From positions 1 through 46,135 of the forward strand of contig CAZPUH010000758.1 in assembly GCA_964589215.1 (NCBI GenBank): a stretch of 46,135 bases of DNA, in the 5' to 3' direction. Below, piece by piece: positions 1 to 46,135 of this stretch; within the stretch, counting starts at the first letter, position 1, and each line of letters opens with the position of its first letter. Made by a program: the position numbers and the translations under genes. Origin of the DNA: an uncultured Myxococcales bacterium. GTDB lineage: Bacteria > Myxococcota_A > Polyangia > Fen-1088. The notes beneath the pieces are model-generated. The model was not told where the DNA came from and made no database searches. It saw nothing but the letters and a program-made list of their open reading frames with translations.

Positions 1-64
1 CCACGCCACGAACCCCCGTTGACACCCAAGCCCCCAGCATGTAGATCCACGGGCCGCATCACCT

Positions 65-139
<75 letters not shown>

Positions 140-249
140 CAAGAATCATTCAGGTTTTTCGAAGTCGGTCCCGGAAACATCTCCTGCCGTATTAACCGAG
201 TATTAAACAGCTGCAGGGCTACTCCCACCTGCGGCCGGAGGTACGGCAG

Positions 250-1410
250 ATGGGAAGCATCTACAGGCGCGGTTCGCGCGCACAGCCCCGGTACTACGTG
301 CACTACCGGATCGGCAAGAAGGAAGACGGCTCGCCCCGCTACGAGATGCGAGCTGCCAAGGGCGCGCGCACGATGGAGGACGCCCGCAAGCAGCTCGCCG
401 TGATCGAGGCGAGGCTGTCGCAGGGCCTACCGGCCGTTCCGGAGCAGCAGCCGCTGTCTTCCGACCTGCGGCCCCTTCTGGAACGGTGGCGGGACGGGCT
501 GAGCAACCGGAACGCGGACGACGACCGCTCCCGCATCGACCGCCACGTCATCACCCGGTTCGGCGAGCTCACGATCGAGAAGGTGACCCTCGCCGAGATC
601 ATGAATTGGCTCGACGACCTGAAGAAGACCGCCCTATCGGGGCAGAGCCGGCGGCACCTCCTGAACCTGGTCAGCCGGTTCTTCTCCTGGGCCATCGAGC
701 GCGGGCTGGCGACGGTGAACCCGGTGAAGATGATCCCCCAGGGAAAGCGACCGAAGCCACAGCGCGCCAGGGATGTCGCTTGGCTGGATGACGACAGCAA
801 GCTCCCGCCGCTCATGGCGGAACTCGGTCCTGAGGTTGGCCTCATGCTCTATCTCGGTAACCGCTCAGGGCTTCGAACCGGCGAGATCGCCGGGCTGCGA
901 ATGGCGGACGTGGATTTTCTCCACGAGGGCGTCATCCGGGTCCGATACTCGTGGGACGGCCCGCTCAAAGAGGACAAGGATGGCAGCGGGAAGGTCAAGT
1001 GGGTGCCGGCCCCCGTGGACGCTGGAACTGTCCTCAAGCTCCACCTGGCCAAGCGCAAGCTGAGCGGAGCGAAGGGCGAAGACCTGGTGTTCCCGTTCGT
1101 GCCGGGCAAACCACAGAATCGCCGGCGTACCTCGCTGTGGTCCGGCTATCGCAAGGAGTACATCGAGGACTGCTGGAACGACGCCGCAGCGAAGGTCGGC
1201 GTCCAACTCACCTGGTATCAGGCGACACGGCACTCCTTCGTCTCCCGAAATCTGAAGAATGGCGCCAGCCTGGACGAGGTCAGCGCAGCGCTGGGTCACT
1301 CGTCGCCCCTGGTCACGCGGACGTACTACGACCACTTCGTGCGGAAAGTGTTTTCGCCAGGGCTCCGACAGGGCATCACCGCGCCCGGACGGCCGGCTAA
1401 CGACCCGTGA
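250..1410 (+). CDS. int: tyrosine-type site-specific recombinase (phage/island integrase)
   Basis: 386 aa ORF 110 nt downstream of the tRNA. The C-terminal catalytic region carries R...HxxR...Y-type signatures (GLRTGEIAGL, ATRHSFVSRNL, LGHSSPLVTRTYY). The N-terminal arm-type region is MGSIYRRGS..YYVHYR. Confidence 0.9.
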   Translation: MGSIYRRGSRAQPRYYVHYRIGKKEDGSPRYEMRAAKGARTMEDARKQLAVIEARLSQGLPAVPEQQPLSSDLRPLLERWRDGLSNRNADDDRSRIDRHVITRFGELTIEKVTLAEIMNWLDDLKKTALSGQSRRHLLNLVSRFFSWAIERGLATVNPVKMIPQGKRPKPQRARDVAWLDDDSKLPPLMAELGPEVGLMLYLGNRSGLRTGEIAGLRMADVDFLHEGVIRVRYSWDGPLKEDKDGSGKVKWVPAPVDAGTVLKLHLAKRKLSGAKGEDLVFPFVPGKPQNRRRTSLWSGYRKEYIEDCWNDAAAKVGVQLTWYQATRHSFVSRNLKNGASLDEVSAALGHSSPLVTRTYYDHFVRKVFSPGLRQGITAPGRPANDP

Positions 1411-1684
1411 GATCGGCGCGTCGAAACCGCAAGCGACGGCCGATTCGAACGCACGGAACTGATCCGCGGAAGACCGCCATTCGAAGTGCGGCGGGCGTCA
1501 TCGATAAGAAAGCCGCGGCAGTACGAACGTCGAGAAGATCCTCCACGTCATTTGCGGGCGGCGCCGCACACTCCAGCACGATCGCCCGGATCTGATCGCG
1601 GACCGCGACATCGTGCAGCGCTTCTTTAACCGCCGCCACGATGTCGATCGTCAACGGGACGCCCACGCTATCTGAGTCGGACAT
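1397..1684 (-). CDS. excisionase-like / MerR-superfamily helix-turn-helix DNA-binding protein
   Basis: 95 aa. The C-terminal segment LLDVRTAAAFLSMTPAALRMAVFRGSVPCVRIGRRLRFRRADL matches the excisionase-family HTH pattern. It is convergent with, and overlaps, the integrase 3' end. Confidence 0.65.
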   Translation of the reverse strand: MSDSDSVGVPLTIDIVAAVKEALHDVAVRDQIRAIVLECAAPPANDVEDLLDVRTAAAFLSMTPAALRMAVFRGSVPCVRIGRRLRFRRADLTGR

Positions 1685-1887
1685 GGTCGTTTCGACGTTT
1701 CTTCGAGTCCCCGGCCGAAGCGCCAGTTAACTCCCCCGGCTCCTGAGTCCGTTCAAGACGCAACGCAACGATTCCGCCTCAATCGTAACCGGCTGAGATT
1801 ACAGCCTATTTCTCGCCACCTCACGACTGACCGAACGGCCCGGAATCGGCTGAGCGCGCATTTGAGTATACAGTGGGACGTGACGGT

Positions 1888-2163
1888 TCAGTGACCGGCT
1901 CGCCGCACGCCCGGCGCCGCTTCGACGGATTTCGCATCATCGGTCCGGCGCCGGCGGCTGAACCAGCGCATCCAGAAGAATGTGCCCGCCAACAACGCGA
2001 ACGTTCCTAGAGATTCGCCCGGACTCTTCCCGCAAAAGGGGCATGCGTTCGCGGGCCGTTGCATCGCCAGCCAGACCGTTCCGGCCGCTAGCCATCTTTC
2101 GAATCCAAGCATCAACCCCATCAGTGTAGCTCCGCGCCACGAGCGCCGTCGATCGGCCACCAC
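1888..2163 (-). CDS. hypothetical small membrane protein with a CPFC motif (start uncertain, possibly 2121)
   Basis: ORF with two hydrophobic segments flanking ACPFCGKSPGE. GC3 bias is moderate and I recognise no family. Confidence 0.3.
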   Translation of the reverse strand: MVADRRRSWRGATLMGLMLGFERWLAAGTVWLAMQRPANACPFCGKSPGESLGTFALLAGTFFWMRWFSRRRRTDDAKSVEAAPGVRRAGH

Positions 2164-2230
2164 GGGAATCCATGACCCTTTACGACAATCTTACGGAGGG
2201 CCCATACTCTCTGTGCCAGGGGATGCGTGA

Positions 2231-2452
2231 CTGCCGCGGAGGTGCTCGGAACGGGTCGGCATCGCCGTGGCGACAGGAACCGACGTCGCGATTGAGAGCG
2301 CAGGGCTGACGCAAGTGAAGGGTGACCTGCCCGGCATCGTCCGCACCCTACCTTTCCGGCGCCAGGATGGCGAACGTCAAACAGAACTCTTCAGCTCAGC
2401 GTCGGTCATCGGGGACGCGCTCCGGCTCCGTCCACGCGCGGGTCTGGCTTGA
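2231..2452 (+). pseudogene. remnant of the 3' end of a heavy-metal P-type ATPase gene
   Basis: The translation [24 protein letters not shown] ... [14 protein letters not shown] parallels [24 protein letters not shown] ... [14 protein letters not shown] at the C-terminus of the intact ATPase at 21167-23548. The middle part matches only after a frame change ([12 protein letters not shown]) and the TM5-TM6 region is missing. Confidence 0.75.
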
Positions 2453-2461
2453 GGTGAATGC

Positions 2462-2890
2462 ATGGCACGACAACGAATTGGGGGCGTCTCGCTGGTAATT
2501 CTCGGCGTCTTGACCCTTGGAACGGGCGCCTACTTCTTGTTCGTCCGGCCGCCCCTTCTGCCCGAGGACGTGAGGTTCACCGGGGTAGATCCGAGACTCC
2601 TGGATCCTCGGATGATCACCTGGCTCGGAATTGTCTTTCGAACATGGGGAGGATTCATGGCCGGCTTCGGATTCCTCCTCGGCGCGGTCGGATGGTACTT
2701 GCTCTCAGCTCGCGAAGGCATCCTCCGGTGGGGAGCCAGCGCAGCCGTTCTGGTTGCGTTCGGTCGATTTCTATTGAGCAATCTGATCCTTCGTTCAGAC
2801 CATCTGCCCTTCATCTTCGCGATGTTTGCGCTCGCTGTCGTCGCCGCGCCGTTTCTACTCAGGCGAGGACCGCAGGGCCGAACCGACTGA
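2462..2890 (+). CDS. hypothetical integral membrane protein (about 4 TM segments)
   Basis: 142 aa with hydrophobic segments VSLVILGVLTLGTGAYFLF, WGGFMAGFGFLLGAVGWYLL, AAVLVAFGRFLLSNLIL and FIFAMFALAVVAAPFLL. Codon GC3 is visibly lower than in neighbouring genes. Confidence 0.55.
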   Translation: MARQRIGGVSLVILGVLTLGTGAYFLFVRPPLLPEDVRFTGVDPRLLDPRMITWLGIVFRTWGGFMAGFGFLLGAVGWYLLSAREGILRWGASAAVLVAFGRFLLSNLILRSDHLPFIFAMFALAVVAAPFLLRRGPQGRTD

Positions 2891-2927
2891 TGTCGAATGC
2901 GAGGCGCGCAGATCCTGCGCCTGACGC

Positions 2928-3203
2928 CTAGTGCCAGGCCGGCAAGAGCCCGACCTTCTCCTTCATCGCGCCGAACTCTGATGTCATCAGCTCCAGACGG
3001 TCCTGGCGGCTCTCTGTGACCGCACGCTGACCGAATTCAGGCGGCGGGCACCGTCGCTGCGGGCAGACGAACGAGACGCGGAAGTCGCCGTCAAACGTCG
3101 CCTGGAGGTCGCCCCGCTGGATCGCCAGCACGCCGTCACGAACGCGCGCGAGCAGCCTCCCGCACCCGGTGCACCGTACGTCCTCGACCTCGTTCGCCAT
3201 CAC
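2928..3203 (-). CDS. small zinc-ribbon protein (Com-like CxxC...CxxxxC)
   Basis: 91 aa with high GC3. The pattern VRCTGCGRLLARV...VSFVCPQRRCP resembles phage Mu Com-type zinc ribbons. Confidence 0.5.
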   Translation of the reverse strand: MMANEVEDVRCTGCGRLLARVRDGVLAIQRGDLQATFDGDFRVSFVCPQRRCPPPEFGQRAVTESRQDRLELMTSEFGAMKEKVGLLPAWH

Positions 3204-3237
3204 GCGAACGGAGATGCCAGACCAGGCGTCGCCCGTG

Positions 3238-3265
3238 GTCGTCAGAGCGTCGTCAGGGCGTCGAC
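3238..3265. repeat. tandem 11-bp direct repeat GTCGTCAG(A/G)GC x2 plus a partial third copy (GTCGAC)
   Basis: Read directly: gtcgtcagagc gtcgtcagggc gtcgac. It lies about 70-95 nt upstream of the GTG at 3333. Confidence 0.4.
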
Positions 3266-3332
3266 TCTTTTGTCGATTCTCGTCGGCCGTGCCGGGCAGG
3301 CGCGGTCTCGGGACCTATGAGATACTCGGGCC

Positions 3333-3635
3333 GTGCCGCGGGCCGTCCTCGTGCTCTTCCTGGCGCTGCTCACTTTCGAGGTGAGCGGTCTGGCGGCGAT
3401 TTGCGGCGATCCTACCTGCGACGAGGACTGCCCCTCCGACGCGTCCGGCGGACAGTGCGCGCCGAACTGCCATTTCTGTAGCTGCAGCCCGCTGCCGACC
3501 TTCACCAGGCCCGCGTCCTCGATTGCGGAGGTGAAGTCTTCCTTCGGGCGCACCAGCTGGTTCTGCGCGACCGAAACTCACCCCTCGCCCGACCCCGCGG
3601 CGATCCTGCACGTCCCCAAGCTGCTCCTCGCGTAG
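3333..3635 (+). CDS. Cys-rich secreted small protein leading the czc operon
   Basis: 100 aa with a GTG start and high GC3. Signal-like N-terminus AVLVLFLALLTFEVSGLAA, Cys cluster ICGDPTCDEDCPSDASGGQCAPNCHFCSCSP, C-terminal ILHVPKLLLA. Confidence 0.6.
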   Translation: MPRAVLVLFLALLTFEVSGLAAICGDPTCDEDCPSDASGGQCAPNCHFCSCSPLPTFTRPASSIAEVKSSFGRTSWFCATETHPSPDPAAILHVPKLLLA

Positions 3636-3708
3636 CGATCCGAACGAGTGAGTGGACGGGGTGCCGCCGGGTGGCGGTCCGTCCGTGACGTGGACACGCG
3701 AGGGAACC

Positions 3709-5016
3709 ATGAAACGCACGTTGATGGCGGCGACGCTCGTCGTTGCCGGTGCCTGGGCGCGCGAAGCCGTCGCCCAGGACCAACCGAAGCAAACGACTGG
3801 GTGCAGCGGCCCACTCGACGCGGACGGCGTCGTTCGTTGCGCGCTCGCCGCCAGCCCGGAGGTCCGGGCGGCGCGCGCCGAGTTCGACGCCGCGGGCGGC
3901 CGGAAAGCCACCGCGGGCGTCTGGCTACCCAGCAATCCGACCGTGGCCGCCCTCTTCTCGAACCGCCGCCGGCCGCCGCCGGAAGCCGCCTCCGTCTTCA
4001 ACTGGAGCGTGGTGCTCTCACAGGAAGTGGAGATCGCCGGCCAGCGGGGCGCCCGGGTGGAGGCAGCCGACGCCGAGGTCGCGGCACGGGCGCGCCGGGT
4101 CGGCGTCGCGGAGCAGGAGGTCGCCGCCGGAGCGCTCGCGGCCTACTACGAGGCGGTCGCGGCGCAGGAGACGCTCCGTTTCGCGGAGGAGCTGGCTCGC
4201 ATGGCTCAGTCCCTGGCGGCGTTTGCCGAAGGGCGGGCCAAGGAGGCGATGCTCGCCGGCATCGAGGCAGACGTCGCCCGCGCGGAGGCGACGCGTATCG
4301 GGCTGGCCCGGTTCGAGGCCGAGCGAAGGCTGACGGAGTCCCGTGCCGCGCTGGCGGCTCTGCTCGATGTCGACGCGCGCACGCTGAAGCTCCCCGGGGC
4401 GCTCGTCGTCCCGACGGCCGAGCTGCCCGCCGGCACCGGCTTGCCCGAAGAGCAGGCGCTCCGGCTGCGCGGCGAGGTCGCGGCGGCCGAATTGGAGAGG
4501 CAGGTCCTCGAGCGGCGTCTCGCCCTCGTTCGCCGAGAGCGTGTCCCCAACCTCACCCTCTCGGCGTTCGCCGAGCGGGGCGAGATCAACGATCGCATCC
4601 TGGGCGTCGGCCTCTCCGTGCCTTTGCCGCTGCCCGCGCCCGTCGGGCGCACGCGGGCCGGCGAGATCGCGGAGACCATGGCGCAGATTCGCGCCGCCGA
4701 GACCTCCGAGGAGCTGGTCCGCCGCCGCGTCCGACTTGAGGTGACCCGCGCCCTGGCCGCGTACACCGCACGTCAGGGTGCCGCGAGCCTCTTCGGGGCC
4801 GACCTCCTCACCCGTGCGCACGCCGATCTGACCGCGCTCCGCGATGCGATCTCATCGCGGCAGCTCTCGCTGCGGGAGGCGCTGCAGTGGCAGCGCAGCC
4901 TGATCGAGCTGCTCCAGGCCGACATCGAGGCGCGCCTCGGGCAGGTCCTGGCGCTGGTCGAGCTTCGCCGGGTGGTGGGGACACCGTTCGCGGCCGGCCA
5001 AGGAGGTGCGCGATGA
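3709..5016 (+). CDS. czcC: TolC-family outer membrane efflux protein (CzcC-like)
   Basis: Start chosen at the ATG preceded by GAGGGAA, giving signal peptide MKRTLMAATLVVAGAWAREAVAQ. The protein is a long Ala/Arg/Glu-rich two-repeat coiled region typical of OMFs. Its stop overlaps the next start (ATGA). Confidence 0.85.
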   Translation: MKRTLMAATLVVAGAWAREAVAQDQPKQTTGCSGPLDADGVVRCALAASPEVRAARAEFDAAGGRKATAGVWLPSNPTVAALFSNRRRPPPEAASVFNWSVVLSQEVEIAGQRGARVEAADAEVAARARRVGVAEQEVAAGALAAYYEAVAAQETLRFAEELARMAQSLAAFAEGRAKEAMLAGIEADVARAEATRIGLARFEAERRLTESRAALAALLDVDARTLKLPGALVVPTAELPAGTGLPEEQALRLRGEVAAAELERQVLERRLALVRRERVPNLTLSAFAERGEINDRILGVGLSVPLPLPAPVGRTRAGEIAETMAQIRAAETSEELVRRRVRLEVTRALAAYTARQGAASLFGADLLTRAHADLTALRDAISSRQLSLREALQWQRSLIELLQADIEARLGQVLALVELRRVVGTPFAAGQGGAR

Positions 5017-6245
5017 GGTGGCTGACCGCGGGCGCGGCGCTGCTGGTCACCGCCGCCGCGACCGCGTGCTCCCGGCAGCCCGCCGAGCTGGCGCACACCA
5101 CCGACCGCGCGTCGCGCGAACAGCAGCCAGAGCCTGGGCGAGGACAGGCAGGGCCCGCCCCTCACAAAGACGAATCGGAGGTGCACGAGGCGCTCCCCAG
5201 CAAGGTGCGGCTCCCGCCGAGCGTCGTGAAGGCGGCGGGCATCAAGACCGCGCCTGCCGTTCTCGACAGCCTGCCCGCGACCGTGGATCTGACCGGCGAG
5301 ATCGCCGCTGATCCCAACCGCTCCGCGCGCCTGGCCGCGCGCATCCCGGGCCGCATCATCGACGTCCGCGTGAAGGAAGGCGATCGGGTGAGCGCCGGCC
5401 AGACCGTCGCCATCCTCGAATCGTCGGAGCTGGCGCGGGCGCGCGCGACGCTCGCGTCGGCGGTGGCCCGCGCGCGCTCGACCCGGCTCAACGCCGACCG
5501 ACTCAAGAGCCTCGAAGCGAAGTCGCTGGCGTCCGGACAAGAGGTGTCCGCCGCGGAGGCCGAGGCGGCCGCGCTCGACTCCGAGGTCTCGGCCGCCAAG
5601 CAGACTCTGTCGGCGCTGGGGCAAGGCGAGGTGCAGACGAACAACGGCAGCGCCCGGGTGACCATCCGGACGCCGCTCGCGGGGTTCGTGCTCAGCCGCG
5701 ACGCCGTGCAGGGGCAGAGCGTCGACGCGGAGCACGTCATCGCGGTGGTCGGGGATCTCGATCGCGTCTACTTCCTGGGCCGCCTGTTCGAAAAGGATCT
5801 GGCGCGCGTGAAGGTCGGCGCGAGCTCCGAGGTCCGCCTCAACGCCTACCCGGCCGAGGCCTTCGAGGGAAAGATCGAGACAATCGGCCGGCAACTCGAC
5901 CCCGCCGCGCGCACCGTCACCGCCCGCATCGTCGTGCGCAACCATGCGGATCTGGTCAAGGTCGGCCTCTTCGGCACTGCCCGCGTCGTGGTTGGGCCGG
6001 CGGAGACGACGCTCAAGCGCGTCGTCGTCCCGTTCGCCGCGGTGACGCGCGTTGCGGACAAGGAGGTTGTCTTCGTCCTCCAGCCCGATGGCGACTTCGA
6101 GCTTCACCCGGTGACGCTCGGACGGACGGCCGGCGGCCGCGTCGAGATCTTGAGCGGCCTGCGGGCCGGCGAGAAGGTCGTCGCCGACGGCGTCTTCACG
6201 CTCAAGAGCGCGGTCCTGAAGGGCACGTTCGGCGAGGAGGAGTGA
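5013..6245 (+). CDS. czcB: RND efflux periplasmic adaptor (MFP, CzcB-like)
   Basis: Lipoprotein-like N-terminus LLVTAAATACS. HlyD-type lipoyl/barrel motifs (RIPGRIIDVRVKEGDRVSAGQTVAILES, VTIRTPLAGFVLSRD). Positioned between the OMF and RND genes. Confidence 0.85.
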   Translation: MRWLTAGAALLVTAAATACSRQPAELAHTTDRASREQQPEPGRGQAGPAPHKDESEVHEALPSKVRLPPSVVKAAGIKTAPAVLDSLPATVDLTGEIAADPNRSARLAARIPGRIIDVRVKEGDRVSAGQTVAILESSELARARATLASAVARARSTRLNADRLKSLEAKSLASGQEVSAAEAEAAALDSEVSAAKQTLSALGQGEVQTNNGSARVTIRTPLAGFVLSRDAVQGQSVDAEHVIAVVGDLDRVYFLGRLFEKDLARVKVGASSEVRLNAYPAEAFEGKIETIGRQLDPAARTVTARIVVRNHADLVKVGLFGTARVVVGPAETTLKRVVVPFAAVTRVADKEVVFVLQPDGDFELHPVTLGRTAGGRVEILSGLRAGEKVVADGVFTLKSAVLKGTFGEEE

Positions 6246-6246
6246 C

Positions 6247-9200
6247 GTGGTCTTCCTGAGCCGCATCGTCTCCTGGTCGCTCCGGCACCGCGCCGTCGTG
6301 CTGCTCGCGACGGGCCTCTTGGCCGTGGTCGGCGTCCGCTCCGCCTTCACCCTCCCGATCGACGCCGTCCCCGACATCACCAACATCCAGGTGCAGGTGA
6401 TCACCGCCGCTCCCGCCCTGACCCCCGTCGAGGTCGAGCAGTACGTGAGCGTGCCCGTCGAGCGCGCGATGGCCGGCATCCCCAAGGTCGAAGAAGTCAG
6501 GTCCATCTCGAAGTACGGCCTCTCGGTGGTGACGGTCGTCTTCGAGGACGGCACCGACATCTACTTCGCCCGCCAGATGGTGGCGGAGCGGATGCGCGAG
6601 GCCGACGACACCGTCCCCGCGGCCTACGGGCGCCCCGAGATGGGCCCGATCGCGACCGGCCTCGGCGAGGTCTACCAGTTCGTGGTGCGGGGCGAGGGGC
6701 GCTCGCTCATGGAGCTCGAGGAGACCCTGGATTGGTACATCGGCCCGCAGCTCCGCAGCGTGCCCGGGATCGTCGAGGTCAACAGCTTCGGCGGCGAGGA
6801 CAAGCAGTACCAGATCGTGATCGATCCCAAGCGCCTTCAGGCCGCCGGCCTCTCGCTCGGCGAGGTGATTCACGCCCTCGAGCGATCCAACGCCAACGCG
6901 GGCGGCGGATACATCGAGCACAACAGGGAGCAGGTGGTGATCGGGACGGTCGGGCTGGTGACCAGCCTGGGGGACCTCAACTCGGTCGTCGTCGGCGCGA
7001 CGTTACAGGGCGTCCCGATCACGGTGGCCAACATCGCCGAGGTCCGCTTTGGCCCGCGCCTGCGGCGCGGCGCCGCGTCGATGGACGGCAAGGGCGAGGT
7101 GGTCGTCGGCGTCGCGCTGATGCTGATGGGCGAGAACTCCCGCCTGGTGACCAACCGCGTGAAGGCGAGGCTGGAAGAGCTGCGCCCGACGCTCCCCGCC
7201 GGCATCCGGATCGAGCCCTTCTACGACCGGTCGGAGCTGGTGGCCCGGACGATCAAGACGGTCGTCCGGAACCTCGCCGAGGGCGCGGCTCTCGTGATCA
7301 TCATTCTCCTGGTCCTGCTGGGCGACATCCGCGCGGGGCTGATCGTCGCCTCCACGATCCCTCTCTCCATGCTGTTCGCCATCGCCCTGATGAAGGCGAC
7401 CGGCGCCTCCGGGAACCTGATGAGCCTGGGCGCGATCGACTTTGGTCTCATCGTCGACGGTGCAGTGATCATCGTAGAGAACGCCGTTCGCAGGCTGGGG
7501 GAGAAGCGGGTCGCGGCTGACCGCGAGCTCACCTCCGACGAGAGGGTGACGGTGGCTCACGATGCGGCGGTCGAGGTGCGGAGCGCCAGCGTTTTCGGCG
7601 AGATCATCATCGCGATCGTCTATCTGCCGATCCTCGCCCTGCGCGGCATCGAGGGGAAGCTGTTCCACCCGATGGCCAGGACGGTGCTGTTCGCGCTCGC
7701 CGGCGCGTTCATCCTCTCGCTGACCCTCGTCCCGGTCCTCGCAAGCTACCTCCTCAAAGGGCGCAGCGTGAGTCACGAACCCTGGCTGATGCGGCAGGCC
7801 CGCCGCGGCTACGTGCCCGTCCTTCGTCGGGCCCTCGCGCGTCCATCCATCACGCTCGGCGTGGGGCTCGTCGTGCTGGCGCTCGGCGGCGGTCTGATGA
7901 CCCGCCTCGGGGCGGAGTTCGTGCCCCAGCTCGACGAAGGGGACCTGCTGCTCGAGGCGCGGCGCCTGCCGGGCATTGCGCTCTCGGAGACCATCGCGAC
8001 CGACATGCGCGTCGAGCGAGCGGTGCTCCTGGTCCCCGAAGTCGAGCACGTGGTCGCGCGCGCCGGTGCCCCGGAGGTCGCCACCGATCCCATGGGCATC
8101 GAGCAGAGCGACATCTACGTGACCCTCAAGCCGCGGGACGAATGGCGGCCCGGGCTCACGAAGGAGGCACTGGGCAAGGAGGTGGCGGAGATCGTCGATC
8201 GGGAGGTGCCCGAGGTGGCGGTCGCGGTGTCGCAGCCGATCCAGATGCGCACCAATGAGCTCATCGCCGGCGTCCGATCTGACGCAGCCGCCCAGATCTA
8301 CGGCCCCGATCTCCAGACGCTGCAGCAACTGGCGCAGCAGGTGGTCGCGGCGCTGAAAGGTGTCGCCGGCGTTGCGGACCTGCGCGCCGAACAAGGCACC
8401 GGGCTCACCTACCTGCGCATTCGGCCGGACCGAGCGCGCCTGGCGCGCTACGGCCTCACCATCGAGGACGTCAACACGATCACGGAGACGATGGCCGTCG
8501 GGAGAACGGTCGGCGACATCTTCGAGAAGGACCGGCGCTTCGCGATGGTGGTGCGGACCGCCTTCGACTTCCAGGGGAACCTCGCAAGCGTGCGGGCGCT
8601 GCCGCTCAAGTCGACGCTGGGGCAGATCGTTCCCCTCGGCGACGTTGCGGACGTGGTGCTCGAGTCAGGCCCGGCGCTCGTCAACCGCGACAAGCAGTCG
8701 CGGCGCTCGATCGTCGAGTTCAACGTGCGCGGGCGCGACGTCGTGTCGACGGTCGAAGAAGCGAGACGGGTGGTCGCGTCCGCGGTGAGCCTCCCCGCCA
8801 ACTATCACGTGGACTGGGGCGGCCAGTTCCAGAACTACAGCGCCGCCCGCGCCCGCCTCGCGGTCGTGGTGCCGCTGGCGCTCGTCCTGATCGTGTTCCT
8901 GCTGTGGCTCGCGTTCGGCAAGGTGAAGCCCGCGATCCTGGTGTTCGCGAACGTCCCGTTCGCCGCCGTGGGCGGCGTCCTGGCTCTGTGGCTGCGCGAC
9001 ATCCCCTTCAGCATCTCGGCCGGCGTCGGGTTCATCGCCCTGTTCGGCGTGGCCGTCTTGAACGGTCTGGTCCTGGTCTCGTTCTGCTTGCACCTGGAGG
9101 AGGAAGGCACCCCACCCCGCCGGGCCATCGCCGAGGCGGCCGAGCTGCGGCTGCGGCCCGTCCTCATGACCGCTCTGGTGGCCGCGCTGGGCTTCGTCCC

Positions 9201-9384
9201 GATGGCCCTGTCTCGAGCGCCTGGGAGCGAGGTGCAGCGCCCGCTGGCGACGGTCGTCATCGGCGGCCTCATCACTGCGACGGCGCTCACGTTACTTCTG
9301 TTTCCGGCGGTCTACGCTCTCGCGCACCGCCAGCCACAAAAGAGAGATGCCAAGAACAGCACACCAGGGGAGGGACAGACATGA
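6247..9384 (+). CDS. czcA: heavy-metal efflux RND transporter, CzcA type (divalent cations)
   Basis: 1045 aa. The TM4 signature GAIDFGLIVDGAVIIVENAV (DFG-DGA-VEN) and EFVPQLDEGDLLLEARRLPGI are typical of CzcA-type HME pumps. Confidence 0.9.
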   Translation: MVFLSRIVSWSLRHRAVVLLATGLLAVVGVRSAFTLPIDAVPDITNIQVQVITAAPALTPVEVEQYVSVPVERAMAGIPKVEEVRSISKYGLSVVTVVFEDGTDIYFARQMVAERMREADDTVPAAYGRPEMGPIATGLGEVYQFVVRGEGRSLMELEETLDWYIGPQLRSVPGIVEVNSFGGEDKQYQIVIDPKRLQAAGLSLGEVIHALERSNANAGGGYIEHNREQVVIGTVGLVTSLGDLNSVVVGATLQGVPITVANIAEVRFGPRLRRGAASMDGKGEVVVGVALMLMGENSRLVTNRVKARLEELRPTLPAGIRIEPFYDRSELVARTIKTVVRNLAEGAALVIIILLVLLGDIRAGLIVASTIPLSMLFAIALMKATGASGNLMSLGAIDFGLIVDGAVIIVENAVRRLGEKRVAADRELTSDERVTVAHDAAVEVRSASVFGEIIIAIVYLPILALRGIEGKLFHPMARTVLFALAGAFILSLTLVPVLASYLLKGRSVSHEPWLMRQARRGYVPVLRRALARPSITLGVGLVVLALGGGLMTRLGAEFVPQLDEGDLLLEARRLPGIALSETIATDMRVERAVLLVPEVEHVVARAGAPEVATDPMGIEQSDIYVTLKPRDEWRPGLTKEALGKEVAEIVDREVPEVAVAVSQPIQMRTNELIAGVRSDAAAQIYGPDLQTLQQLAQQVVAALKGVAGVADLRAEQGTGLTYLRIRPDRARLARYGLTIEDVNTITETMAVGRTVGDIFEKDRRFAMVVRTAFDFQGNLASVRALPLKSTLGQIVPLGDVADVVLESGPALVNRDKQSRRSIVEFNVRGRDVVSTVEEARRVVASAVSLPANYHVDWGGQFQNYSAARARLAVVVPLALVLIVFLLWLAFGKVKPAILVFANVPFAAVGGVLALWLRDIPFSISAGVGFIALFGVAVLNGLVLVSFCLHLEEEGTPPRRAIAEAAELRLRPVLMTALVAALGFVPMALSRAPGSEVQRPLATVVIGGLITATALTLLLFPAVYALAHRQPQKRDAKNSTPGEGQT

Positions 9385-9908
9385 CACATCGATTTAGTCG
9401 AGGAACGGGGTCGCTTGCATCACAGTGGGTTCTCTTTGCGATCGTGATGGCAGTGTTCGCTTGCGCCAACCCGGCGCGAGCCGCCGAGCCGGGGGACGGA
9501 GTGAACGCCTGCGGATGCCGGAAGGATTCAGCCGGCCTCTGCTACTGCGATCGAAAGGCGAAGTGCGGCTGCCCCGGCGAGTGCGAGCCGAAGGGCTGCG
9601 ACGAGAAGCGAGCCAAGCAGCTCGAAAAGGAGATCGAGCTCGAGACCAAGAAGGCCGAAGCGGCCGGGCGCCAGGGGAAAACAGACGAAGCCGGCGAGGA
9701 TCGCGCTGCCCCCGCAGGCCGCAAGCAGGCGGCGGAAGTGACGCCGAAGAAACACCCTGCGCACCAGATGACCGTCGCCGAGCGACGCTCGCTCCGTGAC
9801 TTGTTGGATCTGTATGTTGCCGAGCACCCCGAGGCGAGCCAGAAGAGCATCGAGGAGGCGCGCGCCGCGCTGGGAGGCGCCGACGCGCGCGGGCCGGCTG
9901 ATCGCTGA
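9381..9908 (+). CDS. secreted CxC-rich protein translationally coupled to czcA
   Basis: Its ATG overlaps the czcA stop (ATGA). Signal-like WVLFAIVMAVFACANPARAA, then CGCRKDSAGLCYCDRKAKCGCPGECEPKGC (8 Cys in 30 residues), then a charged helical tail. Confidence 0.65.
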   Translation: MTHRFSRGTGSLASQWVLFAIVMAVFACANPARAAEPGDGVNACGCRKDSAGLCYCDRKAKCGCPGECEPKGCDEKRAKQLEKEIELETKKAEAAGRQGKTDEAGEDRAAPAGRKQAAEVTPKKHPAHQMTVAERRSLRDLLDLYVAEHPEASQKSIEEARAALGGADARGPADR

Positions 9909-9933
9909 CCAGTCGGGGCAAGAAGACACGACG

Positions 9934-10866
9934 ATGGGAGCACACACGCACGACGGAGAGCACGGGCATGCCGGCGACGGAACCTCCGGGACGCGGAGGC
10001 GTCTCGTCGCGGCCCTCGCTCTCACGGCGTCGTTCCTAGTGGTCGAGGTCGTGGCCGGTTTCATCTCGGGCAGCCTGGCCTTGCTGTCCGATGCCGGCCA
10101 CATGCTCACCGATGCCGGCGCCCTCGGGCTCGCCATCTGGGCGCAGGCGCTGAGCATCCGGCCGCGCTCCAGCCGCAAGACCTTCGGCTACCGTCGCGCG
10201 GAGATCTTGGCCGCCGCGGCGAACGGCATCGTCCTCGGGGCGACCGCCATCGCCGTGATCGTCGAGGCAGTCCGACGATTCACGTCGCCGCCGCCCGTCC
10301 AGGGAGTTCCGATGCTCATCGTTGCGGCCATCGGGCTCGCGATCAACATCCTCGCCGCGTGGATCCTCTCCCGCGGCGGGGCGCACAACCTCAACATGCG
10401 AGCGGCAGCTGCCCACGTCGTTGCGGACGCAGCGGGCTCCGTCGCCGCGCTGGTTGCTGCGGTGCTGATCCTGACGCTGGGCTGGACCATCGCCGACCCC
10501 ATCACGTCGATCCTGATCTCGGTGCTGATCCTGTTCGGCGCCTGGCGCCTCCTGAACGACGCGATACACGTCCTCATGGAAGGAACGCCGGCGGGGATCG
10601 ATGTCGGCGCTCTCGAGCGGATCGCGCGCGAGACGCCCGGCGTTCGAGACGTCCACGATCTGCATGTCTCGTCCATCGGCGGAGATTCGCCGATCATCAC
10701 GGCTCACGTCGTTCTGGCGCCGGGCGCGCACGGCGTCGAGGTCGCCCGCGACGTCGGACGCCGCATCGAGGACAAGGTCGGGGCCGCCCACATCACCGTG
10801 CAGCCCGAGGCCGCGCGGCCGGAAGACGACCTCCTTGCACCCCACACGCTCGTTCGGGGCCCCTGA
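9934..10866 (+). CDS. czcD: cation diffusion facilitator (CzcD/ZitB-like)
   Basis: His-rich N-terminus MGAHTHDGEHGHAGDG. CDF signatures SGSLALLSDAGHMLTDAG, FGYRRAEILAA and HVVADAAGSV. C-terminal cytoplasmic domain HDLHVSSIGG. Confidence 0.9.
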   Translation: MGAHTHDGEHGHAGDGTSGTRRRLVAALALTASFLVVEVVAGFISGSLALLSDAGHMLTDAGALGLAIWAQALSIRPRSSRKTFGYRRAEILAAAANGIVLGATAIAVIVEAVRRFTSPPPVQGVPMLIVAAIGLAINILAAWILSRGGAHNLNMRAAAAHVVADAAGSVAALVAAVLILTLGWTIADPITSILISVLILFGAWRLLNDAIHVLMEGTPAGIDVGALERIARETPGVRDVHDLHVSSIGGDSPIITAHVVLAPGAHGVEVARDVGRRIEDKVGAAHITVQPEAARPEDDLLAPHTLVRGP

Positions 10867-10934
10867 GTACTCGCGATTGGTGGGGCAACACCGGCCTGCC
10901 TGGAACCGCCGATGCCTGGCGCGCAGTTGATCCC

Positions 10935-12491
10935 TCATCCCTCGACGCGAAAGTTCCGCATCATGCCCATGTCCTCGTGTTCGAGGTTGTGGCAGTGATA
11001 GAGGAAGAGGCCAGCGTGCCGCGCGAACCGAACGCGGATCCGCACCTGCTCGCCGGGTCTGAGAAGAAACGTGTCCTTCCAGCCGTCGTCGACGAGACCG
11101 TCGTCCATCGTCGCGGCCACGCTTCTCCACTGCGGAGCCACCGTTCGCTGCACGATCTGGAATTGCCCCCCGTGCACGTGGATCGGGTGAGCGGTCGTCA
11201 TCATCGCGCCCGGGTTCGAGAACTCCCAGTCCTCGGTCGCACCGAGCTTTATCCGCTCGTTCGCCGCGACCTCGGTCATGTCGAACGGCTCGCCGTTCAA
11301 TACCCAGCGCATCATCGCCATCGATACCGCGAACCGGCGTGGATTCTGGCGGTTGACCACCTCATCCGGTGAACGCCATTCGGGAAGCGACAGGTGCCGC
11401 GGAATCGGAAGGCGCGGCCCCTTGCCGCCAATGGCGAACCTGCAGATTCGAAGCGCCGCGCCATTTGCGGGCGAGCTGGATGATCCACCGCCTCCCATCA
11501 TGCCCATGCCCCCGCCCATCATCCCGCCACCAATCGTGAAGGCTCGGCTCTCTAGCCACACCGAGTCCCCGCCAGGAGCGGTTCCGAAGTCAGCCCACAG
11601 CTCGATGCGCTCGCCGGGCGCCAGGAGGACCGCCGGTCGTTCGACCGGTGCGGCGATCAGTCCACCGTCCGTGCCGATGACCCTCATCGGGCTCCCGTCG
11701 CTCCAGGCAAGCTTGTAGATCCGGGCATTCGAGCCGTTCAGGAGCCGCAGGCGATATGTGCCCGCCTTGACGTCCAACGACGCGTCGGCGCGCCCGTTGA
11801 CCAGGATGCGGTCTCCGAGAAAACCCAGCATCTGGTTCGGCGCGTAGACGAGCTGGCCGTCGCCGTCGAGGATCCGATCTTGAATGACGAGGGGAAGATC
11901 GAACTCCGGCGCCGGTAGCCCCCGCGCGACGTCGTCCTCGTCGGCCACGAGGAAGAACCCGGCCAACCCCGCATGGACTTGATAGCCGGTACGTCCCTCC
12001 GGGTGCGGATGGTACCAGTACGTTCCAGGGCGATTTTCGACCTTGAAGTCATAGCGGCGCGTGGTGCGGCTCGCGATCGCAAAGCGGGGATGGCCGTCGT
12101 TCTCCTCGGATACGTCGAGCCCGTGCCAGTGGACGACCGAGGCTTCATCGAGCGCGTTCTCGAAATTCACGCGCACCCGCTGGCCACGCCGCAGGCGGAA
12201 GGTCGGGCCGAGGTAGCTCGCGTCACTGCCGTCGAAGGTCCCGGGCGAACCTGCCAGTCGTTTGCCCTCGAACCGGAGGACGGTGGTGCTCCGGCCCGAG
12301 CCGTCGACGGCCACCCGCGCGCGGGTACTCTTCAGTGAGACCTCGAGATCCGGTTGGGTCGTGGCTTCTGAAGCTGCGAGCGGAGCTGCGGCGGGTGCAC
12401 GACGGCTGCATCCCGCGGACAGCAACAGACCGCCGGCGATTCCAGCTTCTAGGACTTGTCGTCTTGAGGGCTTCGTAGACATCGAGGTCAT
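10935..12491 (-). CDS. multicopper oxidase (CueO-like) with Tat signal and a Met/Gly-rich insert
   Basis: Tat motif SRRQVLEAG. Copper-site motifs HWHGL, WYHPH, HPIHVHG and YHCHNLEHEDMGMM. The insert is GGGMMGGGMGMMGGGG. Confidence 0.9.
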   Translation of the reverse strand: MTSMSTKPSRRQVLEAGIAGGLLLSAGCSRRAPAAAPLAASEATTQPDLEVSLKSTRARVAVDGSGRSTTVLRFEGKRLAGSPGTFDGSDASYLGPTFRLRRGQRVRVNFENALDEASVVHWHGLDVSEENDGHPRFAIASRTTRRYDFKVENRPGTYWYHPHPEGRTGYQVHAGLAGFFLVADEDDVARGLPAPEFDLPLVIQDRILDGDGQLVYAPNQMLGFLGDRILVNGRADASLDVKAGTYRLRLLNGSNARIYKLAWSDGSPMRVIGTDGGLIAAPVERPAVLLAPGERIELWADFGTAPGGDSVWLESRAFTIGGGMMGGGMGMMGGGGSSSSPANGAALRICRFAIGGKGPRLPIPRHLSLPEWRSPDEVVNRQNPRRFAVSMAMMRWVLNGEPFDMTEVAANERIKLGATEDWEFSNPGAMMTTAHPIHVHGGQFQIVQRTVAPQWRSVAATMDDGLVDDGWKDTFLLRPGEQVRIRVRFARHAGLFLYHCHNLEHEDMGMMRNFRVEG

Positions 12492-12584
12492 CCTCTCTCG
12501 CCCGTGCAGAACTCTACGGGACCTGGCGCGCGCTGCGAACCCTTTCCCGTCTGACTGGCTCTCACCGGCGAAGGTGATGAAGTC

Positions 12585-13016
12585 ATGAACGCCATCGTCG
12601 AGTCACTCGGTAAGGTCGCGAGCCGCGTCAGGATGGGCGAGCACGAGCTCGTCTTCGACCAGCCACAGTCCGTCCCCGGAGGTGAGGATCGCGGCCCCTC
12701 CCCGCTCGACGCACTGGTTGCTTCGGTCGCAGCCTGCGCGCACTACTTCGCAGCCGCCTACCTCCACGGCCGTGGCCTCTCGACCGAGGGGCTGACCGTC
12801 GAGGTCCAGTCGGAGAAAGATCGGGTGCCGGTGTCCAGGATCGGTCGCCTGTCGATGAAGGTGCAGCTTCCACCCGGTCTCTCCGACCGACAGTTGACCG
12901 GGGTCGAGCGGGCCGTGAAGAGCTGCCCTGCGTACGGCACCCTGCTGCACCCGCCGTCGGTCGAGGTTGCCGTCGAGCCGACTGTGCCTCCGGTACCCGA
13001 GGCACAGTCGGCCTAA
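12585..13016 (+). CDS. OsmC/Ohr-family peroxiredoxin-like protein
   Basis: 143 aa with the two conserved Cys contexts of the OsmC fold (VASVAACAHYF and AVKSCPAYGTL). Confidence 0.75.
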   Translation: MNAIVESLGKVASRVRMGEHELVFDQPQSVPGGEDRGPSPLDALVASVAACAHYFAAAYLHGRGLSTEGLTVEVQSEKDRVPVSRIGRLSMKVQLPPGLSDRQLTGVERAVKSCPAYGTLLHPPSVEVAVEPTVPPVPEAQSA

Positions 13017-13052
13017 ACCCCAGGCTTGTGCCAGTCGGGTAGCATCTAAGCC

Positions 13053-13892
13053 GTGAACGAAACGGAGTCGTCCGACGAGCGCCTCCTCGCGGCCGCGCGC
13101 GCCGGGGATAGAGCCGCTCTCGAGACGCTGCTTGAGCGTCACCAGGAACAGGTCTACAGGTTCGGCATGAAGATGTGCCGGGATCCGGAGGACGCGAAGG
13201 ATGTCCTCCAGGACACCCTGCTCGCGATGGCGCGTAGCGTCCGGGACTTCCGCGGCGCGTCCTCGATCTCGACGTGGCTCTACACGATCGCGCGGAGCTT
13301 CTGCATCAAGAAGCGGCGCCGGAGCAAGTTCGCCCCCGACGAGGAGCGCTCACTGGACACGGACGTGAAGGCTGAGGCGAAGCACCTCGCTGCTCCCGCG
13401 GTCGACGCGGATGAGGCGCTCGCCGGCAAGGAGGTAGAGCGGGCGCTCGAGCAGGCGATCGCGGCGCTCGACCCGATGTACCGCGAAGTTCTGCTCCTCC
13501 GGGACGTCGAGGGGCTGACCGCACCCGAGGTCGCCGAGGTGCTCGGAGTGACCCCGCAGGCCGTCAAGAGCCGACTCCACCGGGCCCGGCTATCGGTGCG
13601 GGAGCAGGTCGCGCCCATCCTCGGAATCGACCTCGACGCGCCGGCGGCTCCCGGCATTTGCCCCGACGTACTAACGATGTTTTCGCAGCACCTCGAGGAC
13701 GAGATCAGCGCGGACCTCTGCGCGGAAATGGAGCTGCACCTCGAGACTTGTGGGCGCTGTCGAGGCGCGTGCGACTCGCTCAAGCGCACCCTCGCGCTGT
13801 GTCGAACGTCGGGCCCGGCGGTCGAGGTCCCCACAGCGGTTCAGGTTTCAGTCAGGAAGGCCCTCCGAGCCTTCCTCGCCGACAACGCCTGA
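13053..13892 (+). CDS. ECF sigma-70 family factor fused to a C-terminal ZAS (zinc anti-sigma, RsrA-like) domain
   Basis: Sigma-2 region (LLERHQEQVYRFGMKMCRDPEDAKDVLQDTLLAM) and sigma-4 region (EVLLLRDVEGLTAPEVAEVLGVTPQAVKSRLHRAR). These are followed in the same ORF by C-x25-H-x3-C-x2-C (CPDV...ELHLETCGRC). Confidence 0.8.
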   Translation: MNETESSDERLLAAARAGDRAALETLLERHQEQVYRFGMKMCRDPEDAKDVLQDTLLAMARSVRDFRGASSISTWLYTIARSFCIKKRRRSKFAPDEERSLDTDVKAEAKHLAAPAVDADEALAGKEVERALEQAIAALDPMYREVLLLRDVEGLTAPEVAEVLGVTPQAVKSRLHRARLSVREQVAPILGIDLDAPAAPGICPDVLTMFSQHLEDEISADLCAEMELHLETCGRCRGACDSLKRTLALCRTSGPAVEVPTAVQVSVRKALRAFLADNA

Positions 13893-13935
13893 ATCCTTTA
13901 GGCGGCGCCTGGCTCTAACTTTTCAGGAGGCTGGA

Positions 13936-14328
13936 ATGGCGACCGTGCAGGTGACCGAAAAGACCTTTGATGCAACCGTGAAGAAGGGGATCGTCCTGCT
14001 GGATTTCTGGGCCGCTTGGTGCGGGCCGTGTCGCGCGTTCGGGCCCATCTTCGAGGCCGCGGCGGCGCGCCATGCGGACGTCGTATTTGGCAAGGTCGAC
14101 ACCGAAGCCGAGCCCGGTCTCGCAGCGGCGTTCGAGATCCGCGCGATTCCGACGCTGGCCGTGCTTCGCGACGGGGTGCTGCTCGGAGCGTTTCCCGGGA
14201 TGATGCCGGCGAAGGCGATCGACGAGCTGGTGGGCAAGGTGCAGGCGCTGGATATGAACGAGGTGCAGCGAAAGCTGGCGGAGGCCGAAGCTGCGGAGCC
14301 GCGAGCCGCCAAGGCAGGAGGCGCCTGA
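13936..14328 (+). CDS. trxA: thioredoxin
   Basis: WCGPC active site in FWAAWCGPCRAFGP, cis-Pro loop IRAIPTL, RBS-like CAGGAGG upstream. Confidence 0.9.
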   Translation: MATVQVTEKTFDATVKKGIVLLDFWAAWCGPCRAFGPIFEAAAARHADVVFGKVDTEAEPGLAAAFEIRAIPTLAVLRDGVLLGAFPGMMPAKAIDELVGKVQALDMNEVQRKLAEAEAAEPRAAKAGGA

Positions 14329-14516
14329 TGTGCCGGCGTATCGACTGCCCGAAGTGCGGGCGACCGAGCTTCGCCGGCTGCGGAATGCACGTCGAGCAGG
14401 TGCTCGGCAACGTCCCACCGGCCCAGCGCTGCCGGTGTCGGGAGGACCGGGCTACGGGCCCGACCGCGCCAGGCGCCGGCCCGCGCTCCTGGCTGCGCGG
14501 CCTACTCGGGAAGTGA
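14328..14516 (+). CDS. Cys-rich miniprotein (zinc-ribbon-like)
   Basis: 62 aa: MCRRIDCPKCGRPSFAGCGMHVEQVLGNVPPAQRCRC. Its start overlaps the thioredoxin stop (TGATG). Confidence 0.55.
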   Translation: MCRRIDCPKCGRPSFAGCGMHVEQVLGNVPPAQRCRCREDRATGPTAPGAGPRSWLRGLLGK

Positions 14517-14527
14517 GGAGAGCGGTC

Positions 14528-14920
14528 ATGACCACATTTGGAATTCGAAAGAACCTCCGCGCCTCGTACGACGAGGCGCTCGCCCGGGTGCCCGAGGCGC
14601 TCAAGGCGGAGGGCTTCGGTGTCCTCACCGAGATCGACATGCAGAGCACGCTGAAGCAGAAGCTCGGCGTCGCGTTCCGTCGCTACAAGATCCTCGGCGC
14701 CTGCAATCCGCCCTTTGCTCACGAGGCGCTCTCCGCGGACCTCGTCGCCGGGCTGCTATTGCCCTGCAACGTGGTCGTCTACGAGGGAGAGGACCGCCGG
14801 GCGGTCGTCATTGCCGTCGATCCGACACAGACCGTGACCGCGACCGGCAGCCGGGAGCTCGCGAAGATCGCCGAAACCGTCAAGGAGAAGCTCACGCGCG
14901 CGATCGCCCGGCTCGAATAG
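14528..14920 (+). CDS. DUF302 domain protein
   Basis: 130 aa. The pattern EALKAEGFGVLTEIDMQSTLKQKLG..FRRYKILGACNPPFAHEAL is characteristic of DUF302. Confidence 0.7.
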   Translation: MTTFGIRKNLRASYDEALARVPEALKAEGFGVLTEIDMQSTLKQKLGVAFRRYKILGACNPPFAHEALSADLVAGLLLPCNVVVYEGEDRRAVVIAVDPTQTVTATGSRELAKIAETVKEKLTRAIARLE

Positions 14921-14938
14921 CAATGGCATCGGAACGGC

Positions 14939-15614
14939 GTGCCGAGCCGGCGGGTGCGCTCAGCCACAATCCCAAACCCCTTCCTCCGCGCCAGGCCCAA
15001 GCGACCGACCTTCTTCGATGGGCGACCTCGTCCTGCACTACTGGGAAGCCTGCTCCTGCATGATGTTCCTGGAGACTTCGTGGAAGTTGGATGCAACGCC
15101 GGATTTTCATCCGTGATCCTAAGATCGCTTCTCCGAGATCGTGGACGGGGTCGTGAGCTGGTTTGCTTCGACAGCTTCGAGGGACTTCCCGCCACCGTCG
15201 ACGCGAAGGACCAAGGTGCGTACGTCGCTGGCGAGATGACGGCCGGACGTCGTTGGTTCGAGGACAACTTTAAGGCCATCGGACTGGAGCTGCCGACGGT
15301 CCACCAAGGCTGGTTCGAGAAGACTTTGCCGACCGGACTGCCGCGCCAGATCTCCTTCGCGCTGATCGACGCTGACCTTTAACACGTCGACGCTCACGGC
15401 CCTGCAACACGTTTACCCTCGGCTTACTGGGAACGCCATATGCATGTTTGGGGTCTACTGCGACGAGCGCGTCCACGTGCCCTACACGCGGAATCTCAAA
15501 TATCTCAGCCCCGGGGTGACGGCGGCCGTGGACGAGTTTCTTGGAGACAAGCCCGAAGAGATGTCCGTCCTGTACTCCGGCGACTACACTAGCGGCTACT
15601 TCACAAAGAAGTGA
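14939..15614 (+). pseudogene. TylF/macrocin-O-methyltransferase-like class I SAM methyltransferase, frameshifted near 15378
   Basis: The N-terminal part, with VPGDFVEVGCNAGFSS ... FALIDADL, ends at TAA 15380-15382. The +1 frame continues NTSTLTALQHVYPRLTGNAICMFGVYCDE...GYFTKK to 15614, as expected for one contiguous TylF-like protein. Confidence 0.6.
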
Positions 15615-15762
15615 CCATCGGAAGCAGCCGCTACGACCGCTCGCGGCTCGCTTCGTTGATTCGTTGAATCGTCGCGCTCAACAAAAGGGCGCTTGCCGAG
15701 GAGGTCGGTCGCGCCCGCTGTCGGGTCGACGCCGTTCAGTCGGAAGTTGCCAACCTCCTGAA

Positions 15763-16962
15763 CTAGCGGTCCCCGGCAGCCTGGATGCGCGTCCCCTCTT
15801 CGATCGCGTCCGAGGGCTGCACGATGACGGTATCGCCCTCCTTCACGTCACCTGTGACCGCGGTCCAGGCCCCGTCCGTCGGCCCGGCGTCGATCAAAGT
15901 CTTGCGGGCGCGTCCGTCGCGGACGACGAAGACCGCCCACCGCTGACCGGACCGGAACAGCGCGGGCGAGGGGACGCGGAGGACGTCCTTGCCCTCCCAG
16001 ACCACGACCGCCGCGTCGACACGGTAGTCGTGGCCAAGGCCGGGCGGCGGCGGCTCCGCCAGGTCGAGGACCACGTGGACCCGCTGCTCCTCGAGGCCGA
16101 GGGCGGAGACCTTGGTGAACGCGGCCGGATCGACCCGCTGGACTTCAGCCCGAATTGGCAGCGGACCACCCCACCCAGTGATCGTGGCGGCGGCCCCGGG
16201 ACGTACCTTCGCGGCGTCGCTTGAGAGCAGGTCGGCGTGCACCTCCATGCTGGTCACGTCCCCCACCTCGAGAAGGGGCGTTCCGGCCGCGACCGGCCCG
16301 GCGCTCTCCCGAACGACGCGAAGGATCCGACCGGCGACCGGCGACCGGACAGGCGTCACCTGTCCGGGCTTGACCAAAGCCGGGGCGACCACGGACCGCG
16401 CACGCACCAGCTCCGCCCGCGCGGCCCGGGCGGCCGCGGCGGCGCCTTCGGCGGCCCGACGACGGATCTCGGCCTCGTGCCCGCGGTGCTCGAGGTTGTT
16501 GCTCGGCATGGCTCCCTGCTCTACGAGCCGGCGCGTCGTCCCGAGCTCGCTCTCGGCGTGGGCGAGCGCCGCCTTGGCTTCCAGCTCGCCGGCGTCGGCG
16601 CGGGCAACGGCGGCTTCGGCGACACTGACGGCCGCGCTCGCCTCTGCGCGGGCTCGCGGATCGAGCGGCCGGGACGCGCCAGGGAGGATCTCGGCAACGA
16701 TCGCGTCAGCGGCGATCGTGTCGCCCGCGTGTACGTCGATCCGCTGCAACTGGCCGTCGACGGGCGAGAACACGACGTATAGCTCCTTGACTCGTGTGCG
16801 CCCCTCCGCGCTCGCCGTTGCGAAAAGAGCGCCGCGCTGGACCACGGCCGTCGCCACCCCGACGGCTGCGGTCCGCAGAGCCCAAGCGACGCCGGCGATC
16901 GCCAGGGCGACGATGCCGATCCAGAGGGCTGTCTTTCCGTGCTTGATCCCGGTCATGATCAT
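15763..16962 (-). CDS. HlyD-family periplasmic adaptor of the ABC exporter (MacA/DevB-like)
   Basis: N-terminal TM segment ALWIGIVALAIAGVAWAL, a long Ala/Arg/Glu coiled-coil and beta-barrel motifs (VRSPVAGRILRV). Its start overlaps the permease stop (ATGA). Confidence 0.85.
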   Translation of the reverse strand: MIMTGIKHGKTALWIGIVALAIAGVAWALRTAAVGVATAVVQRGALFATASAEGRTRVKELYVVFSPVDGQLQRIDVHAGDTIAADAIVAEILPGASRPLDPRARAEASAAVSVAEAAVARADAGELEAKAALAHAESELGTTRRLVEQGAMPSNNLEHRGHEAEIRRRAAEGAAAAARAARAELVRARSVVAPALVKPGQVTPVRSPVAGRILRVVRESAGPVAAGTPLLEVGDVTSMEVHADLLSSDAAKVRPGAAATITGWGGPLPIRAEVQRVDPAAFTKVSALGLEEQRVHVVLDLAEPPPPGLGHDYRVDAAVVVWEGKDVLRVPSPALFRSGQRWAVFVVRDGRARKTLIDAGPTDGAWTAVTGDVKEGDTVIVQPSDAIEEGTRIQAAGDR

Positions 16963-19319
16963 TCCTTGGCCTTGAGGACGGCGACGAGGTCGAGACGGTC
17001 GAGGCCTCGACGGACGACGAGGGCGGAAGCGGCGGCGGCGACGGCGAATACGACCACGGCGAAGGCGTACGTCGGCCGCGCCACGACGACGGGAAAGTGC
17101 ATGCTCACGCCTTCCATCGCGCGCATGAGCACGGACGAGAGCCAGTAACCGACCAGGAATCCCAGCGGGATGGCGGGCACCGCCAGGAACCCGACCTCGC
17201 CCAGCAGGATCCGGGAGACTTCGGCACGCGTGAAACCGAGCACCCGGAGGGTGGCGAGCTCGCGCCCACGCTCGGCCAGCGCGATCCGTGCGCTGTTGTA
17301 CACCACACCGAACGCGATGATCACCGAGAAGACGACCTCGATCTGACGGATGAATGCGAGGGCGCGATCGCTCATCGAGTGGAACGCGGCGATGGCGCCG
17401 AGGCGGGTCTCGACGGCGAGCGCGGCCGGCGTGCGCTTGAGGACGCCGTAGAGCTCGGACTTGCCGGCAGCGTCGACCGCGAGGCTGGCGCCCGAATAGG
17501 TATCCGGCTCACCCAGAAGCCGACCCAGCGCTCCGAGGTCCATGTAGGCGCCCAGGCCCAGGGGCTCGTCCACCACGTCTGCCAACGTCGCCGTGACGTT
17601 ACGCCGCTCGTTCTCCCGGATCTCCAACGAGACGAGGTCGCCGCGGCGGAGCCCGAAACGCCGGGCCAGCCAGGTGGTGAGGACGACGCCCTCTGACGGC
17701 GGCACCGCTACGCGTCCGTCCGACGCGACGACGCGGCGGAGCGCGCCTCCAGGGGGCAAGCCGACCAGGGTAACGTCCTGCGAGGCCCCGCGCCCGACCA
17801 CGCGCGCGGGAACGGCGCGAAAGGGTTCGGCCGCGCGCACGCCCGGCAGGGCGCGAAAGTCGGCCACCGTCCCCAGCGCGCGCGGATGAGCGAGTGCCAC
17901 GGTCACGTCCGCCCGCTCGGCGCGCTGGTAGCGAACTTCGATCATCTGGTTGATGGCGTCCGCCGACGAGCCGCCGAGAACCATGACCGCCACTGCCAGC
18001 GCCATTCCGGCCACTGCGAGGACCGACCGGAGCGGACGCCGGGTCAGGTTCCGCACGATCATGCGGGACGCAGGGCCCCAGAGACGCGGGACGCCCAGGC
18101 GGTCGAGCAGCGTCCGCCGGAAGGTAGGGACCTCCGCCGACATGGCGACGATGGGCGGCGTGGCCATCACCTTGCGGAGGCTCCCCAGGGTGCCGAGGGT
18201 CGCCGCTCCGAGCGCGACGCCGGCGGCGAGCGCAATGATCGCTGGCTCGGGCCGGAAGACCAGGACCGGGAAGCGAAAGAAGGAGGCGTAGAAGCGTGCC
18301 ATTCCCCGCCCGAGCCAAGCTCCGACAGGGATCCCCGCGGCGATTCCGCCGAGGACAATCAGGGCGGTCAGCTCGAGGTAATGCCAGGCGATCCGCCCCG
18401 ACCCGTAACCGAAGGCTTTCAACATGCCGATCTGCTCGCGCTGAGTGGACACCACACGCGAGAGGACGACGTTCACCAGGAAGGCCGCCACCAGGAGAAA
18501 GATCGACGGAATGATGAGCGCCATCGACCGCAGCTGCTCGATGTGCTCCTCGAGCATCACGTGCGAAGGATGGCTGCTGCGGCCGTAGGCTCCCTGGCCG
18601 CCGTAGGGCGCGAGCGCGCGGTCGAAGGCCGCGATCACCGCGTGTTCGTCGGTGCCCCGGGCTAGCGTGGCGGCGACGTCATTGAAGGCGCCTCTCAGGT
18701 CGACCAGCGCTTCGAGCTCTCCGCGGTCCATCCAGATGACGCCAAAGCGCCGATCGTCCACCGCCAGCGCGCCAGGTGGCATCGGCATCACGTACTCCGG
18801 CGAAAGCGCCACCCCCACCACGCGCAGGGACAGTCGGCGACCCGCCACGACGGCGGCGATGCGTTCGCCGAGCGCGAGATGGTTCTTCTCGGCGAAGGCC
18901 TCACTGACCAGGACCTCGTCGGCGCGTCCTGGCTCGACGTGGCGGCCCCGGCGAATGTGCAAGTCGTCCAGCGCATGCCCGATGTGGGCGGGGATCGACA
19001 CCACCAGAGCCGAGGCCGGTTCCGCGAGGGTGGGGATGTCCAGGACCGCACGCTCGACGATGCGCCCTTCAATCGCGGTCACCCCCGGGATGGCGGCCAG
19101 GTCCGGCAAGAGAGACAGAGGGGCGCGCGCGACGCCCGACCAGACCTGGGCGAAGCGCTGTTCCGTGTAGTAGCGGTGCTCCGACACCCGGAGAGAGCGG
19201 TAGGCGGTGACCGTGGCGACGAACAGCGACACGCCGGCGGCGACGACCAGCGCGATCGCCGCTGCCTGGGCGCGCAAGCGGCTCGCGTCACGGAATACCT
19301 TGCGGTCAAGTGCCTTCAT
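16959..19319 (-). CDS. FtsX-family ABC transporter permease with two FtsX domains (MacB/DevC-like); alternative GTG start at 19325
   Basis: About 786 aa. N-terminus [29 protein letters not shown] and two repeats of the FtsX permease core (REQIGMLKAFGYGSGRI; ERGRELATLRVLGFTRAEV). The ATG at 19319 overlaps the ATPase stop. Confidence 0.85.
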   Translation of the reverse strand: MKALDRKVFRDASRLRAQAAAIALVVAAGVSLFVATVTAYRSLRVSEHRYYTEQRFAQVWSGVARAPLSLLPDLAAIPGVTAIEGRIVERAVLDIPTLAEPASALVVSIPAHIGHALDDLHIRRGRHVEPGRADEVLVSEAFAEKNHLALGERIAAVVAGRRLSLRVVGVALSPEYVMPMPPGALAVDDRRFGVIWMDRGELEALVDLRGAFNDVAATLARGTDEHAVIAAFDRALAPYGGQGAYGRSSHPSHVMLEEHIEQLRSMALIIPSIFLLVAAFLVNVVLSRVVSTQREQIGMLKAFGYGSGRIAWHYLELTALIVLGGIAAGIPVGAWLGRGMARFYASFFRFPVLVFRPEPAIIALAAGVALGAATLGTLGSLRKVMATPPIVAMSAEVPTFRRTLLDRLGVPRLWGPASRMIVRNLTRRPLRSVLAVAGMALAVAVMVLGGSSADAINQMIEVRYQRAERADVTVALAHPRALGTVADFRALPGVRAAEPFRAVPARVVGRGASQDVTLVGLPPGGALRRVVASDGRVAVPPSEGVVLTTWLARRFGLRRGDLVSLEIRENERRNVTATLADVVDEPLGLGAYMDLGALGRLLGEPDTYSGASLAVDAAGKSELYGVLKRTPAALAVETRLGAIAAFHSMSDRALAFIRQIEVVFSVIIAFGVVYNSARIALAERGRELATLRVLGFTRAEVSRILLGEVGFLAVPAIPLGFLVGYWLSSVLMRAMEGVSMHFPVVVARPTYAFAVVVFAVAAAASALVVRRGLDRLDLVAVLKAKE

Positions 19320-20047
19320 CACCACTCCAGCGCCTCGGGCGAGGCGCGCGAGGCGTTCCGTCGGTCGGCGACGATGCGGCCGTCGGCGAGCTGAAGGACA
19401 CGGTCGGAGATCGCGGCGATCGCAGCGTTGTGGGTGATGACGGCGGTCGTCGTACCGAGCTCGCGGTTGACGTTGGCGATGGCGCCGAGGACGATCTTTC
19501 CTGTCGCGATATCGAGGGCGCCGGTCGGCTCGTCGCAGAGGAGGACGTCCGGGCGCTTGGCGATCGCTCGCGCGATGGCGACCCGCTGCTGTTCCCCGCC
19601 CGAGAGCTGCGCCGGGTAGTGATCCCGTCGCTCGGTCAGGCCGACCAGGGCCAGCGCGTCTTTCGGCGCGAGCGGATTGTCGGCGAGGTCGGTGACCAGC
19701 GCGACGTTCTCGATCGCGGTCAGGCTCGGGATCAGATTGTAGAACTGGAACACGAACCCCACGTGGTCGCGCCGGTAGACGGTGAGGGCGCGCTCGTTCG
19801 CGTTGGTCAGGTCGTGGTCGCGGTACCGGATCCGCCCGGAGGTCGGGACGTCGAGACCGCCGAGGATGTTGAGTAGGGTCGACTTCCCGCTTCCGGACGC
19901 GCCCAGCAGGACGACCATCTCGCCCGCCCCGAGCTGAAGGTCGATCCCGCGCAAGGCCGGAACCTCCACCTCCCCCATCCGGTAGGACTTGGTAATCCCT
20001 TCGGCAACGAGGACGGCGTCCACGACGTCACCCTCCCCGCCCCCCAC
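19319..20047 (-). CDS. ABC transporter ATP-binding protein (MacB/LolD-type)
   Basis: Walker [11 protein letters not shown]-loop, signature [14 protein letters not shown], Walker [14 protein letters not shown]-loop VITHN. Confidence 0.9.
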
Positions 20048-20734
20048 TCAGACCGGCCGCTCGGCGTGGCCCCCGTGGCGCGCGGTCCCTTGGGCGTCGT
20101 TGAAGCGCGGGATCCAGCGCGGCGTCACCGCCGCGTAGGCGCGCCAAGTCTCGCCGAACTTCGCAGCGACCTCGCGCTCCTCGCGGTGGGCGAGGCGTAC
20201 GTAGCTGACCGTCAGGATCGGAAACATCACCAGCGTGATCAGCGTTGGCCACTGGAGAAGGAAGCCGAACATGATGACGATGAACCCGATGTACTGCGGG
20301 TGCCGGACGCGCGCGTAGGGCCCACTCGTCGCGAGCTTCCGTTCCCGCTGAGCGGCGAACAGCACCCGCCACGAGCGCGCAAGCACCACGAACCCGGCGA
20401 AGATGAAAACATTGCTCGCCAGGTGGAGCGGGTTCAGGTGCGGGTTCCCCTTGAAGCCGAGCAGATCGTAAAGGAGGTGGCCGGCGTCGTGCGAGAAGAG
20501 GTTCACGCCCGGGAGCCGCCGCCCCAGCCAGCCCGCCAGAAGGTAGATCGTGAGCGGGAAGCCGTACATCTCGACGAACAGCGCGACGATGAACGCCGAG
20601 AACGTCCCGAACGTACGCCAGTCGCGCTTCGTCTGCGGCTTGAAGAAGCTGAACGCGAACATGATGAACACGGCCGAGTTGATCAGGACCAGCGTCCAGA
20701 GTCCGTAGGCGGGTGTGCTCGTTCCGTGGTCCAT
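20048..20734 (-). CDS. ICMT/PEMT-family membrane methyltransferase (CzcN/NccN-like)
   Basis: Multi-TM protein with the family C-terminal motif GPYARVRHPQYIGFIVIMFG...REEREVAAKFGETWRAY. Confidence 0.75.
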   Translation of the reverse strand: MDHGTSTPAYGLWTLVLINSAVFIMFAFSFFKPQTKRDWRTFGTFSAFIVALFVEMYGFPLTIYLLAGWLGRRLPGVNLFSHDAGHLLYDLLGFKGNPHLNPLHLASNVFIFAGFVVLARSWRVLFAAQRERKLATSGPYARVRHPQYIGFIVIMFGFLLQWPTLITLVMFPILTVSYVRLAHREEREVAAKFGETWRAYAAVTPRWIPRFNDAQGTARHGGHAERPV

Positions 20735-20746
20735 GACTCGATCCTT

Positions 20747-21037
20747 TCAGCAGCAGCCGTGGCCGGCGTGCTCGTGCTTCCCGTGGGTCTGGTCTGCCGC
20801 CTCGCCCGAGCCCGGCGCGGGGTCGTGCTGGTGCGCCCGGTGTCCGCGGTGCATGAACAGGTGCATGAGCGGGCAGGCGAGCAGCAACAACCACGGCAAC
20901 GCCGCGAGCAGGTGCGCCCGGTGTTCGGTCAGAAGGAAGTAGGCCGCGATGGCGAGAAAGACTCCCAGCCCCCAGCGAAGGCGCCGCTGGTTGACCGAGG
21001 GATCGCTGGACGGTCCAGGAATCTCGTGAGGGTTCAT
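20747..21037 (-). CDS. DUF2933-like small membrane protein with His-rich tail ending GHGCC
   Basis: Start set at MNPHEIP. It has two TM helices (LGVFLAIAAYFLL, LPWLLLLACPLMHLFMH), then HRGHRAHQHD...HGKHEHAGHGCC. It lies 12 nt upstream of the ICMT gene. Confidence 0.6.
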   Translation of the reverse strand: MNPHEIPGPSSDPSVNQRRLRWGLGVFLAIAAYFLLTEHRAHLLAALPWLLLLACPLMHLFMHRGHRAHQHDPAPGSGEAADQTHGKHEHAGHGCC

Positions 21038-21166
21038 GCTCAGGCTCAGTGCATGGGTGGTGCCAGCACACACTTGTCTGAAGTCCGAGGTGAAGCAGCC
21101 AGCCCCGCGCAAGACCTACTGAGGCCGCCAGGGCTTGCGCAAATTTTGCAGCACGAGCGGCGTCGG

Positions 21167-23548
21167 TCAGATTCGGGCCCGGCGGAGCCGCAGCGCGTTT
21201 CCGACCACCGAGACGGAGCTGAGACTCATCGCCGCCGCCGCGATCATGGGGTTCAGCAGGATCCCGAACCAAGGATAGAGGACGCCCGCCGCCAACGGAA
21301 CGCCCGCGGCGTTGTAGACGAAGGCGAAGAACAGGTTCTGCTTGATGTTCCCTAGCGTTTGACGGCTGATGCGGCGGGCTCGGGCGATCGCGCGGAGGTC
21401 GCCTTTCACGAGGGTGACGCCGGCGCTCTCCATCGCGACGTCAGTTCCGGTTCCCATCGCGATCCCGACCTGGGCCTGCGCGAGTGCCGGGGCGTCGTTG
21501 ATGCCGTCGCCCGCCATGGCGACCACGCGGCCTTCTCCCTGCAGGCGCTTCACCACGGTCGCCTTCTGATCCGGCAGCACCTCGGCGACCACCTCGTCGA
21601 TCTTCAGTTTCCGCGCGACCGCTTCGGCGGTCGTTCGACTGTCGCCAGTCAGCATGACGATGCGAACGCCCTCTTCGTGGAGCGCCCGCATCGCCTCGGG
21701 GGTGCTGTCCTTGACTGGGTCGGCCACGCCCAAAAGCCCCGCTGGGCGCCCGTCGACCACCACGAAGATCACCGTCTGGGCGTCCTGTCGGAGTTCCTCC
21801 GCTCGCGTGGCGAACGGCGTCGGATCGACGCCCAGGTCGGCGAGCAGAACGCGGTTGCCGACGGCGACGGCCCGACCCTCTACCGTCCCCTTCACCCCTT
21901 TGCCATTGATGGCTTCGAACCCCATTGCCGCGGGAATGGCAACACCGCGTTCCTCTGTTCCTTTGACGATCGCGGTCGCTAGCGGATGCTCGCTACCGCG
22001 CTCGAGGGCAGCTGCAAACCGCAAGAGATCCGTCTCCATGGTCCCGCCGATCGGCGTCAGGCTGACCAGCTTGGGCTTCCCTTCGGTGAGCGTTCCCGTC
22101 TTGTCGACCACCAGGGTGTCGACCTTACGCAGGACCTCGATCGCCTCCGCGTTCCGAAAGAGCACGCCCGTCGTCGCCCCACGGCCCATCGCGACCATGA
22201 TCGACATCGGCGTCGCGAGGCCGAGGGCGCACGGGCAGGCAATGATCAGCACGGCGACGGCGTTGATGAGCGCATGTGCGGCACGGGGCTCCGGCCCGAC
22301 CAGTGACCAGACGATGAACGTCACCACGGCAATGGCGATGACGACCGGCACGAAATAGCCGGCCACCACGTCGGCCAGCTTCTGGATGGGCGCGCGGCTG
22401 CGCTGGGCCTCGGCGACCATCGCCACGATGCGGGAGAGCAATGTGTCAGAGCCGACCTTCTCGGCCCGGATGACCAGGGTCCCGGAGGTGTTCAGTGTGG
22501 CACCGACCACCTTGGCGCCGATCTCCTTCTGGACGGGGATCGGCTCACCCGTCACCATCGACTCATCGACATGGCTCCGTCCTTCGGTCACGACGCCATC
22601 GACCGGAACCTTCTCGCCCGGCCGAACCCGGAGCAGATCGCCAACCTGCACAGCCTCGAGCGGCACGTCGGCCTCGCTGCCGTCGGCGTTGACGCGACGG
22701 GCGAGCTTGGGCGCAAGGCCGAGCAGCTTGCGGATGGCGGCACCGGTCGCGCTCCTTGCCCTGAGCTCCAGCACCTGACCGAGTAGGATGAGCGTGACGA
22801 TCACGCCCGCCGCCTCGAAGTAGACACCGACCTGGCCGTCGTGCTCCCGGAAAGACGACGGAAAGATGCCGGGCGCGACCGCAGCAATCACGCTGTACGA
22901 GAAGGCGACCGAAACGCCCAGGCCGATCAGCGTGAACATGTTGAGACTGCGGTGACGGACCGATTGGATTGCCCGAACGTAAAACGGCCACGCGGACCAT
23001 GTGCAGACGGGCGTGGCGAGCGCCAGCTCGACCCAGGTACGCAACCTCGGCGAGAGGATCTGCCCGAAACGCGCGCCCAGGATCAGCTCGCCCATAGCCA
23101 GCAGAACCAGCGGGGCCGTTAGGGCGGTGGCGGTCCAGAACCGACGCGACATGTCGGCCAGCTCCGGATTGTCGTGCGGCTCGGCGGTGATCGTCCGTGG
23201 CTCGAGCGCCATGCCGCATATTGGGCAGCTACCCGGCGCGTCGCGCACGATTTGCGGATGCATTGGGCAGGTCCACTCGACCTTGCCCGTTGGAGGTGGA
23301 GGTGGAGCGGGCTTGGGCGGCTCGGTACCGGGATCGACGAAGGCCCGAGGGTTCTGCTGGAACCGTTCGAGACACCGCGGGCCGCAGAAACGGTAGGTCT
23401 TTCCTGCATATTCGCTGTGGAGAGGCGCGTCCGCTGGCACGTTCATGCCGCAGACGGGGTCCTTCCCGAGCGGCTGTGTCGCAAGGGGAAGTCGTTTCGG
23501 GTTCCCCCCCGACGGTCGCGTTGGATGATCGTGTTGGTGGTGGTCCAT
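21167..23548 (-). CDS. copA: Cu(I)/Ag(I)-translocating P1B-type ATPase
   Basis: 793 aa. Motifs: CPC ([12 protein letters not shown]), DKTGTLT, TGES-equivalent [14 protein letters not shown] in [13 protein letters not shown] and MSLSS in TM6. The N-terminus has a His-rich start, a YHS/TRASH-like DPVCGMNV...YRFCGPRC and WTCPMHPQI...CPICGM. Confidence 0.92.
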
Positions 23549-23634
23549 GGTCCCGTCTCCGTTCGTCGATCGCCTCTTACATAGGGGAGACGCACGATGC
23601 TATCGGGCCTTACACCCCGACGTCCCGGTTCAGT

Positions 23635-24342
23635 TCATTGACCGGGGCCGCGAGCGCCGGTATTCGCGCAGTACTCTGCCGCTTGCCGCGTCCGGACGTG
23701 AACCTCACGGGAGGCGACTGGGTTTTCTGGCCGAATGTCCACCGCCAGACCGGCCGGCACCGGATGAACCAACGCCGTGACGTTCCGGACCTGGAGCGGG
23801 CAGCTGTCCTTGTTGTCGTCCGCATATCCAACCACCGCGTTGCGTGCCAGATGACAGTTGACGACGCGCTGAAGCCAGTCCGCGGTCATGTTGGGCAACG
23901 GTCGGAACACCACCCGCACACCGCTCAACGTATCGCCTCGGTCGGCGATTTCCAGCGGCTCGACCGACACGATGTCCTCGAGGTGCAGAAACGGGCTGAT
24001 GTCGCGCTCCGCGGCTGGAACCCCGATGCAGGCTTGTGCCTCGGCATCCCGAAGAGCTTGCGAGGCCGCGCGATGCTTCTCGGCTTGCTCGCGGTGCTTG
24101 CGTGCCTCGACAAAACTCCTCTGCGTGGGGTTGCGAAAGGACGTCCAGTATCGATAACAGGCGTCCTGCGATTCGTAGCCGGGACAGGCGGCTTCTGCCC
24201 GCTGCTGCGCCGAGTCCGCGCGGGCCGCCTCCTGTCGGGCCGCGTTCTCATGTTCCGCCGCAGTCATCGTTCCGGTTCGCGTCGAAGCGCACCCGATGAC
24301 GAGTGGCACCGACATCACGAAGACCACCTTTGAGATAATCAT
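23635..24342 (-). CDS. hypothetical lipoprotein
   Basis: Start set at the ATG preceded by GGAGGG. Lipobox VPLVIGC. Helical N-terminal region with AEHENAARQ...EKHRAASQA, and 7 Cys in total (six after the lipobox Cys). The upstream part of the 373-aa track ORF is low-complexity R/T/S sequence and was dropped. Confidence 0.6.
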   Translation of the reverse strand: MIISKVVFVMSVPLVIGCASTRTGTMTAAEHENAARQEAARADSAQQRAEAACPGYESQDACYRYWTSFRNPTQRSFVEARKHREQAEKHRAASQALRDAEAQACIGVPAAERDISPFLHLEDIVSVEPLEIADRGDTLSGVRVVFRPLPNMTADWLQRVVNCHLARNAVVGYADDNKDSCPLQVRNVTALVHPVPAGLAVDIRPENPVASREVHVRTRQAAEYCANTGARGPGQ

Positions 24343-24496
24343 GGCTTCGTCCCTCCGTTCCCGGAGTTCGTGCAACCGACATGCCGGCCACAGCCGCTCT
24401 CTCCGAAAACGAGTCCTCAGGTCCTTCGTCGGCTTTGAGTCGGTAGACCTTGCGCGGCCCGAGGACCCTCCGGCAACGGTTGCGTTCAAGTGTCGC

Positions 24497-25849
24497 TCAT
24501 ACGGCCTGGTCGTCCTGGGCGGCCGGCGGATGCTCGACGTCGATCCCGTCGCGCCGAAGGTCGCCGCCGTTCGCTTGGCTGGCGAGCGTGCCCGGCGGGT
24601 TTTCGTACCAGCCCGGGTCTTTGTAGCTCCGGATCCCGTCGCGCACTTTGAGGACGGTGAACATCCCGCCCATGGTGATGGTGTCGTGCTTCCCCTTCCC
24701 ACCCAGCATCGGGATGCTGTTCGTGGGGACGGGCATTCCCATGTCGCCCATGTCACCCATTCCCGTCTGGCCCATCGTCATGTAGCCGGGAACCACCTGG
24801 CGCATCTTCTCGTCGAGGTTTCCAGGTTTTACGCCGATCAAGTTCGGCGATCCATGCCCCATCTGGTTCATCACGTGGTGGGTCATGTGGCAATGCATCG
24901 CCCAGTCCCCGGGCTCGTCGGCGATGAACTCGATTGTCCGCGTGCTGCCCGTCGGGACTAGAACGGTCGTCTCCGGCCACTGGGCGGAGGGGGCGATCTC
25001 GCCGCCGTCGGTCTCCGTGATGTGGAACGAGTGGCCGTGGAGGTGGATCGGGTGATGGTCCATCGCGCTCAGGTTGCCGATCCGGATGCGGACGCGTTGC
25101 CCGGTCCGAACGACGAGCGGCGCCGTCCCCGGGAACGCCTTCGCATTCATCGTCAGCATGTTGAACTCGGTCATCTCGTTCGGGTTCGGCCGCTTGGCGC
25201 CGGGGTCGACGCGCCACTCGTGCAGCATGATCGCGAAGTCCCGATCAACCCGCTGCCGGGGATGGCGCGGGTGGATGACAAACATTCCCGTCATCCCGAG
25301 CGCCATCTGCGTCATCTCGTCATGGTGCGAGTGGTACATGGCGGTGCCGCTCTGGCGCAGCGTGAACTCGTACTTGAACGTCTCACCCGGCGCGATCGCC
25401 TTCTGGGTCAGGCCGCCGACGCCGTCCATTCCGTTGACCAGCTTCAGGCCGTGCCAGTGGACCGTCGTGGCGGCCGGCAGCCGATTGGTCACGTAGACGC
25501 GGACCCGGTCGCCCTCGACAGCCTCGATCAGTGGACCGTGGACGCGCCCGTTGTACCCCCAGCACTTCACTTTGAGACCAGGCGCCAGCTCGTGATCGAC
25601 CTCCTCGGCCACCATGTGAAACACCTTCACCCCGTCGACCACCCTCCACGGGAGCTTCGCGCCGTTCGGCACCGTCACCGGCCGGTAGTCGCGGCCGGGT
25701 TTCCCGGGGGCCGCATTGGAGCCGGTCTTCCCGCGGGCGGCGGCCCAGGTGGGCTGAGCCGTCGAGAGGATCGCTCCGCCGACCGTACCGGCGACGAGCA
25801 GGGAACGGCGAGACAGCCCCGTGTCGTCCTTCTTCGAATCAGTGGCCAT
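24497..25849 (-). CDS. multicopper oxidase, CopA/PcoA type, with Tat signal and a Met-rich segment
   Basis: Start at the ATG preceded by GGAGA. Tat motif SRRSLLVAG. Copper motifs VHWHGL, MYHSHHDE, HPIHLHGH and MHCHMTHHVMNQMG. The Met-rich stretch is MTMGQTGMGDMGDMGMP. Confidence 0.9.
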   Translation of the reverse strand: MATDSKKDDTGLSRRSLLVAGTVGGAILSTAQPTWAAARGKTGSNAAPGKPGRDYRPVTVPNGAKLPWRVVDGVKVFHMVAEEVDHELAPGLKVKCWGYNGRVHGPLIEAVEGDRVRVYVTNRLPAATTVHWHGLKLVNGMDGVGGLTQKAIAPGETFKYEFTLRQSGTAMYHSHHDEMTQMALGMTGMFVIHPRHPRQRVDRDFAIMLHEWRVDPGAKRPNPNEMTEFNMLTMNAKAFPGTAPLVVRTGQRVRIRIGNLSAMDHHPIHLHGHSFHITETDGGEIAPSAQWPETTVLVPTGSTRTIEFIADEPGDWAMHCHMTHHVMNQMGHGSPNLIGVKPGNLDEKMRQVVPGYMTMGQTGMGDMGDMGMPVPTNSIPMLGGKGKHDTITMGGMFTVLKVRDGIRSYKDPGWYENPPGTLASQANGGDLRRDGIDVEHPPAAQDDQAV

Positions 25850-27221
25850 GGTGGTCTCCTTCGGATGCAGATACCGGGGGCAGCGTTCCTCCGAGAGCGC
25901 GCGCCAGCTCGGCGCGGGCGATCCAGTAGTCGCGCAGCGCTTCGAGATAGCCGCGGCGCGCGTCGACCTCACCCTGTTTCGCTGCGAGAAGCTGATACGC
26001 GCTCAGGAACATGCCGTTGTAGTGGAGGAGCGCCTGCTCGGTGACCGTCTTTCGAAGCGGGAGGAGGACCTCGCGGTAATGTGTCACCACGTCGCGGCCG
26101 GTGCTCAAACGGAGCGCGGCCAGGCGGACCTCGGAGCGGGCATCTATCGCGACCTCCTGGAGCCGGCGTTCCATCTCGCGGCGCTGGGCCTCGAGCCGGG
26201 CGATCACAGCCTGTCGCTGATCGAAGATGGGCAGCTCGATGACCAAGTTGGGCCCGAGTAGCAGCGGCCCGTTCGGGTCCTGGTGCATGTCCACGCCGAC
26301 ATCGAGCCGACCGACCAACCGCGTCGTCCGCGCCAGGTCGACCGCCTTGGAGAGGAGCGCGGCCCGCCGCTTCGCGACGGCCACGTCGAGGCGCCGGCTC
26401 ATCGCGAAGGGCTCGAGGTGCTCGAGCTTGGGGTCGGCGTCAGGCACCGAAGGAAGCTGCTCCGCGAAACGCCAGCTTGTTGTCCCGCCCCACAGGCCGA
26501 GCAGCCTGTTCACCCGCTCGCGCGCTTCAAGAAGGTCGATCTCCTCGCGCGCCAGATCGAGCTTTGCCTGCTGGTACTCCGCCGCCTGTGTCGCTCGATC
26601 TAGCTCGCTGACGTTGCCTGCTTCCATTTGCCGCGCCGACAGGTCGGCGGCCGCGCCGGCGCCTTCCACGACGGTCCGGCGGAAAGCGACCAGCTCCACG
26701 TCGGCTTGCGCGACGACGAACGCCTTTTCGGCCTCCGCCGCCACCTCGAGCGCCCGGTTGGCGACGTTCAACGTCGCGGCCTCGAACTCCTCGCGCGCGA
26801 TCTGCTTGCGAAGCGGCAGGACGATGAGGTCAAGGAAGTCCTGCACCAGCGACACGCGCACCTCGTCGGTCTCCCCGTTGTTGAGACGGAAACCTAGGTC
26901 GAGACCAAAGGCCGGGTTCTTCAAGAGTCCCGCCTGCACCATGTCGGCCTGAGAAATGCCCAGCTCTTCGTAGGTCGCCTGCAGGCTCGGGTTGTTCACG
27001 AGCGCGATCTCGACAGCGCGATCGCGAGTCAGTCCCTGGGTGGTGACCCTCCGCACCCAGTCCGCGATCTGGGCTTCGTCAGGCGGTCCCTTCTCCCACC
27101 GAGTCTTGTGGCCCGTCCGCTCACTGACCACCGACGAGACTTGGTCGTGCCCGCGCTCGGGAGACACGCTGGCGCATGCACCGAGCGTGACCGCTATTAG
27201 GGCTAGTCCGAACCGTTTCAC
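25839..27221 (-). CDS. TolC-family outer membrane efflux lipoprotein
   Basis: The GTG start overlaps the upstream stop (GTGA), giving VKRFGLALIAVTLGACAS (lipobox). The two-repeat OMF architecture is present. The 3' end overlaps the MCO start by 11 nt. Confidence 0.85.
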   Translation of the reverse strand: MKRFGLALIAVTLGACASVSPERGHDQVSSVVSERTGHKTRWEKGPPDEAQIADWVRRVTTQGLTRDRAVEIALVNNPSLQATYEELGISQADMVQAGLLKNPAFGLDLGFRLNNGETDEVRVSLVQDFLDLIVLPLRKQIAREEFEAATLNVANRALEVAAEAEKAFVVAQADVELVAFRRTVVEGAGAAADLSARQMEAGNVSELDRATQAAEYQQAKLDLAREEIDLLEARERVNRLLGLWGGTTSWRFAEQLPSVPDADPKLEHLEPFAMSRRLDVAVAKRRAALLSKAVDLARTTRLVGRLDVGVDMHQDPNGPLLLGPNLVIELPIFDQRQAVIARLEAQRREMERRLQEVAIDARSEVRLAALRLSTGRDVVTHYREVLLPLRKTVTEQALLHYNGMFLSAYQLLAAKQGEVDARRGYLEALRDYWIARAELARALGGTLPPVSASEGDHHGH

Positions 27222-27541
27222 GGCTTCGACTCTGGCTGCTTTGGAACCAGCGTCATCCCGCACTTGGGGCATTTGCCCGGCTTGTCGGAGATCACCTCTG
27301 GGTGCATCGGGCATGTGTAGAGCGTCGCCTCCGGCTTCGCGGGTGCTTCGTCGGGGGTCGGCTTCGCCGCCGGCACCGGCGGCTGGTTCAGCGCTCCCAC
27401 GCTCAGCGATGGCGATTCAACCGCCTGCGGGTTCGACGGATCGAGCGTGACCGGACGCGGTGGCGGCTCGGTCGCGCAGGCACCGATCGCGACAAGAAAC
27501 GGGAGAAGGAACAGTGATTTGCAGGGTGTTCTAGTGAGCAT
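27218..27541 (-). CDS. lipoprotein with a CPMHP-type heavy-metal-binding zinc-ribbon domain
   Basis: 107 aa. Lipobox FLVAIGAC, a Pro-rich linker, then LYTCPMHPEVISDKPGKCPKCGMTLVP. The same motif occurs in the ATPase N-terminus. Confidence 0.75.
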   Translation of the reverse strand: MLTRTPCKSLFLLPFLVAIGACATEPPPRPVTLDPSNPQAVESPSLSVGALNQPPVPAAKPTPDEAPAKPEATLYTCPMHPEVISDKPGKCPKCGMTLVPKQPESKP

Positions 27542-27992
27542 TTGACTTGTCCTTGGAGGCTCTCTTGGCGGCGTCATAGGCGTCCGCCCAGGCGAGCATT
27601 CGGGTGAGGTCGTCGCCGGTCACGACACCGGGGTCGTCCGACGGCATGGTGGGCTTGGCTCCGCCCGCGCCCAGGACCTTGCGGACGACGGCCCCCGCCT
27701 CGTCGGCGTGATGCCCGCCGAAGGGGTAGGCGTCCATCGCGACGTGGACGAGGGCTTTGGTTTTCGATTTCTTGCCGCCGGTCGTGTGGCACCTGAAGCA
27801 GTGGCGCTCGAAGGCGGGCTTTGCACGTTCGAACGTGGCGATCTCGGCCGGGGAGGGCTCGTGAGGACGGCCGACGCCATGCCCCTGATGGGAATACGCG
27901 ATCGGCACAGCCACAACGACGAGCGCTGTGGCGACGAGGGCAGCCCGCACGGCCGCTCTCGTCACGACGATTCCAATCGACATGACGGTCAC
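27531..27992 (-). CDS. membrane-anchored CXXCH (putative c-type heme-binding) protein
   Basis: 153 aa. N-terminal TM segment ALVATALVVVAVPIAY and a single CXXCH in FERHCFRCHTTGGKKSKTKAL. Its 3' end overlaps the next gene start by 11 nt. Confidence 0.5.
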   Translation of the reverse strand: MTVMSIGIVVTRAAVRAALVATALVVVAVPIAYSHQGHGVGRPHEPSPAEIATFERAKPAFERHCFRCHTTGGKKSKTKALVHVAMDAYPFGGHHADEAGAVVRKVLGAGGAKPTMPSDDPGVVTGDDLTRMLAWADAYDAAKRASKDKSNAH

Positions 27993-28067
27993 CTCCTGAG
28001 ATTCGAGTTCGCCGTTCGTGATGGCGCAGACGCGCGCGAGGCGCGCGTTACGCGGGAGCGGCGCGGC

Positions 28068-28466
28068 TCAGATCAGGAACGAACGCTTCAGGAGACGGAG
28101 CGGTGGCCCGAGGGGGGGGGGCCGAACGCGATGAAATGGGAGGTCAGGGGCCTGGTGCACCGGTAGCTCAGAGCTCAACGTCGACAGCTGCGGCTGTCCG
28201 TCGAAACGAACCGGCCCGTCGACTTGGTGCTCAGAGAGCAGCTTGGGGAGCTCCACAATCTTGATGAGGCAGCAACCCTGCTCCCGCAGCTGCGCCATCG
28301 GCACGGCCTGCTTCTGATCGCGGGACGGACAGCAGGTCTCTTCGTCCATCATCGCGCCGGTGAAGCGACAGACAAGCGCGCGCACCTGAGTCGGAAGGAC
28401 GCTCGCTCCGAACAGCGGCACCAGCGCCACCATCCAGAGCAGCTTCGACCATCGGCCCTTCGACAT
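28068..28466 (-). CDS. hypothetical membrane-anchored Cys-containing protein downstream of the CorE-like sigma gene
   Basis: 132 aa. TM segment LLWMVALVPLFGASVL, Cys pairs LVCRFTG...ETCCP...QGCCL and a Pro-rich C-terminus FHRVRPPPLGPPL encoded through a C10 run. Confidence 0.5.
   Translation of the reverse strand: MSKGRWSKLLWMVALVPLFGASVLPTQVRALVCRFTGAMMDEETCCPSRDQKQAVPMAQLREQGCCLIKIVELPKLLSEHQVDGPVRFDGQPQLSTLSSELPVHQAPDLPFHRVRPPPLGPPLRLLKRSFLI
28112..28121. repeat. G10/C10 homopolymer inside the 3' end of CDS 28068-28466
   Basis: Read directly: a ggggggggg g at 28112-28121. On the coding strand it encodes the PPP of RVRPPPLG. Confidence 0.9.
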
Positions 28467-28526
28467 CGGGGACGACTCTGACCAGCATCGCCTCAGCTGT
28501 CAATCCGTGCGGAGTCCCCGCCCGTG

Positions 28527-29063
28527 TCACGCGCGCCGACAGGTGCAGTCCAGACAGCCGTGTTCCGAACAGGCGCCGCACACCTCTACGAGCCGCCGCC
28601 TCAGCGCCGCGCGGGCGCGGTGAAGGCGAACGGTCGCGTTGTTGGCCGTCAGCCCCCCTTCGTTCGCGACCTCGACGATCGGCCGTTCCTCCAGTTCCAC
28701 CGCCTTCACGATGTCGGCGTACTCGGGCTTGAGCCCGGGCAGGACGGCGCTCATGCAAGTGCAGAGATTCTGACGGAATTCCGGCTCGAAGGTCGGCTCC
28801 GCTTCCTTCGCGAGCTGTGCGTGGGCCTCGCTTTCCGTTCCCACCCGCCGGTGGTGGTCGATGATCGCGTTTCGGAGCAGCTGATAGAACCAGGCCACGA
28901 CGCTCCCGTCGTCTCGGACCTGGTCCAGCTTCGGGAGGCTCCTCGCGTACGCCTCCTGCAGGATGTCCTCGGCGACCGCCGCACTCTCGACCCGCGGTCG
29001 AAGGAAGTCGAGGAACCGCCGGTGGTTTTCGGCCAGGAGCCGCTCGCGGGATTGGACGGTCAT
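28527..29063 (-). CDS. CorE-like ECF sigma factor with a C-terminal Cys-rich domain
   Basis: 178 aa from the ATG at 29063. Sigma-2 region (VAEDILQEAYARS...VAWFYQLLRNAIIDHHRR), sigma-4 region (YADIVKAVELEERPIVEVANEGGLTANNATVRLHRAR), linker CTC, and C-terminal CGACSEHGCLDCTC. No separate anti-sigma gene is recognisable. Confidence 0.8.
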   Translation of the reverse strand: MTVQSRERLLAENHRRFLDFLRPRVESAAVAEDILQEAYARSLPKLDQVRDDGSVVAWFYQLLRNAIIDHHRRVGTESEAHAQLAKEAEPTFEPEFRQNLCTCMSAVLPGLKPEYADIVKAVELEERPIVEVANEGGLTANNATVRLHRARAALRRRLVEVCGACSEHGCLDCTCRRA

Positions 29064-29145
29064 CGCCCTTAGCTTGGCATGGGACGCAAGGACGGCGTGC
29101 CGAACCCTCGAACCCTTTTCGCCGCGGTTGGCTCTCACGGTCAAA

Positions 29146-29379
29146 ATGACCTCAGAGAATGCAATTCGCGCCCTGGCAGGGGCGCTGGTCCTCGCCGGCC
29201 TCGTCCTTTCGCGGCTGATCAACCCCTGGTGGTTACTTCTCACGGCTTTCGTGGGCGTGAACCTTCTGCAGTCCGCATTCACGAAGTTTTGCCCGGCGGA
29301 AATCGTCATGCGCCGCCTGGGATGGTTCACAGCGTGCACCACCACTGACCGGCCTGCGCGGCACACCGAGGGCAGCTAA
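29146..29379 (+). CDS. DUF2892 (YgaP-like) small membrane protein
   Basis: 77 aa: NAIRALAGALVLAGLVLSRL..WWLLLTAFVGVNLLQSAFTKFCPAE. Its stop abuts the MFP GTG start. Confidence 0.65.
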   Translation: MTSENAIRALAGALVLAGLVLSRLINPWWLLLTAFVGVNLLQSAFTKFCPAEIVMRRLGWFTACTTTDRPARHTEGS

Positions 29380-30420
29380 GTGCGCCAGCCGCGCCGCATC
29401 GCAGGGGGCCTGATGGCAGTCGCCGCCGTGGCCGTTTCGGCGTGCGGCTCGAAGCCGCCACGCGCGCCATCGGAGCCTCTGCCAACACGATCCGTGCGGA
29501 CCGAACGCGCCCGCCTGGACGCGAGCTCTTCGGGCGAAGCGGCCATCGGCACAGTCCGGGCGCGCAACTCGGCGGCCATATCTGCGACGGTGGTTGGCAA
29601 GGTCCGCGAGCTGAACGTGACACTCGGCCGCCGCGTGCGGGCGGGCGACGTTCTGGTTCGAATCTCGGCGGACGAAATCGGCGCCAAGCTGGACCAGACG
29701 GAGGCGATGTATGCGCGCGCCAAGCTCGAGTTCGAACGAGCCAAAGGCCTGCTCGAGCGCGAGGCGATCCCGCGGGTGCAGTACGACGCCGCGGCGGCCG
29801 ACTTCCGGGTCGCCACGGCTAGGCGGGCCGAGGCCGGGGCGATGGCCGACCATACGGTGCTCCGCGCGCCGTTCGCTGGCGTCGTCAGCGCCAAGCTCGC
29901 CAACGTCGGGGATACGGCCATGCCCGGCCAGACGCTCGTCGTTCTCGAGGATCCGCGCGCGCTGCGGCTCGAGGCCACGGTGCCTGAGATCGCCGCGCAG
30001 GCGATGCGGACGGGGCAGACGGTGTCGGTCCTCATCGATGGGGCCCAGCGCCCGGTGACCGGCACCGTGGCAGAGATCAGCCCGGCGGCGGACCCGATGA
30101 GCCGCACGGTGCTGGTGAAGATCGAGCTACCGGCCGACCCGTCGATCCACCCCGGCTTACTCGGCCGGTTGCTGCTGCCCGCATCTCCTGGTCAGGCACG
30201 CTCGGTCGTGGTCCCCAGCGGAACTGTCGTGCGCCGCGGCCAGCTCGACGAGGTCTTCGTTGTCGACCGGGGACGGGCCCGCTTGCGGTTGGTCAAAACT
30301 GGACGTGTCAAAGGGGACGGCGCGACGGAGATCCTGTCCGGCCTCACCGAAGGCGAGACGGTGGTCATCTCCGACCTCGCGGAATTGGTGGACGGGCAAG
30401 CTGTGGAGGCGCGCCTGTGA
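29380..30420 (+). CDS. RND efflux periplasmic adaptor (MFP) lipoprotein
   Basis: Lipobox AVAVSACG. Lipoyl/barrel motifs ([37 protein letters not shown]). GTGA overlap with the RND gene. Confidence 0.85.
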
Positions 30421-33400
30421 GTCGCGAGCCGCATCGCCAGGGCATCGCGGGCCGGATCGCGCGCGCGTTCATCGATTCGAAGCTGACGCCGCTCTTCATC
30501 GTCACCTCCGTCCTCCTGGGTCTGGTGGCCGTTCTTGCACTTCCGCGCGAGGAGGAACCGCAGATCAAGGTTCCCATGGTCGACGTGTCACTTTCCATGC
30601 CCGGCGCGACTGCCGAGGAGGTCGAGAGCCGTGTCTCCGCTCCCGTCGAGCGGTTGCTCTGGGAGATTCCAGGTGTCGAGTATGTCTACAGCACGAGCCA
30701 GCCGGGCCGTTCCCTGACGATCGTCCGGTTCAAGGTCGGCGAGGACGTGGAGAGGTCGCTGGTGAAGCTCCACCAGAAGCTCGACGCCAACGCCGATCGC
30801 ATTCCGCCGGGCGTGTCGCCCCCGCTCATCAAGGCGCGCTCCATCGACGACGTGCCGATCCTCGCGCTCACCTTCCACTCGCGCAATTACGACCACCTGG
30901 CCCTGCGCCGCATCGCCGCCCAGGTCGACGCCGAGATCAAACGGGTCCCCGAGGTGTCGGAGGCGACCCTCATCGGCGGCCTGCGGCGTCAGGTCCGCGC
31001 TCGGCTCGATCCCGCGGCGCTCGCGGCCCGGTCGCTGGCAGCGACCAACGTCACCCGCGTGCTGGCGCAGGCGAACAGTCAGGCCTCGGTCGGATCCCTC
31101 ACGCTCGCGGACCAGGACGTTCTGGTGCAGACGGGCGCCTTCTTCACAAGCGCCGAGGATGTCGGGACGGCCGTCGTCGGCGTCTACCAGGGCGCCCCCG
31201 TCCATCTCCGCGATGTCGCCAAGATCGCCGACGAAGCCGAGGAACCGAGCCAGTACGTGTTCTTTGGCAAAGGCGCGGCGACTTCGGGTACCGCCGACGA
31301 GGAGCCCGCCGTCACTCTGTCGATCGCCAAGCGCCCAGGAACCAACGCGATCAAGGTGGCGGACGCTGTCCTCGAACGGCTCGATCGCATGCGGCCAACC
31401 GCGCTCCCGGGTGATGTGTCGATCTCCATCACCCGTCACTACGGCGCGACCGCCGCGGAGAAGTCGAACGAGCTTCTTCTGCACATGGGGATCGCCGTGG
31501 TCAGCGTCTCCCTGCTCATCCTGTTCATGCTCGGGTGGCGCGAGTCCCTGGTGGTCGCCATCGCCATCCCGGCGACCCTCGCGCTGACGCTGCTCGTTTT
31601 CTACCTCGGCGGCTACACGCTCAACCGGATCACGCTGTTCGCCTTGATCTTCTCGATCGGCATCCTGGTGGACGACGCGATCGTCGTCGTCGAGAACGTC
31701 GTTCGGCACCGCGATCTGCCAGAGAACCGAGGACGTTCACTCAAGGAGGTCGCCGTCCATGCCGTCGCCGAGGTCGGCAACCCGACGATATTGGCCACGC
31801 TCGCGGTGATGGCCGCCGTCTTACCAATGGCGTTCGTGGGCGGACTGATGGGGCCGTACATGCGCCCGATTCCGATTGGCTCGTCCGCCGCGATGGCGTT
31901 CTCGCTGATGGTCGCGTTCGTGGTGACTCCCTGGGCGGCGGCGCGCCTGCTGAAGCGCTCGCGCGCAACTGGCGACGGTGGCCGCGGCGGTCATCGGACC
32001 GGGCGAGAAGACTTCGGTACCCGCGCATACCGCCGGGTGATGGCGCGTCTGGTGGGGCGTGCGTGGTGGCGCTGGGGCTTCCTCGGCCTCATTGCGGCCC
32101 TTCTGGTGGCTGCGATCTCCCTCGTTCCGGTGGGCGCCGCCCGCGTGAAGATGCTCCCCTACGACAACAAGAGCGAGTTTCAGGTGATCCTGAACATGCC
32201 CGAGGGGAGCTCGCTCGAGCGCACGGCCGCCGCCGCGCGAGACATCGCGGATGCGATCCGCGGCGAGCGTGAGGTCACCGACTATCAGACTTACGTCGGC
32301 ATCGCCTCGCCGTTCAACTTCAACGGCCTGGTCCGCCATTACTATCTGCGCCAAGGGCCCAGCGTCGCCGACATTCAGGTGAACCTCCTGCCGAAGGGCG
32401 ACCGGGACGCCCAGAGCCACGACATCGCCAAGCGCATCCGACCGGCCGTCGCGGCGATCGCGGCCCGCTACGGCGCGCGGGTGGCGGTGGCCGAGGTGCC
32501 ACCGGGGCCGCCCGTGCTGCAGACCCTGGTCGCGGAGGTCTACGCCCCGGACGCCCCTTCTCGGCAGCGGCTTGCACGCGCGATGCGCGACATCTTCCAG
32601 AAGACGCCAGGAGTGGTCGACGTCGACTGGTACGTCGAGGATCCGCACCCCAAGCAGCGGCTGGTCGTCGACAAGGAGAAGGCCGCCCTGCACGGCATCG
32701 GGGCGGACACCATCGCGGCTACCCTGGAGATCGCTGTGGGCGGCCGCCCGGCGGGCCTGCTTCACGTCCCGCGCGAACAAGAGGACGTCGAGATCATGCT
32801 CGACGTCCCCCGCACCCTGCGCACGTCGGTGGCGGACCTGCTCGCTCTTCGCGTGCCGGACGCCAGCGGCCACACGCTGGTGCCGCTGGGCGAGCTCGTC
32901 CGCGTCGAACAGACGACGGAAGACCAGAGCATCTATCACAAGAACCTGCTACCGGTCGTCTATGTGACCGCCGACGTCGCGGGTGGCGCGGAGAGCTCCG
33001 CCTACTCCGTACTCGCCATGAACCGGGCCGTGGCGGCGCTGGATGCCCAGGACTTCGGAGGCGCGAGCGGCAAGCTCGGCGTCTACAATTCCGAGCAACC
33101 GAAGAGCGACCTCGCTCCGGCGATCAAGTGGGACGGCGAGTGGCACATCACGCTCGAGGTGTTCCGTGACCTCGGCGCCGCCTTCGCCGTGGTGCTGGTG
33201 CTCATCTACGTGCTGCTCGTGGGCTGGTTCCGGTCGTTTGCCACGCCGCTCGTCGTGATGGCGGCCATCCCGTTCTCGCTCGTGGGGATCCTGCCGGCAC
33301 ACGCGGCGATGGGCGCCTTCTTCACGGCGACCTCCATGATTGGATTCATGGCCGGGGCCGGGATTGTCGTTCGCAATTCGATCATCCTCGTCGATTTCAT

Positions 33401-33746
33401 CGAGGCCCGCCTCGGTGAAGGTATGCCGCTCGACGCGGCGGTCGTCGATGCCGGCGCTGTCCGCTTCCGCCCGATGCTGCTGACCGCTCTGGCGGTCGTC
33501 GCCGGCGCCTCGGTCATACTGTTCGACCCGATCTTCCAGGGTCTGGCCCTCTCGCTCATGGCTGGCGAACTCGCGTCGCTCTTCATCAGCCGCATGGCCG
33601 TACCCGTTCTCTACTCGATGCTGGCACGACGAAGAACGGCGCAGAGCACCGCGCCAGTCGTCGCGAAGCTCGCCCTGACTGGCCTCCCTGCGGAGCTAGG
33701 GCCTGCACACGGGCCCCGACCTCTATCCGAGGGCGGCGTCTCGTAG
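30417..33746 (+). CDS. RND transporter permease, AcrB-like (HAE-type TM4 motif)
   Basis: 1109 aa. TM4 reads [20 protein letters not shown], the AcrB-like [10 protein letters not shown] form rather than the DFG-DGA-VEN or CusA forms. It has 12-TM architecture with two large loops. Confidence 0.85.
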
Positions 33747-33775
33747 GCTCGAACCCTGTCGTCTTGCCCGCGCCC

Positions 33776-34395
33776 TCATGCCGCGGACGTACGAAAGAGG
33801 CAGTAGAGGAACTGCTGTCCGATGCCCCACGGCGTCCAGTGAATCTCGGTCGTCGCGTGGATCATCCGGAAGCCGGATCCGAGCTGCGCGGCAAGCATGT
33901 CGGCATCGTAGCAATCGACTTCGAGGCCGCTGCAATGCTCAGGCTCCTCAGGCCCGAACGTTGCCATGAGGACGTACCCGCCCGGCGTCACGGCGCGGCG
34001 CATAACCGCGACGTAGCGACACTTTTCGTCTTCCCCATGCAGAAAGTGAAAAACGGCGCGGTCGTGCCACAGGTCGAGTGAACCACTCTCGAACGACGCC
34101 TGGGTCACGTCAGCGGTCACCCAGCGAACCAGACGTTCGTTCGAGCCGAGGCGTGTCCTCGTGGCCTCCAGAGCGGCCGAGGAAACGTCGAGCACGGTCA
34201 CGTTCGTGAACCCACGCGCGAGTAAGTCGTCGACGAGCGTCGATGCTCCACCGCCAACCTCGATGATCGGAGCACGCTTGCTGAGTCCGACCTGATCTAT
34301 GAGTTGAAGGGACAACTCCAGATGGGGTCGATACCAGCTCAGCTGATCGGGAGCCTTGCGCTCGTAGACCGCCTCCCAGTGCTCTCTCACACTCA
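33776..34395 (-). CDS. class I SAM-dependent methyltransferase (start uncertain; the ORF extends to 34492)
   Basis: Motif I IIEVGGGASTLVDDLL, post-I VTVLDVS, HWEAVYE...LSWY N-terminus. A GTG at 34395 or 34389 is preferred because the upstream extension is R-rich low-complexity sequence. Confidence 0.7.
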
Positions 34396-34540
34396 CTTGT
34401 TTCGATGTACTTAGGCAGGCGGAAGCGATCAAGCGGGTACCTCCCACCCCAGAGCAGCGGCGCATCCGCGCGGGACGAGCCAGACGGGCCACCCCGACTC
34501 GATCCCGCGCTCTATCGGACGCTGGCAGCGGCCGCCCGAC

Positions 34541-34912
34541 TTACTTGCCCTGGAGCTCTTTTGCTCGCATCTCATGATAATCGGCGGCTTTCGTGGCATC
34601 CGCCGCGAGCTTGTCGGCGTCCTTGGCGATCTCGGAACAATGCTTCTGCATTTTCGCCAACTTAGGATCCTTCTCTCCTTGCGCTGTCGAGTGAGAGTTC
34701 AACCCCGCTTGCTTTGCCGCCTCGGCCATCGCCCGATGTTCGTCGGCCACCTTCTTGTATTGTGCGGCTTCGTCTCGGTACTGCTTGGCCAGCGCCTCAT
34801 GCTCCGCGACAGTCGTCGGAACCGTCGACGCGGCTTTCGAGACCGTCGCCGTGAGTGCGACTACCGCGAATAGGACACCCAAAATCGTCGCTCGGCGTGT
34901 CGTGACCATCAT
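34541..34912 (-). CDS. secreted His/Met-rich helical protein, paralog 1 (uncharacterised family)
   Basis: 123 aa. RBS GAAGGAGAG, signal ILGVLFAVVALTATVSKA. It shares KKVADEHRAMA and KMQKHC..IA.DADKLAAD..KAADYHEMRAKEL.GK with the next gene. Confidence 0.75.
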   Translation of the reverse strand: MMVTTRRATILGVLFAVVALTATVSKAASTVPTTVAEHEALAKQYRDEAAQYKKVADEHRAMAEAAKQAGLNSHSTAQGEKDPKLAKMQKHCSEIAKDADKLAADATKAADYHEMRAKELQGK

Positions 34913-35014
34913 CGTCTCTCCTTCGGTTGAGTGATTACTGCCTTCTTCTCTTACGATTTACGTTCGATGTGATTTCCGCCGCGTTTCAGGCCGGTTCGAT
35001 CCCGAGTCAGGAAC

Positions 35015-35035
35015 CTGTGACCTGCGGAGTCACAG
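35015..35035 (-). terminator. 7-bp perfect inverted repeat (CTGTGAC-N7-GTCACAG) just after paralog 2
   Basis: Read directly. It lies 15 nt past the stop of 35050-35421, but no clear U-tract follows on the minus strand. Confidence 0.3.
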
Positions 35036-35049
35036 ATGCGTCTCGATGG

Positions 35050-35421
35050 CTACTTCCCTTCGAGCTCCTTGGCTCGCATCTCGTGATAGTCGGCCGCCTT
35101 TTGGTAGTCGGCGGCCAGCTTGTCGGCGTCGCGCGCGATCGCCATGCAGTGCTTCTGCATCTTCTCGTTCCAGGGATTCTTCATCCCGCCTTTCATGTCC
35201 GGGTGTGCCTTGCCGTACTCGGCTGCCATAGCCCGGTGCTCGTCCGCGACCTTCTTCGCGTCCGTCGCCTTGTCCTTGTAGGCCTTGGCACGCTCCTGTT
35301 GCCCGGCCGCCGTTGTTGCCGGCTGATCCGGCTCGCCTGCGTACGACGCCGTCGCGGTCAGTGCGAATGCTCCAAAAGCGATCGTCGCCAGAATGATTCG
35401 GGCCTTCCGTGCGAGCTTCAT
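35050..35421 (-). CDS. secreted His/Met-rich helical protein, paralog 2 (uncharacterised family)
   Basis: 123 aa from the ATG preceded by GAGGAGAG. Signal IILATIAFGAFALTATASYA. Conserved blocks are shared with paralog 1, plus HPDMKGGMKNPWNEKM. Confidence 0.75.
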   Translation of the reverse strand: MKLARKARIILATIAFGAFALTATASYAGEPDQPATTAAGQQERAKAYKDKATDAKKVADEHRAMAAEYGKAHPDMKGGMKNPWNEKMQKHCMAIARDADKLAADYQKAADYHEMRAKELEGK

Positions 35422-35480
35422 CACTTCTCTCCTCTTGCCATCGAACTGTCGTGGGGTGCCCGGCGCGACCATCGCTCCGG

Positions 35481-35497
35481 ATACGGAACGGGGGTAT
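35481..35497. promoter_or_regulatory. candidate CsoR-family operator: ATAC-N9-GTAT containing a G5 tract
   Basis: ATACGGAACGGGGGTAT, read directly, about 60 nt upstream of the paralog 2 start. It is embedded in a GGAACG...CGTTCC inverted repeat. Confidence 0.3.
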
Positions 35498-35757
35498 GCA
35501 GTAGCCGTTCCAACCGCTCGTGCGCGAGGGGACAGCGCTCGGATTCACCTACGAGCTGCGACTGACGCTCGCCCGCAGGGCGACGGGCTGTGACCGGCGC
35601 GGGCACAGTCAGCGGCAGTTCATGCGCGACTCTCGAATCTCCGCGCACGATTTACGAGGTCGATCGATGCCGCCGCCTGCAAGTTGTGAGGCACGTGGCT
35701 TGCGTTCATCCGCGTACCTAACCCTGGTAGTCCCCCCGCGAGCTAAGGCGGTGTACC

Positions 35758-36033
35758 GTGAATGCACGCGACAAGGCTGACGTCAGCGCCAGGCTGAAAC
35801 GAATTGCCGGACAGATCGCCGGTATCCATCGGATGCTGGACGAGGATCGGTCGCTGCTCGACGTCCTCACTCAGTTGAGCGCCGCTCGCGCCGCGATCGC
35901 GAGCGCGTCACATATCGTTCTCGCCTCCCACGTCGAGGAGCGAGCGACCGAAGCTCTTGAGAGTCCGAGCGTCCGAGAACGTCGCGAGCTCGTGACCGAG
36001 ATCGTGCGCCTCCTGGAGAAGCGAGACCTGTGA
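35758..36033 (+). CDS. CsoR/RcnR/FrmR-family (DUF156) transcriptional repressor, cysteine-free variant
   Basis: 91 aa with a GTG start after AAGGCGG. The family pattern is RLKRIAGQIAGIHRMLDEDRSLLDVLTQLSAARAAIASASHIVLASHVEE. There is no Cys anywhere in the protein. Confidence 0.8.
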   Translation: MNARDKADVSARLKRIAGQIAGIHRMLDEDRSLLDVLTQLSAARAAIASASHIVLASHVEERATEALESPSVRERRELVTEIVRLLEKRDL

Positions 36034-36071
36034 CCGGGCACGCCTCGGCAGCTCCGCAGGATTTGCGCGAT

Positions 36072-36107
36072 CTTCTAGAAGCGATGGTGTAACTGCCGAA
36101 GTTACAC
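36072..36107. promoter_or_regulatory. two adjacent perfect palindromes upstream of cusC: CTTCTAGAAG and GTGTAACT-N5-AGTTACAC
   Basis: Read directly at 36072-36081 and 36087-36107. This is a locally AT-richer stretch in the csoR-like/cusC intergenic region. Confidence 0.3.
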
Positions 36108-36196
36108 GGAGCCCTTTACTCGGGCGAACCGCATTGTTTGCGCGAGCCCCTCGTTCGGGCGCCCGACTGGCGCGCAAGTTGCTCCATGAGAAAACG

Positions 36197-37477
36197 ATGA
36201 CGCTCGCTCTCCGCCGCTTGCTGCTGGTGCTCGCGTTGCCGGTCATGGCAGCGCCCGCGTGGGCGCATGCCCAGGCTTCCACGAGCCTGCAGCCGCTGGT
36301 CGACGAGGCGCTCCACCGCCAGCCCGCGATACGCGTGGCGGAGCGCATGGCGGATGCGGCAGCGGACGCCGTGTCGCGCGAAGGGGCGCTTCCCGATCCA
36401 ATGGTGTCGGTCGGGGCCGTGAACCTTCGCGTGGACAGCCCCCGTCTCAACTCTGACTCGATGAGCGGGATCGCGCTCATGGCCACGCAGGACTTTCCGT
36501 TCCCAGGGAAGCTGGGACGCCGAGGTGCCGTCGCGAGCGCGAACGCCGACGCGGCCAGGACCGACGCACGGGTGGCGGCGGTTGGTATCGCCCTACGCGT
36601 GCGGCAGGCGTACTGGCGTCTCCATTATGCCGAGGAGGCGGAGCGGATCACGGGCGAAGGGGTCGCCATTCTCGATCATTTGCTCGAGATCTCACGGGCG
36701 CGCTTCTCGGTTGGCCAGGCGGCCCAACAGGACGTGCTGTCGGCCGAGGTCGCCAAGAGTCGTGCCCTTGCGATGCTGGAAGAGCGTAAGCAGATGATCG
36801 TGACGGCACGGCGCGAGCTCAACGGCGCCATCGGACGGCCACCCGAGAGTACCCTTGGACCGACAGAGGCCCCGCCCGACCAAGTGGCGCTGGATCGCCC
36901 CGCGCTGCTCGGCGCGGCATCGCGCGCCAGCCCCGACGTGCTCGCGGCGCTCGCGCGGATGACGGCCGCCGCGCGCGCCGTGGACGAGGCCTCGTACGAC
37001 CGGTGGCCGGACCTGCAGGTCGTCGGCGGCTACATGATCCGGGCTGTGGTGCCCGGCGATTCGTCGAGCGGAAGCGACATGTTCAGCGTCAGCGTCGGTG
37101 TCACGCTGCCCCTTTGGATCGCGCGCAAGCAGAACGCGCGTCTCCGCGAGACTCGGCAGAACCTGTCCGCGGCCCAGGCGAACGTGGAGGCGGCGTCTCT
37201 GAACACAGCTACCGCGGAACAGAGCACTCTTGACGTCGTCGAGCGGCTCACCCGCGAGATCGCTCTCTTCGAAGCCGAGGTGGCACCGAACGCGGAGCGG
37301 TCGGTCGCCAGCGGCACCGCCGAGTATCAGGTCGGAAAGACGGCGTTCGTCGCGTTGCTGGCCAGCTGGCAAGCCCTCCTCGACGCCCAGATCGATATTG
37401 CGAGGCTCCGTTCGGAGAGGGCGCAAGCCGTCGCCGAGGCCCGTGCACTGTCGGGCGCGCCGGACGCCGGCCCATGA
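36197..37477 (+). CDS. cusC: TolC-family outer membrane efflux protein (CusC-like)
   Basis: Signal MTLALRRLLLVLALPVMAAPAWAHA. It has OMF repeat architecture and is the first gene of the OMF-MFP-RND triplet. Confidence 0.85.
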   Translation: MTLALRRLLLVLALPVMAAPAWAHAQASTSLQPLVDEALHRQPAIRVAERMADAAADAVSREGALPDPMVSVGAVNLRVDSPRLNSDSMSGIALMATQDFPFPGKLGRRGAVASANADAARTDARVAAVGIALRVRQAYWRLHYAEEAERITGEGVAILDHLLEISRARFSVGQAAQQDVLSAEVAKSRALAMLEERKQMIVTARRELNGAIGRPPESTLGPTEAPPDQVALDRPALLGAASRASPDVLAALARMTAAARAVDEASYDRWPDLQVVGGYMIRAVVPGDSSSGSDMFSVSVGVTLPLWIARKQNARLRETRQNLSAAQANVEAASLNTATAEQSTLDVVERLTREIALFEAEVAPNAERSVASGTAEYQVGKTAFVALLASWQALLDAQIDIARLRSERAQAVAEARALSGAPDAGP

Positions 37478-37502
37478 GCCCCGAGCGACGGAGTGAAGGA
37501 CC

Positions 37503-38903
37503 ATGACGACCATGACAAAGACGAACAGCAACTCTTTCTCGGACTTGCTCACCTGGGGCCGGGGCCACCGGGCAGGTGCGGCCTTGCTGGTCGGGCTGCT
37601 CACTGCCGCGGGGATTCTGATAGGGATCGTCGGGACGCGCGTCTTCTTCGCCACGGCGACGCACACGGCCGCGAGCGTGACGACGGAGAAGCCGGCATCC
37701 TCTGCCTTGGCCACCCCAGAGACGGAGGCCTCGCCCAAGGCCGTCGTGCGGGTTCGCATCACGCCCGAGCGCCAGCAGCTCATCGGGGTTCGAACGGCGG
37801 TGGTCGGCACGGTGGCGCCGGAGAGCACGATCCGCACCGTCGGCGTGCTCGCGTATGACGAGAGGAGGGTGGCCGAGATCCACGCCAAAGTGGCGGGCTG
37901 GGTCGAGAAGGTCAACGTCGACTATGTCGGCAAGGCGGTCCGTAAGAACGAGCCTCTGCTGTCGATCTACAGCCCGGACCTGGTTGCCGCCCAGCTTGAC
38001 TACCTGGTCGCGATCAAGACCGGCGCCAAGTCAGCTGACTCGGCATCTTCCCTGCACCGTCTCGATCACTCGCTCGTCGATGCCAGCCGCACACGTCTCA
38101 AGCTGCTCGATATGACGGACGCCCAGATTGCGACGCTCGAGCGCACGCAGCAAGCCGCGAAGACGGTCACGCTGTACTCGCCCTTTTCGGGCGTGGTCGT
38201 CGAGCGCAAGGCATTCGCGGGCCAGTACATCCCGCCCGACATGGCCACCGTCAAGATCGCCGACCTCTCGACAATCTGGGCTATCGGCCAGGTCTACGAG
38301 TACGAGCTCGGCAAGGTTCGTGTCGGCCAGGACGCAGATGTCCAGTTTCCGTACGGCGAGACCAAGCCCGTCAAAGGGCGCGTGAGCTTCGTCTACCCGG
38401 ATATCGATCCCCACACGCGCACGGCCCGGGTGCGGGTGGAGTTCCGTAACCCTGGCGTCAAGTTCAAGCCCGAGTCGTTCGTGACGATCGTCCTTCATAC
38501 GGCCGGCACGTCACAGCTAGCCGTCCCGCGAGAGGCCGTCATCGATACGGGGGCGCGGCAGTACGTGTTGATGTCGCTGCCTGACGGGTTCTTCGAGCCC
38601 CGCGACGTCAACGTCGGGGAAACCCAGGGGGACGTCATCCCGGTGTTCACCGGCCTGCGCGTGGGCGAGCGCGTCGTCACCTCAGCCCAATTCTTGATCG
38701 ACTCCGAGACCAACCTGCAAGCGGCGATGCAGTCGATGTCCGCGACGATGCCGGGGATGAAGATGGAGGGCCAAGGCGCCGGCGACATGAAGGGGATGGA
38801 CACGAAAGGGGGCGGTCACGAGAAGGCCGGCGGCGGTGCGCAGGAAGACATGAAGGGGATGGACATGCCCTCGCAGCCGCCACCGGCATCGGAGCGGCGA
38901 TGA
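37503..38903 (+). CDS. cusB: RND periplasmic adaptor (CusB-like) with a Met/Gly-rich C-terminal tail
   Basis: HlyD-type motifs (IHAKVAGWVEKVNVDYVGKAVRKNEPLLSIYSPDL, VTLYSPFSGVVVER). The tail is MQSMSATMPGMKMEGQGAGDMKGMDTKGGGHEKAGGGAQEDMKGMDMP. ATGA overlap with cusA. Confidence 0.85.
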   Translation: MTTMTKTNSNSFSDLLTWGRGHRAGAALLVGLLTAAGILIGIVGTRVFFATATHTAASVTTEKPASSALATPETEASPKAVVRVRITPERQQLIGVRTAVVGTVAPESTIRTVGVLAYDERRVAEIHAKVAGWVEKVNVDYVGKAVRKNEPLLSIYSPDLVAAQLDYLVAIKTGAKSADSASSLHRLDHSLVDASRTRLKLLDMTDAQIATLERTQQAAKTVTLYSPFSGVVVERKAFAGQYIPPDMATVKIADLSTIWAIGQVYEYELGKVRVGQDADVQFPYGETKPVKGRVSFVYPDIDPHTRTARVRVEFRNPGVKFKPESFVTIVLHTAGTSQLAVPREAVIDTGARQYVLMSLPDGFFEPRDVNVGETQGDVIPVFTGLRVGERVVTSAQFLIDSETNLQAAMQSMSATMPGMKMEGQGAGDMKGMDTKGGGHEKAGGGAQEDMKGMDMPSQPPPASERR

Positions 38904-41900
38904 TCAAGAAGCTGATCGCGTTCTCGGCGCGCAACCCGTTCGTGGTCGTCCTGATGATGGTGATCATCCTGGGCGCCGGCGTGTGGGCCATCCGGCACAC
39001 GCCCATCGACGCGATCCCCGATCTTTCGGATGTCCAGGTCATCGTAACGACGAACTGGGAGGGCCGCAGCCCGACTCTCGTTGAGGACCAGGTCACTTAC
39101 CCGATCGTCACCGCGCTCCTCTCGGCGCCGCGCGTGAAGGTGGTCCGTGGCTTCTCGTACTTCGACATCTCTTTCGTCTACGTCATCTTCGAGGACGGCA
39201 CCGATCAGTACTGGGCGCGATCGCGGGTGCTCGAGTACCTGAATGGCCTCCAGGGCAGGCTCCCTCCGAACGCGCAACCGGTGCTCGGCCCGGACGCGAC
39301 CGGGGTTGGCTGGGGCTTCGAGTACGCCCTCGTGGACAAGACCGGGAAGCACGACCTCGCGGAGCTTCGGACGCTCAACGATTGGTACGTGCGCTACTGG
39401 CTGCGGTCCATCACCGGGGTCGCCGACGTGGCACCGGTGGGTGGCTTCGTGAAGCAGTACCAGATCGAGGTCGATCCCAACGCGCTCCTCGCCTTCAACG
39501 TCCCGATCGACCGAGTGGTCGCCTCGGTCCGCAAGAGCAACAACGACGTGGGCGGGCGCGTCGTCGAATGGACCGGTCACGAGTACATGGTGCGTGGCGA
39601 GGGCTATCTGAAGAGCGTCGCCGACATAGAGCAGATTGGGCTCGGGGCCAAGCCCGACGGAACGCCCATCTTGGTGAGGAATGTGGCCCGCGTCCACCTC
39701 GGTCCGGAGATGCGCCGGGGCGTCTCAGAGCTGAATGGCGACGGGGACGCCGCCGGCGGGATCGTCGTCATCCGCTCCGGCGTCGACACCTATGGCGTCC
39801 TTGCGGCGATCAAGAAGGCGATCGCCGACAAGATCCAGCCGTCACTGCCAGAGGGAGTGAAGCTGGTCACGACCTACGACCGGTCCGAGCTCATCGAACG
39901 ATCGATCGAGACGCTGAAGTCCAAGCTGATCGAGGAGATGGCGATCGTGTCGCTCGTCTGCGTCGTCTTCCTGTGGCACTTCCGGAGCGCCCTCGTGGCG
40001 ATCCTGACTTTGCCGCTCTCGATCCTGCTCGCGTTCGTGGCGATGCGGTTCGTGGGGCTCGGCTCGAACATCATGAGCCTGGGCGGAATCGCGATCGCCA
40101 TAGGAGCCATGATCGACGCCGCGATCATCATGATCGAGAACGCCCACAAACACATCGAACACGAGCAGGCGGCCGATGGGAAGTCCCGGCGAGAAATTCT
40201 GATCGAGGCGGCGCAAGAGGTCGGGCGCCCACTCTTCTTCTCATTGTTGATCATCACGGTGTCCTTCCTCCCGATATTCACGCTCGAAGCGCAGGAAGGG
40301 CGCCTCTTTCGGCCGCTGGCGTTCACCAAGACCTTCTCCATGGGCTTCGCCGCGCTGACGTCGGTCCTCATCGTCCCGTTTCTGATGGTCCTTTTCATCC
40401 GCGGCCGCATCACGCGCGAGGACAGAAACCCCATCAACCGACTGCTCATCTGGGCCTATCACCCATTCGTGAAGCTCGTTCTGCGGCATCGGGCGCTGAC
40501 GCTCCTGGCAGCCGCGCTGCTCCTCGCTAGCACCGGGCCGATCATCATGAAGCTCGGCTCCGAATTCATGCCGCCACTCTACGAGGGGACGCTCCTCTAC
40601 ATGCCGCTGACCCTGCCGGGCGCGTCGGTACAGACGGCGCAGCAGATCCTTGCGCTGCAAGACAAGCTCATCGGAGAGGTTCCCGAGGTGCAGTCGGTGT
40701 TCGGCAAGGCGGGCCGCGCCGAGACGGCCACGGACCCCGCGCCTCTCGAGATGATCGAGACGGTCATCAACCTCAAGCCCGAGACGGCTTGGCGCCCTGG
40801 GATGACGCCCGACAAGGTAATCGCCGAGCTCGACAAGCGCGTTCGCGTGCCCGGGGTGGCGAACGCCTGGACGATGCCGATCAAGGCGCGGGTCGACATG
40901 CTATCTACCGGGATCAGAACACCCGTCGGCATCAAGATCTTCGGCCCGACGTTGGAGAAGATCAACGACATCGGAGCGCAGATTGAAGGAGCGCTCGGGG
41001 CGGTGCGCGGTACGCGGAACGTCTTCTCGGAGCGTGTCACGGGCGGCTACTACGTCGACTTCAAGGTCAAGCGCGACCAGATAGCGCGATACGGCCTTAC
41101 GGTCGAGGACGTCGAGATGGTGATCGAGTCGGCGATCGGGGGCGCGAACGTCACGACCACGATCGAGGGACGGGAGCGCTACCCGGTCAACGTCCGTTAT
41201 CAACGGACTTACCGCACCGACGTCGGTGCGCTCAAGCGGACGCTCATCGCAGCGGGTGACGGAACGCAGATCCCGCTGGAGCAGGTCGCCGACATCAGCG
41301 TGAGCACGGGCCCGACCGTCATCCGGACAGAGCAGGCGCAACTGCTCGGCTACGTCTACGTCGACGTCGCCGACCGAGACATCGGGGGCTACGTGACGGA
41401 TGCCAAGGAGGTCGTCGCGCGGATGGTGAAGCTTCCGCCGGGCTACACGCTCGAGTGGAGCGGCCAGTACGAGTACATGCAGCGCGCGAAGGAGCGCCTC
41501 AAGGTCGTCATCCCGATCACGCTTCTGGCGGTCATCGTCCTCCTCTACTTCAACACCCGCAACGTGACCAAGATCTGCATCGTCCTCCTCGCGGTGCCGT
41601 TCTCGCTAGTGGGCGCGTTCTGGGTCGTTTACCTGCTCGGCTACAACCTCTCCGTTGCGGTCTGGGTCGGGTTCATCGCGCTCGCCGGGGTCGACGCGGA
41701 GACGGGGGTGGTGATGCTGCTCTACCTCGACGCCGCTTACGACAGGGCGAAGGCGGAAGGGCGAATGAACACCCTGAGTGACCTCCAGCTCGCCGTGGAG
41801 GACGGTGCGGTCAAGCGGATCCGGCCGAAGATGATGACGGTGATGGCGATCTTGATGGGTCTCCTCCCGATCATGTGGAGCCGTGGCGCGGGCGCAGACG

Positions 41901-42052
41901 TCATGAAGCGGATCGCGGCGCCCATGGTGGGGGGGGTCGTGACCTCCTTCATCCTGGAGCTGCTCATCTACCCGGTGATCTTCACGATCTGGAAGAAGCG
42001 CGAGGTGCTCGCGCGGCGCGACACGCCTCGGCTTCTGGGAGAAGATCGATGA
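38900..42052 (+). CDS. cusA: Cu(I)/Ag(I) efflux RND transporter, CusA type
   Basis: 1050 aa. The TM4 motif GGIAIAIGAMIDAAIIMIENAH is CusA-type. The methionine-triad contexts LLYMPLT, PLEMIETVINLKP and RVDMLSTGIRTPVGIKI parallel E. coli CusA M573/M623/M672. Confidence 0.9.
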   Translation: MIKKLIAFSARNPFVVVLMMVIILGAGVWAIRHTPIDAIPDLSDVQVIVTTNWEGRSPTLVEDQVTYPIVTALLSAPRVKVVRGFSYFDISFVYVIFEDGTDQYWARSRVLEYLNGLQGRLPPNAQPVLGPDATGVGWGFEYALVDKTGKHDLAELRTLNDWYVRYWLRSITGVADVAPVGGFVKQYQIEVDPNALLAFNVPIDRVVASVRKSNNDVGGRVVEWTGHEYMVRGEGYLKSVADIEQIGLGAKPDGTPILVRNVARVHLGPEMRRGVSELNGDGDAAGGIVVIRSGVDTYGVLAAIKKAIADKIQPSLPEGVKLVTTYDRSELIERSIETLKSKLIEEMAIVSLVCVVFLWHFRSALVAILTLPLSILLAFVAMRFVGLGSNIMSLGGIAIAIGAMIDAAIIMIENAHKHIEHEQAADGKSRREILIEAAQEVGRPLFFSLLIITVSFLPIFTLEAQEGRLFRPLAFTKTFSMGFAALTSVLIVPFLMVLFIRGRITREDRNPINRLLIWAYHPFVKLVLRHRALTLLAAALLLASTGPIIMKLGSEFMPPLYEGTLLYMPLTLPGASVQTAQQILALQDKLIGEVPEVQSVFGKAGRAETATDPAPLEMIETVINLKPETAWRPGMTPDKVIAELDKRVRVPGVANAWTMPIKARVDMLSTGIRTPVGIKIFGPTLEKINDIGAQIEGALGAVRGTRNVFSERVTGGYYVDFKVKRDQIARYGLTVEDVEMVIESAIGGANVTTTIEGRERYPVNVRYQRTYRTDVGALKRTLIAAGDGTQIPLEQVADISVSTGPTVIRTEQAQLLGYVYVDVADRDIGGYVTDAKEVVARMVKLPPGYTLEWSGQYEYMQRAKERLKVVIPITLLAVIVLLYFNTRNVTKICIVLLAVPFSLVGAFWVVYLLGYNLSVAVWVGFIALAGVDAETGVVMLLYLDAAYDRAKAEGRMNTLSDLQLAVEDGAVKRIRPKMMTVMAILMGLLPIMWSRGAGADVMKRIAAPMVGGVVTSFILELLIYPVIFTIWKKREVLARRDTPRLLGEDR

Positions 42053-42066
42053 GCACGCGCGCCGGC

Positions 42067-44390
<2,324 letters not shown>

Positions 44391-44394
<4 letters not shown>

Positions 44395-44669
44395 CCGAGC
44401 GGCGACCCGACAGTGAGCTGCACAAGGCCGTAGAACGCCGGCGGACCCGGCGCGAGAAGTGGAACCGCGAAGGCGAGCGCCCCCTGGGGCGCAACCTCGC
44501 TCTGGTCGGGCTCGGCTGGCTGATCGTGGTCCCGGCCCTCCTGGGGGCTCTCATCGGTCACATCATCGACGCGCATGCGGCGACCGGCGTCGCATTTACG
44601 TTCGCGCTCATTGTCGCGGGCCTGGGGCTCGGATCGTGGCTGGCCTGGACCCACGTGAGGCGGTCGTGA
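44391..44669 (+). CDS. atpQ: AtpQ (AtpI/AtpZ-like small membrane subunit of N-ATPase)
   Basis: 92 aa. Charged N-terminus, then two TM helices (LALVGLGWLIVVPALLGALIG; FTFALIVAGLGLGSWLAW). The position after atpC is diagnostic of N-ATPase operons. Confidence 0.7.
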
Positions 44670-44941
44670 CTCACGCGATCGTTATCGTGCCAGTGTTCGT
44701 TGGCTTCGGGCTTGTCCTCGGCGTCGCGCACTTCGGCTCGCTCGCCAGTGAGGTTCGGCGGTATGTGCGTGGGGGGGCGCGCGCCCACATCGTTGCCCTG
44801 CATGTCGCGCGAATGCTGGCCCTGGCCGGTGTCTGGGTGCTCATCGCCAGGTTCGGCCGCGCGCCCGGCCTACTCGCGGCATTCGTCGGTTTCCTCGTCG
44901 CTCGCCGGGTGGTCGTCGCGCGCGGGAACAGGGCGCTGTGA
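44666..44941 (+). CDS. atpR: AtpR (N-ATPase-specific membrane subunit)
   Basis: 91 aa. GTG start overlapping the atpQ stop (GTGA). Three hydrophobic helices with Arg residues (VARMLALAGVWVLIARFG), positioned between atpQ and atpB. Confidence 0.65.
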   Translation: MTHAIVIVPVFVGFGLVLGVAHFGSLASEVRRYVRGGARAHIVALHVARMLALAGVWVLIARFGRAPGLLAAFVGFLVARRVVVARGNRAL

Positions 44942-45615
44942 ACCCCCAGTCCTCCCCGCTCCAGACCGAGGTCCTGTTTCGCATCGGCGCGATCCCGGTC
45001 GCGCGTCCGGTCGTCACCACATCGGTCATCGTTCTCGTGCTGGGCGTCGGGAGCTGGGCGAGCACCCGTCGCTTGCGCCCCGTGCCCGGCCGCTGGCAGG
45101 CGGTGTTGGAAGCGGTCGTCACCTGGGTGGCCGACCAGATCAGCGAGATCGTGCGCCGGGACCCGGCGCCGTTCCTACCGTTGCTTGGCACGCTGTTCTT
45201 GTTCATCGCGGCCGCGAACCTCTCCGCGGTGCTCCCGGGGGTCAAGTCGCCCACCGCGAGCATCGAAACGCCCGCGGCCCTCGCCATCGTCGTTTTCTTG
45301 TCTACGCACATCTACGGCATCTGGCAGCAGGGTGCGCGGCGCTATTTCGGCGCGTTCCTCAAGCCCAACCCGCTCCTGCTCCCCCTCAATATCGTCGCCG
45401 AGATCACCCGCACCTTCTCCCTGATGGTGCGCCTGTTCGGAAACATGATGAGTCACGAACTGGTGGTTGGCATCGTCGCCAGCATCGCCGGGCTCCTCGT
45501 GCCGATCCCGTTCCTCGCGCTGGGCATCCTCGTCGGGCTCATCCAGGCCTACATCTTCTCGATCCTCGCAACCGTGTTCATCGGCGCCGCTGTTGGCGCC
45601 GTGGAGAAAGGATAG
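44938..45615 (+). CDS. atpB: ATPase a subunit
   Basis: 225 aa. The conserved stator Arg region is ITRTFSLMVRLFGNMMSHELV and the C-terminal helix is LIQAYIFSILATVFIG. Confidence 0.88.
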   Translation: MNPQSSPLQTEVLFRIGAIPVARPVVTTSVIVLVLGVGSWASTRRLRPVPGRWQAVLEAVVTWVADQISEIVRRDPAPFLPLLGTLFLFIAAANLSAVLPGVKSPTASIETPAALAIVVFLSTHIYGIWQQGARRYFGAFLKPNPLLLPLNIVAEITRTFSLMVRLFGNMMSHELVVGIVASIAGLLVPIPFLALGILVGLIQAYIFSILATVFIGAAVGAVEKG

Positions 45616-45617
45616 TC

Positions 45618-45887
45618 ATGGACGTCAAGGCACTGAGCGTGATTTGTTCGACCGCCGCCGTCTCGGTGGGCGCCGTCGCCCCGGCGCTGGCAGAGGGAAA
45701 GGCCATCGTGGCAGCGCTGGAGGCGATCGCCCGCCAGCCCGAGTCGCAAGGGCCGCTCTCCCGAACGCTGTTCGTCGGCCTGGCCATGATCGAGTCGATG
45801 GCCATTTACAGCTTCGTGGTATCGATGATCCTGCTGTTCGCCAACCCCTTCTGGAACCACGTCATCGCACCGCTCGCCGGGAAGTAA
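45618..45887 (+). CDS. atpE: ATPase c subunit
   Basis: 89 aa hairpin with loop ARQPE and helix-2 carboxylate motif LAMIESMAIYSFV. Confidence 0.88.
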   Translation: MDVKALSVICSTAAVSVGAVAPALAEGKAIVAALEAIARQPESQGPLSRTLFVGLAMIESMAIYSFVVSMILLFANPFWNHVIAPLAGK

Positions 45888-45890
45888 GCC

Positions 45891-46135
45891 GTGCTCATCG
45901 ACTGGTTCACCGTCGCCGCCCAGATCGTCAATTTCCTGCTCCTGGTGTGGTTGTTGCAACGCTTCCTCTACAAGCCGGTACTGGCGGCCATCGATGCCCG
46001 CGAGAAGCGGATCGCCGAGCAGCTGACGCGCGCGACCGAGCGTGAAACACAGGCGCAACAGGAGCGCGACCGCTATCACGGCCGCAACGAAGAAATCGAG
46101 TCACAAAAAGAAGGCCTTCTGCGAGCGGCGGCCGA
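45891..46135 (+). CDS. atpF: ATPase b subunit (5' partial, runs off the window)
   Basis: GTG start 3 nt after the atpE stop. N-terminal TM segment WFTVAAQIVNFLLLVWLLQRFLYKPV, then a charged helix AIDAREKRIAEQL. Confidence 0.75.
   Translation, partial: MLIDWFTVAAQIVNFLLLVWLLQRFLYKPVLAAIDAREKRIAEQLTRATERETQAQQERDRYHGRNEEIESQKEGLLRAAA

Follow-up and report, generated by a model that had tools for sequence, protein, structure and literature searches.

What is a small, cysteine-rich and apparently exported protein doing in an operon for a divalent-metal efflux pump? The question is raised by gene X (P0001), which encodes 175 aa in the czc operon (ORF 9381..9908, +) of the window, i.e., the whole stretch of 46,135 nucleotides of uncultured Myxococcales DNA analysed here. 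A first-pass annotation had interpreted the product as metallothionein-like, coupled to czcA and possibly a buffer or delivery factor, an interpretation that our analysis supports in part. The question bears on how Czc-type RND pumps are supplied with substrate and on whether Zn, Cd or Co exported by CDF or P-type pumps is handed over in the periplasm; the only dedicated carrier in the periplasm that we know of is CusF, which serves Cu/Ag.

Gene X and its operon

The operon reads, in order, a Cys-rich miniprotein, czcC, czcB, czcA, X and a czcD-like CDF gene. Its first gene (P0251, 100 aa; 3333..3635, +) encodes a second Cys-rich miniprotein with a signal peptide, for which neither Pfam nor NCBIfam gave a match. 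It is followed by genes for a CzcC-like outer-membrane factor (ORF coordinates 3652..5016, +; Pfam OEP, E=1.4e-18) and a CzcB-like membrane-fusion protein (ORF coordinates 4887..6245, +; Pfam HlyD_D23, E=2.4e-39); czcC probably starts at a later ATG than its ORF, and the true start of czcB is probably close to the czcC stop codon. The RND gene (6247..9384, +) encodes a CzcA-like HME-RND pump of the divalent-cation type (Pfam ACR_tran, 920 bits; NCBIfam TIGR00914 for CusA/CzcA, 1197 bits at a cut-off of 701) and carries DFGLIVDGAVIIVEN in TM4, a DFG-x3-DGA-x3-VEN motif, which we take to denote divalent-cation pumps according to the published HME-RND classification. The gene 25 nt after X (9934..10866, +) encodes a CzcD/ZitB-like CDF exporter (Pfam Cation_efflux and ZT_dimer; TIGR01297, 273 bits at a cut-off of 82), whose best-scoring NCBIfam model is ZitB, yet with a score below the ZitB equivalog cut-off. 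The exporter has HxxxD in TM2 and TM5 (GHMLTD and AHVVAD) and a His-rich N-terminus, HTHDGEHGH, and no terminator-like site was found between X and the CDF gene. This gene, directly downstream of X, had been overlooked in the first-pass annotation.

As previously described, the start codon of X (ATG, 9381) and the stop codon of the RND gene (TGA) overlap as a 4-nt ATGA (caGACATGAca), and this coupling to czcA is found again in four other operons (L001, L060, L081, and L099), whose X proteins show 47-72% identity. A Shine-Dalgarno-like GGAGG (9369..9373, +) lies within the 3' end of czcA, 7 nt before the ATG, and GGGGAG-type sites were found at the equivalent position in L001 and L060. With the ATGA overlap as evidence, we could conclude that X is translationally coupled to czcA. 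The dN/dS of X against six orthologues was 0.18-0.33, which marks it as a genuine gene on which purifying selection acts.

Export signal and domain layout

The N-terminus of X carries a predicted Sec signal peptide (residues 1-34; 9381..9482, +) with an n/h/c layout, in which R4 and R7 precede a 14-residue uncharged hydrophobic core, WVLFAIVMAVFACA, followed by ARA, the predicted cleavage site, and AE. Judged heuristically, the region shows the positive n-region, the 7-15-residue h-region and the small residues at -3/-1 that SPase I calls for, as well as an N-in/C-out charge bias; a twin-arginine motif is not present in it. The same heuristic layout test, applied family-wide to 233 full-length homologues, revealed an 11-residue window of strong hydrophobicity ahead of the Cys motif in 96%, a positive n-region in most and an AxA-like site in all of them. 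AF2 modelled the signal segment as a helix (residues 11-28). From its sequence, the product of X thus looks exported by a Sec-type signal, and the signal-like segment proposed earlier is borne out both in X and across the family. A lipobox-like VFAC occurs in X and is not conserved in L060.

The architecture of the family is a signal peptide, an 8-Cys domain, a Lys/Glu-rich helix, a disordered tether and a three-helix domain. In X, the 8-Cys domain (residues 42-73; 9504..9599, +) follows the pattern N-x-CGC-x7-CYC-x5-CGCPGECEPKGC, with invariant alignment columns, and in the conserved Lys/Glu-rich helix (residues 74-99; 9600..9677, +) the residues E88, T89 and A92 vary little or not at all. 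The linker (residues 100-131; 9678..9773, +) is variable and of low complexity (pLDDT <50; 19-32% identity), and its length differs by tens of residues between homologues. The conserved C-terminal domain (residues 132-167; 9774..9881, +) carries an LLDLYxAEHP motif, with L138, L141, Y145 and P150 invariant or nearly so, and was modelled by AF2 as three helices at a pLDDT of ~90. The Lys/Glu-rich helical tail of the first-pass annotation was therefore correct as to the helix, but the disordered linker and the conserved three-helix domain beyond it had been missed. Mean pLDDT was 65-67, both for the full protein and for the Cys domain with the helix. Within the Cys domain, AF2 placed a beta-hairpin (46-48/54-56; pLDDT 55-75) with CGC and CYC on opposite strands, in models that do not discriminate disulfides from metal sites.

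Conservation of the cysteines

Residues 44-73 (nt 9510-9599) read CGCRKDSAGLCYCDRKAKCGCPGECEPKGC, in agreement with the CxC-rich stretch as first quoted. They contain three CxC motifs and a total of 8 Cys (27% of the 30 residues), whereas the ~140-residue mature X is only ~6% Cys. The spacing of the Cys, C-x-C-x7-C-x-C-x5-C-x-C-x3-C-x4-C, is shared without change by 180 of 234 homologues. The 30-sequence and 64-sequence alignments have an invariant Cys in all eight columns; with 118 sequences, seven of these columns stay invariant and the eighth, C73, is conserved at 90% or more; the first-pass annotation had let its interpretation stand or fall with this conservation, which was found in all three alignments. 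The residues between the Cys (N, G, P, G, E, P, G) are likewise invariant or nearly so, and the mature protein of 213 of the 234 homologues has exactly 8 Cys, an even number. In the variant P0246 the first four Cys are replaced but the last four are retained together, which suggests two independent 4-Cys units.

The CxC spacing of X resembles that of metallothionein domains, and X may bind metal through thiolates and handle it in the periplasm. The reading we favour, tentatively and with somewhat less than even confidence, is that X reaches the periplasm via Sec and there acts as an accessory protein of a mobile Zn/Cd/Co efflux operon, its thiols binding metal in order to buffer it, pass it on or report it. 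However, the near-invariant inter-Cys residues, unlike the variable ones of metallothioneins, count against metal binding, as do the fixed number of 8 Cys and the AF2 placement of CGC and CYC on two hairpin strands, as in cystine-ladder peptides.

The same three features are in favour of four structural disulfides, which would make X a small knotted protein of the periplasm, an adaptor or a signalling ligand with no metal binding of its own, an explanation that we consider a serious possibility, albeit a somewhat doubtful one. The first four Cys could then pair as a CxC...CxC ladder hairpin and the last four form a second unit, consistent with the retention of the last four in P0246; Gly, Pro and Asn are among the invariant or nearly invariant residues between the Cys. 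Export of X by a Sec-type route, as judged by the heuristic, also fits, and the source genome encodes VKOR and 6-8 DsbA-family genes, so that exported Cys are likely oxidised. Given the even Cys count, the near-invariant inter-Cys residues and the VKOR and DsbA-family genes, a disulfide-knotted domain is about as likely as a thiolate cluster. On the other hand, two 4-Cys units would equally fit two Zn(Cys)4 sites, the AF2 confidence for the Cys domain is moderate, known disulfide-rich folds gave no match, and the even-Cys bias among the exported proteins of the genome, selected by a crude signal-peptide filter, is weak (0.52 vs 0.50).

The two invariant CGC motifs could alternatively be redox-active CXC centres, with X acting in periplasmic thiol-disulfide exchange or as a thiol buffer, shielding or repairing envelope thiols that Cd, Zn or Cu have damaged. 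CXC peptides mimic the active site of protein disulfide isomerase, and the same island carries a thioredoxin/DUF302/OsmC thiol-stress unit and a ZAS-fused sigma factor. Nevertheless, X has no thioredoxin fold and matches no oxidoreductase family, its eight invariant Cys exceed the needs of a catalytic pair, and no reductant partner of the DsbD/CcdA type was seen beside X at any locus, and we regard a redox function as improbable.

Size and range of the X family

More than 230 homologues of X were found; a search at E<=0.01 gave 215, and clustering at 50% identity gave 131 representatives. Each genome has 1-4 copies, and among the genomes sampled only Polyangia-labelled MAGs of a single uncultured family carry them. 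X had no match in Pfam (E<=0.01) or NCBIfam (E<=10), and when 30 members were searched against Pfam at E<=10, no metallothionein family was among the matches. Sub-threshold matches to DUF3500 and ScsC_N in the Lys/Glu-rich helix and C-terminal region of 30 homologues were taken as compositional. Nor did the Pfam models of CusF, CopG (DUF411) and Csp (DUF326) match X or the 30 members, and no sequence or fold match of X to CopG or Csp was found in the PDB; that no metallothionein, CusF, CopG or Csp model matches X was counted against metal binding. A profile search of PDB sequences with the family gave weak helical matches only, Foldseek of the AF2 models against the PDB returned nothing at E<1, and the larger homologues (214-447 aa) contained no informative domains. 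Literature searches yielded nothing for the motif strings of X, and nothing on point for periplasmic metallothioneins or Cys-rich periplasmic proteins in combination with czcA or Myxococcus. The earlier remark that no such czc component is known thus agrees with Pfam, NCBIfam, the PDB and the searchable literature, and we conclude that X belongs to a new, unannotated and lineage-restricted protein family with two conserved domains.

Genomic context of X and its homologues

Neighbouring genes were taken from GC3-filtered gene calls and targeted tblastn, with spurious high-GC ORFs excluded; some of the assemblies contain likely frameshifts. Approximately 90% of the family members are not near czc or other metal genes, and the largest group lies upstream of genes for a Ser/Thr kinase, a lipoprotein and an ECF sigma factor. 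Two genes of 535-538 aa downstream of X homologues in L059 and L061 were considered as a conserved partner and rejected, being unrelated to each other. The order RND-X-CDF was found at six of ~150 loci examined, namely the window, L001, L060, L081, L099, and the P0037 locus, and X homologues do not, therefore, always follow czcA, a point that the first-pass annotation had left to be checked. In favour of the metal reading, every CzcA at least 76% identical and with readable downstream DNA carries X between czcA and the CDF gene; CzcA homologues of other lineages (63-67% identical) are without X. CDF orthologues ~70% identical stand alone without X in two genomes of the same genus, an observation that counts against the metal reading.

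In the family tree, one clade of X (SH-aLRT 85) has the CDF gene as a neighbour in 8 of 10 rows, compared to 2 of 134 outside it. The arrangement varies: a P0251-like gene, X and CDF follow one another with no RND gene between in L065, X is convergent with a CDF-CDF-RND operon in L064, divergent from CDF in L031, and convergent with CDF in L127. CDF, and not CzcA, is thus the constant neighbour of the metal-linked clade, and this clade has stayed linked to CDF and RND metal exporters while the gene order was rearranged several times. By tblastn, homologues of P0251 head czcC in L001 and L060 and immediately precede X in L064 and L065; they occur in none of the further loci examined, i.e., P0251-like genes co-occur only with the CDF-linked clade. 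An H-x-x-H-x-M sequence before the C-terminal domain was rejected as specific to this clade, since the His two residues before the Met is also found in the kinase clade.

The predominance of non-metal, envelope-related contexts fits the disulfide explanation, under which the czc clade would modulate or scaffold CDF and RND proteins and the kinase clade would act on a membrane Ser/Thr kinase or ECF sigma pathway; what this explanation leaves unaccounted for is the adjacency of one clade to CDF and RND genes through at least four rearrangements. A further explanation, that X is a housekeeping envelope paralogue caught by chance in a mobile czc island with no functional tie to the pump, draws on the mostly chromosomal, metal-unrelated location of the family, on the integrase or excisionase genes of the islands with czc-linked copies, and on the minority of loci with RND/CDF linkage. 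We find it quite unlikely, as the CDF linkage survives four gene orders or orientations at an X identity of only 47-72%, the 4-nt start/stop overlap is conserved, the czc-linked copies are under purifying selection, and P0251-like genes are restricted to the CDF-linked clade.

Comparison with known systems

Like X, the CusF protein of E. coli CusCFBA, a Cu(I)/Ag(I) chaperone in the periplasm, is a small exported protein of an HME-RND operon, and it takes periplasmic metal, including that from an inner-membrane exporter, to the RND pump, a likeness that for X is hypothetical. The two have no relation in sequence or fold: CusF is an OB-fold protein that has a Met/His/Trp site and lacks a Cys cluster, whereas the AF2 model of X is a hairpin with helices rather than a beta-barrel. 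Moreover, X comes after the RND gene, beside a CDF gene, and in a Czc operon for divalent cations rather than a Cus operon. The 30-residue stretch of X, with its 8 Cys, its cluster of CxC motifs, much Lys and Gly and few aromatics, resembles bacterial metallothioneins (SmtA/BmtA, Pseudomonas, MymT), of which those known are, to our knowledge, cytosolic. In contrast, X has a signal peptide, near-invariant inter-Cys residues, and a Cys domain that makes up ~1/5 of a 140-residue mature protein with a helix, a tether and a helical domain.

Precedents for periplasmic Cys-based metal sites are CopG, which is genetically linked to copA and cusCBA, and the Tat-exported Csp1 (PMC7558416). CopG is a periplasmic protein with a CxCC tetranuclear Cu cluster in a thioredoxin-like fold, and Csp1 is a Cys-lined Cu store in a four-helix bundle; both folds are unrelated to that of X, which has a Sec-type signal instead of the Tat signal of Csp1. 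Both proteins bind copper, whereas the context of X is Zn/Cd/Co, and neither matches X in sequence. CzcI and CzcE of the Cupriavidus czc cluster are small exported proteins with proposed regulatory or metal-binding roles, and we know of no 8-Cys cluster in either. They differ from X in gene position, X being located between czcA and czcD, and X matches no Pfam or NCBIfam family.

Possible role of X

In the metal reading, the eight thiols would bind a soft divalent metal in the periplasm (Zn or Cd, possibly Co or Cu), and the tethered C-terminal domain would dock X to a partner. By this combination of metal binding and docking, X would buffer the metal released by the CDF exporter, hand it over where CzcCBA takes in metal from the periplasm, or report its presence. 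Since X is kept beside CDF and in czcCBA-czcD operons through rearrangements, and is apparently exported with eight invariant Cys, it offers a concrete candidate, easy to express, for a periplasmic carrier of Zn/Cd/Co. A bolder version holds that X is the first periplasmic, metallothionein-like thiolate-cluster carrier of Zn/Cd from CDF to CzcCBA and that its paralogues are metal- or redox-sensitive inputs to Ser/Thr-kinase and ECF-sigma signalling; this we think unlikely, and if true it would be the Zn/Cd counterpart of the CopA-CusF-CusCBA relay.

The same Cys module might serve paralogues elsewhere, such as those upstream of the Ser/Thr kinase, lipoprotein and ECF sigma factor genes, in different processes of the envelope. 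Even if the Cys form disulfides, X represents a new family that is apparently specific to one uncultured myxobacterial lineage, and its synteny classes (metal efflux; kinase and ECF sigma) make the function testable. The Cys domain differs little from clade to clade, with 73% identity when the czc clade is compared to the kinase clade, which, together with the location of most of the family away from metal genes, counts against the metal reading and indicates that the Cys module is not specialised for Czc.

The gene and its operon

The gene under study, here called X, lies at 9381-9908 on the forward strand, starts with ATG and encodes a 175-aa product. A GGAGG is located 7 nt upstream of the ATG, and the last two bases of the start codon plus the A after them make up the TGA at which the upstream gene stops. 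The first-pass annotation, which had described this ATGA overlap, a signal-like N-terminus, a cysteine stretch at nt 9510-9599 and a Lys/Glu-rich part, was accurate wherever it could be checked: the N-terminus reads MTHRFSRGTGSLASQWVLFAIVMAVFACANPARA followed by AEPGDGVNA, then come the cysteine stretch CGCRKDSAGLCYCDRKAKCGCPGECEPKGC (residues 44-73), a Lys/Glu-rich segment, an Ala/Pro/charged stretch and the C-terminal part MTVAERRSLRDLLDLYVAEHPEASQKSIEEARAAL.

Directly upstream of X is a czcA-type gene (6247-9384, 1045 aa) encoding an HME-RND pump (Pfam ACR_tran, 920 bits; NCBIfam TIGR00914, CusA/CzcA, 1197 bits against a cut-off of 701), which carries DFGLIVDGAVIIVEN, the TM4 motif in the form that the published HME-RND classification assigns to divalent-cation pumps, and which is preceded by an OEP gene and a CzcB-like MFP gene (Pfam). 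A CDF gene (9934-10866) with a His-rich N-terminus, HxxxD in both TM2 and TM5 and ZitB as its best NCBIfam model begins 25 nt downstream of X, and a search for a terminator-like site between the two revealed none. Judged from this layout, X would be synthesized in step with CzcA. The operon sits on an island that has an integrase at 250-1410; excisionase-type genes are also borne by two loci of relatives, L060 and L066.

An undescribed family with eight conserved cysteines

The proposed homology search returned abundant relatives, 215 at E<=0.01 in a 90%-clustered collection and, in a set of 1.84 billion proteins, 131 representative clusters at 50% identity, yet none in Pfam, NCBIfam or PDB. 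X itself had no match in Pfam and NCBIfam, no Pfam domain was found in named or unnamed homologues, 30 homologues scanned against Pfam gave sub-threshold matches only, a profile run against all PDB sequences yielded insignificant helical matches only, and Foldseek of the X models found no match in PDB. Where named at source, homologues are called 'hypothetical protein'. All come from uncultured organisms, hence experimental literature on the family is absent, and the motif strings of X did not occur in searchable literature. By these comparisons, X is a genuine gene, conserved, and its family is undescribed.

Non-conservation of the cysteines would have spoken against the first-pass reading, but none of the eight varies when 30 or 64 sequences are aligned; with 118, seven stay invariant and the conservation of C73 is at least 90%. 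The spacing C-x-C-x7-C-x-C-x5-C-x-C-x3-C-x4-C is the same in 180 of 234 members, the remainder being off by one or two residues, and the mature protein has exactly eight cysteines in 213 of the 234. N42, G45, P65, G66, E69, P70, G72, E88, T89, A92, L138, L141, Y145 and P150 are likewise invariant or nearly so, and dN/dS of X against six orthologues is 0.18-0.33. Two natural homologues are short of a single cysteine, and in the homologue P0246 the first four are replaced by CNKCH, a CxxCH motif resembling a haem c attachment site, while the CECPGECEPVGC half is retained. From this sequence the two four-cysteine halves seem to be separable units, compatible with two disulfide pairs each or with two Zn(Cys)4 sites.

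Export was judged by a sequence heuristic in 233 full-length members, which extended the signal-like segment noted for X to a family-wide signal-peptide layout: 96% have a strongly hydrophobic 11-residue window upstream of the cysteine motif, all have a small-x-small site, and the n-region is net positive in most. The uncharged stretch (median 19 residues in the family, 14 in X) is on the short side for an anchor in the membrane. A twin-arginine motif is absent from X, whose extra cysteine, C28, belongs to a poor lipobox (VFAC) inside the h-region and is lacking in the L060 homologue. AF2 models reached moderate confidence (mean pLDDT 65-67 with the 118- and 64-sequence inputs) and predict, from N to C, a signal helix and a beta-hairpin whose strands (46-48/54-56) carry CGC on one side and CYC on the other; a long helix follows (73-99), then a linker modelled as disordered (100-131) and, confidently (pLDDT ~90), a three-helix C-terminal domain. 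X is a strongly conserved, two-domain protein of putative exported type.

X accompanies CDF genes in one clade

The expectation that homologues always follow czcA failed for the family as a whole and held within one clade, more strongly there than had been anticipated. Among 58 species-representative loci, the order RND-X-CDF occurs only in L001 and a divergent CDF gene only in L031; about 14 have X upstream of a Ser/Thr kinase, and the others are spread over several further synteny classes, whose neighbours we named from sequence and not by family scan (Lon protease, TonB-dependent receptor-like, OmpA-like and secreted Cys-repeat proteins). Of 80 loci from JGI metagenomes, about 24 show the kinase link and one a convergent CDF gene. 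The kinase arrangement is the commonest class, with about 39 of 153 distinct loci.

RND-X-CDF loci comprise the window, L001 (X identity 72%), L060 (69%), L081 (49%), L099 (47%) and the locus of P0037 (47%), and the 4-nt start/stop overlap recurs in all but the last of these. L065 has X and CDF coupled by overlapping stop and start with no RND gene between, L064 has X convergent with a CDF-CDF-RND-MFP operon, in L031 X is divergent from CDF, and in L127 it is convergent with a CDF gene 72% identical to that of the window. Across these ten loci the immediate neighbour is always CDF, and an RND gene is adjacent in six. Of the 144 family members placed in a tree, one clade (SH-aLRT 85) has 10, of which 8 are CDF-adjacent, versus 2 of the 134 outside it, and the label clusters far more than when shuffled; that X is a hitch-hiking paralogue, carried along by its neighbours, appears improbable. 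X and CDF accompany all CzcA homologues of 76% identity or more whose downstream DNA is readable, but not those 63-67% identical (three in other families, one in another genus of the same family). The gene for X has stayed beside CDF genes of the Zn type and within RND operons of the Czc type. The CDF does not depend on X, since orthologues 69-71% identical stand alone, with no X or RND gene nearby, in two same-genus genomes (G321:C4:186573-187487, L188; G303:C14:22655-23581, L189).

The two clade members without an adjacent CDF gene are L002 and L066. In L066 (1-12513) the member P0013, 54% identical, lies behind a pair of P-type ATPase genes, an OprB porin and an unknown gene of 331 aa, on an element with HTH_17, ThiF/E1-like, Y4jH-like and Peptidase_M78 genes, which makes it another mobile, cation-transport context.

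The operon is headed by P0251 (3333-3635, forward strand), a second Cys-rich signal-peptide protein, of 100 aa and without family match in Pfam/NCBIfam, whose homologues occur only in loci of the CDF-linked clade. Its counterpart heads the operon in L001 (1943-2233) and L060, and immediately precedes X, without czcCBA between them, in L064 (1247-1582) and L065 (2876-3250). X and P0251 may form a pair, and an ancestral module of miniprotein, X and CDF may have been opened by insertion of czcCBA between miniprotein and X.

Possible functions

Tentatively, our first choice is that X is a metal-handling periplasmic accessory protein, whose eight cysteines would bind metal. The linkage to divalent-metal exporters outlasts gene rearrangement, the CxC spacing is metallothionein-like, and exported Cys-metal proteins are already known, namely CopG, linked to copA and cusCBA, and Csp1, which is Tat-exported (PMC7558416). 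However, the cysteine domain is nearly the same in clades unrelated to metals (73% identity between czc and kinase clades, against 40% for the C-terminal domain), the cysteine number is even, the residues between them are invariant or nearly so, and the modelled hairpin sets two CxC motifs across from each other, as in a cystine ladder. A disulfide-knot adaptor or ligand that binds no metal is nearly as likely as metal handling. Periplasmic disulfide formation is available: a single VKOR homologue (C103:5125-5511) and six to eight ORFs of the DsbA family are encoded in the genome, but no DsbB, which suggests a VKOR-based pathway. An even-cysteine test on exported proteins, a crude one, was only weakly positive. 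A redox-active CXC protein we consider unlikely.

Returning to metal handling, X resembles CusF in position and proposed role but matched none of the CusF, metallothionein, CopG and Csp families. It is best described as a new family in a known niche, the periplasmic accessory of a metal-efflux operon. What is new is its constant pairing with CDF and not with the RND pump, suggesting Zn/Cd hand-over from the inner-membrane exporter to the periplasmic entry of the pump; we know of no Zn/Cd carrier between the two.

Distribution

The family is present in 25/25 genomes of the genus (1-3 copies each) and in 9/11 other genera of the same family (1-4 copies), and was found in 0/25 genomes of the class's other families and 0/300 further genomes of the phylum; the hosts are listed in public records as Polyangia or Myxococcales MAGs, and the family may be usable as a lineage marker. 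The window's own genome has two copies in total, so that no X homologue follows the two further RND-sized ORFs of the island, called by size (30417-33746, 1109 aa, and 38900-42052, 1050 aa, both forward). Downstream of the second copy (C770:3836-4270, reverse strand, from the own-genome search), a Ser/Thr kinase comes within about 50-70 nt, succeeded by genes for a lipoprotein-like product and an ECF sigma factor (region to about 250). The lipoprotein-like product has 363 aa, and the kinase is a membrane Ser/Thr kinase with counterparts 68-98% identical in about 15 other genomes.

Follow-up and report, generated by a model that had tools for sequence, protein, structure and literature searches.

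A putative cytoplasmic, thiol-switched one-component ECF sigma factor of Myxococcota with a fused zinc-binding anti-sigma domain

Can an ECF sigma factor and its anti-sigma factor be one soluble polypeptide, and if so, which signal would free the sigma factor and which genes would it turn on? This question is raised by a gene of an uncultured Myxococcales bacterium, located on contig CAZPUH010000758.1 (assembly GCA_964589215.1), of which we have analysed the whole stretch of 46,135 nucleotides (the window hereafter). Single-protein orthogonal genetic switches are in demand, and ECF sigma factors that have their regulator built in as an extension are sought for this use. As 15 extension-bearing ECF groups have no known mechanism (PMC8999054), such proteins represent a largely unexplored part of bacterial signalling.

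The gene occupies positions 13053..13892 on the + strand, where all features of this protein lie. It starts with GTG, stops with the TGA at 13890-13892, and encodes 279 amino acids. Since an in-frame TAA is found 6 nt 5' of the start codon, the ORF cannot be extended further upstream. Sigma-2 corresponds to residues 26-92 (13128..13328; Pfam Sigma70_r2, 58 bits) and contains two cysteines, C42 (codon 13176-13178) and C84 (codon 13302-13304). Sigma-4 corresponds to residues 130-185 (13440..13607; Pfam Sigma70_r4_2 and Sigma70_r4), with the Sigma70_r4_2 match itself covering residues 130-180 at 64 bits. It is followed by a tether of ~17 residues (186-202; 13608..13658), which is weakly conserved and of different length between homologues in the alignment, and which is coil in the secondary structure of the model. 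The rest of the chain, residues 203-279 (13659..13889), is the ZAS anti-sigma domain, for which Pfam zf-HC2 matches residues 203-237 with 28.9 bits against a gathering score of 22.2 (E = 1.2e-6). In addition, the protein scores 108 bits against NCBIfam TIGR02937 (sigma70-ECF; cut-off 42.9). Pfam Sigma70_r2, Sigma70_r4_2 and Sigma70_ECF all match, while no match to region 3 or region 1 of sigma-70 was given by Pfam, and the best solved relatives are ECF sigma factors; that is, the protein belongs to the ECF (group 4) sigma-70 factors. The first-pass annotation had read the ORF as a single-polypeptide fusion of an ECF sigma factor and a ZAS domain, and this reading is right.

No frameshift or stop codon separates the sigma-4 and ZAS parts. 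The region 12900-14600 is covered by contigs of four independent public soil runs with zero substitutions and zero indels; one of these contigs contains the ORF from end to end, and the sigma-4/ZAS junction lies within three more. Two other contigs also yielded the identical protein. The fused architecture is common to more than 100 clusters at 77-88% identity, and the frame is uninterrupted in these as well as in 53 homologues, 51 of which come from separate species-level genomes. Although a two-gene arrangement does exist in closely related lineages, there is thus next to no chance that an ordinary sigma/anti-sigma gene pair was merged here by a missed frameshift or stop, and we have rejected this explanation.

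The family is large. With the C-terminal domain alone as the query, we have found 431 clusters at 50% identity, most of which are proteins of ~260-300 aa that match at the C-terminus. Fused genes were located in 52 genome loci, one species each and mostly Myxococcota, and Myxococcus xanthus DK1622 has the fused homologue ABF87529.1. In the set of 53 homologues, which includes the one from M. xanthus DK1622, nine cysteine and histidine residues are invariant (53/53): C203, H229, C233 and C236, which are the four expected ZAS ligands, then C223, C240 and C250 in the same domain, and C42 and C84 in sigma-2. The last two are also present in most of the nearest non-fused relatives. Of the two outcomes that the first-pass annotation had named as refuting the fusion, a splitting frameshift or stop and ZAS ligands that vary between orthologues, neither was found.

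What kind of domain is it? The motif reads C203-x25-H229-x3-C233-x2-C236, i.e., HxxxCxxC with the fourth ligand, Cys or His in class I ZAS domains, ~25 residues upstream, which is the pattern of these domains, and the domain is homologous both to solved class I anti-sigma domains and to ZAS proteins encoded beside ECF sigma genes. When the domain profile was compared with PDB sequences, RsiW (E = 1e-8) and RslA (0.0086) were significant, while the similarity to RsrA was weak and not significant (0.095); phmmer also gives RsiW as the closest solved anti-sigma domain (8e-4). Four helices are predicted in the domain, in the full-length AlphaFold2 model and in a model of the isolated domain (domain pLDDT 73.5) alike. 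The class I fold is a three-helix bundle with helix 4 added, and PMC7406223 reports binding of sigma-4 by helix 1 and of sigma-2 by helix 4. The full-length model (pTM 0.54; pLDDT above 90 for sigma-4 and 64-81 for the C-terminal domain) has a good sigma core and a domain placement of moderate confidence only. Foldseek returned only sigma chains for the whole model and nothing significant for the isolated domain. The modelled sigma-2/sigma-4 arrangement deviates by 11-15 Å rmsd from anti-sigma-bound ECF factors and by 24-28 Å from RNA-polymerase-bound ones, a weak hint towards an anti-sigma-bound-like state. There is no transmembrane segment in any of the 53 fused proteins, whose maximal 19-residue hydropathy values are all below 1.6; for the window protein this value is 1.10, and the chain ends 43 residues past the ZAS motif. 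Judging by sequence, the C-terminal domain is a soluble class-I ZAS anti-sigma domain, for which zinc binding and inhibition are predicted.

The origin of the fusion can be seen from the nearest non-fused relatives. These are uncharacterised two-gene pairs of Nitrospira, Methylomirabilota, Ignavibacteria and Thermoleophilia, in which the sigma gene is directly followed by a gene for a soluble ZAS protein of 77-112 aa. Their sigma halves are 36-48% identical to the fused sigma and mostly contain C42 and C84, and their ZAS proteins have the C, C, H, C, C set, usually together with the equivalent of C250. On the other hand, sigma and ZAS are separate genes in the pairs, the equivalent of C240 is missing from the free-standing proteins, and a basic, His-rich N-terminal tail is found where the fusion has its tether. 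The free-standing ZAS proteins and the fused domain align over 77 columns (hhalign probability 99.3%, E = 2.7e-20). Because the two are homologous, the fused protein is best described as a sigma/anti-sigma gene fusion, and the sequence comparison indicates that it arose by the joining of a sigma gene to its small soluble ZAS partner gene.

The domain had also been called RsrA-type, which is correct in part. The spacing of its ligands is that of RsrA C11/H37/C41/C44 (PMC3177212), C223 matches RsrA C31, and the domain is small and soluble. What does not stand is the likeness in the redox determinants of RsrA, which are an acidic pair ahead of the first motif cysteine (E39, E40) and a hydrophobic and a charged residue behind the second (L45, E46); RsrA reads FEECSPCLE and the redox-insensitive RsiW reads LETCEKCRK (PMC3177212). 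The acidic pair and the hydrophobic/charged determinants are absent from the fused protein (L-E-T-C-G-R-C-R-G), the flanks vary across the family, and among solved proteins RsiW comes closest in sequence, ahead of RsrA. In comparison with SigR-RsrA of Streptomyces coelicolor and SigH-RshA of Mycobacterium, the family shares the small soluble ZAS domain with C-x25-H-x3-C-x2-C and also a tie to thioredoxin, which belongs to the regulon in those systems and is the leading predicted target here. However, it differs from SigR-RsrA in having sigma and anti-sigma in one polypeptide, in the additional invariant cysteines (C240, C250 and the two in sigma-2), and in its occurrence in Myxococcota and others rather than Actinobacteria. 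The promoter type of SigR-RsrA is GGAAT-N18-GTT, and the candidate promoter of the fused family, described below, is unlike it. RsiW of the SigW-RsiW pair of Bacillus subtilis has a CHCC zinc site as well, and its HLETCxxCR core is nearly the same as that of the fused protein. According to PMC7406223, RsiW is a membrane protein in which zinc has a structural role, and its release occurs through regulated intramembrane proteolysis, whereas the fused protein has no membrane segment and is joined to its own sigma.

Fused anti-sigma modules have been described before. In ECF48, ECF52 and ECF53 (e.g., SCO4117) and in IutY, such a module is also attached C-terminally to the sigma factor, and that of ECF48/52/53 has a zinc-finger/ZAS module as well (PMC8999054). 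Those actinobacterial extensions can be as long as ~400 residues, cross the membrane by one or two helices and have extracytoplasmic parts, and their release is expected to occur by proteolysis. In contrast, the extension studied here is of ~90 residues, cytoplasmic and devoid of transmembrane helices in the window protein and all 53 homologues, and it does not fit this membrane-bound type.

The multicopper oxidase and CDF genes nearby made us consider the CorE-like class as well. CorE and CorE2 of Myxococcus xanthus (ECF44, now within ECF238) likewise come without a separate anti-sigma gene, have a Cys-rich C-terminal extension and are found in Myxococcota, and the window offers the metal-resistance context too. 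Their Cys-rich domain is short (~20-38 aa) with C-x2-C-x7-C-x-C (PMC3107203), while the fused protein has a full anti-sigma domain of four predicted helices in its ~90-aa extension, with the pattern C-x2-C-x3-C-x9-C. Its linker (residues 93-129) contains no cysteine, which the CorE-like definition of PMC4937300 asks for. As both defining motifs are missing, membership of this class was rejected. The class is instructive in another way: the CorE-like extension is required for activity and is not inhibitory (PMC3107203, PMC6851896), and so fusion alone does not imply auto-inhibition.

We then turn to the genes which the fused sigma factor may control. A candidate target promoter, GAAYCCTTT-N11-GGCTCTCAC, came to light on visual inspection of the opposite strand, where it precedes neighbouring genes. 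The window contains three exact matches against zero expected, all on the + strand. The first (GAACCCTTT-N11-GGCTCTCAC, 12537..12565) lies 19 nt upstream of the ATG of an OsmC-like gene of the thiol peroxidase family (12585..13016, +; Pfam OsmC, 52.7 bits), which itself is 36 nt upstream of the sigma gene. Transcription of osmC probably starts from this candidate promoter and reads through into the sigma gene, which would amount to autoregulation. The second (GAATCCTTT-N11-GGCTCTAAC, 13891..13919) shares bases with the stop codon of the sigma gene, and 16 nt lie between its end and the ATG of a thioredoxin gene with a WCGPC active site (13936..14328, +; Pfam Thioredoxin, 82.5 bits). The third (GAACCCTTT-N11-GGCTCTCAC, 29110..29138) is located 7 nt before the start codon (ATG) of a gene for a YgaP-like TM (DUF2892-type) membrane protein (29146..29379, +; Pfam YgaP-like_TM), a further predicted target. 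As this gene directly abuts genes for an MFP (29380-30420; Pfam HlyD_3/HlyD_D23) and an RND efflux protein (30417-33746; Pfam ACR_tran), the three may form one operon.

The motif is not confined to the window. It lies across the sigma stop codon in many homologous loci and upstream of OsmC genes in others, and the fetched loci contain 39 matches against 0.07 expected. It was found in 24 of 52 fused loci and in none of the 28 non-fused loci, which is one more difference from the two-gene pairs. The positions that the query left unconstrained (TTT, T25, C26) are likewise conserved, and a purine-rich stretch follows the motif. A metagenome scan with the motif alone as the query gave 80 loci, 25 of which carry a fused sigma gene; for loci of at least 4 kb, the figure is 16/37. 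Thioredoxin is the commonest gene behind the motif (10/36 and 18/82 in two counts), joined by OsmC (3 and 10), MBL-fold proteins (Lactamase_B; 5 and 4) and YgaP-like proteins (4 and 4), and also by rhodanese, DsbD_TM, Redoxin/AhpC, Pyr_redox_2, cys62, HlyD and OEP. From this co-localisation we infer that the fused sigma reads GAAYCCTTT-N11-GGCTCTCAC. As the M. xanthus locus and roughly half of the fused loci are without the motif, the regulon differs between members of the family. When bipartite 4-mer pairs were enumerated blindly in the 200 nt 5' of each of the 52 sigma genes, the result was GC-rich noise at the level of the reverse-strand control, and a scan of 12300-15200 for sigma-70 promoters and terminators gave nothing. 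Just 5' of the sigma start codon there is also a conserved CAGTCGGGTAGCAT element, which is unique in the window.

Overall, the neighbourhood points to thiol and sulfur chemistry. The thioredoxin gene noted at first pass as immediately downstream does start 43 nt after the sigma gene, and its link to the fused sigma is stronger than had been claimed, given the conserved candidate promoter in front of it and the leading place of Trx behind the motif. In the subfamily with at least 65% identity, the trx gene remains next to the sigma gene, and it is a predicted direct target. Its stop codon overlaps the start (TGATG) of a gene that we call cys62 (14328..14516, +), which encodes a 62-aa protein with six cysteines. 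This protein is a "hypothetical protein" in the sources, with no Pfam or NCBIfam family and no solved relative; it adjoins the sigma gene in 14 loci and lies behind the motif in many, and it is predicted to be a regulon member. A DUF302 gene (14528..14920, +; Pfam DUF302, 85.8 bits) follows 11 nt later. The Pfam scan of the neighbours from ~6.2 to 23.5 kb gave no anti-sigma factor, in agreement with the earlier statement that no separate anti-sigma gene is present. Across the family, the neighbourhoods are enriched for Lactamase_B, Trx, Sulf_transp, DUF302, rhodanese and TauE, where the neighbour ORFs were filtered by GC1>GC2 (high-GC DNA) and the counts are lower bounds. The Cu/Cd context which the first-pass annotation had mentioned is real in the window, a Cu/Cd/Zn resistance island with multicopper oxidase and CDF genes near the sigma gene. 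However, it does not extend to the family, whose neighbours and predicted targets are thiol/sulfur genes and not metal genes, and the window has a separate, genuine CorE-like metal sigma factor (28527-29063, - strand). The metal link is specific to the window.

Taken together, we consider it fairly likely that the protein is a cytoplasmic, auto-inhibited, thiol-switched one-component ECF sigma factor with its zinc-binding anti-sigma partner fused on, and an attack on the cysteines is probably the signal upon which the family turns on genes for thioredoxin and for sulfur/thiol stress. At rest, the cysteines would be reduced and zinc bound, and the C-terminal domain with its four predicted helices, on its ~17-residue tether, would fold back onto its own sigma-2 and sigma-4 and would keep them away from core RNA polymerase. 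Thiol-reactive stress would then attack the cysteine cluster, i.e., the four ZAS ligands with C223, C240 and C250, which C42 and C84 of sigma-2 probably join. Candidate stresses are disulfide stress, reactive sulfur species/persulfides, and peroxides or electrophiles, and in the metal island possibly also thiophilic metals such as Cu(I) or Cd(II). Upon zinc loss or disulfide formation the domain would let go, along the lines of the switch by disulfide formation or metal displacement suggested at first pass, and the freed sigma would direct transcription from GAAYCCTTT-N11-GGCTCTCAC promoters, with osmC and the sigma gene, trx-cys62-DUF302, and ygaP-like (probably with MFP and RND) as the predicted targets in the window. 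Thioredoxin made in response would bring the sensor back to its reduced form, a feedback loop like that of SigR-RsrA-Trx. A thiol switch of this type is what the HxxxCxxC flanks speak against, for they resemble the redox-insensitive RsiW and not RsrA.

The same flanks, and RsiW as the best solved match, would fit a different release, in which the zinc is purely structural as in RsiW and the inhibitory domain is removed by regulated cytoplasmic proteolysis instead of a reversible thiol switch. Proteases would have access to the flexible tether, and the review PMC8999054 expects proteolysis for fused anti-sigma-like extensions. ChrR and the fused groups ECF48/52/53 are proposed to follow a similar route. 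Regulated intramembrane proteolysis, however, is impossible because there is no membrane anchor, and no conserved protease gene is found nearby. Moreover, five extra invariant cysteines are hard to reconcile with a purely structural site, and the predicted regulon is of the kind controlled by thiol-switch sensors. We regard proteolytic release as improbable.

Those extra cysteines, of which sigma-2 contributes two and the anti-sigma domain three in addition to its four ZAS ligands, could also be read the opposite way, with the domain as an activating sensor like the Cys-rich domain of CorE. The C-terminal cysteines and C42/C84 would then make up an inter-domain metal or iron-sulfur site, the occupancy of which (e.g., by Cu, Cd, Zn or a cluster) is required for the active conformation. 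In CorE/CorE2, cysteines outside the C-terminal domain (the CxC motif) do cooperate with it and both are needed, and a Cu/Cd/Zn resistance island would be a fitting place for such a sensor. Yet homology to the free-standing anti-sigma proteins beside the non-fused relatives extends over the whole domain, which is also homologous to solved inhibitory anti-sigma domains; the neighbours and motif-linked genes family-wide are of thiol/sulfur type, not metal transporters; and the window already has its genuine CorE-like factor, the hallmarks of which the fused protein lacks. An activating role is unlikely on this evidence, if somewhat less so than proteolytic release.

Returning to the auto-inhibited thiol switch, there may be a second, family-specific cysteine cluster besides the ZAS site, which spans both halves of the protein (C42 and C84 with C223, C240 and C250) and might act as another metal or iron-sulfur site or as a disulfide/persulfide relay between the domains. 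The split pairs support such a cluster by co-occurrence: where the sigma has C42 and C84, the partner has the C250 equivalent in 11 of 12 pairs, and both pairs without C42 and C84 also lack it. We put this forward tentatively, as a possibility. If it is true, the promoter-recognising sigma-2 would itself be part of the redox/sulfur sensor, and would be latched to the inhibitor chemically, not just sterically.

If the main proposal holds, the family would be the simplest possible thiol switch of SigR-RsrA kind, with sensor, inhibitor and transcription factor in one soluble chain of 279 residues; an ordinary tethered anti-sigma domain would be an incremental addition to a known theme. Repressors such as CstR, SqrR and BigR are known elsewhere to respond to sulfur/thiol stress, and the present family points to a sigma-factor route for such sensing in Myxococcota beside them. 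The searchable literature gave no experimental work on any member of the fused family. The analysis provides several handles, namely nine invariant residues, natural split versions, a defined promoter motif, and a predicted regulon of thioredoxin, OsmC, MBL-fold (Lactamase_B), rhodanese and the new six-cysteine protein, together with an orthologue in the genetically tractable M. xanthus DK1622. The accessions of the Sorangium and Myxococcus homologues match none of the representatives named in PMC8999054. In ECF classification 2.0, the candidate groups with unexplained extensions in Myxococcota are ECF220, ECF276 and ECF216.

The open reading frame at 13053-13892 (+), which the first-pass annotation had read as a fused sigma factor, proves to be real. 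It encodes 279 aa from a GTG start, with an in-frame stop 6 nt 5' of the start, and Pfam places sigma-2 (Sigma70_r2, residues 26-92), sigma-4 (Sigma70_r4_2, residues 130-180) and a ZAS domain (zf-HC2, residues 203-237, 28.9 bits vs the curated cut-off of 22.2) in this one frame. The protein passes the general ECF model of NCBIfam (108 bits vs 42.9) and no specific NCBIfam equivalog. Its cysteines and histidine are C42, C84, C203, C223, H229, C233, C236, C240 and C250, so the ZAS motif is C-x25-H-x3-C-x2-C. This spacing is, as had been claimed, identical to that of the RsrA zinc ligands C11/H37/C41/C44 (numbering of PMC3177212), and the announced thioredoxin gene (13936-14328 (+), with WCGPC) indeed follows after a 43-nt gap.

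The label 'RsrA-type' is earned in part. Like RsrA, the fused domain is small and soluble, with the same ligand spacing and with C223 where RsrA has C31, but it lacks E39, E40, L45 and E46, the residues that tune the redox sensitivity of RsrA (PMC3177212). The flanks of its ligand cysteines are rather RsiW-like, i.e., LETC-GR-C-RG in the window compared with LETCEKCRK of RsiW (quoted in PMC3177212), and these flanking residues differ within the fused family. Among solved structures, the RsiW anti-sigma domain is nearest in sequence (phmmer 8e-4, family profile 1e-8). With the family profile against solved structures, the match to RslA is also significant (0.0086), while RsrA (0.095) and DdvA (0.58) come next by rank, below significance; each of the four belongs to the class-I ZAS domains. 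Four helices are predicted in both AlphaFold2 models, matching the number of class I, where helix 1 touches sigma-4 and helix 4 touches sigma-2 (PMC7406223).

We have searched 1.84 billion cluster representatives with the C-terminal 92 residues alone, and 431 clusters matched at E < 1e-3; in the full-length matches the domain sits at the C-terminus of ~260-300 aa proteins that also hold the sigma part. With one genome scanned per species, the fused gene turned up in 52 loci, mostly from Myxococcota (Sorangium, Corallococcus, Archangium, Anaeromyxobacter, Polyangia, Nannocystaceae), with a minority from Vicinamibacterales/Acidobacteria and Bdellovibrionales. None of the nine Cys/His residues varies among the 53 fused homologues examined, at identities down to ~40%, which bears out the expected conservation of the ZAS ligands in orthologs. 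Between sigma-4 and the first ligand cysteine, the tether varies in length and sequence, and no hydrophobic segment fit for a membrane helix was found in any family member examined. The most interesting feature is that five cysteines besides the ZAS ligands are invariant, two of them within sigma-2. Cultured Myxococcaceae also carry the fused sigma, e.g., M. xanthus DK1622 (ABF87529.1, annotated merely as 'sigma-70 family RNA polymerase sigma factor'), and for this reason the family very probably has a group number in ECF classification 2.0. Candidates are ECF220 and ECF276, whose Sorangium representatives have unexplained extensions. In one homologue cluster (P0278), a protein of 'Comamonas sp. 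JC664' on a 665-kb contig is >90% identical to the Myxococcus orthologue, which seems to reflect wrong labelling or contamination of the assembly, not a true copy in a betaproteobacterium.

Among sigma factors that lack the extension, those of Nitrospira, Methylomirabilota, Ignavibacteria/Melioribacteraceae and Thermoleophilia are the closest relatives. They have ~186-216 aa, most with C42 and C84, and within a few bases 3' of each gene lies another for a soluble protein of 77-112 aa, which shares the C...C-x5-H-x3-C-x2-C pattern with the fused domain. Since the fused-domain profile aligns with that of these free-standing ZAS proteins over 77 columns (hhalign probability 99.3%, E 2.7e-20), the C-terminal domain is a bona fide anti-sigma module; judged from such sequence comparison, the fused sigma arose by covalent joining of a sigma/anti-sigma pair. 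As a rule, the split partners retain an equivalent of C250, not of C240. Actually, C250 has an equivalent in 11/12 split pairs whose sigma has C42/C84, and both pairs without C42/C84 (2/2) also lack it. As most split pairs are from related Nitrospira, this co-occurrence is suggestive only. In the free-standing partners (loci L060-L082, e.g., L072 5558-5860), the N-terminal tail is basic and has a conserved HxHxxG(x)C stretch immediately ahead of the first ligand cysteine, which could bind an extra metal; the fused proteins have no counterpart.

By inspecting upstream regions, we have noticed a candidate target promoter, GAAYCCTTT-N11-GGCTCTCAC, with 3 exact copies in the window vs none expected. 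The first lies 19 nt before the start of osmC (12585-13016 (+)), which is 36 nt upstream of the fused sigma; the second overlaps the stop codon of the fused sigma and leaves 16 nt to the thioredoxin start; the third is 7 nt before a ygaP-like gene (29146-29379 (+)) that abuts MFP and RND genes. The loci retrieved by protein similarity contain 39 copies vs 0.07 expected, and the motif occurs in 24/52 fused loci, where it frequently straddles the sigma stop codon exactly, vs 0/28 non-fused loci; it was not found at the M. xanthus locus. Positions left unconstrained are also conserved, and a purine-rich stretch follows 3' of the motif. In an independent test, metagenome contigs were scanned with the motif alone: 25/80 of the resulting loci encode the fused sigma (16/37 among those >=4 kb), and in several others its sigma part lies at a contig edge. 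Thioredoxin is the commonest first gene behind the motif (10/36 and 18/82), followed by OsmC, a six-cysteine protein, MBL-fold (Lactamase_B) and YgaP-like proteins, efflux parts (HlyD/OEP), peroxiredoxins, rhodanese, proteins of the DsbD type and a Pyr_redox_2 (pyridine nucleotide-disulfide) oxidoreductase. ECF target promoters are by standard practice argued from co-localisation, which falls short of proof, and from it we infer that the fused sigma recognises the motif.

Architecture, conservation, origin, solubility, the motif and the linkages are the established steps, and overall we lean towards an auto-inhibited, thiol-switched one-component sigma factor. The C-terminal domain, with zinc bound by its ZAS ligands, would inhibit the sigma part of the same chain; a presumably thiol-directed signal would release the sigma, which would then read GAAYCCTTT-N11-GGCTCTCAC promoters, and thioredoxin may feed back on the sensor. 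In the full-length model (pTM 0.54), sigma-2/sigma-4 placement is nearer the anti-sigma-bound ECF state (rmsd 11-15 A) than the polymerase-bound state (24-28 A), which lends weak support to auto-inhibition.

An activating metal or cluster site of the CorE kind we consider unlikely. CorE-like factors have a CxC in the sigma-2/sigma-4 linker and a C-terminal C-x2-C-x7-C-x-C domain of 28-38 aa (PMC3107203, PMC4937300); the fused sigma has neither, and its identity as a CorE-like factor is rejected. Both are present in a 178-aa ECF sigma factor at 28527-29063 (-), with LCTCM in the linker and a C-terminal CGACSEHGCLDCTC domain, i.e., C-x2-C-x7-C-x-C plus one extra cysteine. It adjoins the ygaP-like/MFP/RND genes divergently and is probably the metal-responsive sigma factor of the island. 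Proteolytic release, with zinc in a structural site, seems more doubtful still. That the fusion is an artefact has a negligible chance and is rejected, as contigs of four independent public soil-metagenome runs cover 12900-14600 with 0 substitutions and 0 indels (one with the whole ORF, three others crossing the sigma-4/ZAS junction, where no frameshift or stop was found), two further contigs carry an identical protein call, and >100 protein clusters at 77-88% identity, all of 277-280 aa, have the same architecture.

Fused anti-sigma-like extensions are already known from IutY and from the membrane-anchored, ZAS-containing ECF48/52/53, and 15 extension-bearing ECF groups are without known mechanism (PMC8999054). 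In the searchable literature, no soluble ECF-ZAS fusion of such a cysteine pattern, regulon or motif is described or has been studied by experiment.

The 'Cu/Cd-rich context' of the first-pass annotation is correct for the window (67% G+C), given its metal-resistance genes, and does not hold family-wide, where neighbours differ. The window is a metal-resistance island with a P1B-ATPase with YHS and HMBD domains (21167-23548 (-)), a CsoR/RcnR-type repressor (35758-36033), three RND pumps with MFP/OEP partners, a CDF transporter and two multicopper oxidases. The phage-type integrase (250-1410 (+)) at one end of this dense cluster suggests an integrative island. Within two genes either side of the sigma in 33 loci, we have counted Lactamase_B (7), thioredoxin (5), Sulf_transp (5), DUF302 (4) and rhodanese (4), and TauE, YgaP-like and OsmC are also enriched. 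The M. xanthus fused gene ends a sulfur-trafficking cluster (L089; CP000113.1, about 5.302-5.317 Mb) of Sulf_transp, DUF6691, rhodanese, a Metallophos/5_nucleotid_C protein taken to be SoxB-like, and DsrE, which also holds a separate conventional ECF sigma/zf-HC2 anti-sigma pair.

Whatever surrounds it, the order of sigma, thioredoxin and six-cysteine protein is held in the subfamily of >=65% identity. In L004, a locus whose sigma is NCBI-labelled Tibeticola sp. (79% identity), the module adjoins a transposase, which hints at horizontal spread. The six-cysteine gene (14328-14516 (+)) encodes a conserved protein of ~60 aa, MCRxVxCxKCGKPTxAGCGxHVEQVLGxVPxxxRCxC, with homologues in L003, L004, L008, L009, L011, L012, L014, L016, L033, L038, L043, L046, L051, L058 and ~10 motif-only loci. 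It is translationally coupled to thioredoxin in the window (TGATG overlap) and elsewhere often stands directly 3' of the motif; it is annotated as 'hypothetical protein', with no Pfam/NCBIfam family or solved relative. The single copy of CAGTCGGGTAGCAT in the window (13032-13045 (+)) ends 8 nt before the fused-sigma GTG. It is kept in close homologues even with a different upstream gene (L003, L008, partly L016), and could serve for ribosome binding, as a -10-like element (TAGCAT) or as a regulator site. Further downstream, a TylF-type O-methyltransferase gene appears broken (14939-15382 and 15444-15614, both (+)): since the match of the first ORF is confined to profile positions 87-203 of 264 and the separate short second ORF is likely its continuation, a pseudogene or frameshift is probable.

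Follow-up and report, generated by a model that had tools for sequence, protein, structure and literature searches.

The four minus-strand genes at 24497 to 27983 of the window (the whole 46,135-nt stretch of DNA analysed here, from an uncultured Myxococcales bacterium) appear to form a copper-stress envelope operon of a known kind, in which a gene for a TolC-family outer-membrane factor (OMF) is followed by one for a multicopper oxidase (MCO), here extended upstream by a translationally coupled sub-module encoding a CXXCH protein and an HMBD lipoprotein. We put the probability of this reading, which draws on sequence features and on analogy, at about three in four. The known kind is represented by omp-cueO of S. 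meliloti and, in M. xanthus, by MXAN_3424-cuoB and the adjoining pair that is preceded by an HMBD gene. In this respect our analysis supports the original prediction of a co-expressed envelope copper module beside a CorE-like (ECF44) sigma gene.

Four genes are chained by short overlaps

The chain and the genes flanking it are as follows.

28527 to 29102, minus strand: CorE-like ECF sigma factor with ECF44 features (Pfam Sigma70_r2 and r4_2; NCBIfam ECF models)
28068 to 28466, minus strand: small Cys-rich protein (132 aa), exported or in the membrane, of no known family; its gene comes first upstream of the chain and is conserved there
28013 to 28020, minus strand: CACGAACG, candidate ECF-type -35 element (inferred) in the spacer between the 132-aa and CXXCH genes
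27531 to 27983, minus strand: small exported CXXCH protein, 150 aa (motif conservation, AF2 model)
27218 to 27541, minus strand: HMBD lipoprotein, 107 aa, with a YTCPMHPEV...CPKCGM motif (Pfam PF19335, 62 bits; lipobox IGAC)
25839 to 27221, minus strand: TolC-family OMF lipoprotein, 460 aa (Pfam OEP PF02321, 91.5 bits, two repeats; lipobox LGAC)
24497 to 25849, minus strand: TAT-exported two-domain MCO, 450 aa, with a Met-rich C-terminal extension (Pfam Cu-oxidase_3 and Cu-oxidase_2; twin-arginine signal SRRSLL)
23635 to 24279, minus strand: 214-aa lipoprotein of no known family, its gene lying between those for the MCO and the ATPase (lipobox VIGC)
21167 to 23548, minus strand: P1B-type heavy-metal ATPase with N-terminal YHS and HMBD domains (Pfam E1-E2_ATPase, Hydrolase, HMBD, YHS)

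Direct reading of the sequence bore out the predicted overlaps of 11, 4 and 11 nt between the four genes, which run in the order CXXCH protein, HMBD lipoprotein, OMF lipoprotein and TAT-exported MCO. The CXXCH gene (stop codon TAG, 27533-27531) shares the 11 nt ATGCTCACTAG with the start of the HMBD gene, the HMBD stop and the OMF start share the 4 nt GTGA, and the OMF stop and the MCO start share the 11 nt ATGGCCACTGA. Three of the four starts are preceded by Shine-Dalgarno-like sequences (AGGAGG 5' of the CXXCH ATG, AAGGAC 5' of the HMBD ATG and GAAGGAGA 5' of the MCO ATG), and no clear sequence of this type occurs in the bases preceding the GTG start of the OMF gene. The CXXCH gene likely starts at the ATG at 27983 rather than at the GTG at 27992, because its homologues start with MS. 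The arrangement is not unique to this genome: the full four-gene chain recurs in five other loci (L005, L006, L059, L062 and L144). On the downstream side, the P1B ATPase gene adjoins the OMF-MCO pair in many other loci; the intervening 214-aa lipoprotein has no Pfam or NCBIfam match, and its linkage to the MCO elsewhere is only sporadic (L089, L116).

The OMF is divergent, with no match among PDB sequences and scores below all NCBIfam cutoffs, and is 29% identical over its full length to the protein annotated as TolC family in the S. medicae operon. The MCO belongs to the family of CuoB/CuoC and S. meliloti CueO ('copper oxidase'); over its full length it shares 53% identity with the copper oxidase of S. 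medicae, and its identity to the M. xanthus loci is 59-71%. It carries all four canonical copper motifs (HWH131, HSH173, HPIHLH266 and HCH319-x3-H325-x4-M330), the second and third of which are only 93 residues apart, and it aligns in single stretches over most of its length with the two-domain MCOs 2zwn, 3g5w and 3gdc.

The OMF-MCO pair is the conserved core

An OMF had been thought not to be normally encoded with an oxidase, but for this MCO family it is the rule. When the OMF was used to find genome loci, 43 of the 44 that could be tested had the MCO gene directly downstream, the sole exception (L011) having its MCO split over several reading frames; when metagenome loci were found with the MCO instead, an OMF gene adjoined it in all 64 testable ones. 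The pairing is not due to chance. A survey of OMF/MCO gene neighbourhoods, as proposed with the original prediction, thus revealed a widespread pair, whose genes overlap by 4-23 nt at stop and start in many loci and across phyla. The MCO family is also found on 391 plasmids, and the OMF gene was directly upstream in all five that we inspected (Simkania pSn, Roseobacter, S. medicae, S. meliloti pSymA and Burkholderia, the last from the hit table). On Simkania pSn the pair stands alone beside a Tn3 transposase gene, with no small lipoprotein gene on the same strand.

The accessory genes vary by lineage: Alphaproteobacteria encode a different lipoprotein, of 75 aa, together with azurin-like and copper-binding proteins. 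The small proteins may therefore not share one role, an observation that counts against our reading of the block as a whole.

Pumps near the block and the role of the OMF

The prediction that the block itself contains no RND or MFP gene is literally true, yet two systems without an OMF gene of their own lie within 8 kb of it.

29380 to 33746, plus strand: MFP (29380-30420) and divergent RND permease (30417-33746) without an OMF gene, candidate local OMF user (Pfam, NCBIfam)
15763 to 20047, minus strand: MacB-type ABC exporter without an OMF gene, second candidate OMF user (ATPase 19319-20047, permease 16959-19325, MFP 15763-16962; Pfam)

The OMF could hence be a shared exit duct for one or both of these pumps, its link to the MCO reflecting co-regulation only. 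TolC-type OMFs commonly serve pumps that are encoded elsewhere, as TolC of E. coli does, and the two other RND systems in the window, which have their own OMF, are complete CBA systems, unlike the two local pumps. Moreover, L005 keeps the MacB-type ATPase and permease genes in synteny with the block (its fetched DNA runs out within the permease gene), and L048 has a MacB-MFP pair. However, the adjacency of OMF and MCO is near-universal and that of the pumps is not: the MacB-type system is absent from most other loci, the MFP-RND pair, which is divergent from the block and begins ~1.4 kb upstream, is not kept beside it in L005 and L059, the loci closest in synteny, and of the 31 genome loci that extend 5 kb or more to either side (10 kb were fetched on each), 12 contain neither an RND nor a MacB gene in their flanks. 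Likewise, those Myxococcaceae loci in which the region is covered have a separate OMF-like match before the neighbouring MFP-RND genes, and neither the solitary pair beside the transposon on Simkania pSn nor the maintenance of the OMF/MCO overlap across phyla is what a shared duct would lead one to expect. We therefore regard a shared duct as possible, although clearly less probable than the copper operon, and the earlier suggestion of an OMF working for the downstream ABC system may hold for this window but fails as a general explanation.

At the other extreme, the block might export copper on its own, with a homotrimeric MCO and/or the small lipoprotein docking on and gating a homotrimeric OMF such that oxidised copper leaves without any inner-membrane transporter, in functional analogy to PcoA-PcoB. 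Two-domain MCOs (SLAC/mgLAC) and OMFs (TolC) are both trimers, the pair recurs without a pump gene in the fetched flanks and moves as a two-gene mobile unit, and its tight translational coupling suggests matched amounts of the two proteins. A small lipoprotein gene is also coupled to the OMF gene by 4 nt here and in Sinorhizobium (where an unrelated 75-aa version is encoded), and in Roseobacter a lipoprotein gene overlaps the OMF gene by 1 nt. By contrast, the Simkania pair has no such same-strand gene, passive exit of Cu(II) would not require a 460-aa duct since porins would suffice, and we know of no precedent for an OMF that is opened without a membrane-fusion adaptor. On balance, we consider self-contained export unlikely. 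Without an adaptor, channels of the TolC family normally stay closed; that the module encodes no adaptor also weighs against the copper-operon reading that we favour.

The CXXCH protein and the HMBD lipoprotein

The CXXCH protein is probably a class-I-like monohaem cytochrome c with additional conserved His and Met motifs, as judged from its residues and its model. We found 259 homologues and read conservation across 30 homologues, in which C62, C65, H66, H80, M83 and a YPFGGHH motif are invariant and TMP at 112-114 is nearly so. The AF2 model (pLDDT 81) has a helix at its N-terminus, then the CXXCH motif and a Met loop, and a helix at its C-terminus; it had no Foldseek match. Pfam cytochrome c models stayed below threshold (PF13442, 23.6 bits versus a cutoff of 27), and a profile search against PDB sequences returned weak matches only, every one of them a c-type cytochrome. 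The protein had been predicted to be membrane-anchored, which is doubtful: in the homologues the hydrophobic segment is followed by A-x-A and then by an almost invariant His, so that the N-terminal segment looks like a cleaved signal peptide.

The gene is confined to close relatives and missing from most OMF-MCO loci, and it also occurs by itself or with the HMBD gene alone; a CXXCH-HMBD pair with the same 11-nt coupling exists without OMF-MCO. In three homologues an HMBD domain is naturally fused to the C-terminus, and one of these fusions is encoded directly upstream of OEP-MCO. Where enough sequence precedes the OMF gene to tell, an HMBD gene lies directly 5' of it in 21 of 54 and in 29 of 60 cases, and elsewhere the HMBD domain typically forms the N-terminus of CusB-like adaptors. 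We consider the HMBD lipoprotein a probable periplasmic metal-binding partner.

Conceivably, the CXXCH protein truly donates electrons to the MCO, which would make the block a small periplasmic cytochrome c:O2 oxidoreductase chain for redox or ROS protection and not for copper oxidation or export. The CXXCH gene is co-transcribed and coupled, the CXXCH motif and the Met of the TMP motif are conserved, NirK, an acceptor of electrons from cytochromes, is similar to two-domain MCOs, and ncgABC-nirK of N. europaea encodes a two-domain MCO together with cytochromes c. Against this stand the distribution of the gene (absent from most OMF-MCO loci, present with HMBD alone or by itself), the fact that its fusion partner is the HMBD domain and not the MCO, the Met-rich tail of the MCO, and the copper phenotypes or copper induction of the homologous operons, and we hold such a chain to be quite improbable. 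The cytochrome-to-MCO electron path that had been proposed for Cu(I) oxidation is not needed, because a two-domain MCO with all four copper motifs takes O2 as acceptor, and the CXXCH protein, to judge by its fusions and patchy distribution, would not be an obligatory electron partner of the MCO.

The sigma gene and candidate promoter elements

The sigma factor (28527..29102) carries a CxC motif (CTC) in the stretch joining sigma2 to sigma4.2, and its C-terminus is rich in Cys (VCGACSEHGCLDCTC); both features have been described as ECF44 hallmarks (PMC4937300). Its gene is syntenic in L005 and L059. It is likely the copper-responsive regulator of the block. The 132-aa Cys-rich protein encoded between it and the chain has no Pfam or NCBIfam match, but in L005, L059, L062 and L067 tblastn located a homologue on the upstream side of the CXXCH or HMBD gene, and in L144 this position is taken by a 132-aa gene that is not annotated and whose 3' end aligns. 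Just 5' of the ATG of the 132-aa gene lies a TTGACA-17-CAGAGT element that is kept in four of four loci. In the spacer between the 132-aa and CXXCH genes, the motif C[A/G]CGAACG is kept in all five syntenic loci, as CACGAACG in four and as CGCGAACG in L005. By itself, this motif shows no clear enrichment across the window (21 matches versus 12.9 expected, with 4 of 100 shuffles reaching 21). The candidate CorE-type promoter amounts to a conserved 8-mer only, which counts against the favoured reading.

A proposed model for copper handling by the operon

If the block is a copper-stress operon, rising copper would cause the CorE-like sigma factor (ECF44), whose gene lies two genes upstream, to switch it on, as its hallmarks, synteny and the M. 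xanthus precedent suggest. The neighbouring P1B ATPase, by its family a probable cytoplasm-to-periplasm Cu(I) pump supplying the module, would expel Cu(I) to the periplasm, where the MCO, judging from its CuoB/CueO homologues, would oxidise it to Cu(II) with O2. The OMF, translationally coupled on the same message, is the candidate exit from the periplasm, consistent with the copper phenotype of its S. meliloti omp homologue. The HMBD lipoprotein might bind copper and pass it to the OMF or the MCO, and the fusions and patchy distribution of the CXXCH protein point to a lineage-restricted accessory, in all likelihood a small haem c/copper-binding protein of the periplasm acting together with the HMBD domain.

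Comparison with known systems

In PcoA-PcoB and CopA-CopB of plasmid and Pseudomonas copper resistance, a periplasmic MCO is encoded beside an outer-membrane protein in one copper-induced operon. The logic of an oxidase encoded together with an outer-membrane partner is the same, but PcoA/CopA is a three-domain MCO of ~600 aa and PcoB/CopB a PF05275 beta-barrel, unrelated in sequence to the TolC-family OMF that accompanies the two-domain MCO of the window. With CusCFBA and CzcCBA the module shares a lipoprotein OMF of the same superfamily, whereas it encodes neither an RND permease nor a membrane-fusion protein. The CXXCH protein resembles MXAN_3414, the PF13442 cytochrome c of the M. xanthus curA operon, in being small, c-type cytochrome-like and encoded in a copper-resistance cluster (28 of the 50 best homologues of MXAN_3414 are reported to be linked to copper genes). 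Yet MXAN_3414 adjoins copA and not an HMBD-OMF-MCO set, and the CXXCH protein of the window has no tblastn match in the Myxococcus loci fetched.

Closer parallels are provided by two OMF-MCO operons. The 'MCO operon' of S. meliloti CCNWSX0020 (omp SM0020_18792, cueO SM0020_18797, azurin-like, copper chaperone) also has a TolC-family OMF gene directly 5' of a ~450-aa TAT 'copper oxidase'; copper induces omp and cueO 646- and 243-fold, an omp mutant is copper-hypersensitive, and in the published model the oxidase makes Cu(II) that Omp exports (PMC4932525, PMC6266702), in agreement with the oxidase and outer-membrane-exit idea of the original prediction. Compared with the S. medicae/S. meliloti pSymA versions (MCO 53% and OMF 29% identical, full length), the window has a CXXCH protein and an HMBD lipoprotein upstream and an unrelated lipoprotein downstream instead of a 75-aa non-HMBD lipoprotein upstream and azurin-like and copper-binding proteins downstream, an OMF/MCO overlap instead of a 13-nt gap, and a CorE-type sigma factor, which the Sinorhizobium regulator is not.

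Copper region 2 of M. xanthus (MXAN_3424, cuoB MXAN_3425, corE MXAN_3426) comes from the same phylum and has the same OMF-to-MCO order and an adjoining ECF44 sigma gene. There, a CorE-binding promoter lies upstream of the OMF gene MXAN_3424, which is situated between this promoter and cuoB (the authors state that one gene separates PcuoB from cuoB), and a cuoB-lacZ fusion is copper-induced in a CorE-dependent manner (PMC3107203). M. xanthus AM003 (L032) has a second pair, preceded by an HMBD gene, whose OMF and MCO are 52% and 71% identical to those of the window. Unlike the window, the M. xanthus loci fetched contain neither a CXXCH gene nor a 132-aa Cys-rich gene, and their OMF-MCO pairs do not overlap (tblastn). 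The module as a whole can thus not be called undescribed: its OMF-MCO core is already documented in both organisms, where it has been tested in part, and only the two small accessory genes of the CXXCH/HMBD sub-module appear to be new.

Interlocking genes in a metal-resistance island

The four genes under study, all on the minus strand between 24497 and 27983, encode a CXXCH protein, a small lipoprotein with the metal-binding domain PF19335 (HMBD), a TolC-family outer-membrane factor lipoprotein (OMF) and a multicopper oxidase (MCO).

Genes of the four-gene chain (forward-strand coordinates)
27531-27983, minus strand: CXXCH protein gene; AGGAGG before ATG 27983, stop TAG 27531
27541-27218, minus strand: HMBD lipoprotein, 107 aa; ATG within ATGCTCACTAG, 11-nt overlap with the CXXCH gene
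27221-25839, minus strand: OMF; GTG start in a GTGA shared with the TGA of the HMBD gene, 4-nt overlap
25849-24497, minus strand: MCO; ATG in ATGGCCACTGA shared with the TGA of the OMF gene, 11-nt overlap

Reading of the minus strand confirmed the chain of the original prediction, with ends that interlock by 11, 4 and 11 nt. For the CXXCH gene, ATG 27983 is the most probable start, judging from the AGGAGG before it and from homologues that begin MS, and GAAGGAGA precedes the MCO start (minus-strand reading). Pfam searches identified PF19335 in the HMBD protein (62 bits), two repeats of OEP (PF02321, 91.5 bits) in the OMF and Cu-oxidase_3 plus Cu-oxidase_2 in the MCO, while lipoboxes are found in the HMBD protein and the OMF and a twin-arginine signal (SRRSLL) in the MCO. 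A promoter and terminator scan of 23400-29500 returned no sigma-70 promoters in that interval and no minus-strand terminator-like sites within the block, and this absence of internal signals is weakly consistent with a single transcript.

The chain is part of a longer minus-strand run that comprises a sigma factor gene, a gene for a 132-aa protein, the chain itself and then genes for a 214-aa lipoprotein, a P1B ATPase, a DUF2933 protein, an ICMT-family protein and a MacB-type ABC exporter with its MFP.

Features surrounding the four-gene chain
65-140: tRNA-Asp, at the start of the metal-resistance region
250-1410: tyrosine integrase, directly after the tRNA-Asp
3652-9384 and 36134-42052: two complete OMF-MFP-RND systems
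15763-20047, minus strand: MacB-type ABC exporter with MFP, downstream of the block, without an OMF gene of its own
21167-23548, minus strand: P1B ATPase with YHS and HMBD domains
28068-28466, minus strand: 132-aa Cys-rich exported or membrane protein (CRFTG..CCP..GCC), no family match
28527-29102, minus strand: sigma factor
29380-33746, plus strand: MFP-RND pair without an OMF gene, divergent from the sigma factor gene

The tRNA-Asp and the adjacent tyrosine integrase give the region the appearance of a genomic island integrated at a tRNA gene; a second copy of the tRNA-Asp 3' end (attR) was looked for in the window and not found. A CDF transporter, a second MCO and an ECF sigma/anti-sigma fusion are also encoded in the window. 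Directly after the last RND system lie ATP synthase alpha/beta-family and A-chain genes (42389-45615, plus strand), which may constitute an alternative (N-type) ATPase operon on the island. The DUF2933-ICMT-ABC-MacB order (15763-21112, minus strand) is syntenic in L005, a locus of a close relative for which the fetched DNA ends inside the MacB gene.

The original prediction had also stated that RND and MFP genes are missing from the block. This holds inside the block, where we found no genes for a membrane-fusion adaptor or an inner-membrane transporter, but not for its surroundings, with the divergent MFP-RND pair and the MacB-type exporter with its MFP close by. Partners of the OMF may be encoded elsewhere. 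The RND permease of the divergently transcribed pair is itself divergent in sequence, reaching only 457 bits against the best NCBIfam RND model (cutoff 1250).

The OMF-MCO pair recurs in six bacterial groups

We surveyed genomes with the OMF protein as query, taking one genome per species, and mapped all window proteins by tblastn onto the resulting 54 loci. The MCO gene lies directly downstream of the OMF gene in 43 of the 44 loci whose contig permits the test. The surveyed loci include Myxococcus, Corallococcus, Pyxidicoccus, Citreicoccus and many Polyangia MAGs, and further loci with an OMF identity of 31-34% came from MAGs of Planctomycetales, Betaproteobacteria, Rhodospirillaceae and Gammaproteobacteria. 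The sole exception, locus L011, a candidate for an OMF without an MCO, was rejected as such: its MCO is present and split over several frames, either as a pseudogene or through an assembly error. A reverse survey of metagenomes with the MCO as query gave at least 573 confirmed relatives among the first 600 pattern matches; within the best 80 of these at least 573 relatives, an OMF adjoins the MCO in all 64 testable loci (47 upstream, 17 downstream). An arrangement unique to this genome would have spoken against the original prediction; the counts clearly show otherwise, and the pairing is biologically real.

The MCO family is also present on 391 plasmids, and annotations of a "TolC family protein" followed by a "copper oxidase" occur on the plasmids pRLO149_83 of Roseobacter litoralis, pMl5 of Sinorhizobium medicae and pSymA of S. 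meliloti. On the conjugative chlamydial plasmid pSn of Simkania negevensis (L140, 63110-65741), the pair stands alone with an 8-nt overlap; its neighbours are a recombinase and a Tn3 transposase to one side and a mer operon to the other, a setting that speaks for joint mobility of the two genes. The order seen in the window, with adjacent, co-oriented OMF and MCO genes, is also that of the fetched loci L141, L142, L139, L140 and L032. Altogether, the pair was found in Myxococcota, Alpha-, Beta- and Gammaproteobacteria, Planctomycetes and Chlamydiae and is among the commonest copper-resistance gene pairs met in the survey. In Polyangia, Myxococcus, Simkania, a betaproteobacterial MAG and others, the two genes again overlap at stop and start, by 4 to ~23 nt.

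Two pumps of the window lack their own OMF gene, the divergent MFP-RND pair (29380-33746) and the MacB-type exporter (15763-20047), and the OMF could serve either of them locally, as the original prediction had suggested for the downstream ABC system. Such service is possible in this window but cannot be the general cause of the pairing, since RND and MacB genes are both missing from 12 of the 31 genome loci that extend 5 kb or more to each side. We also rejected, as a general explanation, that the OMF is part of the divergent MFP-RND pair: the loci with the closest synteny (L005 and L059) lack this pair at the equivalent position, and in Myxococcaceae with a nearby RND system a separate OMF-like match precedes that system where the region is covered. 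Linkage to an OMF is essentially obligatory for this MCO family, independent of RND or MacB genes and often translationally coupled. These three linkage results sharpen the question of how a TolC-type channel functions without a dedicated adaptor or pump.

A two-domain oxidase and a divergent TolC-family channel

The MCO retains all four copper motifs (HWH131, HSH173, HPIHLH266 and HCH319-x3-H325-x4-M330). Only 93 residues, the length of one cupredoxin domain, separate motifs 2 and 3, and the protein aligns in a single stretch over most of the two-domain MCO structures 2zwn, 3g5w and 3gdc; spacing and alignment together place it among the two-domain MCOs whose T1 site lies in the C-terminal domain. 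The MCO further bears a conserved extension of ~120 aa that includes a Met-rich run, MGQTGMGDMGDMGM. MCOs reduce O2 and oxidation of Cu(I) by them needs no cytochrome, so that the proposed electron path from the CXXCH protein to the MCO is superfluous. As to the OMF, a phmmer search against PDB sequences returned nothing at E < 0.01; its two OEP stretches and its homologues annotated as TolC family proteins mark it, at the level of sequence, as a divergent but clear TolC-family lipoprotein.

A clade-restricted CXXCH-HMBD accessory pair

The HMBD lipoprotein contains the motif YTCPMHPEV...CPKCGM, with PF19335 matched at residues 75-101 (62.3 bits versus a cutoff of 23.6), a domain otherwise known from CusB-like adaptors and P1B ATPases, where it lies N-terminally. 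Among OMF genes with sufficient upstream sequence, 21 of 54 and 29 of 60 have an HMBD gene directly before them, counts that are too low because the domain spans only ~28 residues. Alphaproteobacterial omp-cueO operons encode a different small lipoprotein of ~75 aa without the HMBD motif (L141, 4318-4545; L139, 5327-5548), whose gene is joined to the TolC gene by a 4-nt coupling in Sinorhizobium and a 1-nt overlap in Roseobacter. The OMF may thus have a small lipoprotein as a recurrent partner.

For the CXXCH protein, 259 homologues were detected. Across an alignment of 30 members, C62, C65, H66, H80, M83 and Y86-P-F-x-G-H91-H92 are invariant and T112-M113-P114 nearly so, and after the hydrophobic N-terminus come A-x-A and a His that is almost always conserved. 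This pattern suggests a cleaved signal peptide that would leave an N-terminal His, rather than the membrane anchor originally assigned to the protein. An AF2 model (pLDDT 81, pTM 0.70) places a helix, the CXXCH motif, a Met loop and a C-terminal helix in the order of class-I cytochromes c. Pfam matches to cytochrome c are sub-threshold (PF13442, 23.6 bits versus a cutoff of 27), the family profile matched only cytochromes c among PDB sequences at non-significant values (E 0.03-0.7), and Foldseek of the model against the PDB gave no match at E < 1. Because the profile matches are sub-significant and Foldseek found no counterpart, the assignment stays at a probable class I c-type cytochrome with predicted haem binding.

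The CXXCH and HMBD proteins also occur together elsewhere. Three CXXCH homologues are natural fusions with an HMBD domain; one of these (P0064), a single protein of 197 aa, is encoded directly upstream of an OEP-MCO pair, in the place of the window's separate genes. In L143 (7001-7805), a CXXCH-HMBD pair with an 11-nt coupling sits beside a P1B ATPase and without OMF-MCO, and the pair is thus an independent unit. The full four-gene chain is confined to close relatives (L005, L006, L059, L062 and L144), and other members of the CXXCH family sit in unrelated gene surroundings. From this restricted chain and scattered family we conclude that the module is nested, with a widespread OMF-MCO core, frequently joined by a small lipoprotein, to which this clade adds a lineage-restricted CXXCH-HMBD accessory. 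The second MCO of the window (10935-12491, minus strand) is 91% identical to an MCO of L003 (10228-11787), and a CXXCH-family homologue is encoded two genes upstream of that L003 MCO; L003 and L011, the locus with the frameshifted MCO, belong to the same 697-kb MAG contig.

A CorE-like sigma factor and candidate regulatory elements

The sigma factor gene encodes Pfam domains Sigma70_r2 and r4_2, with CTC, a CxC motif, between sigma2 and sigma4.2, and the protein ends in a Cys-rich tail, VCGACSEHGCLDCTC. Such a CxC and a C-terminal domain rich in Cys are the hallmarks of ECF44 (PMC4937300), and the window sigma factor shares both and is accordingly CorE-like. Its tail holds five Cys, compared to six in CorE and CorE2.

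In L005, L059, L062 and L067, the gene for the 132-aa Cys-rich protein is kept immediately before the CXXCH or HMBD gene, and L144 has a 132-aa gene at the equivalent position. An alignment of the non-coding spacers revealed TTGACA-17-CAGAGT just upstream of the ATG of the 132-aa gene in four of four syntenic loci; in five of five, C[A/G]CGAACG precedes the CXXCH start by 35-55 nt (CACGAACG in four, CGCGAACG in L005). This second element contains AAC, which is typical of ECF -35 elements. When the 8-mer CRCGAACG was used as a proxy for a CorE box, the window showed 21 matches versus 12.9 expected, a number reached by 4 of 100 shuffles, and hence no clear enrichment. We regard the conserved spacer elements as a lead rather than a result.

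A proposed model for periplasmic copper handling

The best-supported reading, by analogy to homologous systems, is that of a copper-induced envelope operon. The analysis shows how the genes are linked and coupled, which domains they encode and that they are homologous to operons for which induction by copper and a copper phenotype are known. We infer the direction of copper flow, the roles of the small proteins, haem binding and, above all, the way in which the OMF opens: the P1B ATPase would pass Cu(I) into the periplasm, where the two-domain MCO would oxidise it, the OMF would provide an outer-membrane route for copper, and the HMBD lipoprotein, in this clade together with the CXXCH protein, would handle the metal.

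OMFs and two-domain MCOs are both trimers in their families. A more specific arrangement, which we deem unlikely, is a self-contained 3:3 complex of the OMF with the trimeric two-domain MCO and the small lipoprotein, which would oxidise periplasmic copper and vent it across the outer membrane without an inner-membrane pump; the coupled or fused CXXCH-HMBD proteins would be a hitherto unrecognised haem/copper redox chaperone that feeds it.

Comparison with known copper operons

The module had been put forward as possibly undescribed, yet S. meliloti and M. xanthus are known to have the same OMF-MCO operon. With the copper oxidase of S. medicae pMl5, the window MCO shares 53% identity (E 3e-160, full length including the C-terminal extension), and the OMF is 29% identical to the TolC-family protein of that plasmid (E 6e-45, full length), and the S. 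meliloti pSymA versions of the two are 97-98% identical to this S. medicae reference. Both plasmids have the order 75-aa lipoprotein, TolC-family protein, copper oxidase, azurin-like protein and copper-binding protein. For S. meliloti CCNWSX0020, a copper induction of 646-fold for omp (SM0020_18792) and 243-fold for cueO (SM0020_18797) and a copper-hypersensitive omp mutant are reported (PMC4932525, PMC6266702). Induction and sensitivity are known from the homologous operons and may extend to the window block by analogy. Given this homology, the proposed oxidation of copper followed by exit across the outer membrane is essentially the model published for the S. meliloti operon. Tn5 mutants in tolC and copA of Bradyrhizobium were set aside as evidence, as adjacency of the genes is unstated and the tolC mutant is sensitive to several metals.

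In M. xanthus, an OMF gene (MXAN_3424) and cuoB lie beside a CorE-type sigma factor (PMC3107203), and the order in strain AM003 (L032) is P1B ATPase, OMF, MCO, CorE-like sigma, HMBD, OMF and MCO. The window proteins are closer to the HMBD-preceded pair (OMF 52%, MCO 71% identical) than to the MXAN_3424-cuoB pair itself (31% and 59%). By contrast, the outer-membrane partner in PcoAB/CopAB belongs to the CopB family (PF05275), whereas the window partner matches only OEP (PF02321) in Pfam. As M. xanthus and S. meliloti had already raised the question of a channel without a pump, the window is not the first to do so. Thus, the gene arrangement of the original prediction is confirmed, its interpretation is partly supported and its novelty narrows to the CXXCH-HMBD sub-module, which is apparently new, no description having been found in the literature; the block as such belongs to a known, widespread type of OMF-MCO operon described in M. 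xanthus and S. meliloti.

Follow-up and report, generated by a model that had tools for sequence, protein, structure and literature searches.

What do two small tandem genes of no recognised family do beside a CsoR-family regulator and a copper/silver efflux operon? The way in which copper and silver reach efflux pumps, or bypass them, depends on small periplasmic metal binders, and the known ones (CusF, CopC, CopK, SilE/PcoE and CopM) cover just part of bacterial diversity. A sequence-only reading of the present locus had proposed that the two genes encode secreted, His/Met-rich helical proteins and are candidates for a new copper- or silver-binding family. We examined this proposal in the window, i.e., the whole 46,135-nucleotide stretch of DNA analysed here, and in related loci.

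Two paralogous genes beside a csoR-cus cluster

The window is a metal-resistance island flanked by tRNA-Asp and an integrase. The two genes, referred to as par1 and par2, and their neighbours are arranged as follows.

33776..34492, minus strand: SAM-dependent methyltransferase gene, 48 nt downstream of par1 and on the same strand
34541..34912, minus strand: hairpin paralogue 1 (par1), 123 aa (ORF, pairwise comparison, homologue alignment)
35050..35421, minus strand: hairpin paralogue 2 (par2), 123 aa (ORF, homologue alignment, AlphaFold model)
35758..36033, plus strand: CsoR/RcnR-family regulator (PF02583) with no cysteine (profile match, residue comparison)
36134..42052, plus strand: cusCBA-type operon (OEP, CusB-like and CusA-like profile matches)
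36134..37477, plus strand: OEP (outer-membrane factor) gene (profile match)
37503..38903, plus strand: CusB-like adaptor with a Met-rich C-terminal tail
38900..42052, plus strand: CusA-type RND pump with the TM4 motif AIGAMIDAAIIMIEN and a three-Met site

Both 123-aa ORFs are present where they had been reported, and the flanks named by the sequence-only reading (methyltransferase, CsoR-family gene and cusCBA) are all as described. The products of par1 and par2 are 52% identical (E 3e-34, BLASTP) and contain every identical block attributed to them, namely KKVADEHRAMA, KMQKHC, DADKLAAD and KAADYHEMRAKEL. Each has exactly one cysteine, in the claimed KHC context, and GGAGAG-type ribosome-binding sites, which had been described as strong, precede the ATG of both genes. 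par1 and par2 are real genes, in which GC3 is much higher than GC2. A longer par2 ORF starting at 35472 was ruled out because every homologue begins at the MKLA... position; it also has no ribosome-binding site. Signal-peptide features were likewise recovered: at both N-termini a positively charged n-region is followed by a hydrophobic stretch, which leads to an AxA-like site, the candidate cleavage sites of the two paralogues being ASYA/GE and VSKA/AS, and AlphaFold models residues 2-27, with lower confidence, as an N-terminal helix of their own. Judging from these N-termini, both proteins are probably exported to the periplasm. The loops needed correction. That reading took HPDMKGGMKNPWNEKM for an addition in par2; the par2 loop is in fact the family-typical one (HPDxKGGxKNPWNxKM) and the par1 loop is the divergent one.

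The methyltransferase gene may be co-transcribed with par1, and its pairing with the hairpin gene is not kept in related loci. On the other side of the control region, the RND pump matches TIGR00914 with 1143 bits against a cut-off of 701 and has methionines in LYMP, LEMIE and DMLSTG contexts. We take its TM4 motif and three-Met site to be CusA-type by comparison with Escherichia coli CusA, and on these sequence features the neighbouring pump is a CusA-type protein (HME-RND, Cu/Ag type). No CusF domain was found among the small ORFs of the window that were scanned, nor in the related loci L001 and L004.

An unannotated family of predicted helical hairpins

The two proteins belong to a new, widespread and unannotated family. 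Homologues number 244 at E ≤ 0.01 among 90% clusters, and at 50% identity the family falls into 389 clusters, which derive mostly from metagenomes of soil Myxococcota. The sequence-only reading had failed to place par1 and par2 in a known family, and Pfam, NCBIfam, PDB-profile and Foldseek searches led to the same outcome. Pfam and NCBIfam scans returned noise only, both for par1 and par2 (E ≤ 10) and for 60 diverse family members (E ≤ 0.01); Pfam matches of the window proteins and the 60 members to WXG100_2 were all sub-threshold (E 0.006-1.3). PDB sequence profiles, searched with close and broad alignments, gave nothing significant. All matches had E-values of at least 3e-4, and those to designed coiled coils, the ATP synthase b subunit and PIIN_05872 were set aside as compositional. 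Foldseek searches of the PDB with monomer and fused two-domain models yielded none at E ≤ 0.001, just generic hairpins and designed bundles, with all E-values above 0.08. A tblastn search of 72,556 plasmids gave no match to the family, and no description of it was found in the literature on CsoR and sigma-54 or on myxobacterial copper systems.

The AlphaFold (AF2) model is a two-helix antiparallel hairpin with pLDDT 95-99 across both helices; in par2, these extend over residues 38-72 and 83-120, on either side of the family-typical loop. The all-helical part of the earlier claim of an all-helical bundle is borne out by this confident model. The bundle is not, the single chain being a two-helix hairpin, and any bundle would require dimerisation.

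Conservation was assessed on 112 diverse representatives with mutual identity of at most 50%. The His, Met and Cys positions proposed as metal ligands are, together with a Tyr, the best conserved of the whole family: H41 is found in 91% of the representatives, Y48 in 96%, H62 in 92%, M65 in 88%, M88 in 75%, H91 in 87%, C92 in 85% and H113 in 93%. In par2 numbering, par1 retains this full signature; par2 retains H62, M65, M88, H91, C92 and H113, and has Q in place of the conserved H41. The conserved ligand-type residues sit on 3-4 heptad stripes with the conserved Ala/Leu core, facing the helix-helix interface, and pair across the hairpin with i+j of about 155. Heptad phase and the predicted model together would thereby put H62 and M65 opposite M88, H91 and C92, and H41 opposite H113. 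Each protein carries one HxxM motif (H62-x-x-M65) and one MxxH motif (M88-x-x-H91).

Tandem copies of the hairpin gene occur in 12 other loci, par1 being similar to the second copy of tandem loci elsewhere, and single-chain two-domain fusions with four predicted long helices also exist. These copies and fusions suggest that the hairpins work in pairs. The fused two-domain model reached a pTM of just 0.55 and found no compact four-helix match in Foldseek, so the four-helix bundle remains an arrangement that we infer. Comparison of helix 1 with helix 2 (hhalign P = 0.002, probability 5%) is suggestive only of an internal duplication. As an alternative to metal binding, the lone cysteine could form an intermolecular disulfide in the oxidising periplasm.

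Control DNA and recurrent neighbourhoods

The following elements were located in the DNA around par2, the csoR-like gene and the start of the cus operon.

35017..35033, no strand: perfect palindrome GTGACCTGCGGAGTCAC between par2 and par1, a candidate regulator site or RNA hairpin
35482..35496, minus strand: TAC-N9-GTA box TACCCCCGTTCCGTA, abutting the -12 element of the par2-side promoter
35497..35512, minus strand: sigma-54-type promoter TGGAACGGCTACTGCA (-24 GG, -12 GC), reading into par2
35590..35606, no strand: imperfect palindrome GTGACCGGCGCGGGCAC (GTRAC-N7-GTYAC, one mismatch) between the two divergent promoters
35690..35703, plus strand: second promoter of the sigma-54 type, GGCACGTGGCTTGC, directed into the csoR-like gene
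35715..35729, no strand: second box of the TAC-N9-GTA type (minus-strand sequence TACCAGGGTTAGGTA), a short way downstream of the -12 element on the csoR side
36089..36105, no strand: perfect palindrome GTAACTGCCGAAGTTAC between the csoR-like and outer-membrane factor genes

Both divergent promoters are predicted to be of the sigma-54 type. The promoter reading into par2 is the window's only exact match to TGGMACGNNNNYTGCR, and 19 of the 59 non-redundant related loci also contain this element, where about 0.1 would be expected. The hallmark of CsoR-family operators is a 5'-TAC-N9-GTA-3' inverted repeat around a G/C tract (PMC3902906), and both boxes, which display it, are predicted CsoR-type operator sites; the 46 kb contain no further match, and the boxes are retained in related loci. 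The arrangement of promoter and box upstream of the hairpin gene is mirrored toward csoR-cus, and this promoter-operator module, common to the hairpin gene and the cus operon, is kept across loci whose proteins are 45-70% identical. The palindrome at 35590..35606 lies midway, with the two -24 elements at distances of about 86 and 92 bp, and is a candidate enhancer or regulator site. A palindrome placed like that at 36089..36105 is seen again in related loci. A separate sigma-54 promoter for par1 was not accepted, there being just a poor GG-N10-GC match 14-30 nt from a palindrome.

The regulator encoded at 35758..36033 matches PF02583 with 75.8 bits (cut-off 22.8) and has L, H and R at positions X, Y and Z, which are C, H and C in Cu(I)-sensing CsoR. 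A site devoid of Cys is also found in 11 of the 13 non-redundant hairpin-linked CsoR-like orthologues. The Cu(I) site of this family is x-C-H-C, and the position-X Cys is used by all known CsoR/RcnR-family sensors (PMC5016687). Since it has no sensory cysteines, the regulator is not a canonical Cu(I) sensor.

A census of gene neighbourhoods covered 59 usable non-redundant loci, 30 of them at least 3 kb long. In 13 of the 59, these being additional to the window, the hairpin gene and a CsoR-family gene are transcribed divergently, and a csoR-like gene is not adjacent in the other 46. The association with csoR-like and cus genes thus recurs in independent loci, together with conserved regulatory DNA. 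RND/MFP/OEP genes (mostly Cus-like), multicopper oxidases, P1B ATPases, DUF4396 or csoR-like genes were found in 19 of the 30 longer loci; several long loci (L009, L010, L016 and L020) are without metal genes. Distant members, whose contexts were mostly read from short contigs, adjoin other genes such as MerR or an ACIII-like respiratory cluster. Most often the neighbours are a P-ATPase of the P2 type, not the heavy-metal type, and a cytosolic PaaK-like ligase, two partners that a copper chaperone role leaves unaccounted for, and AAA_28 is also frequent.

Proposed role and alternatives

The conserved His, Cys and Met residues and the control DNA in common with a Cu/Ag pump make the hairpin proteins good candidates for a new periplasmic Cu/Ag binder. 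We attach an even chance to the reading in which par1 and par2 are inducible, Sec-exported, paired hairpins that bind periplasmic Cu(I)/Ag(I), act as a buffer or as a donor to CusB/CusA, and are expressed in a manner coupled to the pump. Dimerisation, metal binding, the identity of the metal, hand-over to Cus and the binders of the DNA elements would fit together along the following lines. Sec export would leave a mature form of about 95 aa, which would most likely build a four-helix unit, either as a homodimer or together with its paralogue. His62 and Met65 of helix 1 would face Met88, His91 and Cys92 of helix 2 in a His2-Cys-Met(2) site, and His41 and His113 would make a second pair at the open end, complete in par1 and lost in par2. 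Cu(I) or Ag(I) bound in the periplasm would be either buffered or passed to the adjacent CusB adaptor/CusA pump, which has no CusF. Hairpin expression would be coupled to the pump through the common control region and its two divergent sigma-54 promoters; an NtrC-type enhancer-binding protein presumably acts at the GTGAC-N7-GTCAC palindromes to activate both, and the cysteine-less CsoR-family repressor encoded alongside would gate each promoter through its TAC-N9-GTA operator.

Several known metal binders resemble the hairpins in part. Like SilE/PcoE, they are small, probably exported, encoded with a Cus/Sil-type RND pump, and have His and Met at i,i+3 on helices (H62-x-x-M65 and M88-x-x-H91); in SilE, HxxM and MxxH are helix-borne Ag(I)-binding motifs (PMC5008109). 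However, no sequence similarity to SilE/PcoE was detected with Pfam or NCBIfam. SilE contains many repeated motifs and no Cys, whereas the hairpins have a single motif per helix with invariant Cys and Tyr, and SilE is disordered without metal while the model predicts a stable fold for the hairpins, the pLDDT of 95-99 being a prediction and not a measurement of the apo state. With CusF, a small periplasmic protein co-expressed with CusCBA, they share the proposed role. Yet CusF is a small, OB-like beta-barrel with a His-Met-Met(-Trp) site, whereas the hairpins are all-alpha in the AF2 model, PF11604 is absent in the window proteins (E ≤ 10) and in the 60 family members (E ≤ 0.01), and the hairpin genes are divergent from the pump rather than inside its operon. 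Csp1/Csp3 and CopM are helical bundles in which the side chains that bind Cu(I) are directed into the bundle or along it, and Csp1 and CopM are periplasmic or exported. The Csp core, in a four-helix bundle, is lined with at least 13 Cys, in contrast to one Cys and two helices per hairpin chain, and CopM is a DUF305 protein, a family with no Pfam match in the window proteins or the 60 members; Csp and CopM were also missing from the PDB searches.

An unlikely alternative is a periplasmic, helical envelope-stress chaperone akin to ZraP, CpxP or Spy, for which metal would be a cofactor or signal. Instead of trafficking metal to the pump, it would exert feedback on the sensor kinase that serves the sigma-54 activator. 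ZraP, a periplasmic zinc-binding helical chaperone, is expressed from one of the divergent sigma-54 promoters under ZraR control (PMC4987338). The present control layout resembles zraP-zraSR, with divergent sigma-54 promoters and a central palindrome where zraP has activator sites, a likeness matched here by promoter sequence only. Genes for NtrC-type activators are present in 8 related loci. The helical hairpin fold also agrees with ZraP, CpxP, Spy and CnrX, which are periplasmic, helical and metal-binding (the first and last being proposed for the hairpins), and NCBIfam gave a weak ZraP match (E 0.015). However, this match scored 15.6 bits against a cut-off of 200 and lay partly across the signal peptide; no LTXXQ/Metal_resist signature was found by Pfam in any of the 60 members, and the ZraP, Spy, CpxP and CnrX structures were missing from the PDB-profile and Foldseek lists, leaving no match of significance in either sequence or fold. 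Across the control region, the hairpin genes face a csoR-like gene with cusCBA, no kinase/activator pair being encoded beside them in the window. Finally, unlike that of ZraP, the conserved ligand set includes Cys and Met, which favours a soft metal over Zn.

Slightly less likely is a structural or adaptor protein of the periplasm that has no direct role with metal, in which the conserved His, Tyr and Cys would serve folding, pH sensing or an intermolecular disulfide and whose place in the island would reflect hitch-hiking on a mobile element. Consistent with this, the window is an integrase/tRNA-flanked island, many loci are without metal genes, the frequent partners (PaaK-like ligase, P2-type ATPase and AAA_28) are not metal-specific, and the fold is a generic, WXG100-like hairpin. 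The WXG100 proteins EsxA/EsxB indeed offer the best structural resemblance, with two antiparallel helices of about 35 residues (TM up to 0.8, target-normalised) and genes often found as tandem pairs; WXG100 hairpins pair into four-helix bundles. The Foldseek E-values of 0.4-4 are nevertheless not significant, the hairpin loop is HPDxKGGxKNPW with no WXG motif, and WXG100 proteins have no such conserved His/Cys/Met set and use type VII secretion, as opposed to the apparent Sec signal peptide and diderm soil bacterial hosts of the hairpins. Hitch-hiking, moreover, does not sit well with a promoter-operator module held in common with the cus operon in divergent loci, with conserved positions that are classical soft-metal ligands paired across the hairpin, or with copper genes in 19 of 30 neighbourhoods, a high figure over different gene orders.

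Very improbable is a third alternative, a cofactor-bearing redox protein. A pair of hairpins would bind haem b through His/Met or bis-His axial ligands, as in cytochrome b562, or a type-1-like His2-Cys-Met copper, and would pass electrons, for instance to the neighbouring multicopper oxidases. The core-facing His, Met, Cys and Tyr do include the ligands used at blue copper sites and those of b562-type haem sites. Multicopper oxidase genes and genes resembling those of c-type cytochromes are repeatedly found close by, an ACIII-like respiratory cluster precedes one distant member, and designed haem-binding bundles are among the weak Foldseek matches. However, no Foldseek match falls below an E-value of 0.08, Pfam shows no Cytochrom_B562 or other haem family and the PDB sequence search no cytochrome b562, tight pairing with oxidases is not conserved, and the best-conserved context is co-regulated with an efflux pump rather than a respiratory chain.

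The reading as periplasmic Cu(I)/Ag(I) binders can be taken further, to a new structural class of copper protein, a natural all-alpha scaffold in which two antiparallel helices would carry a His2-Cys-Met(2) centre with the ligands of blue-copper sites. It would act as the periplasmic Cu(I)/Ag(I) donor to CusB/CusA where bacteria have no CusF, under a sigma-54 activator and a Cys-less CsoR-family repressor. In this extended form, which we regard as quite improbable, the dual control would be unprecedented and the Cys-less repressor would sense something other than Cu(I)-thiolate chemistry.

The hairpin family, made of hundreds of soil-metagenome clusters, has no annotation and no solved structure. 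Its simple fold, unusually clear conserved ligand set and about 95 soluble residues make it directly testable. The control region, which combines sigma-54 promoters, CsoR-type operators and a Cys-less CsoR-family protein, is of separate interest for metal sensing. If the hairpins bind Cu(I)/Ag(I), they would represent a new fold for periplasmic copper trafficking, would offer an explanation for how Cus systems without CusF are fed, and would provide an annotation handle for thousands of "hypothetical proteins" in metal-resistance islands.

Two hairpin genes without a family name

The two genes stand in tandem on the minus strand, exactly where the sequence-only reading had placed two 123-aa ORFs:

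34541-34912, minus strand: paralogue 1, ORF of 123 aa
35050-35421, minus strand: paralogue 2, ORF of 123 aa

The long identical blocks listed in that reading are present in both products, which are 52% identical overall (BLASTP, E 3e-34), and each has its lone Cys in the KHC context described. A signal peptide and a strong ribosome-binding site had likewise been proposed for each; each N-terminus runs from a basic n-region through a hydrophobic core to an AxA-type cleavage site, and GGAGAG-type sites precede both genes. We infer that both paralogues are exported via the signal peptide, as supported by the AlphaFold model, where residues 2-27 form a detached helix of lower confidence. The flanks are also as described, with a SAM methyltransferase gene downstream and a divergent CsoR-family gene (PF02583) upstream, followed by genes for an outer-membrane factor, a CusB-like adaptor and an RND pump. 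The loop thought to be an addition in paralogue 2 is in fact typical of the family, the divergent loop being that of paralogue 1.

At E<=0.01, paralogue 2 as query returned 244 proteins from the 90%-identity clusters; almost every one has 120-124 aa, is labelled 'hypothetical protein' and comes from a soil or rhizosphere metagenome. When 1.84 billion representatives were searched with a profile, 389 clusters were retrieved at E<=1e-3, 111 of them at E<=1e-10. Close relatives in species-representative genomes occupy 12 loci, nine in Myxococcota MAGs (Myxococcales, Polyangiales, Polyangia) and the remaining three in Steroidobacteraceae, Blastocatellia and an unclassified Pseudomonadota MAG. Pfam and NCBIfam gave nothing beyond noise for both window paralogues or for 60 diverse members, PDB sequence-profile searches gave only designed coiled coils and similar compositional matches, and no name for these proteins was found among the cluster matches and cluster members consulted. 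Membership tests by profile and residue pattern for CusF, SilE/PcoE, ZraP/CpxP/Spy/CnrX, Csp, CopM and cytochrome b562 were all negative. The profile searches thus assign the proteins to no known family, as had been supposed.

An AlphaFold2 model built from a 116-sequence alignment (mean pLDDT 86.7, reaching 95-99 along both helices) comprises the signal helix, a helix at 38-72, a ten-residue loop and a helix at 83-120. Given two confident helices and a short loop, the single chain is predicted to be a two-helix antiparallel hairpin, so that the all-helical character put forward earlier stands while a single-chain bundle does not. For the monomer, Foldseek against the PDB gave E values of at least 0.4, all for generic hairpins (EsxA/WXG100, PIIN_05872).

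Across 112 representatives sharing at most 50% identity and aligned over both helices, the most conserved side chains are H41 (91%), Y48 (96%), H62 (92%), M65 (88%), M88 (75%), H91 (87%), C92 (85%) and H113 (93%) in paralogue 2 numbering; the His, Met and Cys positions singled out as possible ligands are therefore conserved in the family. All signature residues are present in paralogue 1; in paralogue 2, position 41 is Gln. Conserved Ala stripes run along helix 1 (45/52/59) and helix 2 (99/103/110). The heptad series reads H-Y-Y-H-Y at 41-48-55-62-69, with M65 one turn further, and C-A-A-H-L at 92-99-106-113-120, M88 and H91 sharing that face, a 3-4 pattern that would place the conserved residues at the helix-helix interface. 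Since the chain folds back antiparallel around a loop whose midpoint is near residue 77, position i would face position ~155-i, bringing H62/M65 opposite M88/H91/C92, Tyr opposite Ala and H41 opposite H113. This pairing, derived from sequence phase and secondary structure, predicts that a His2-Cys-Met(2) cluster lies close to the loop and that two His residues are paired where the hairpin opens. In SilE, Ag(I) is bound by helix-borne HxxM and MxxH motifs (PMC5008109); H62-x-x-M65 and M88-x-x-H91 are one motif of each kind. Comparison of the two helix profiles is marginal (P 0.002), matching H41 to C92 and H62 to H113, each pair being spaced by 21 residues.

Tandem genes in two or three copies occur in 12 loci besides the window, the signature being kept in both copies. 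Natural single-chain fusions of two hairpins joined by linkers of 4-6 residues were also found (P0002, 212 aa; P0124; P0147; P0149), and the family profile matches five stretches of at least one protein, P0223 (382 aa). The model of fused P0002 shows four long helices with short turns between them (pLDDT 85.7, pTM 0.55). A structural search gave no convincing match for its global packing, and a pair of hairpins is for this reason only plausible as the working unit.

The control region and a cysteine-less regulator

The strongest new evidence is the conserved control region between the csoR-like and hairpin genes, the architecture of which is retained in an alignment of 14 loci with proteins only 45-70% identical. 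In the window it comprises the following elements:

35482-35496, minus strand: TAC-N9-GTA box 1, TACCCCCGTTCCGTA
35497-35512, minus strand: sigma-54-type promoter, hairpin side, TGGAACGGCTACTGCA
35590-35606: central palindrome with one mismatch, GTGACCGGCGCGGGCAC
35690-35703, plus strand: sigma-54-type promoter, csoR side, GGCACGTGGCTTGC
35715-35729: TAC-N9-GTA box 2, TACCAGGGTTAGGTA

The hairpin-side promoter has a -24 GG and a -12 GC at canonical spacing, and its pattern, TTGGAACG-N4-CTGCAT, has a single exact match in the whole window. Of the 59 usable non-redundant loci, 19 have the motif ahead of the hairpin gene (~0.1 expected), and eight of these 19 have no adjacent csoR. Box 1 abuts the -12 element of this promoter and box 2 lies 12 nt past that of the csoR side. 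Nowhere else in the 46 kb is TACCNNNGTTNNGTA matched, and related loci carry the pattern at corresponding positions. The hallmark described for CsoR operators is TAC-N9-GTA on either side of a G/C tract (PMC3902906). The region holds two putative divergent sigma-54-type promoters, each directly followed by a CsoR-type box. No case of a CsoR-family operator controlling a sigma-54 promoter was found in our literature searches.

The central palindrome (consensus GTRAC-N7-GTYAC) is located ~86 bp from one -24 element and ~92 bp from the other, and perfect copies are found in the gap between the two hairpin genes (35017-35033) and in that separating csoR from cusC (36089-36105). Some 30 non-redundant copies were counted in 462 kb of related loci (~1 expected); most of them precede the hairpin start by 150-170 bp, and some adjoin genes for multicopper oxidases and ATPases. 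The palindrome probably serves as the site of a regulator or enhancer-binding protein defining a regulon. NtrC-type sigma-54 activator genes are found in eight related loci.

The window regulator (PF02583; gene at 35758-36033, plus strand) contains no Cys and has L, H and R at the sensory positions X, Y and Z, unlike the C, H and C of Cu(I)-sensing CsoR. Orthologues occur at L001, L004, L018, L019, L029, L031, L044, L051 and L067; among 13 non-redundant hairpin-linked orthologues, 11 share the Cys-less L-H-R pattern, one has C-H-C and one C-H-S. As all known sensory sites of the family use a Cys at X (PMC5016687), canonical Cu(I) sensing by this regulator seems unlikely.

ZraR drives divergent sigma-54 promoters, one of them for a periplasmic metal-binding helical protein, and by sequence the window control region has the same divergent layout as zraP-zraSR (PMC4987338). 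That the hairpins act as a ZraP-like chaperone or feedback modulator would fit this layout; with the negative ZraP profile test, we hold it to be unlikely.

Neighbouring genes and a probable metal-resistance island

Annotation of 79 loci (tblastn with window proteins, neighbour clustering and Pfam scans of cluster representatives) revealed that in 13 non-redundant loci, the window not counted, a CsoR-family gene lies upstream of the hairpin gene in divergent orientation. By our count, 19 of the 30 non-redundant loci that measure 3 kb or more contain one or more of the following: RND pump, adaptor or outer-membrane factor (mostly Cus-like), multicopper oxidase, P1B ATPase, DUF4396 and csoR-like genes. 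One further locus is adjoined by an ABC ATPase that includes a YHS domain. On contig WNGA01000050.1, hairpin genes occupy two loci ~18 kb apart (L051, L066), one linked to csoR-ATPase-cusCBA and the other to DUF4396-multicopper oxidase and P1B ATPase genes. The proposed recurrence beside csoR and cus genes thus holds in part, as several long loci have none of the listed metal gene types, nor the P2-type ATPase, PaaK-like ligase or NtrC-type activators; distant members follow an ACIII-like respiratory cluster or lie near MerR.

The commonest single neighbour is a P-ATPase of the P2 type, not the heavy-metal P1B type, in 16 loci (L023 2868-5450; L004 4844-7255; also L007, L018, L019, L051 and others). 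It has Cation_ATPase_N/C domains, PEEFP replaces the PEGL motif, and it often sits between the csoR-like gene and efflux genes. About a dozen loci have, immediately behind the hairpin gene and apparently in the same operon, a gene for a PaaK-like adenylate-forming enzyme of ~450 aa (L004 8405-9751; also L005, L011, L015, L022, L030, L032, L034, L035, L051, L061, L078), the top match of which, TIGR02304 'F390 synthetase-related', scores 135 bits, under the cut-off. The SAM methyltransferase takes this position in the window.

The window RND pump scores 1143 bits on TIGR00914, carries the TM4 motif AIGAMIDAAIIMIEN and has Met at all three CusA metal-site positions (by comparison with E. coli CusA); its sequence marks it as a genuine CusA type. 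The C-terminal ~60 aa of the CusB-like adaptor (37503-38903) form a Met/Gly/Lys-rich tail (MPGMKMEG...DMKGMD...DMKGMDM), where a periplasmic donor could plausibly dock or deliver its metal. No CusF domain was detected in the small window ORFs scanned or in L001 and L004.

The window begins with a tRNA-Asp (65-140) and a tyrosine-recombinase integrase (250-1410), and metal-resistance genes crowd the following 40 kb, which is why it looks like an integrated metal-resistance island. Besides cus, it carries two more RND systems (three in total), a CDF transporter, two multicopper oxidases, a YHS/HMBD P1B ATPase, an HMBD lipoprotein and two ECF sigma factors. Another recurrent product of these islands is a small membrane protein, predicted from sequence and without Pfam match (motif LGVLTLGTG..F.FVRP..LPEDV; window 2462-2890, plus strand; L011 687-1517; L019; L063; L078). 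Directly after cusA comes an ATP synthase cluster with the beta subunit first (42389-46135), an order shared with a related Myxococcales MAG (L001 1-364) and reminiscent of N-type ATPase operons.

A proposed role for the hairpins

The main weaknesses of a Cu/Ag-binding role include the P2-type ATPase and PaaK-like partners, for which it does not account, and the many loci without metal context. Such loci would suit a non-metal structural protein hitch-hiking on metal islands, which we find rather improbable beside the conserved His, Met and Cys positions. A haem- or copper-centred redox protein, considered along with the negative cytochrome b562 test, is very improbable. We give about even credence to the hairpins being inducible periplasmic Cu(I)/Ag(I) binders, co-regulated with a CusF-less CusCBA, which may either buffer the metal or donate it to CusB/CusA. 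The functional niche is already known in kind, being that of small proteins which handle metal in the periplasm and are attached to a copper resistance system.
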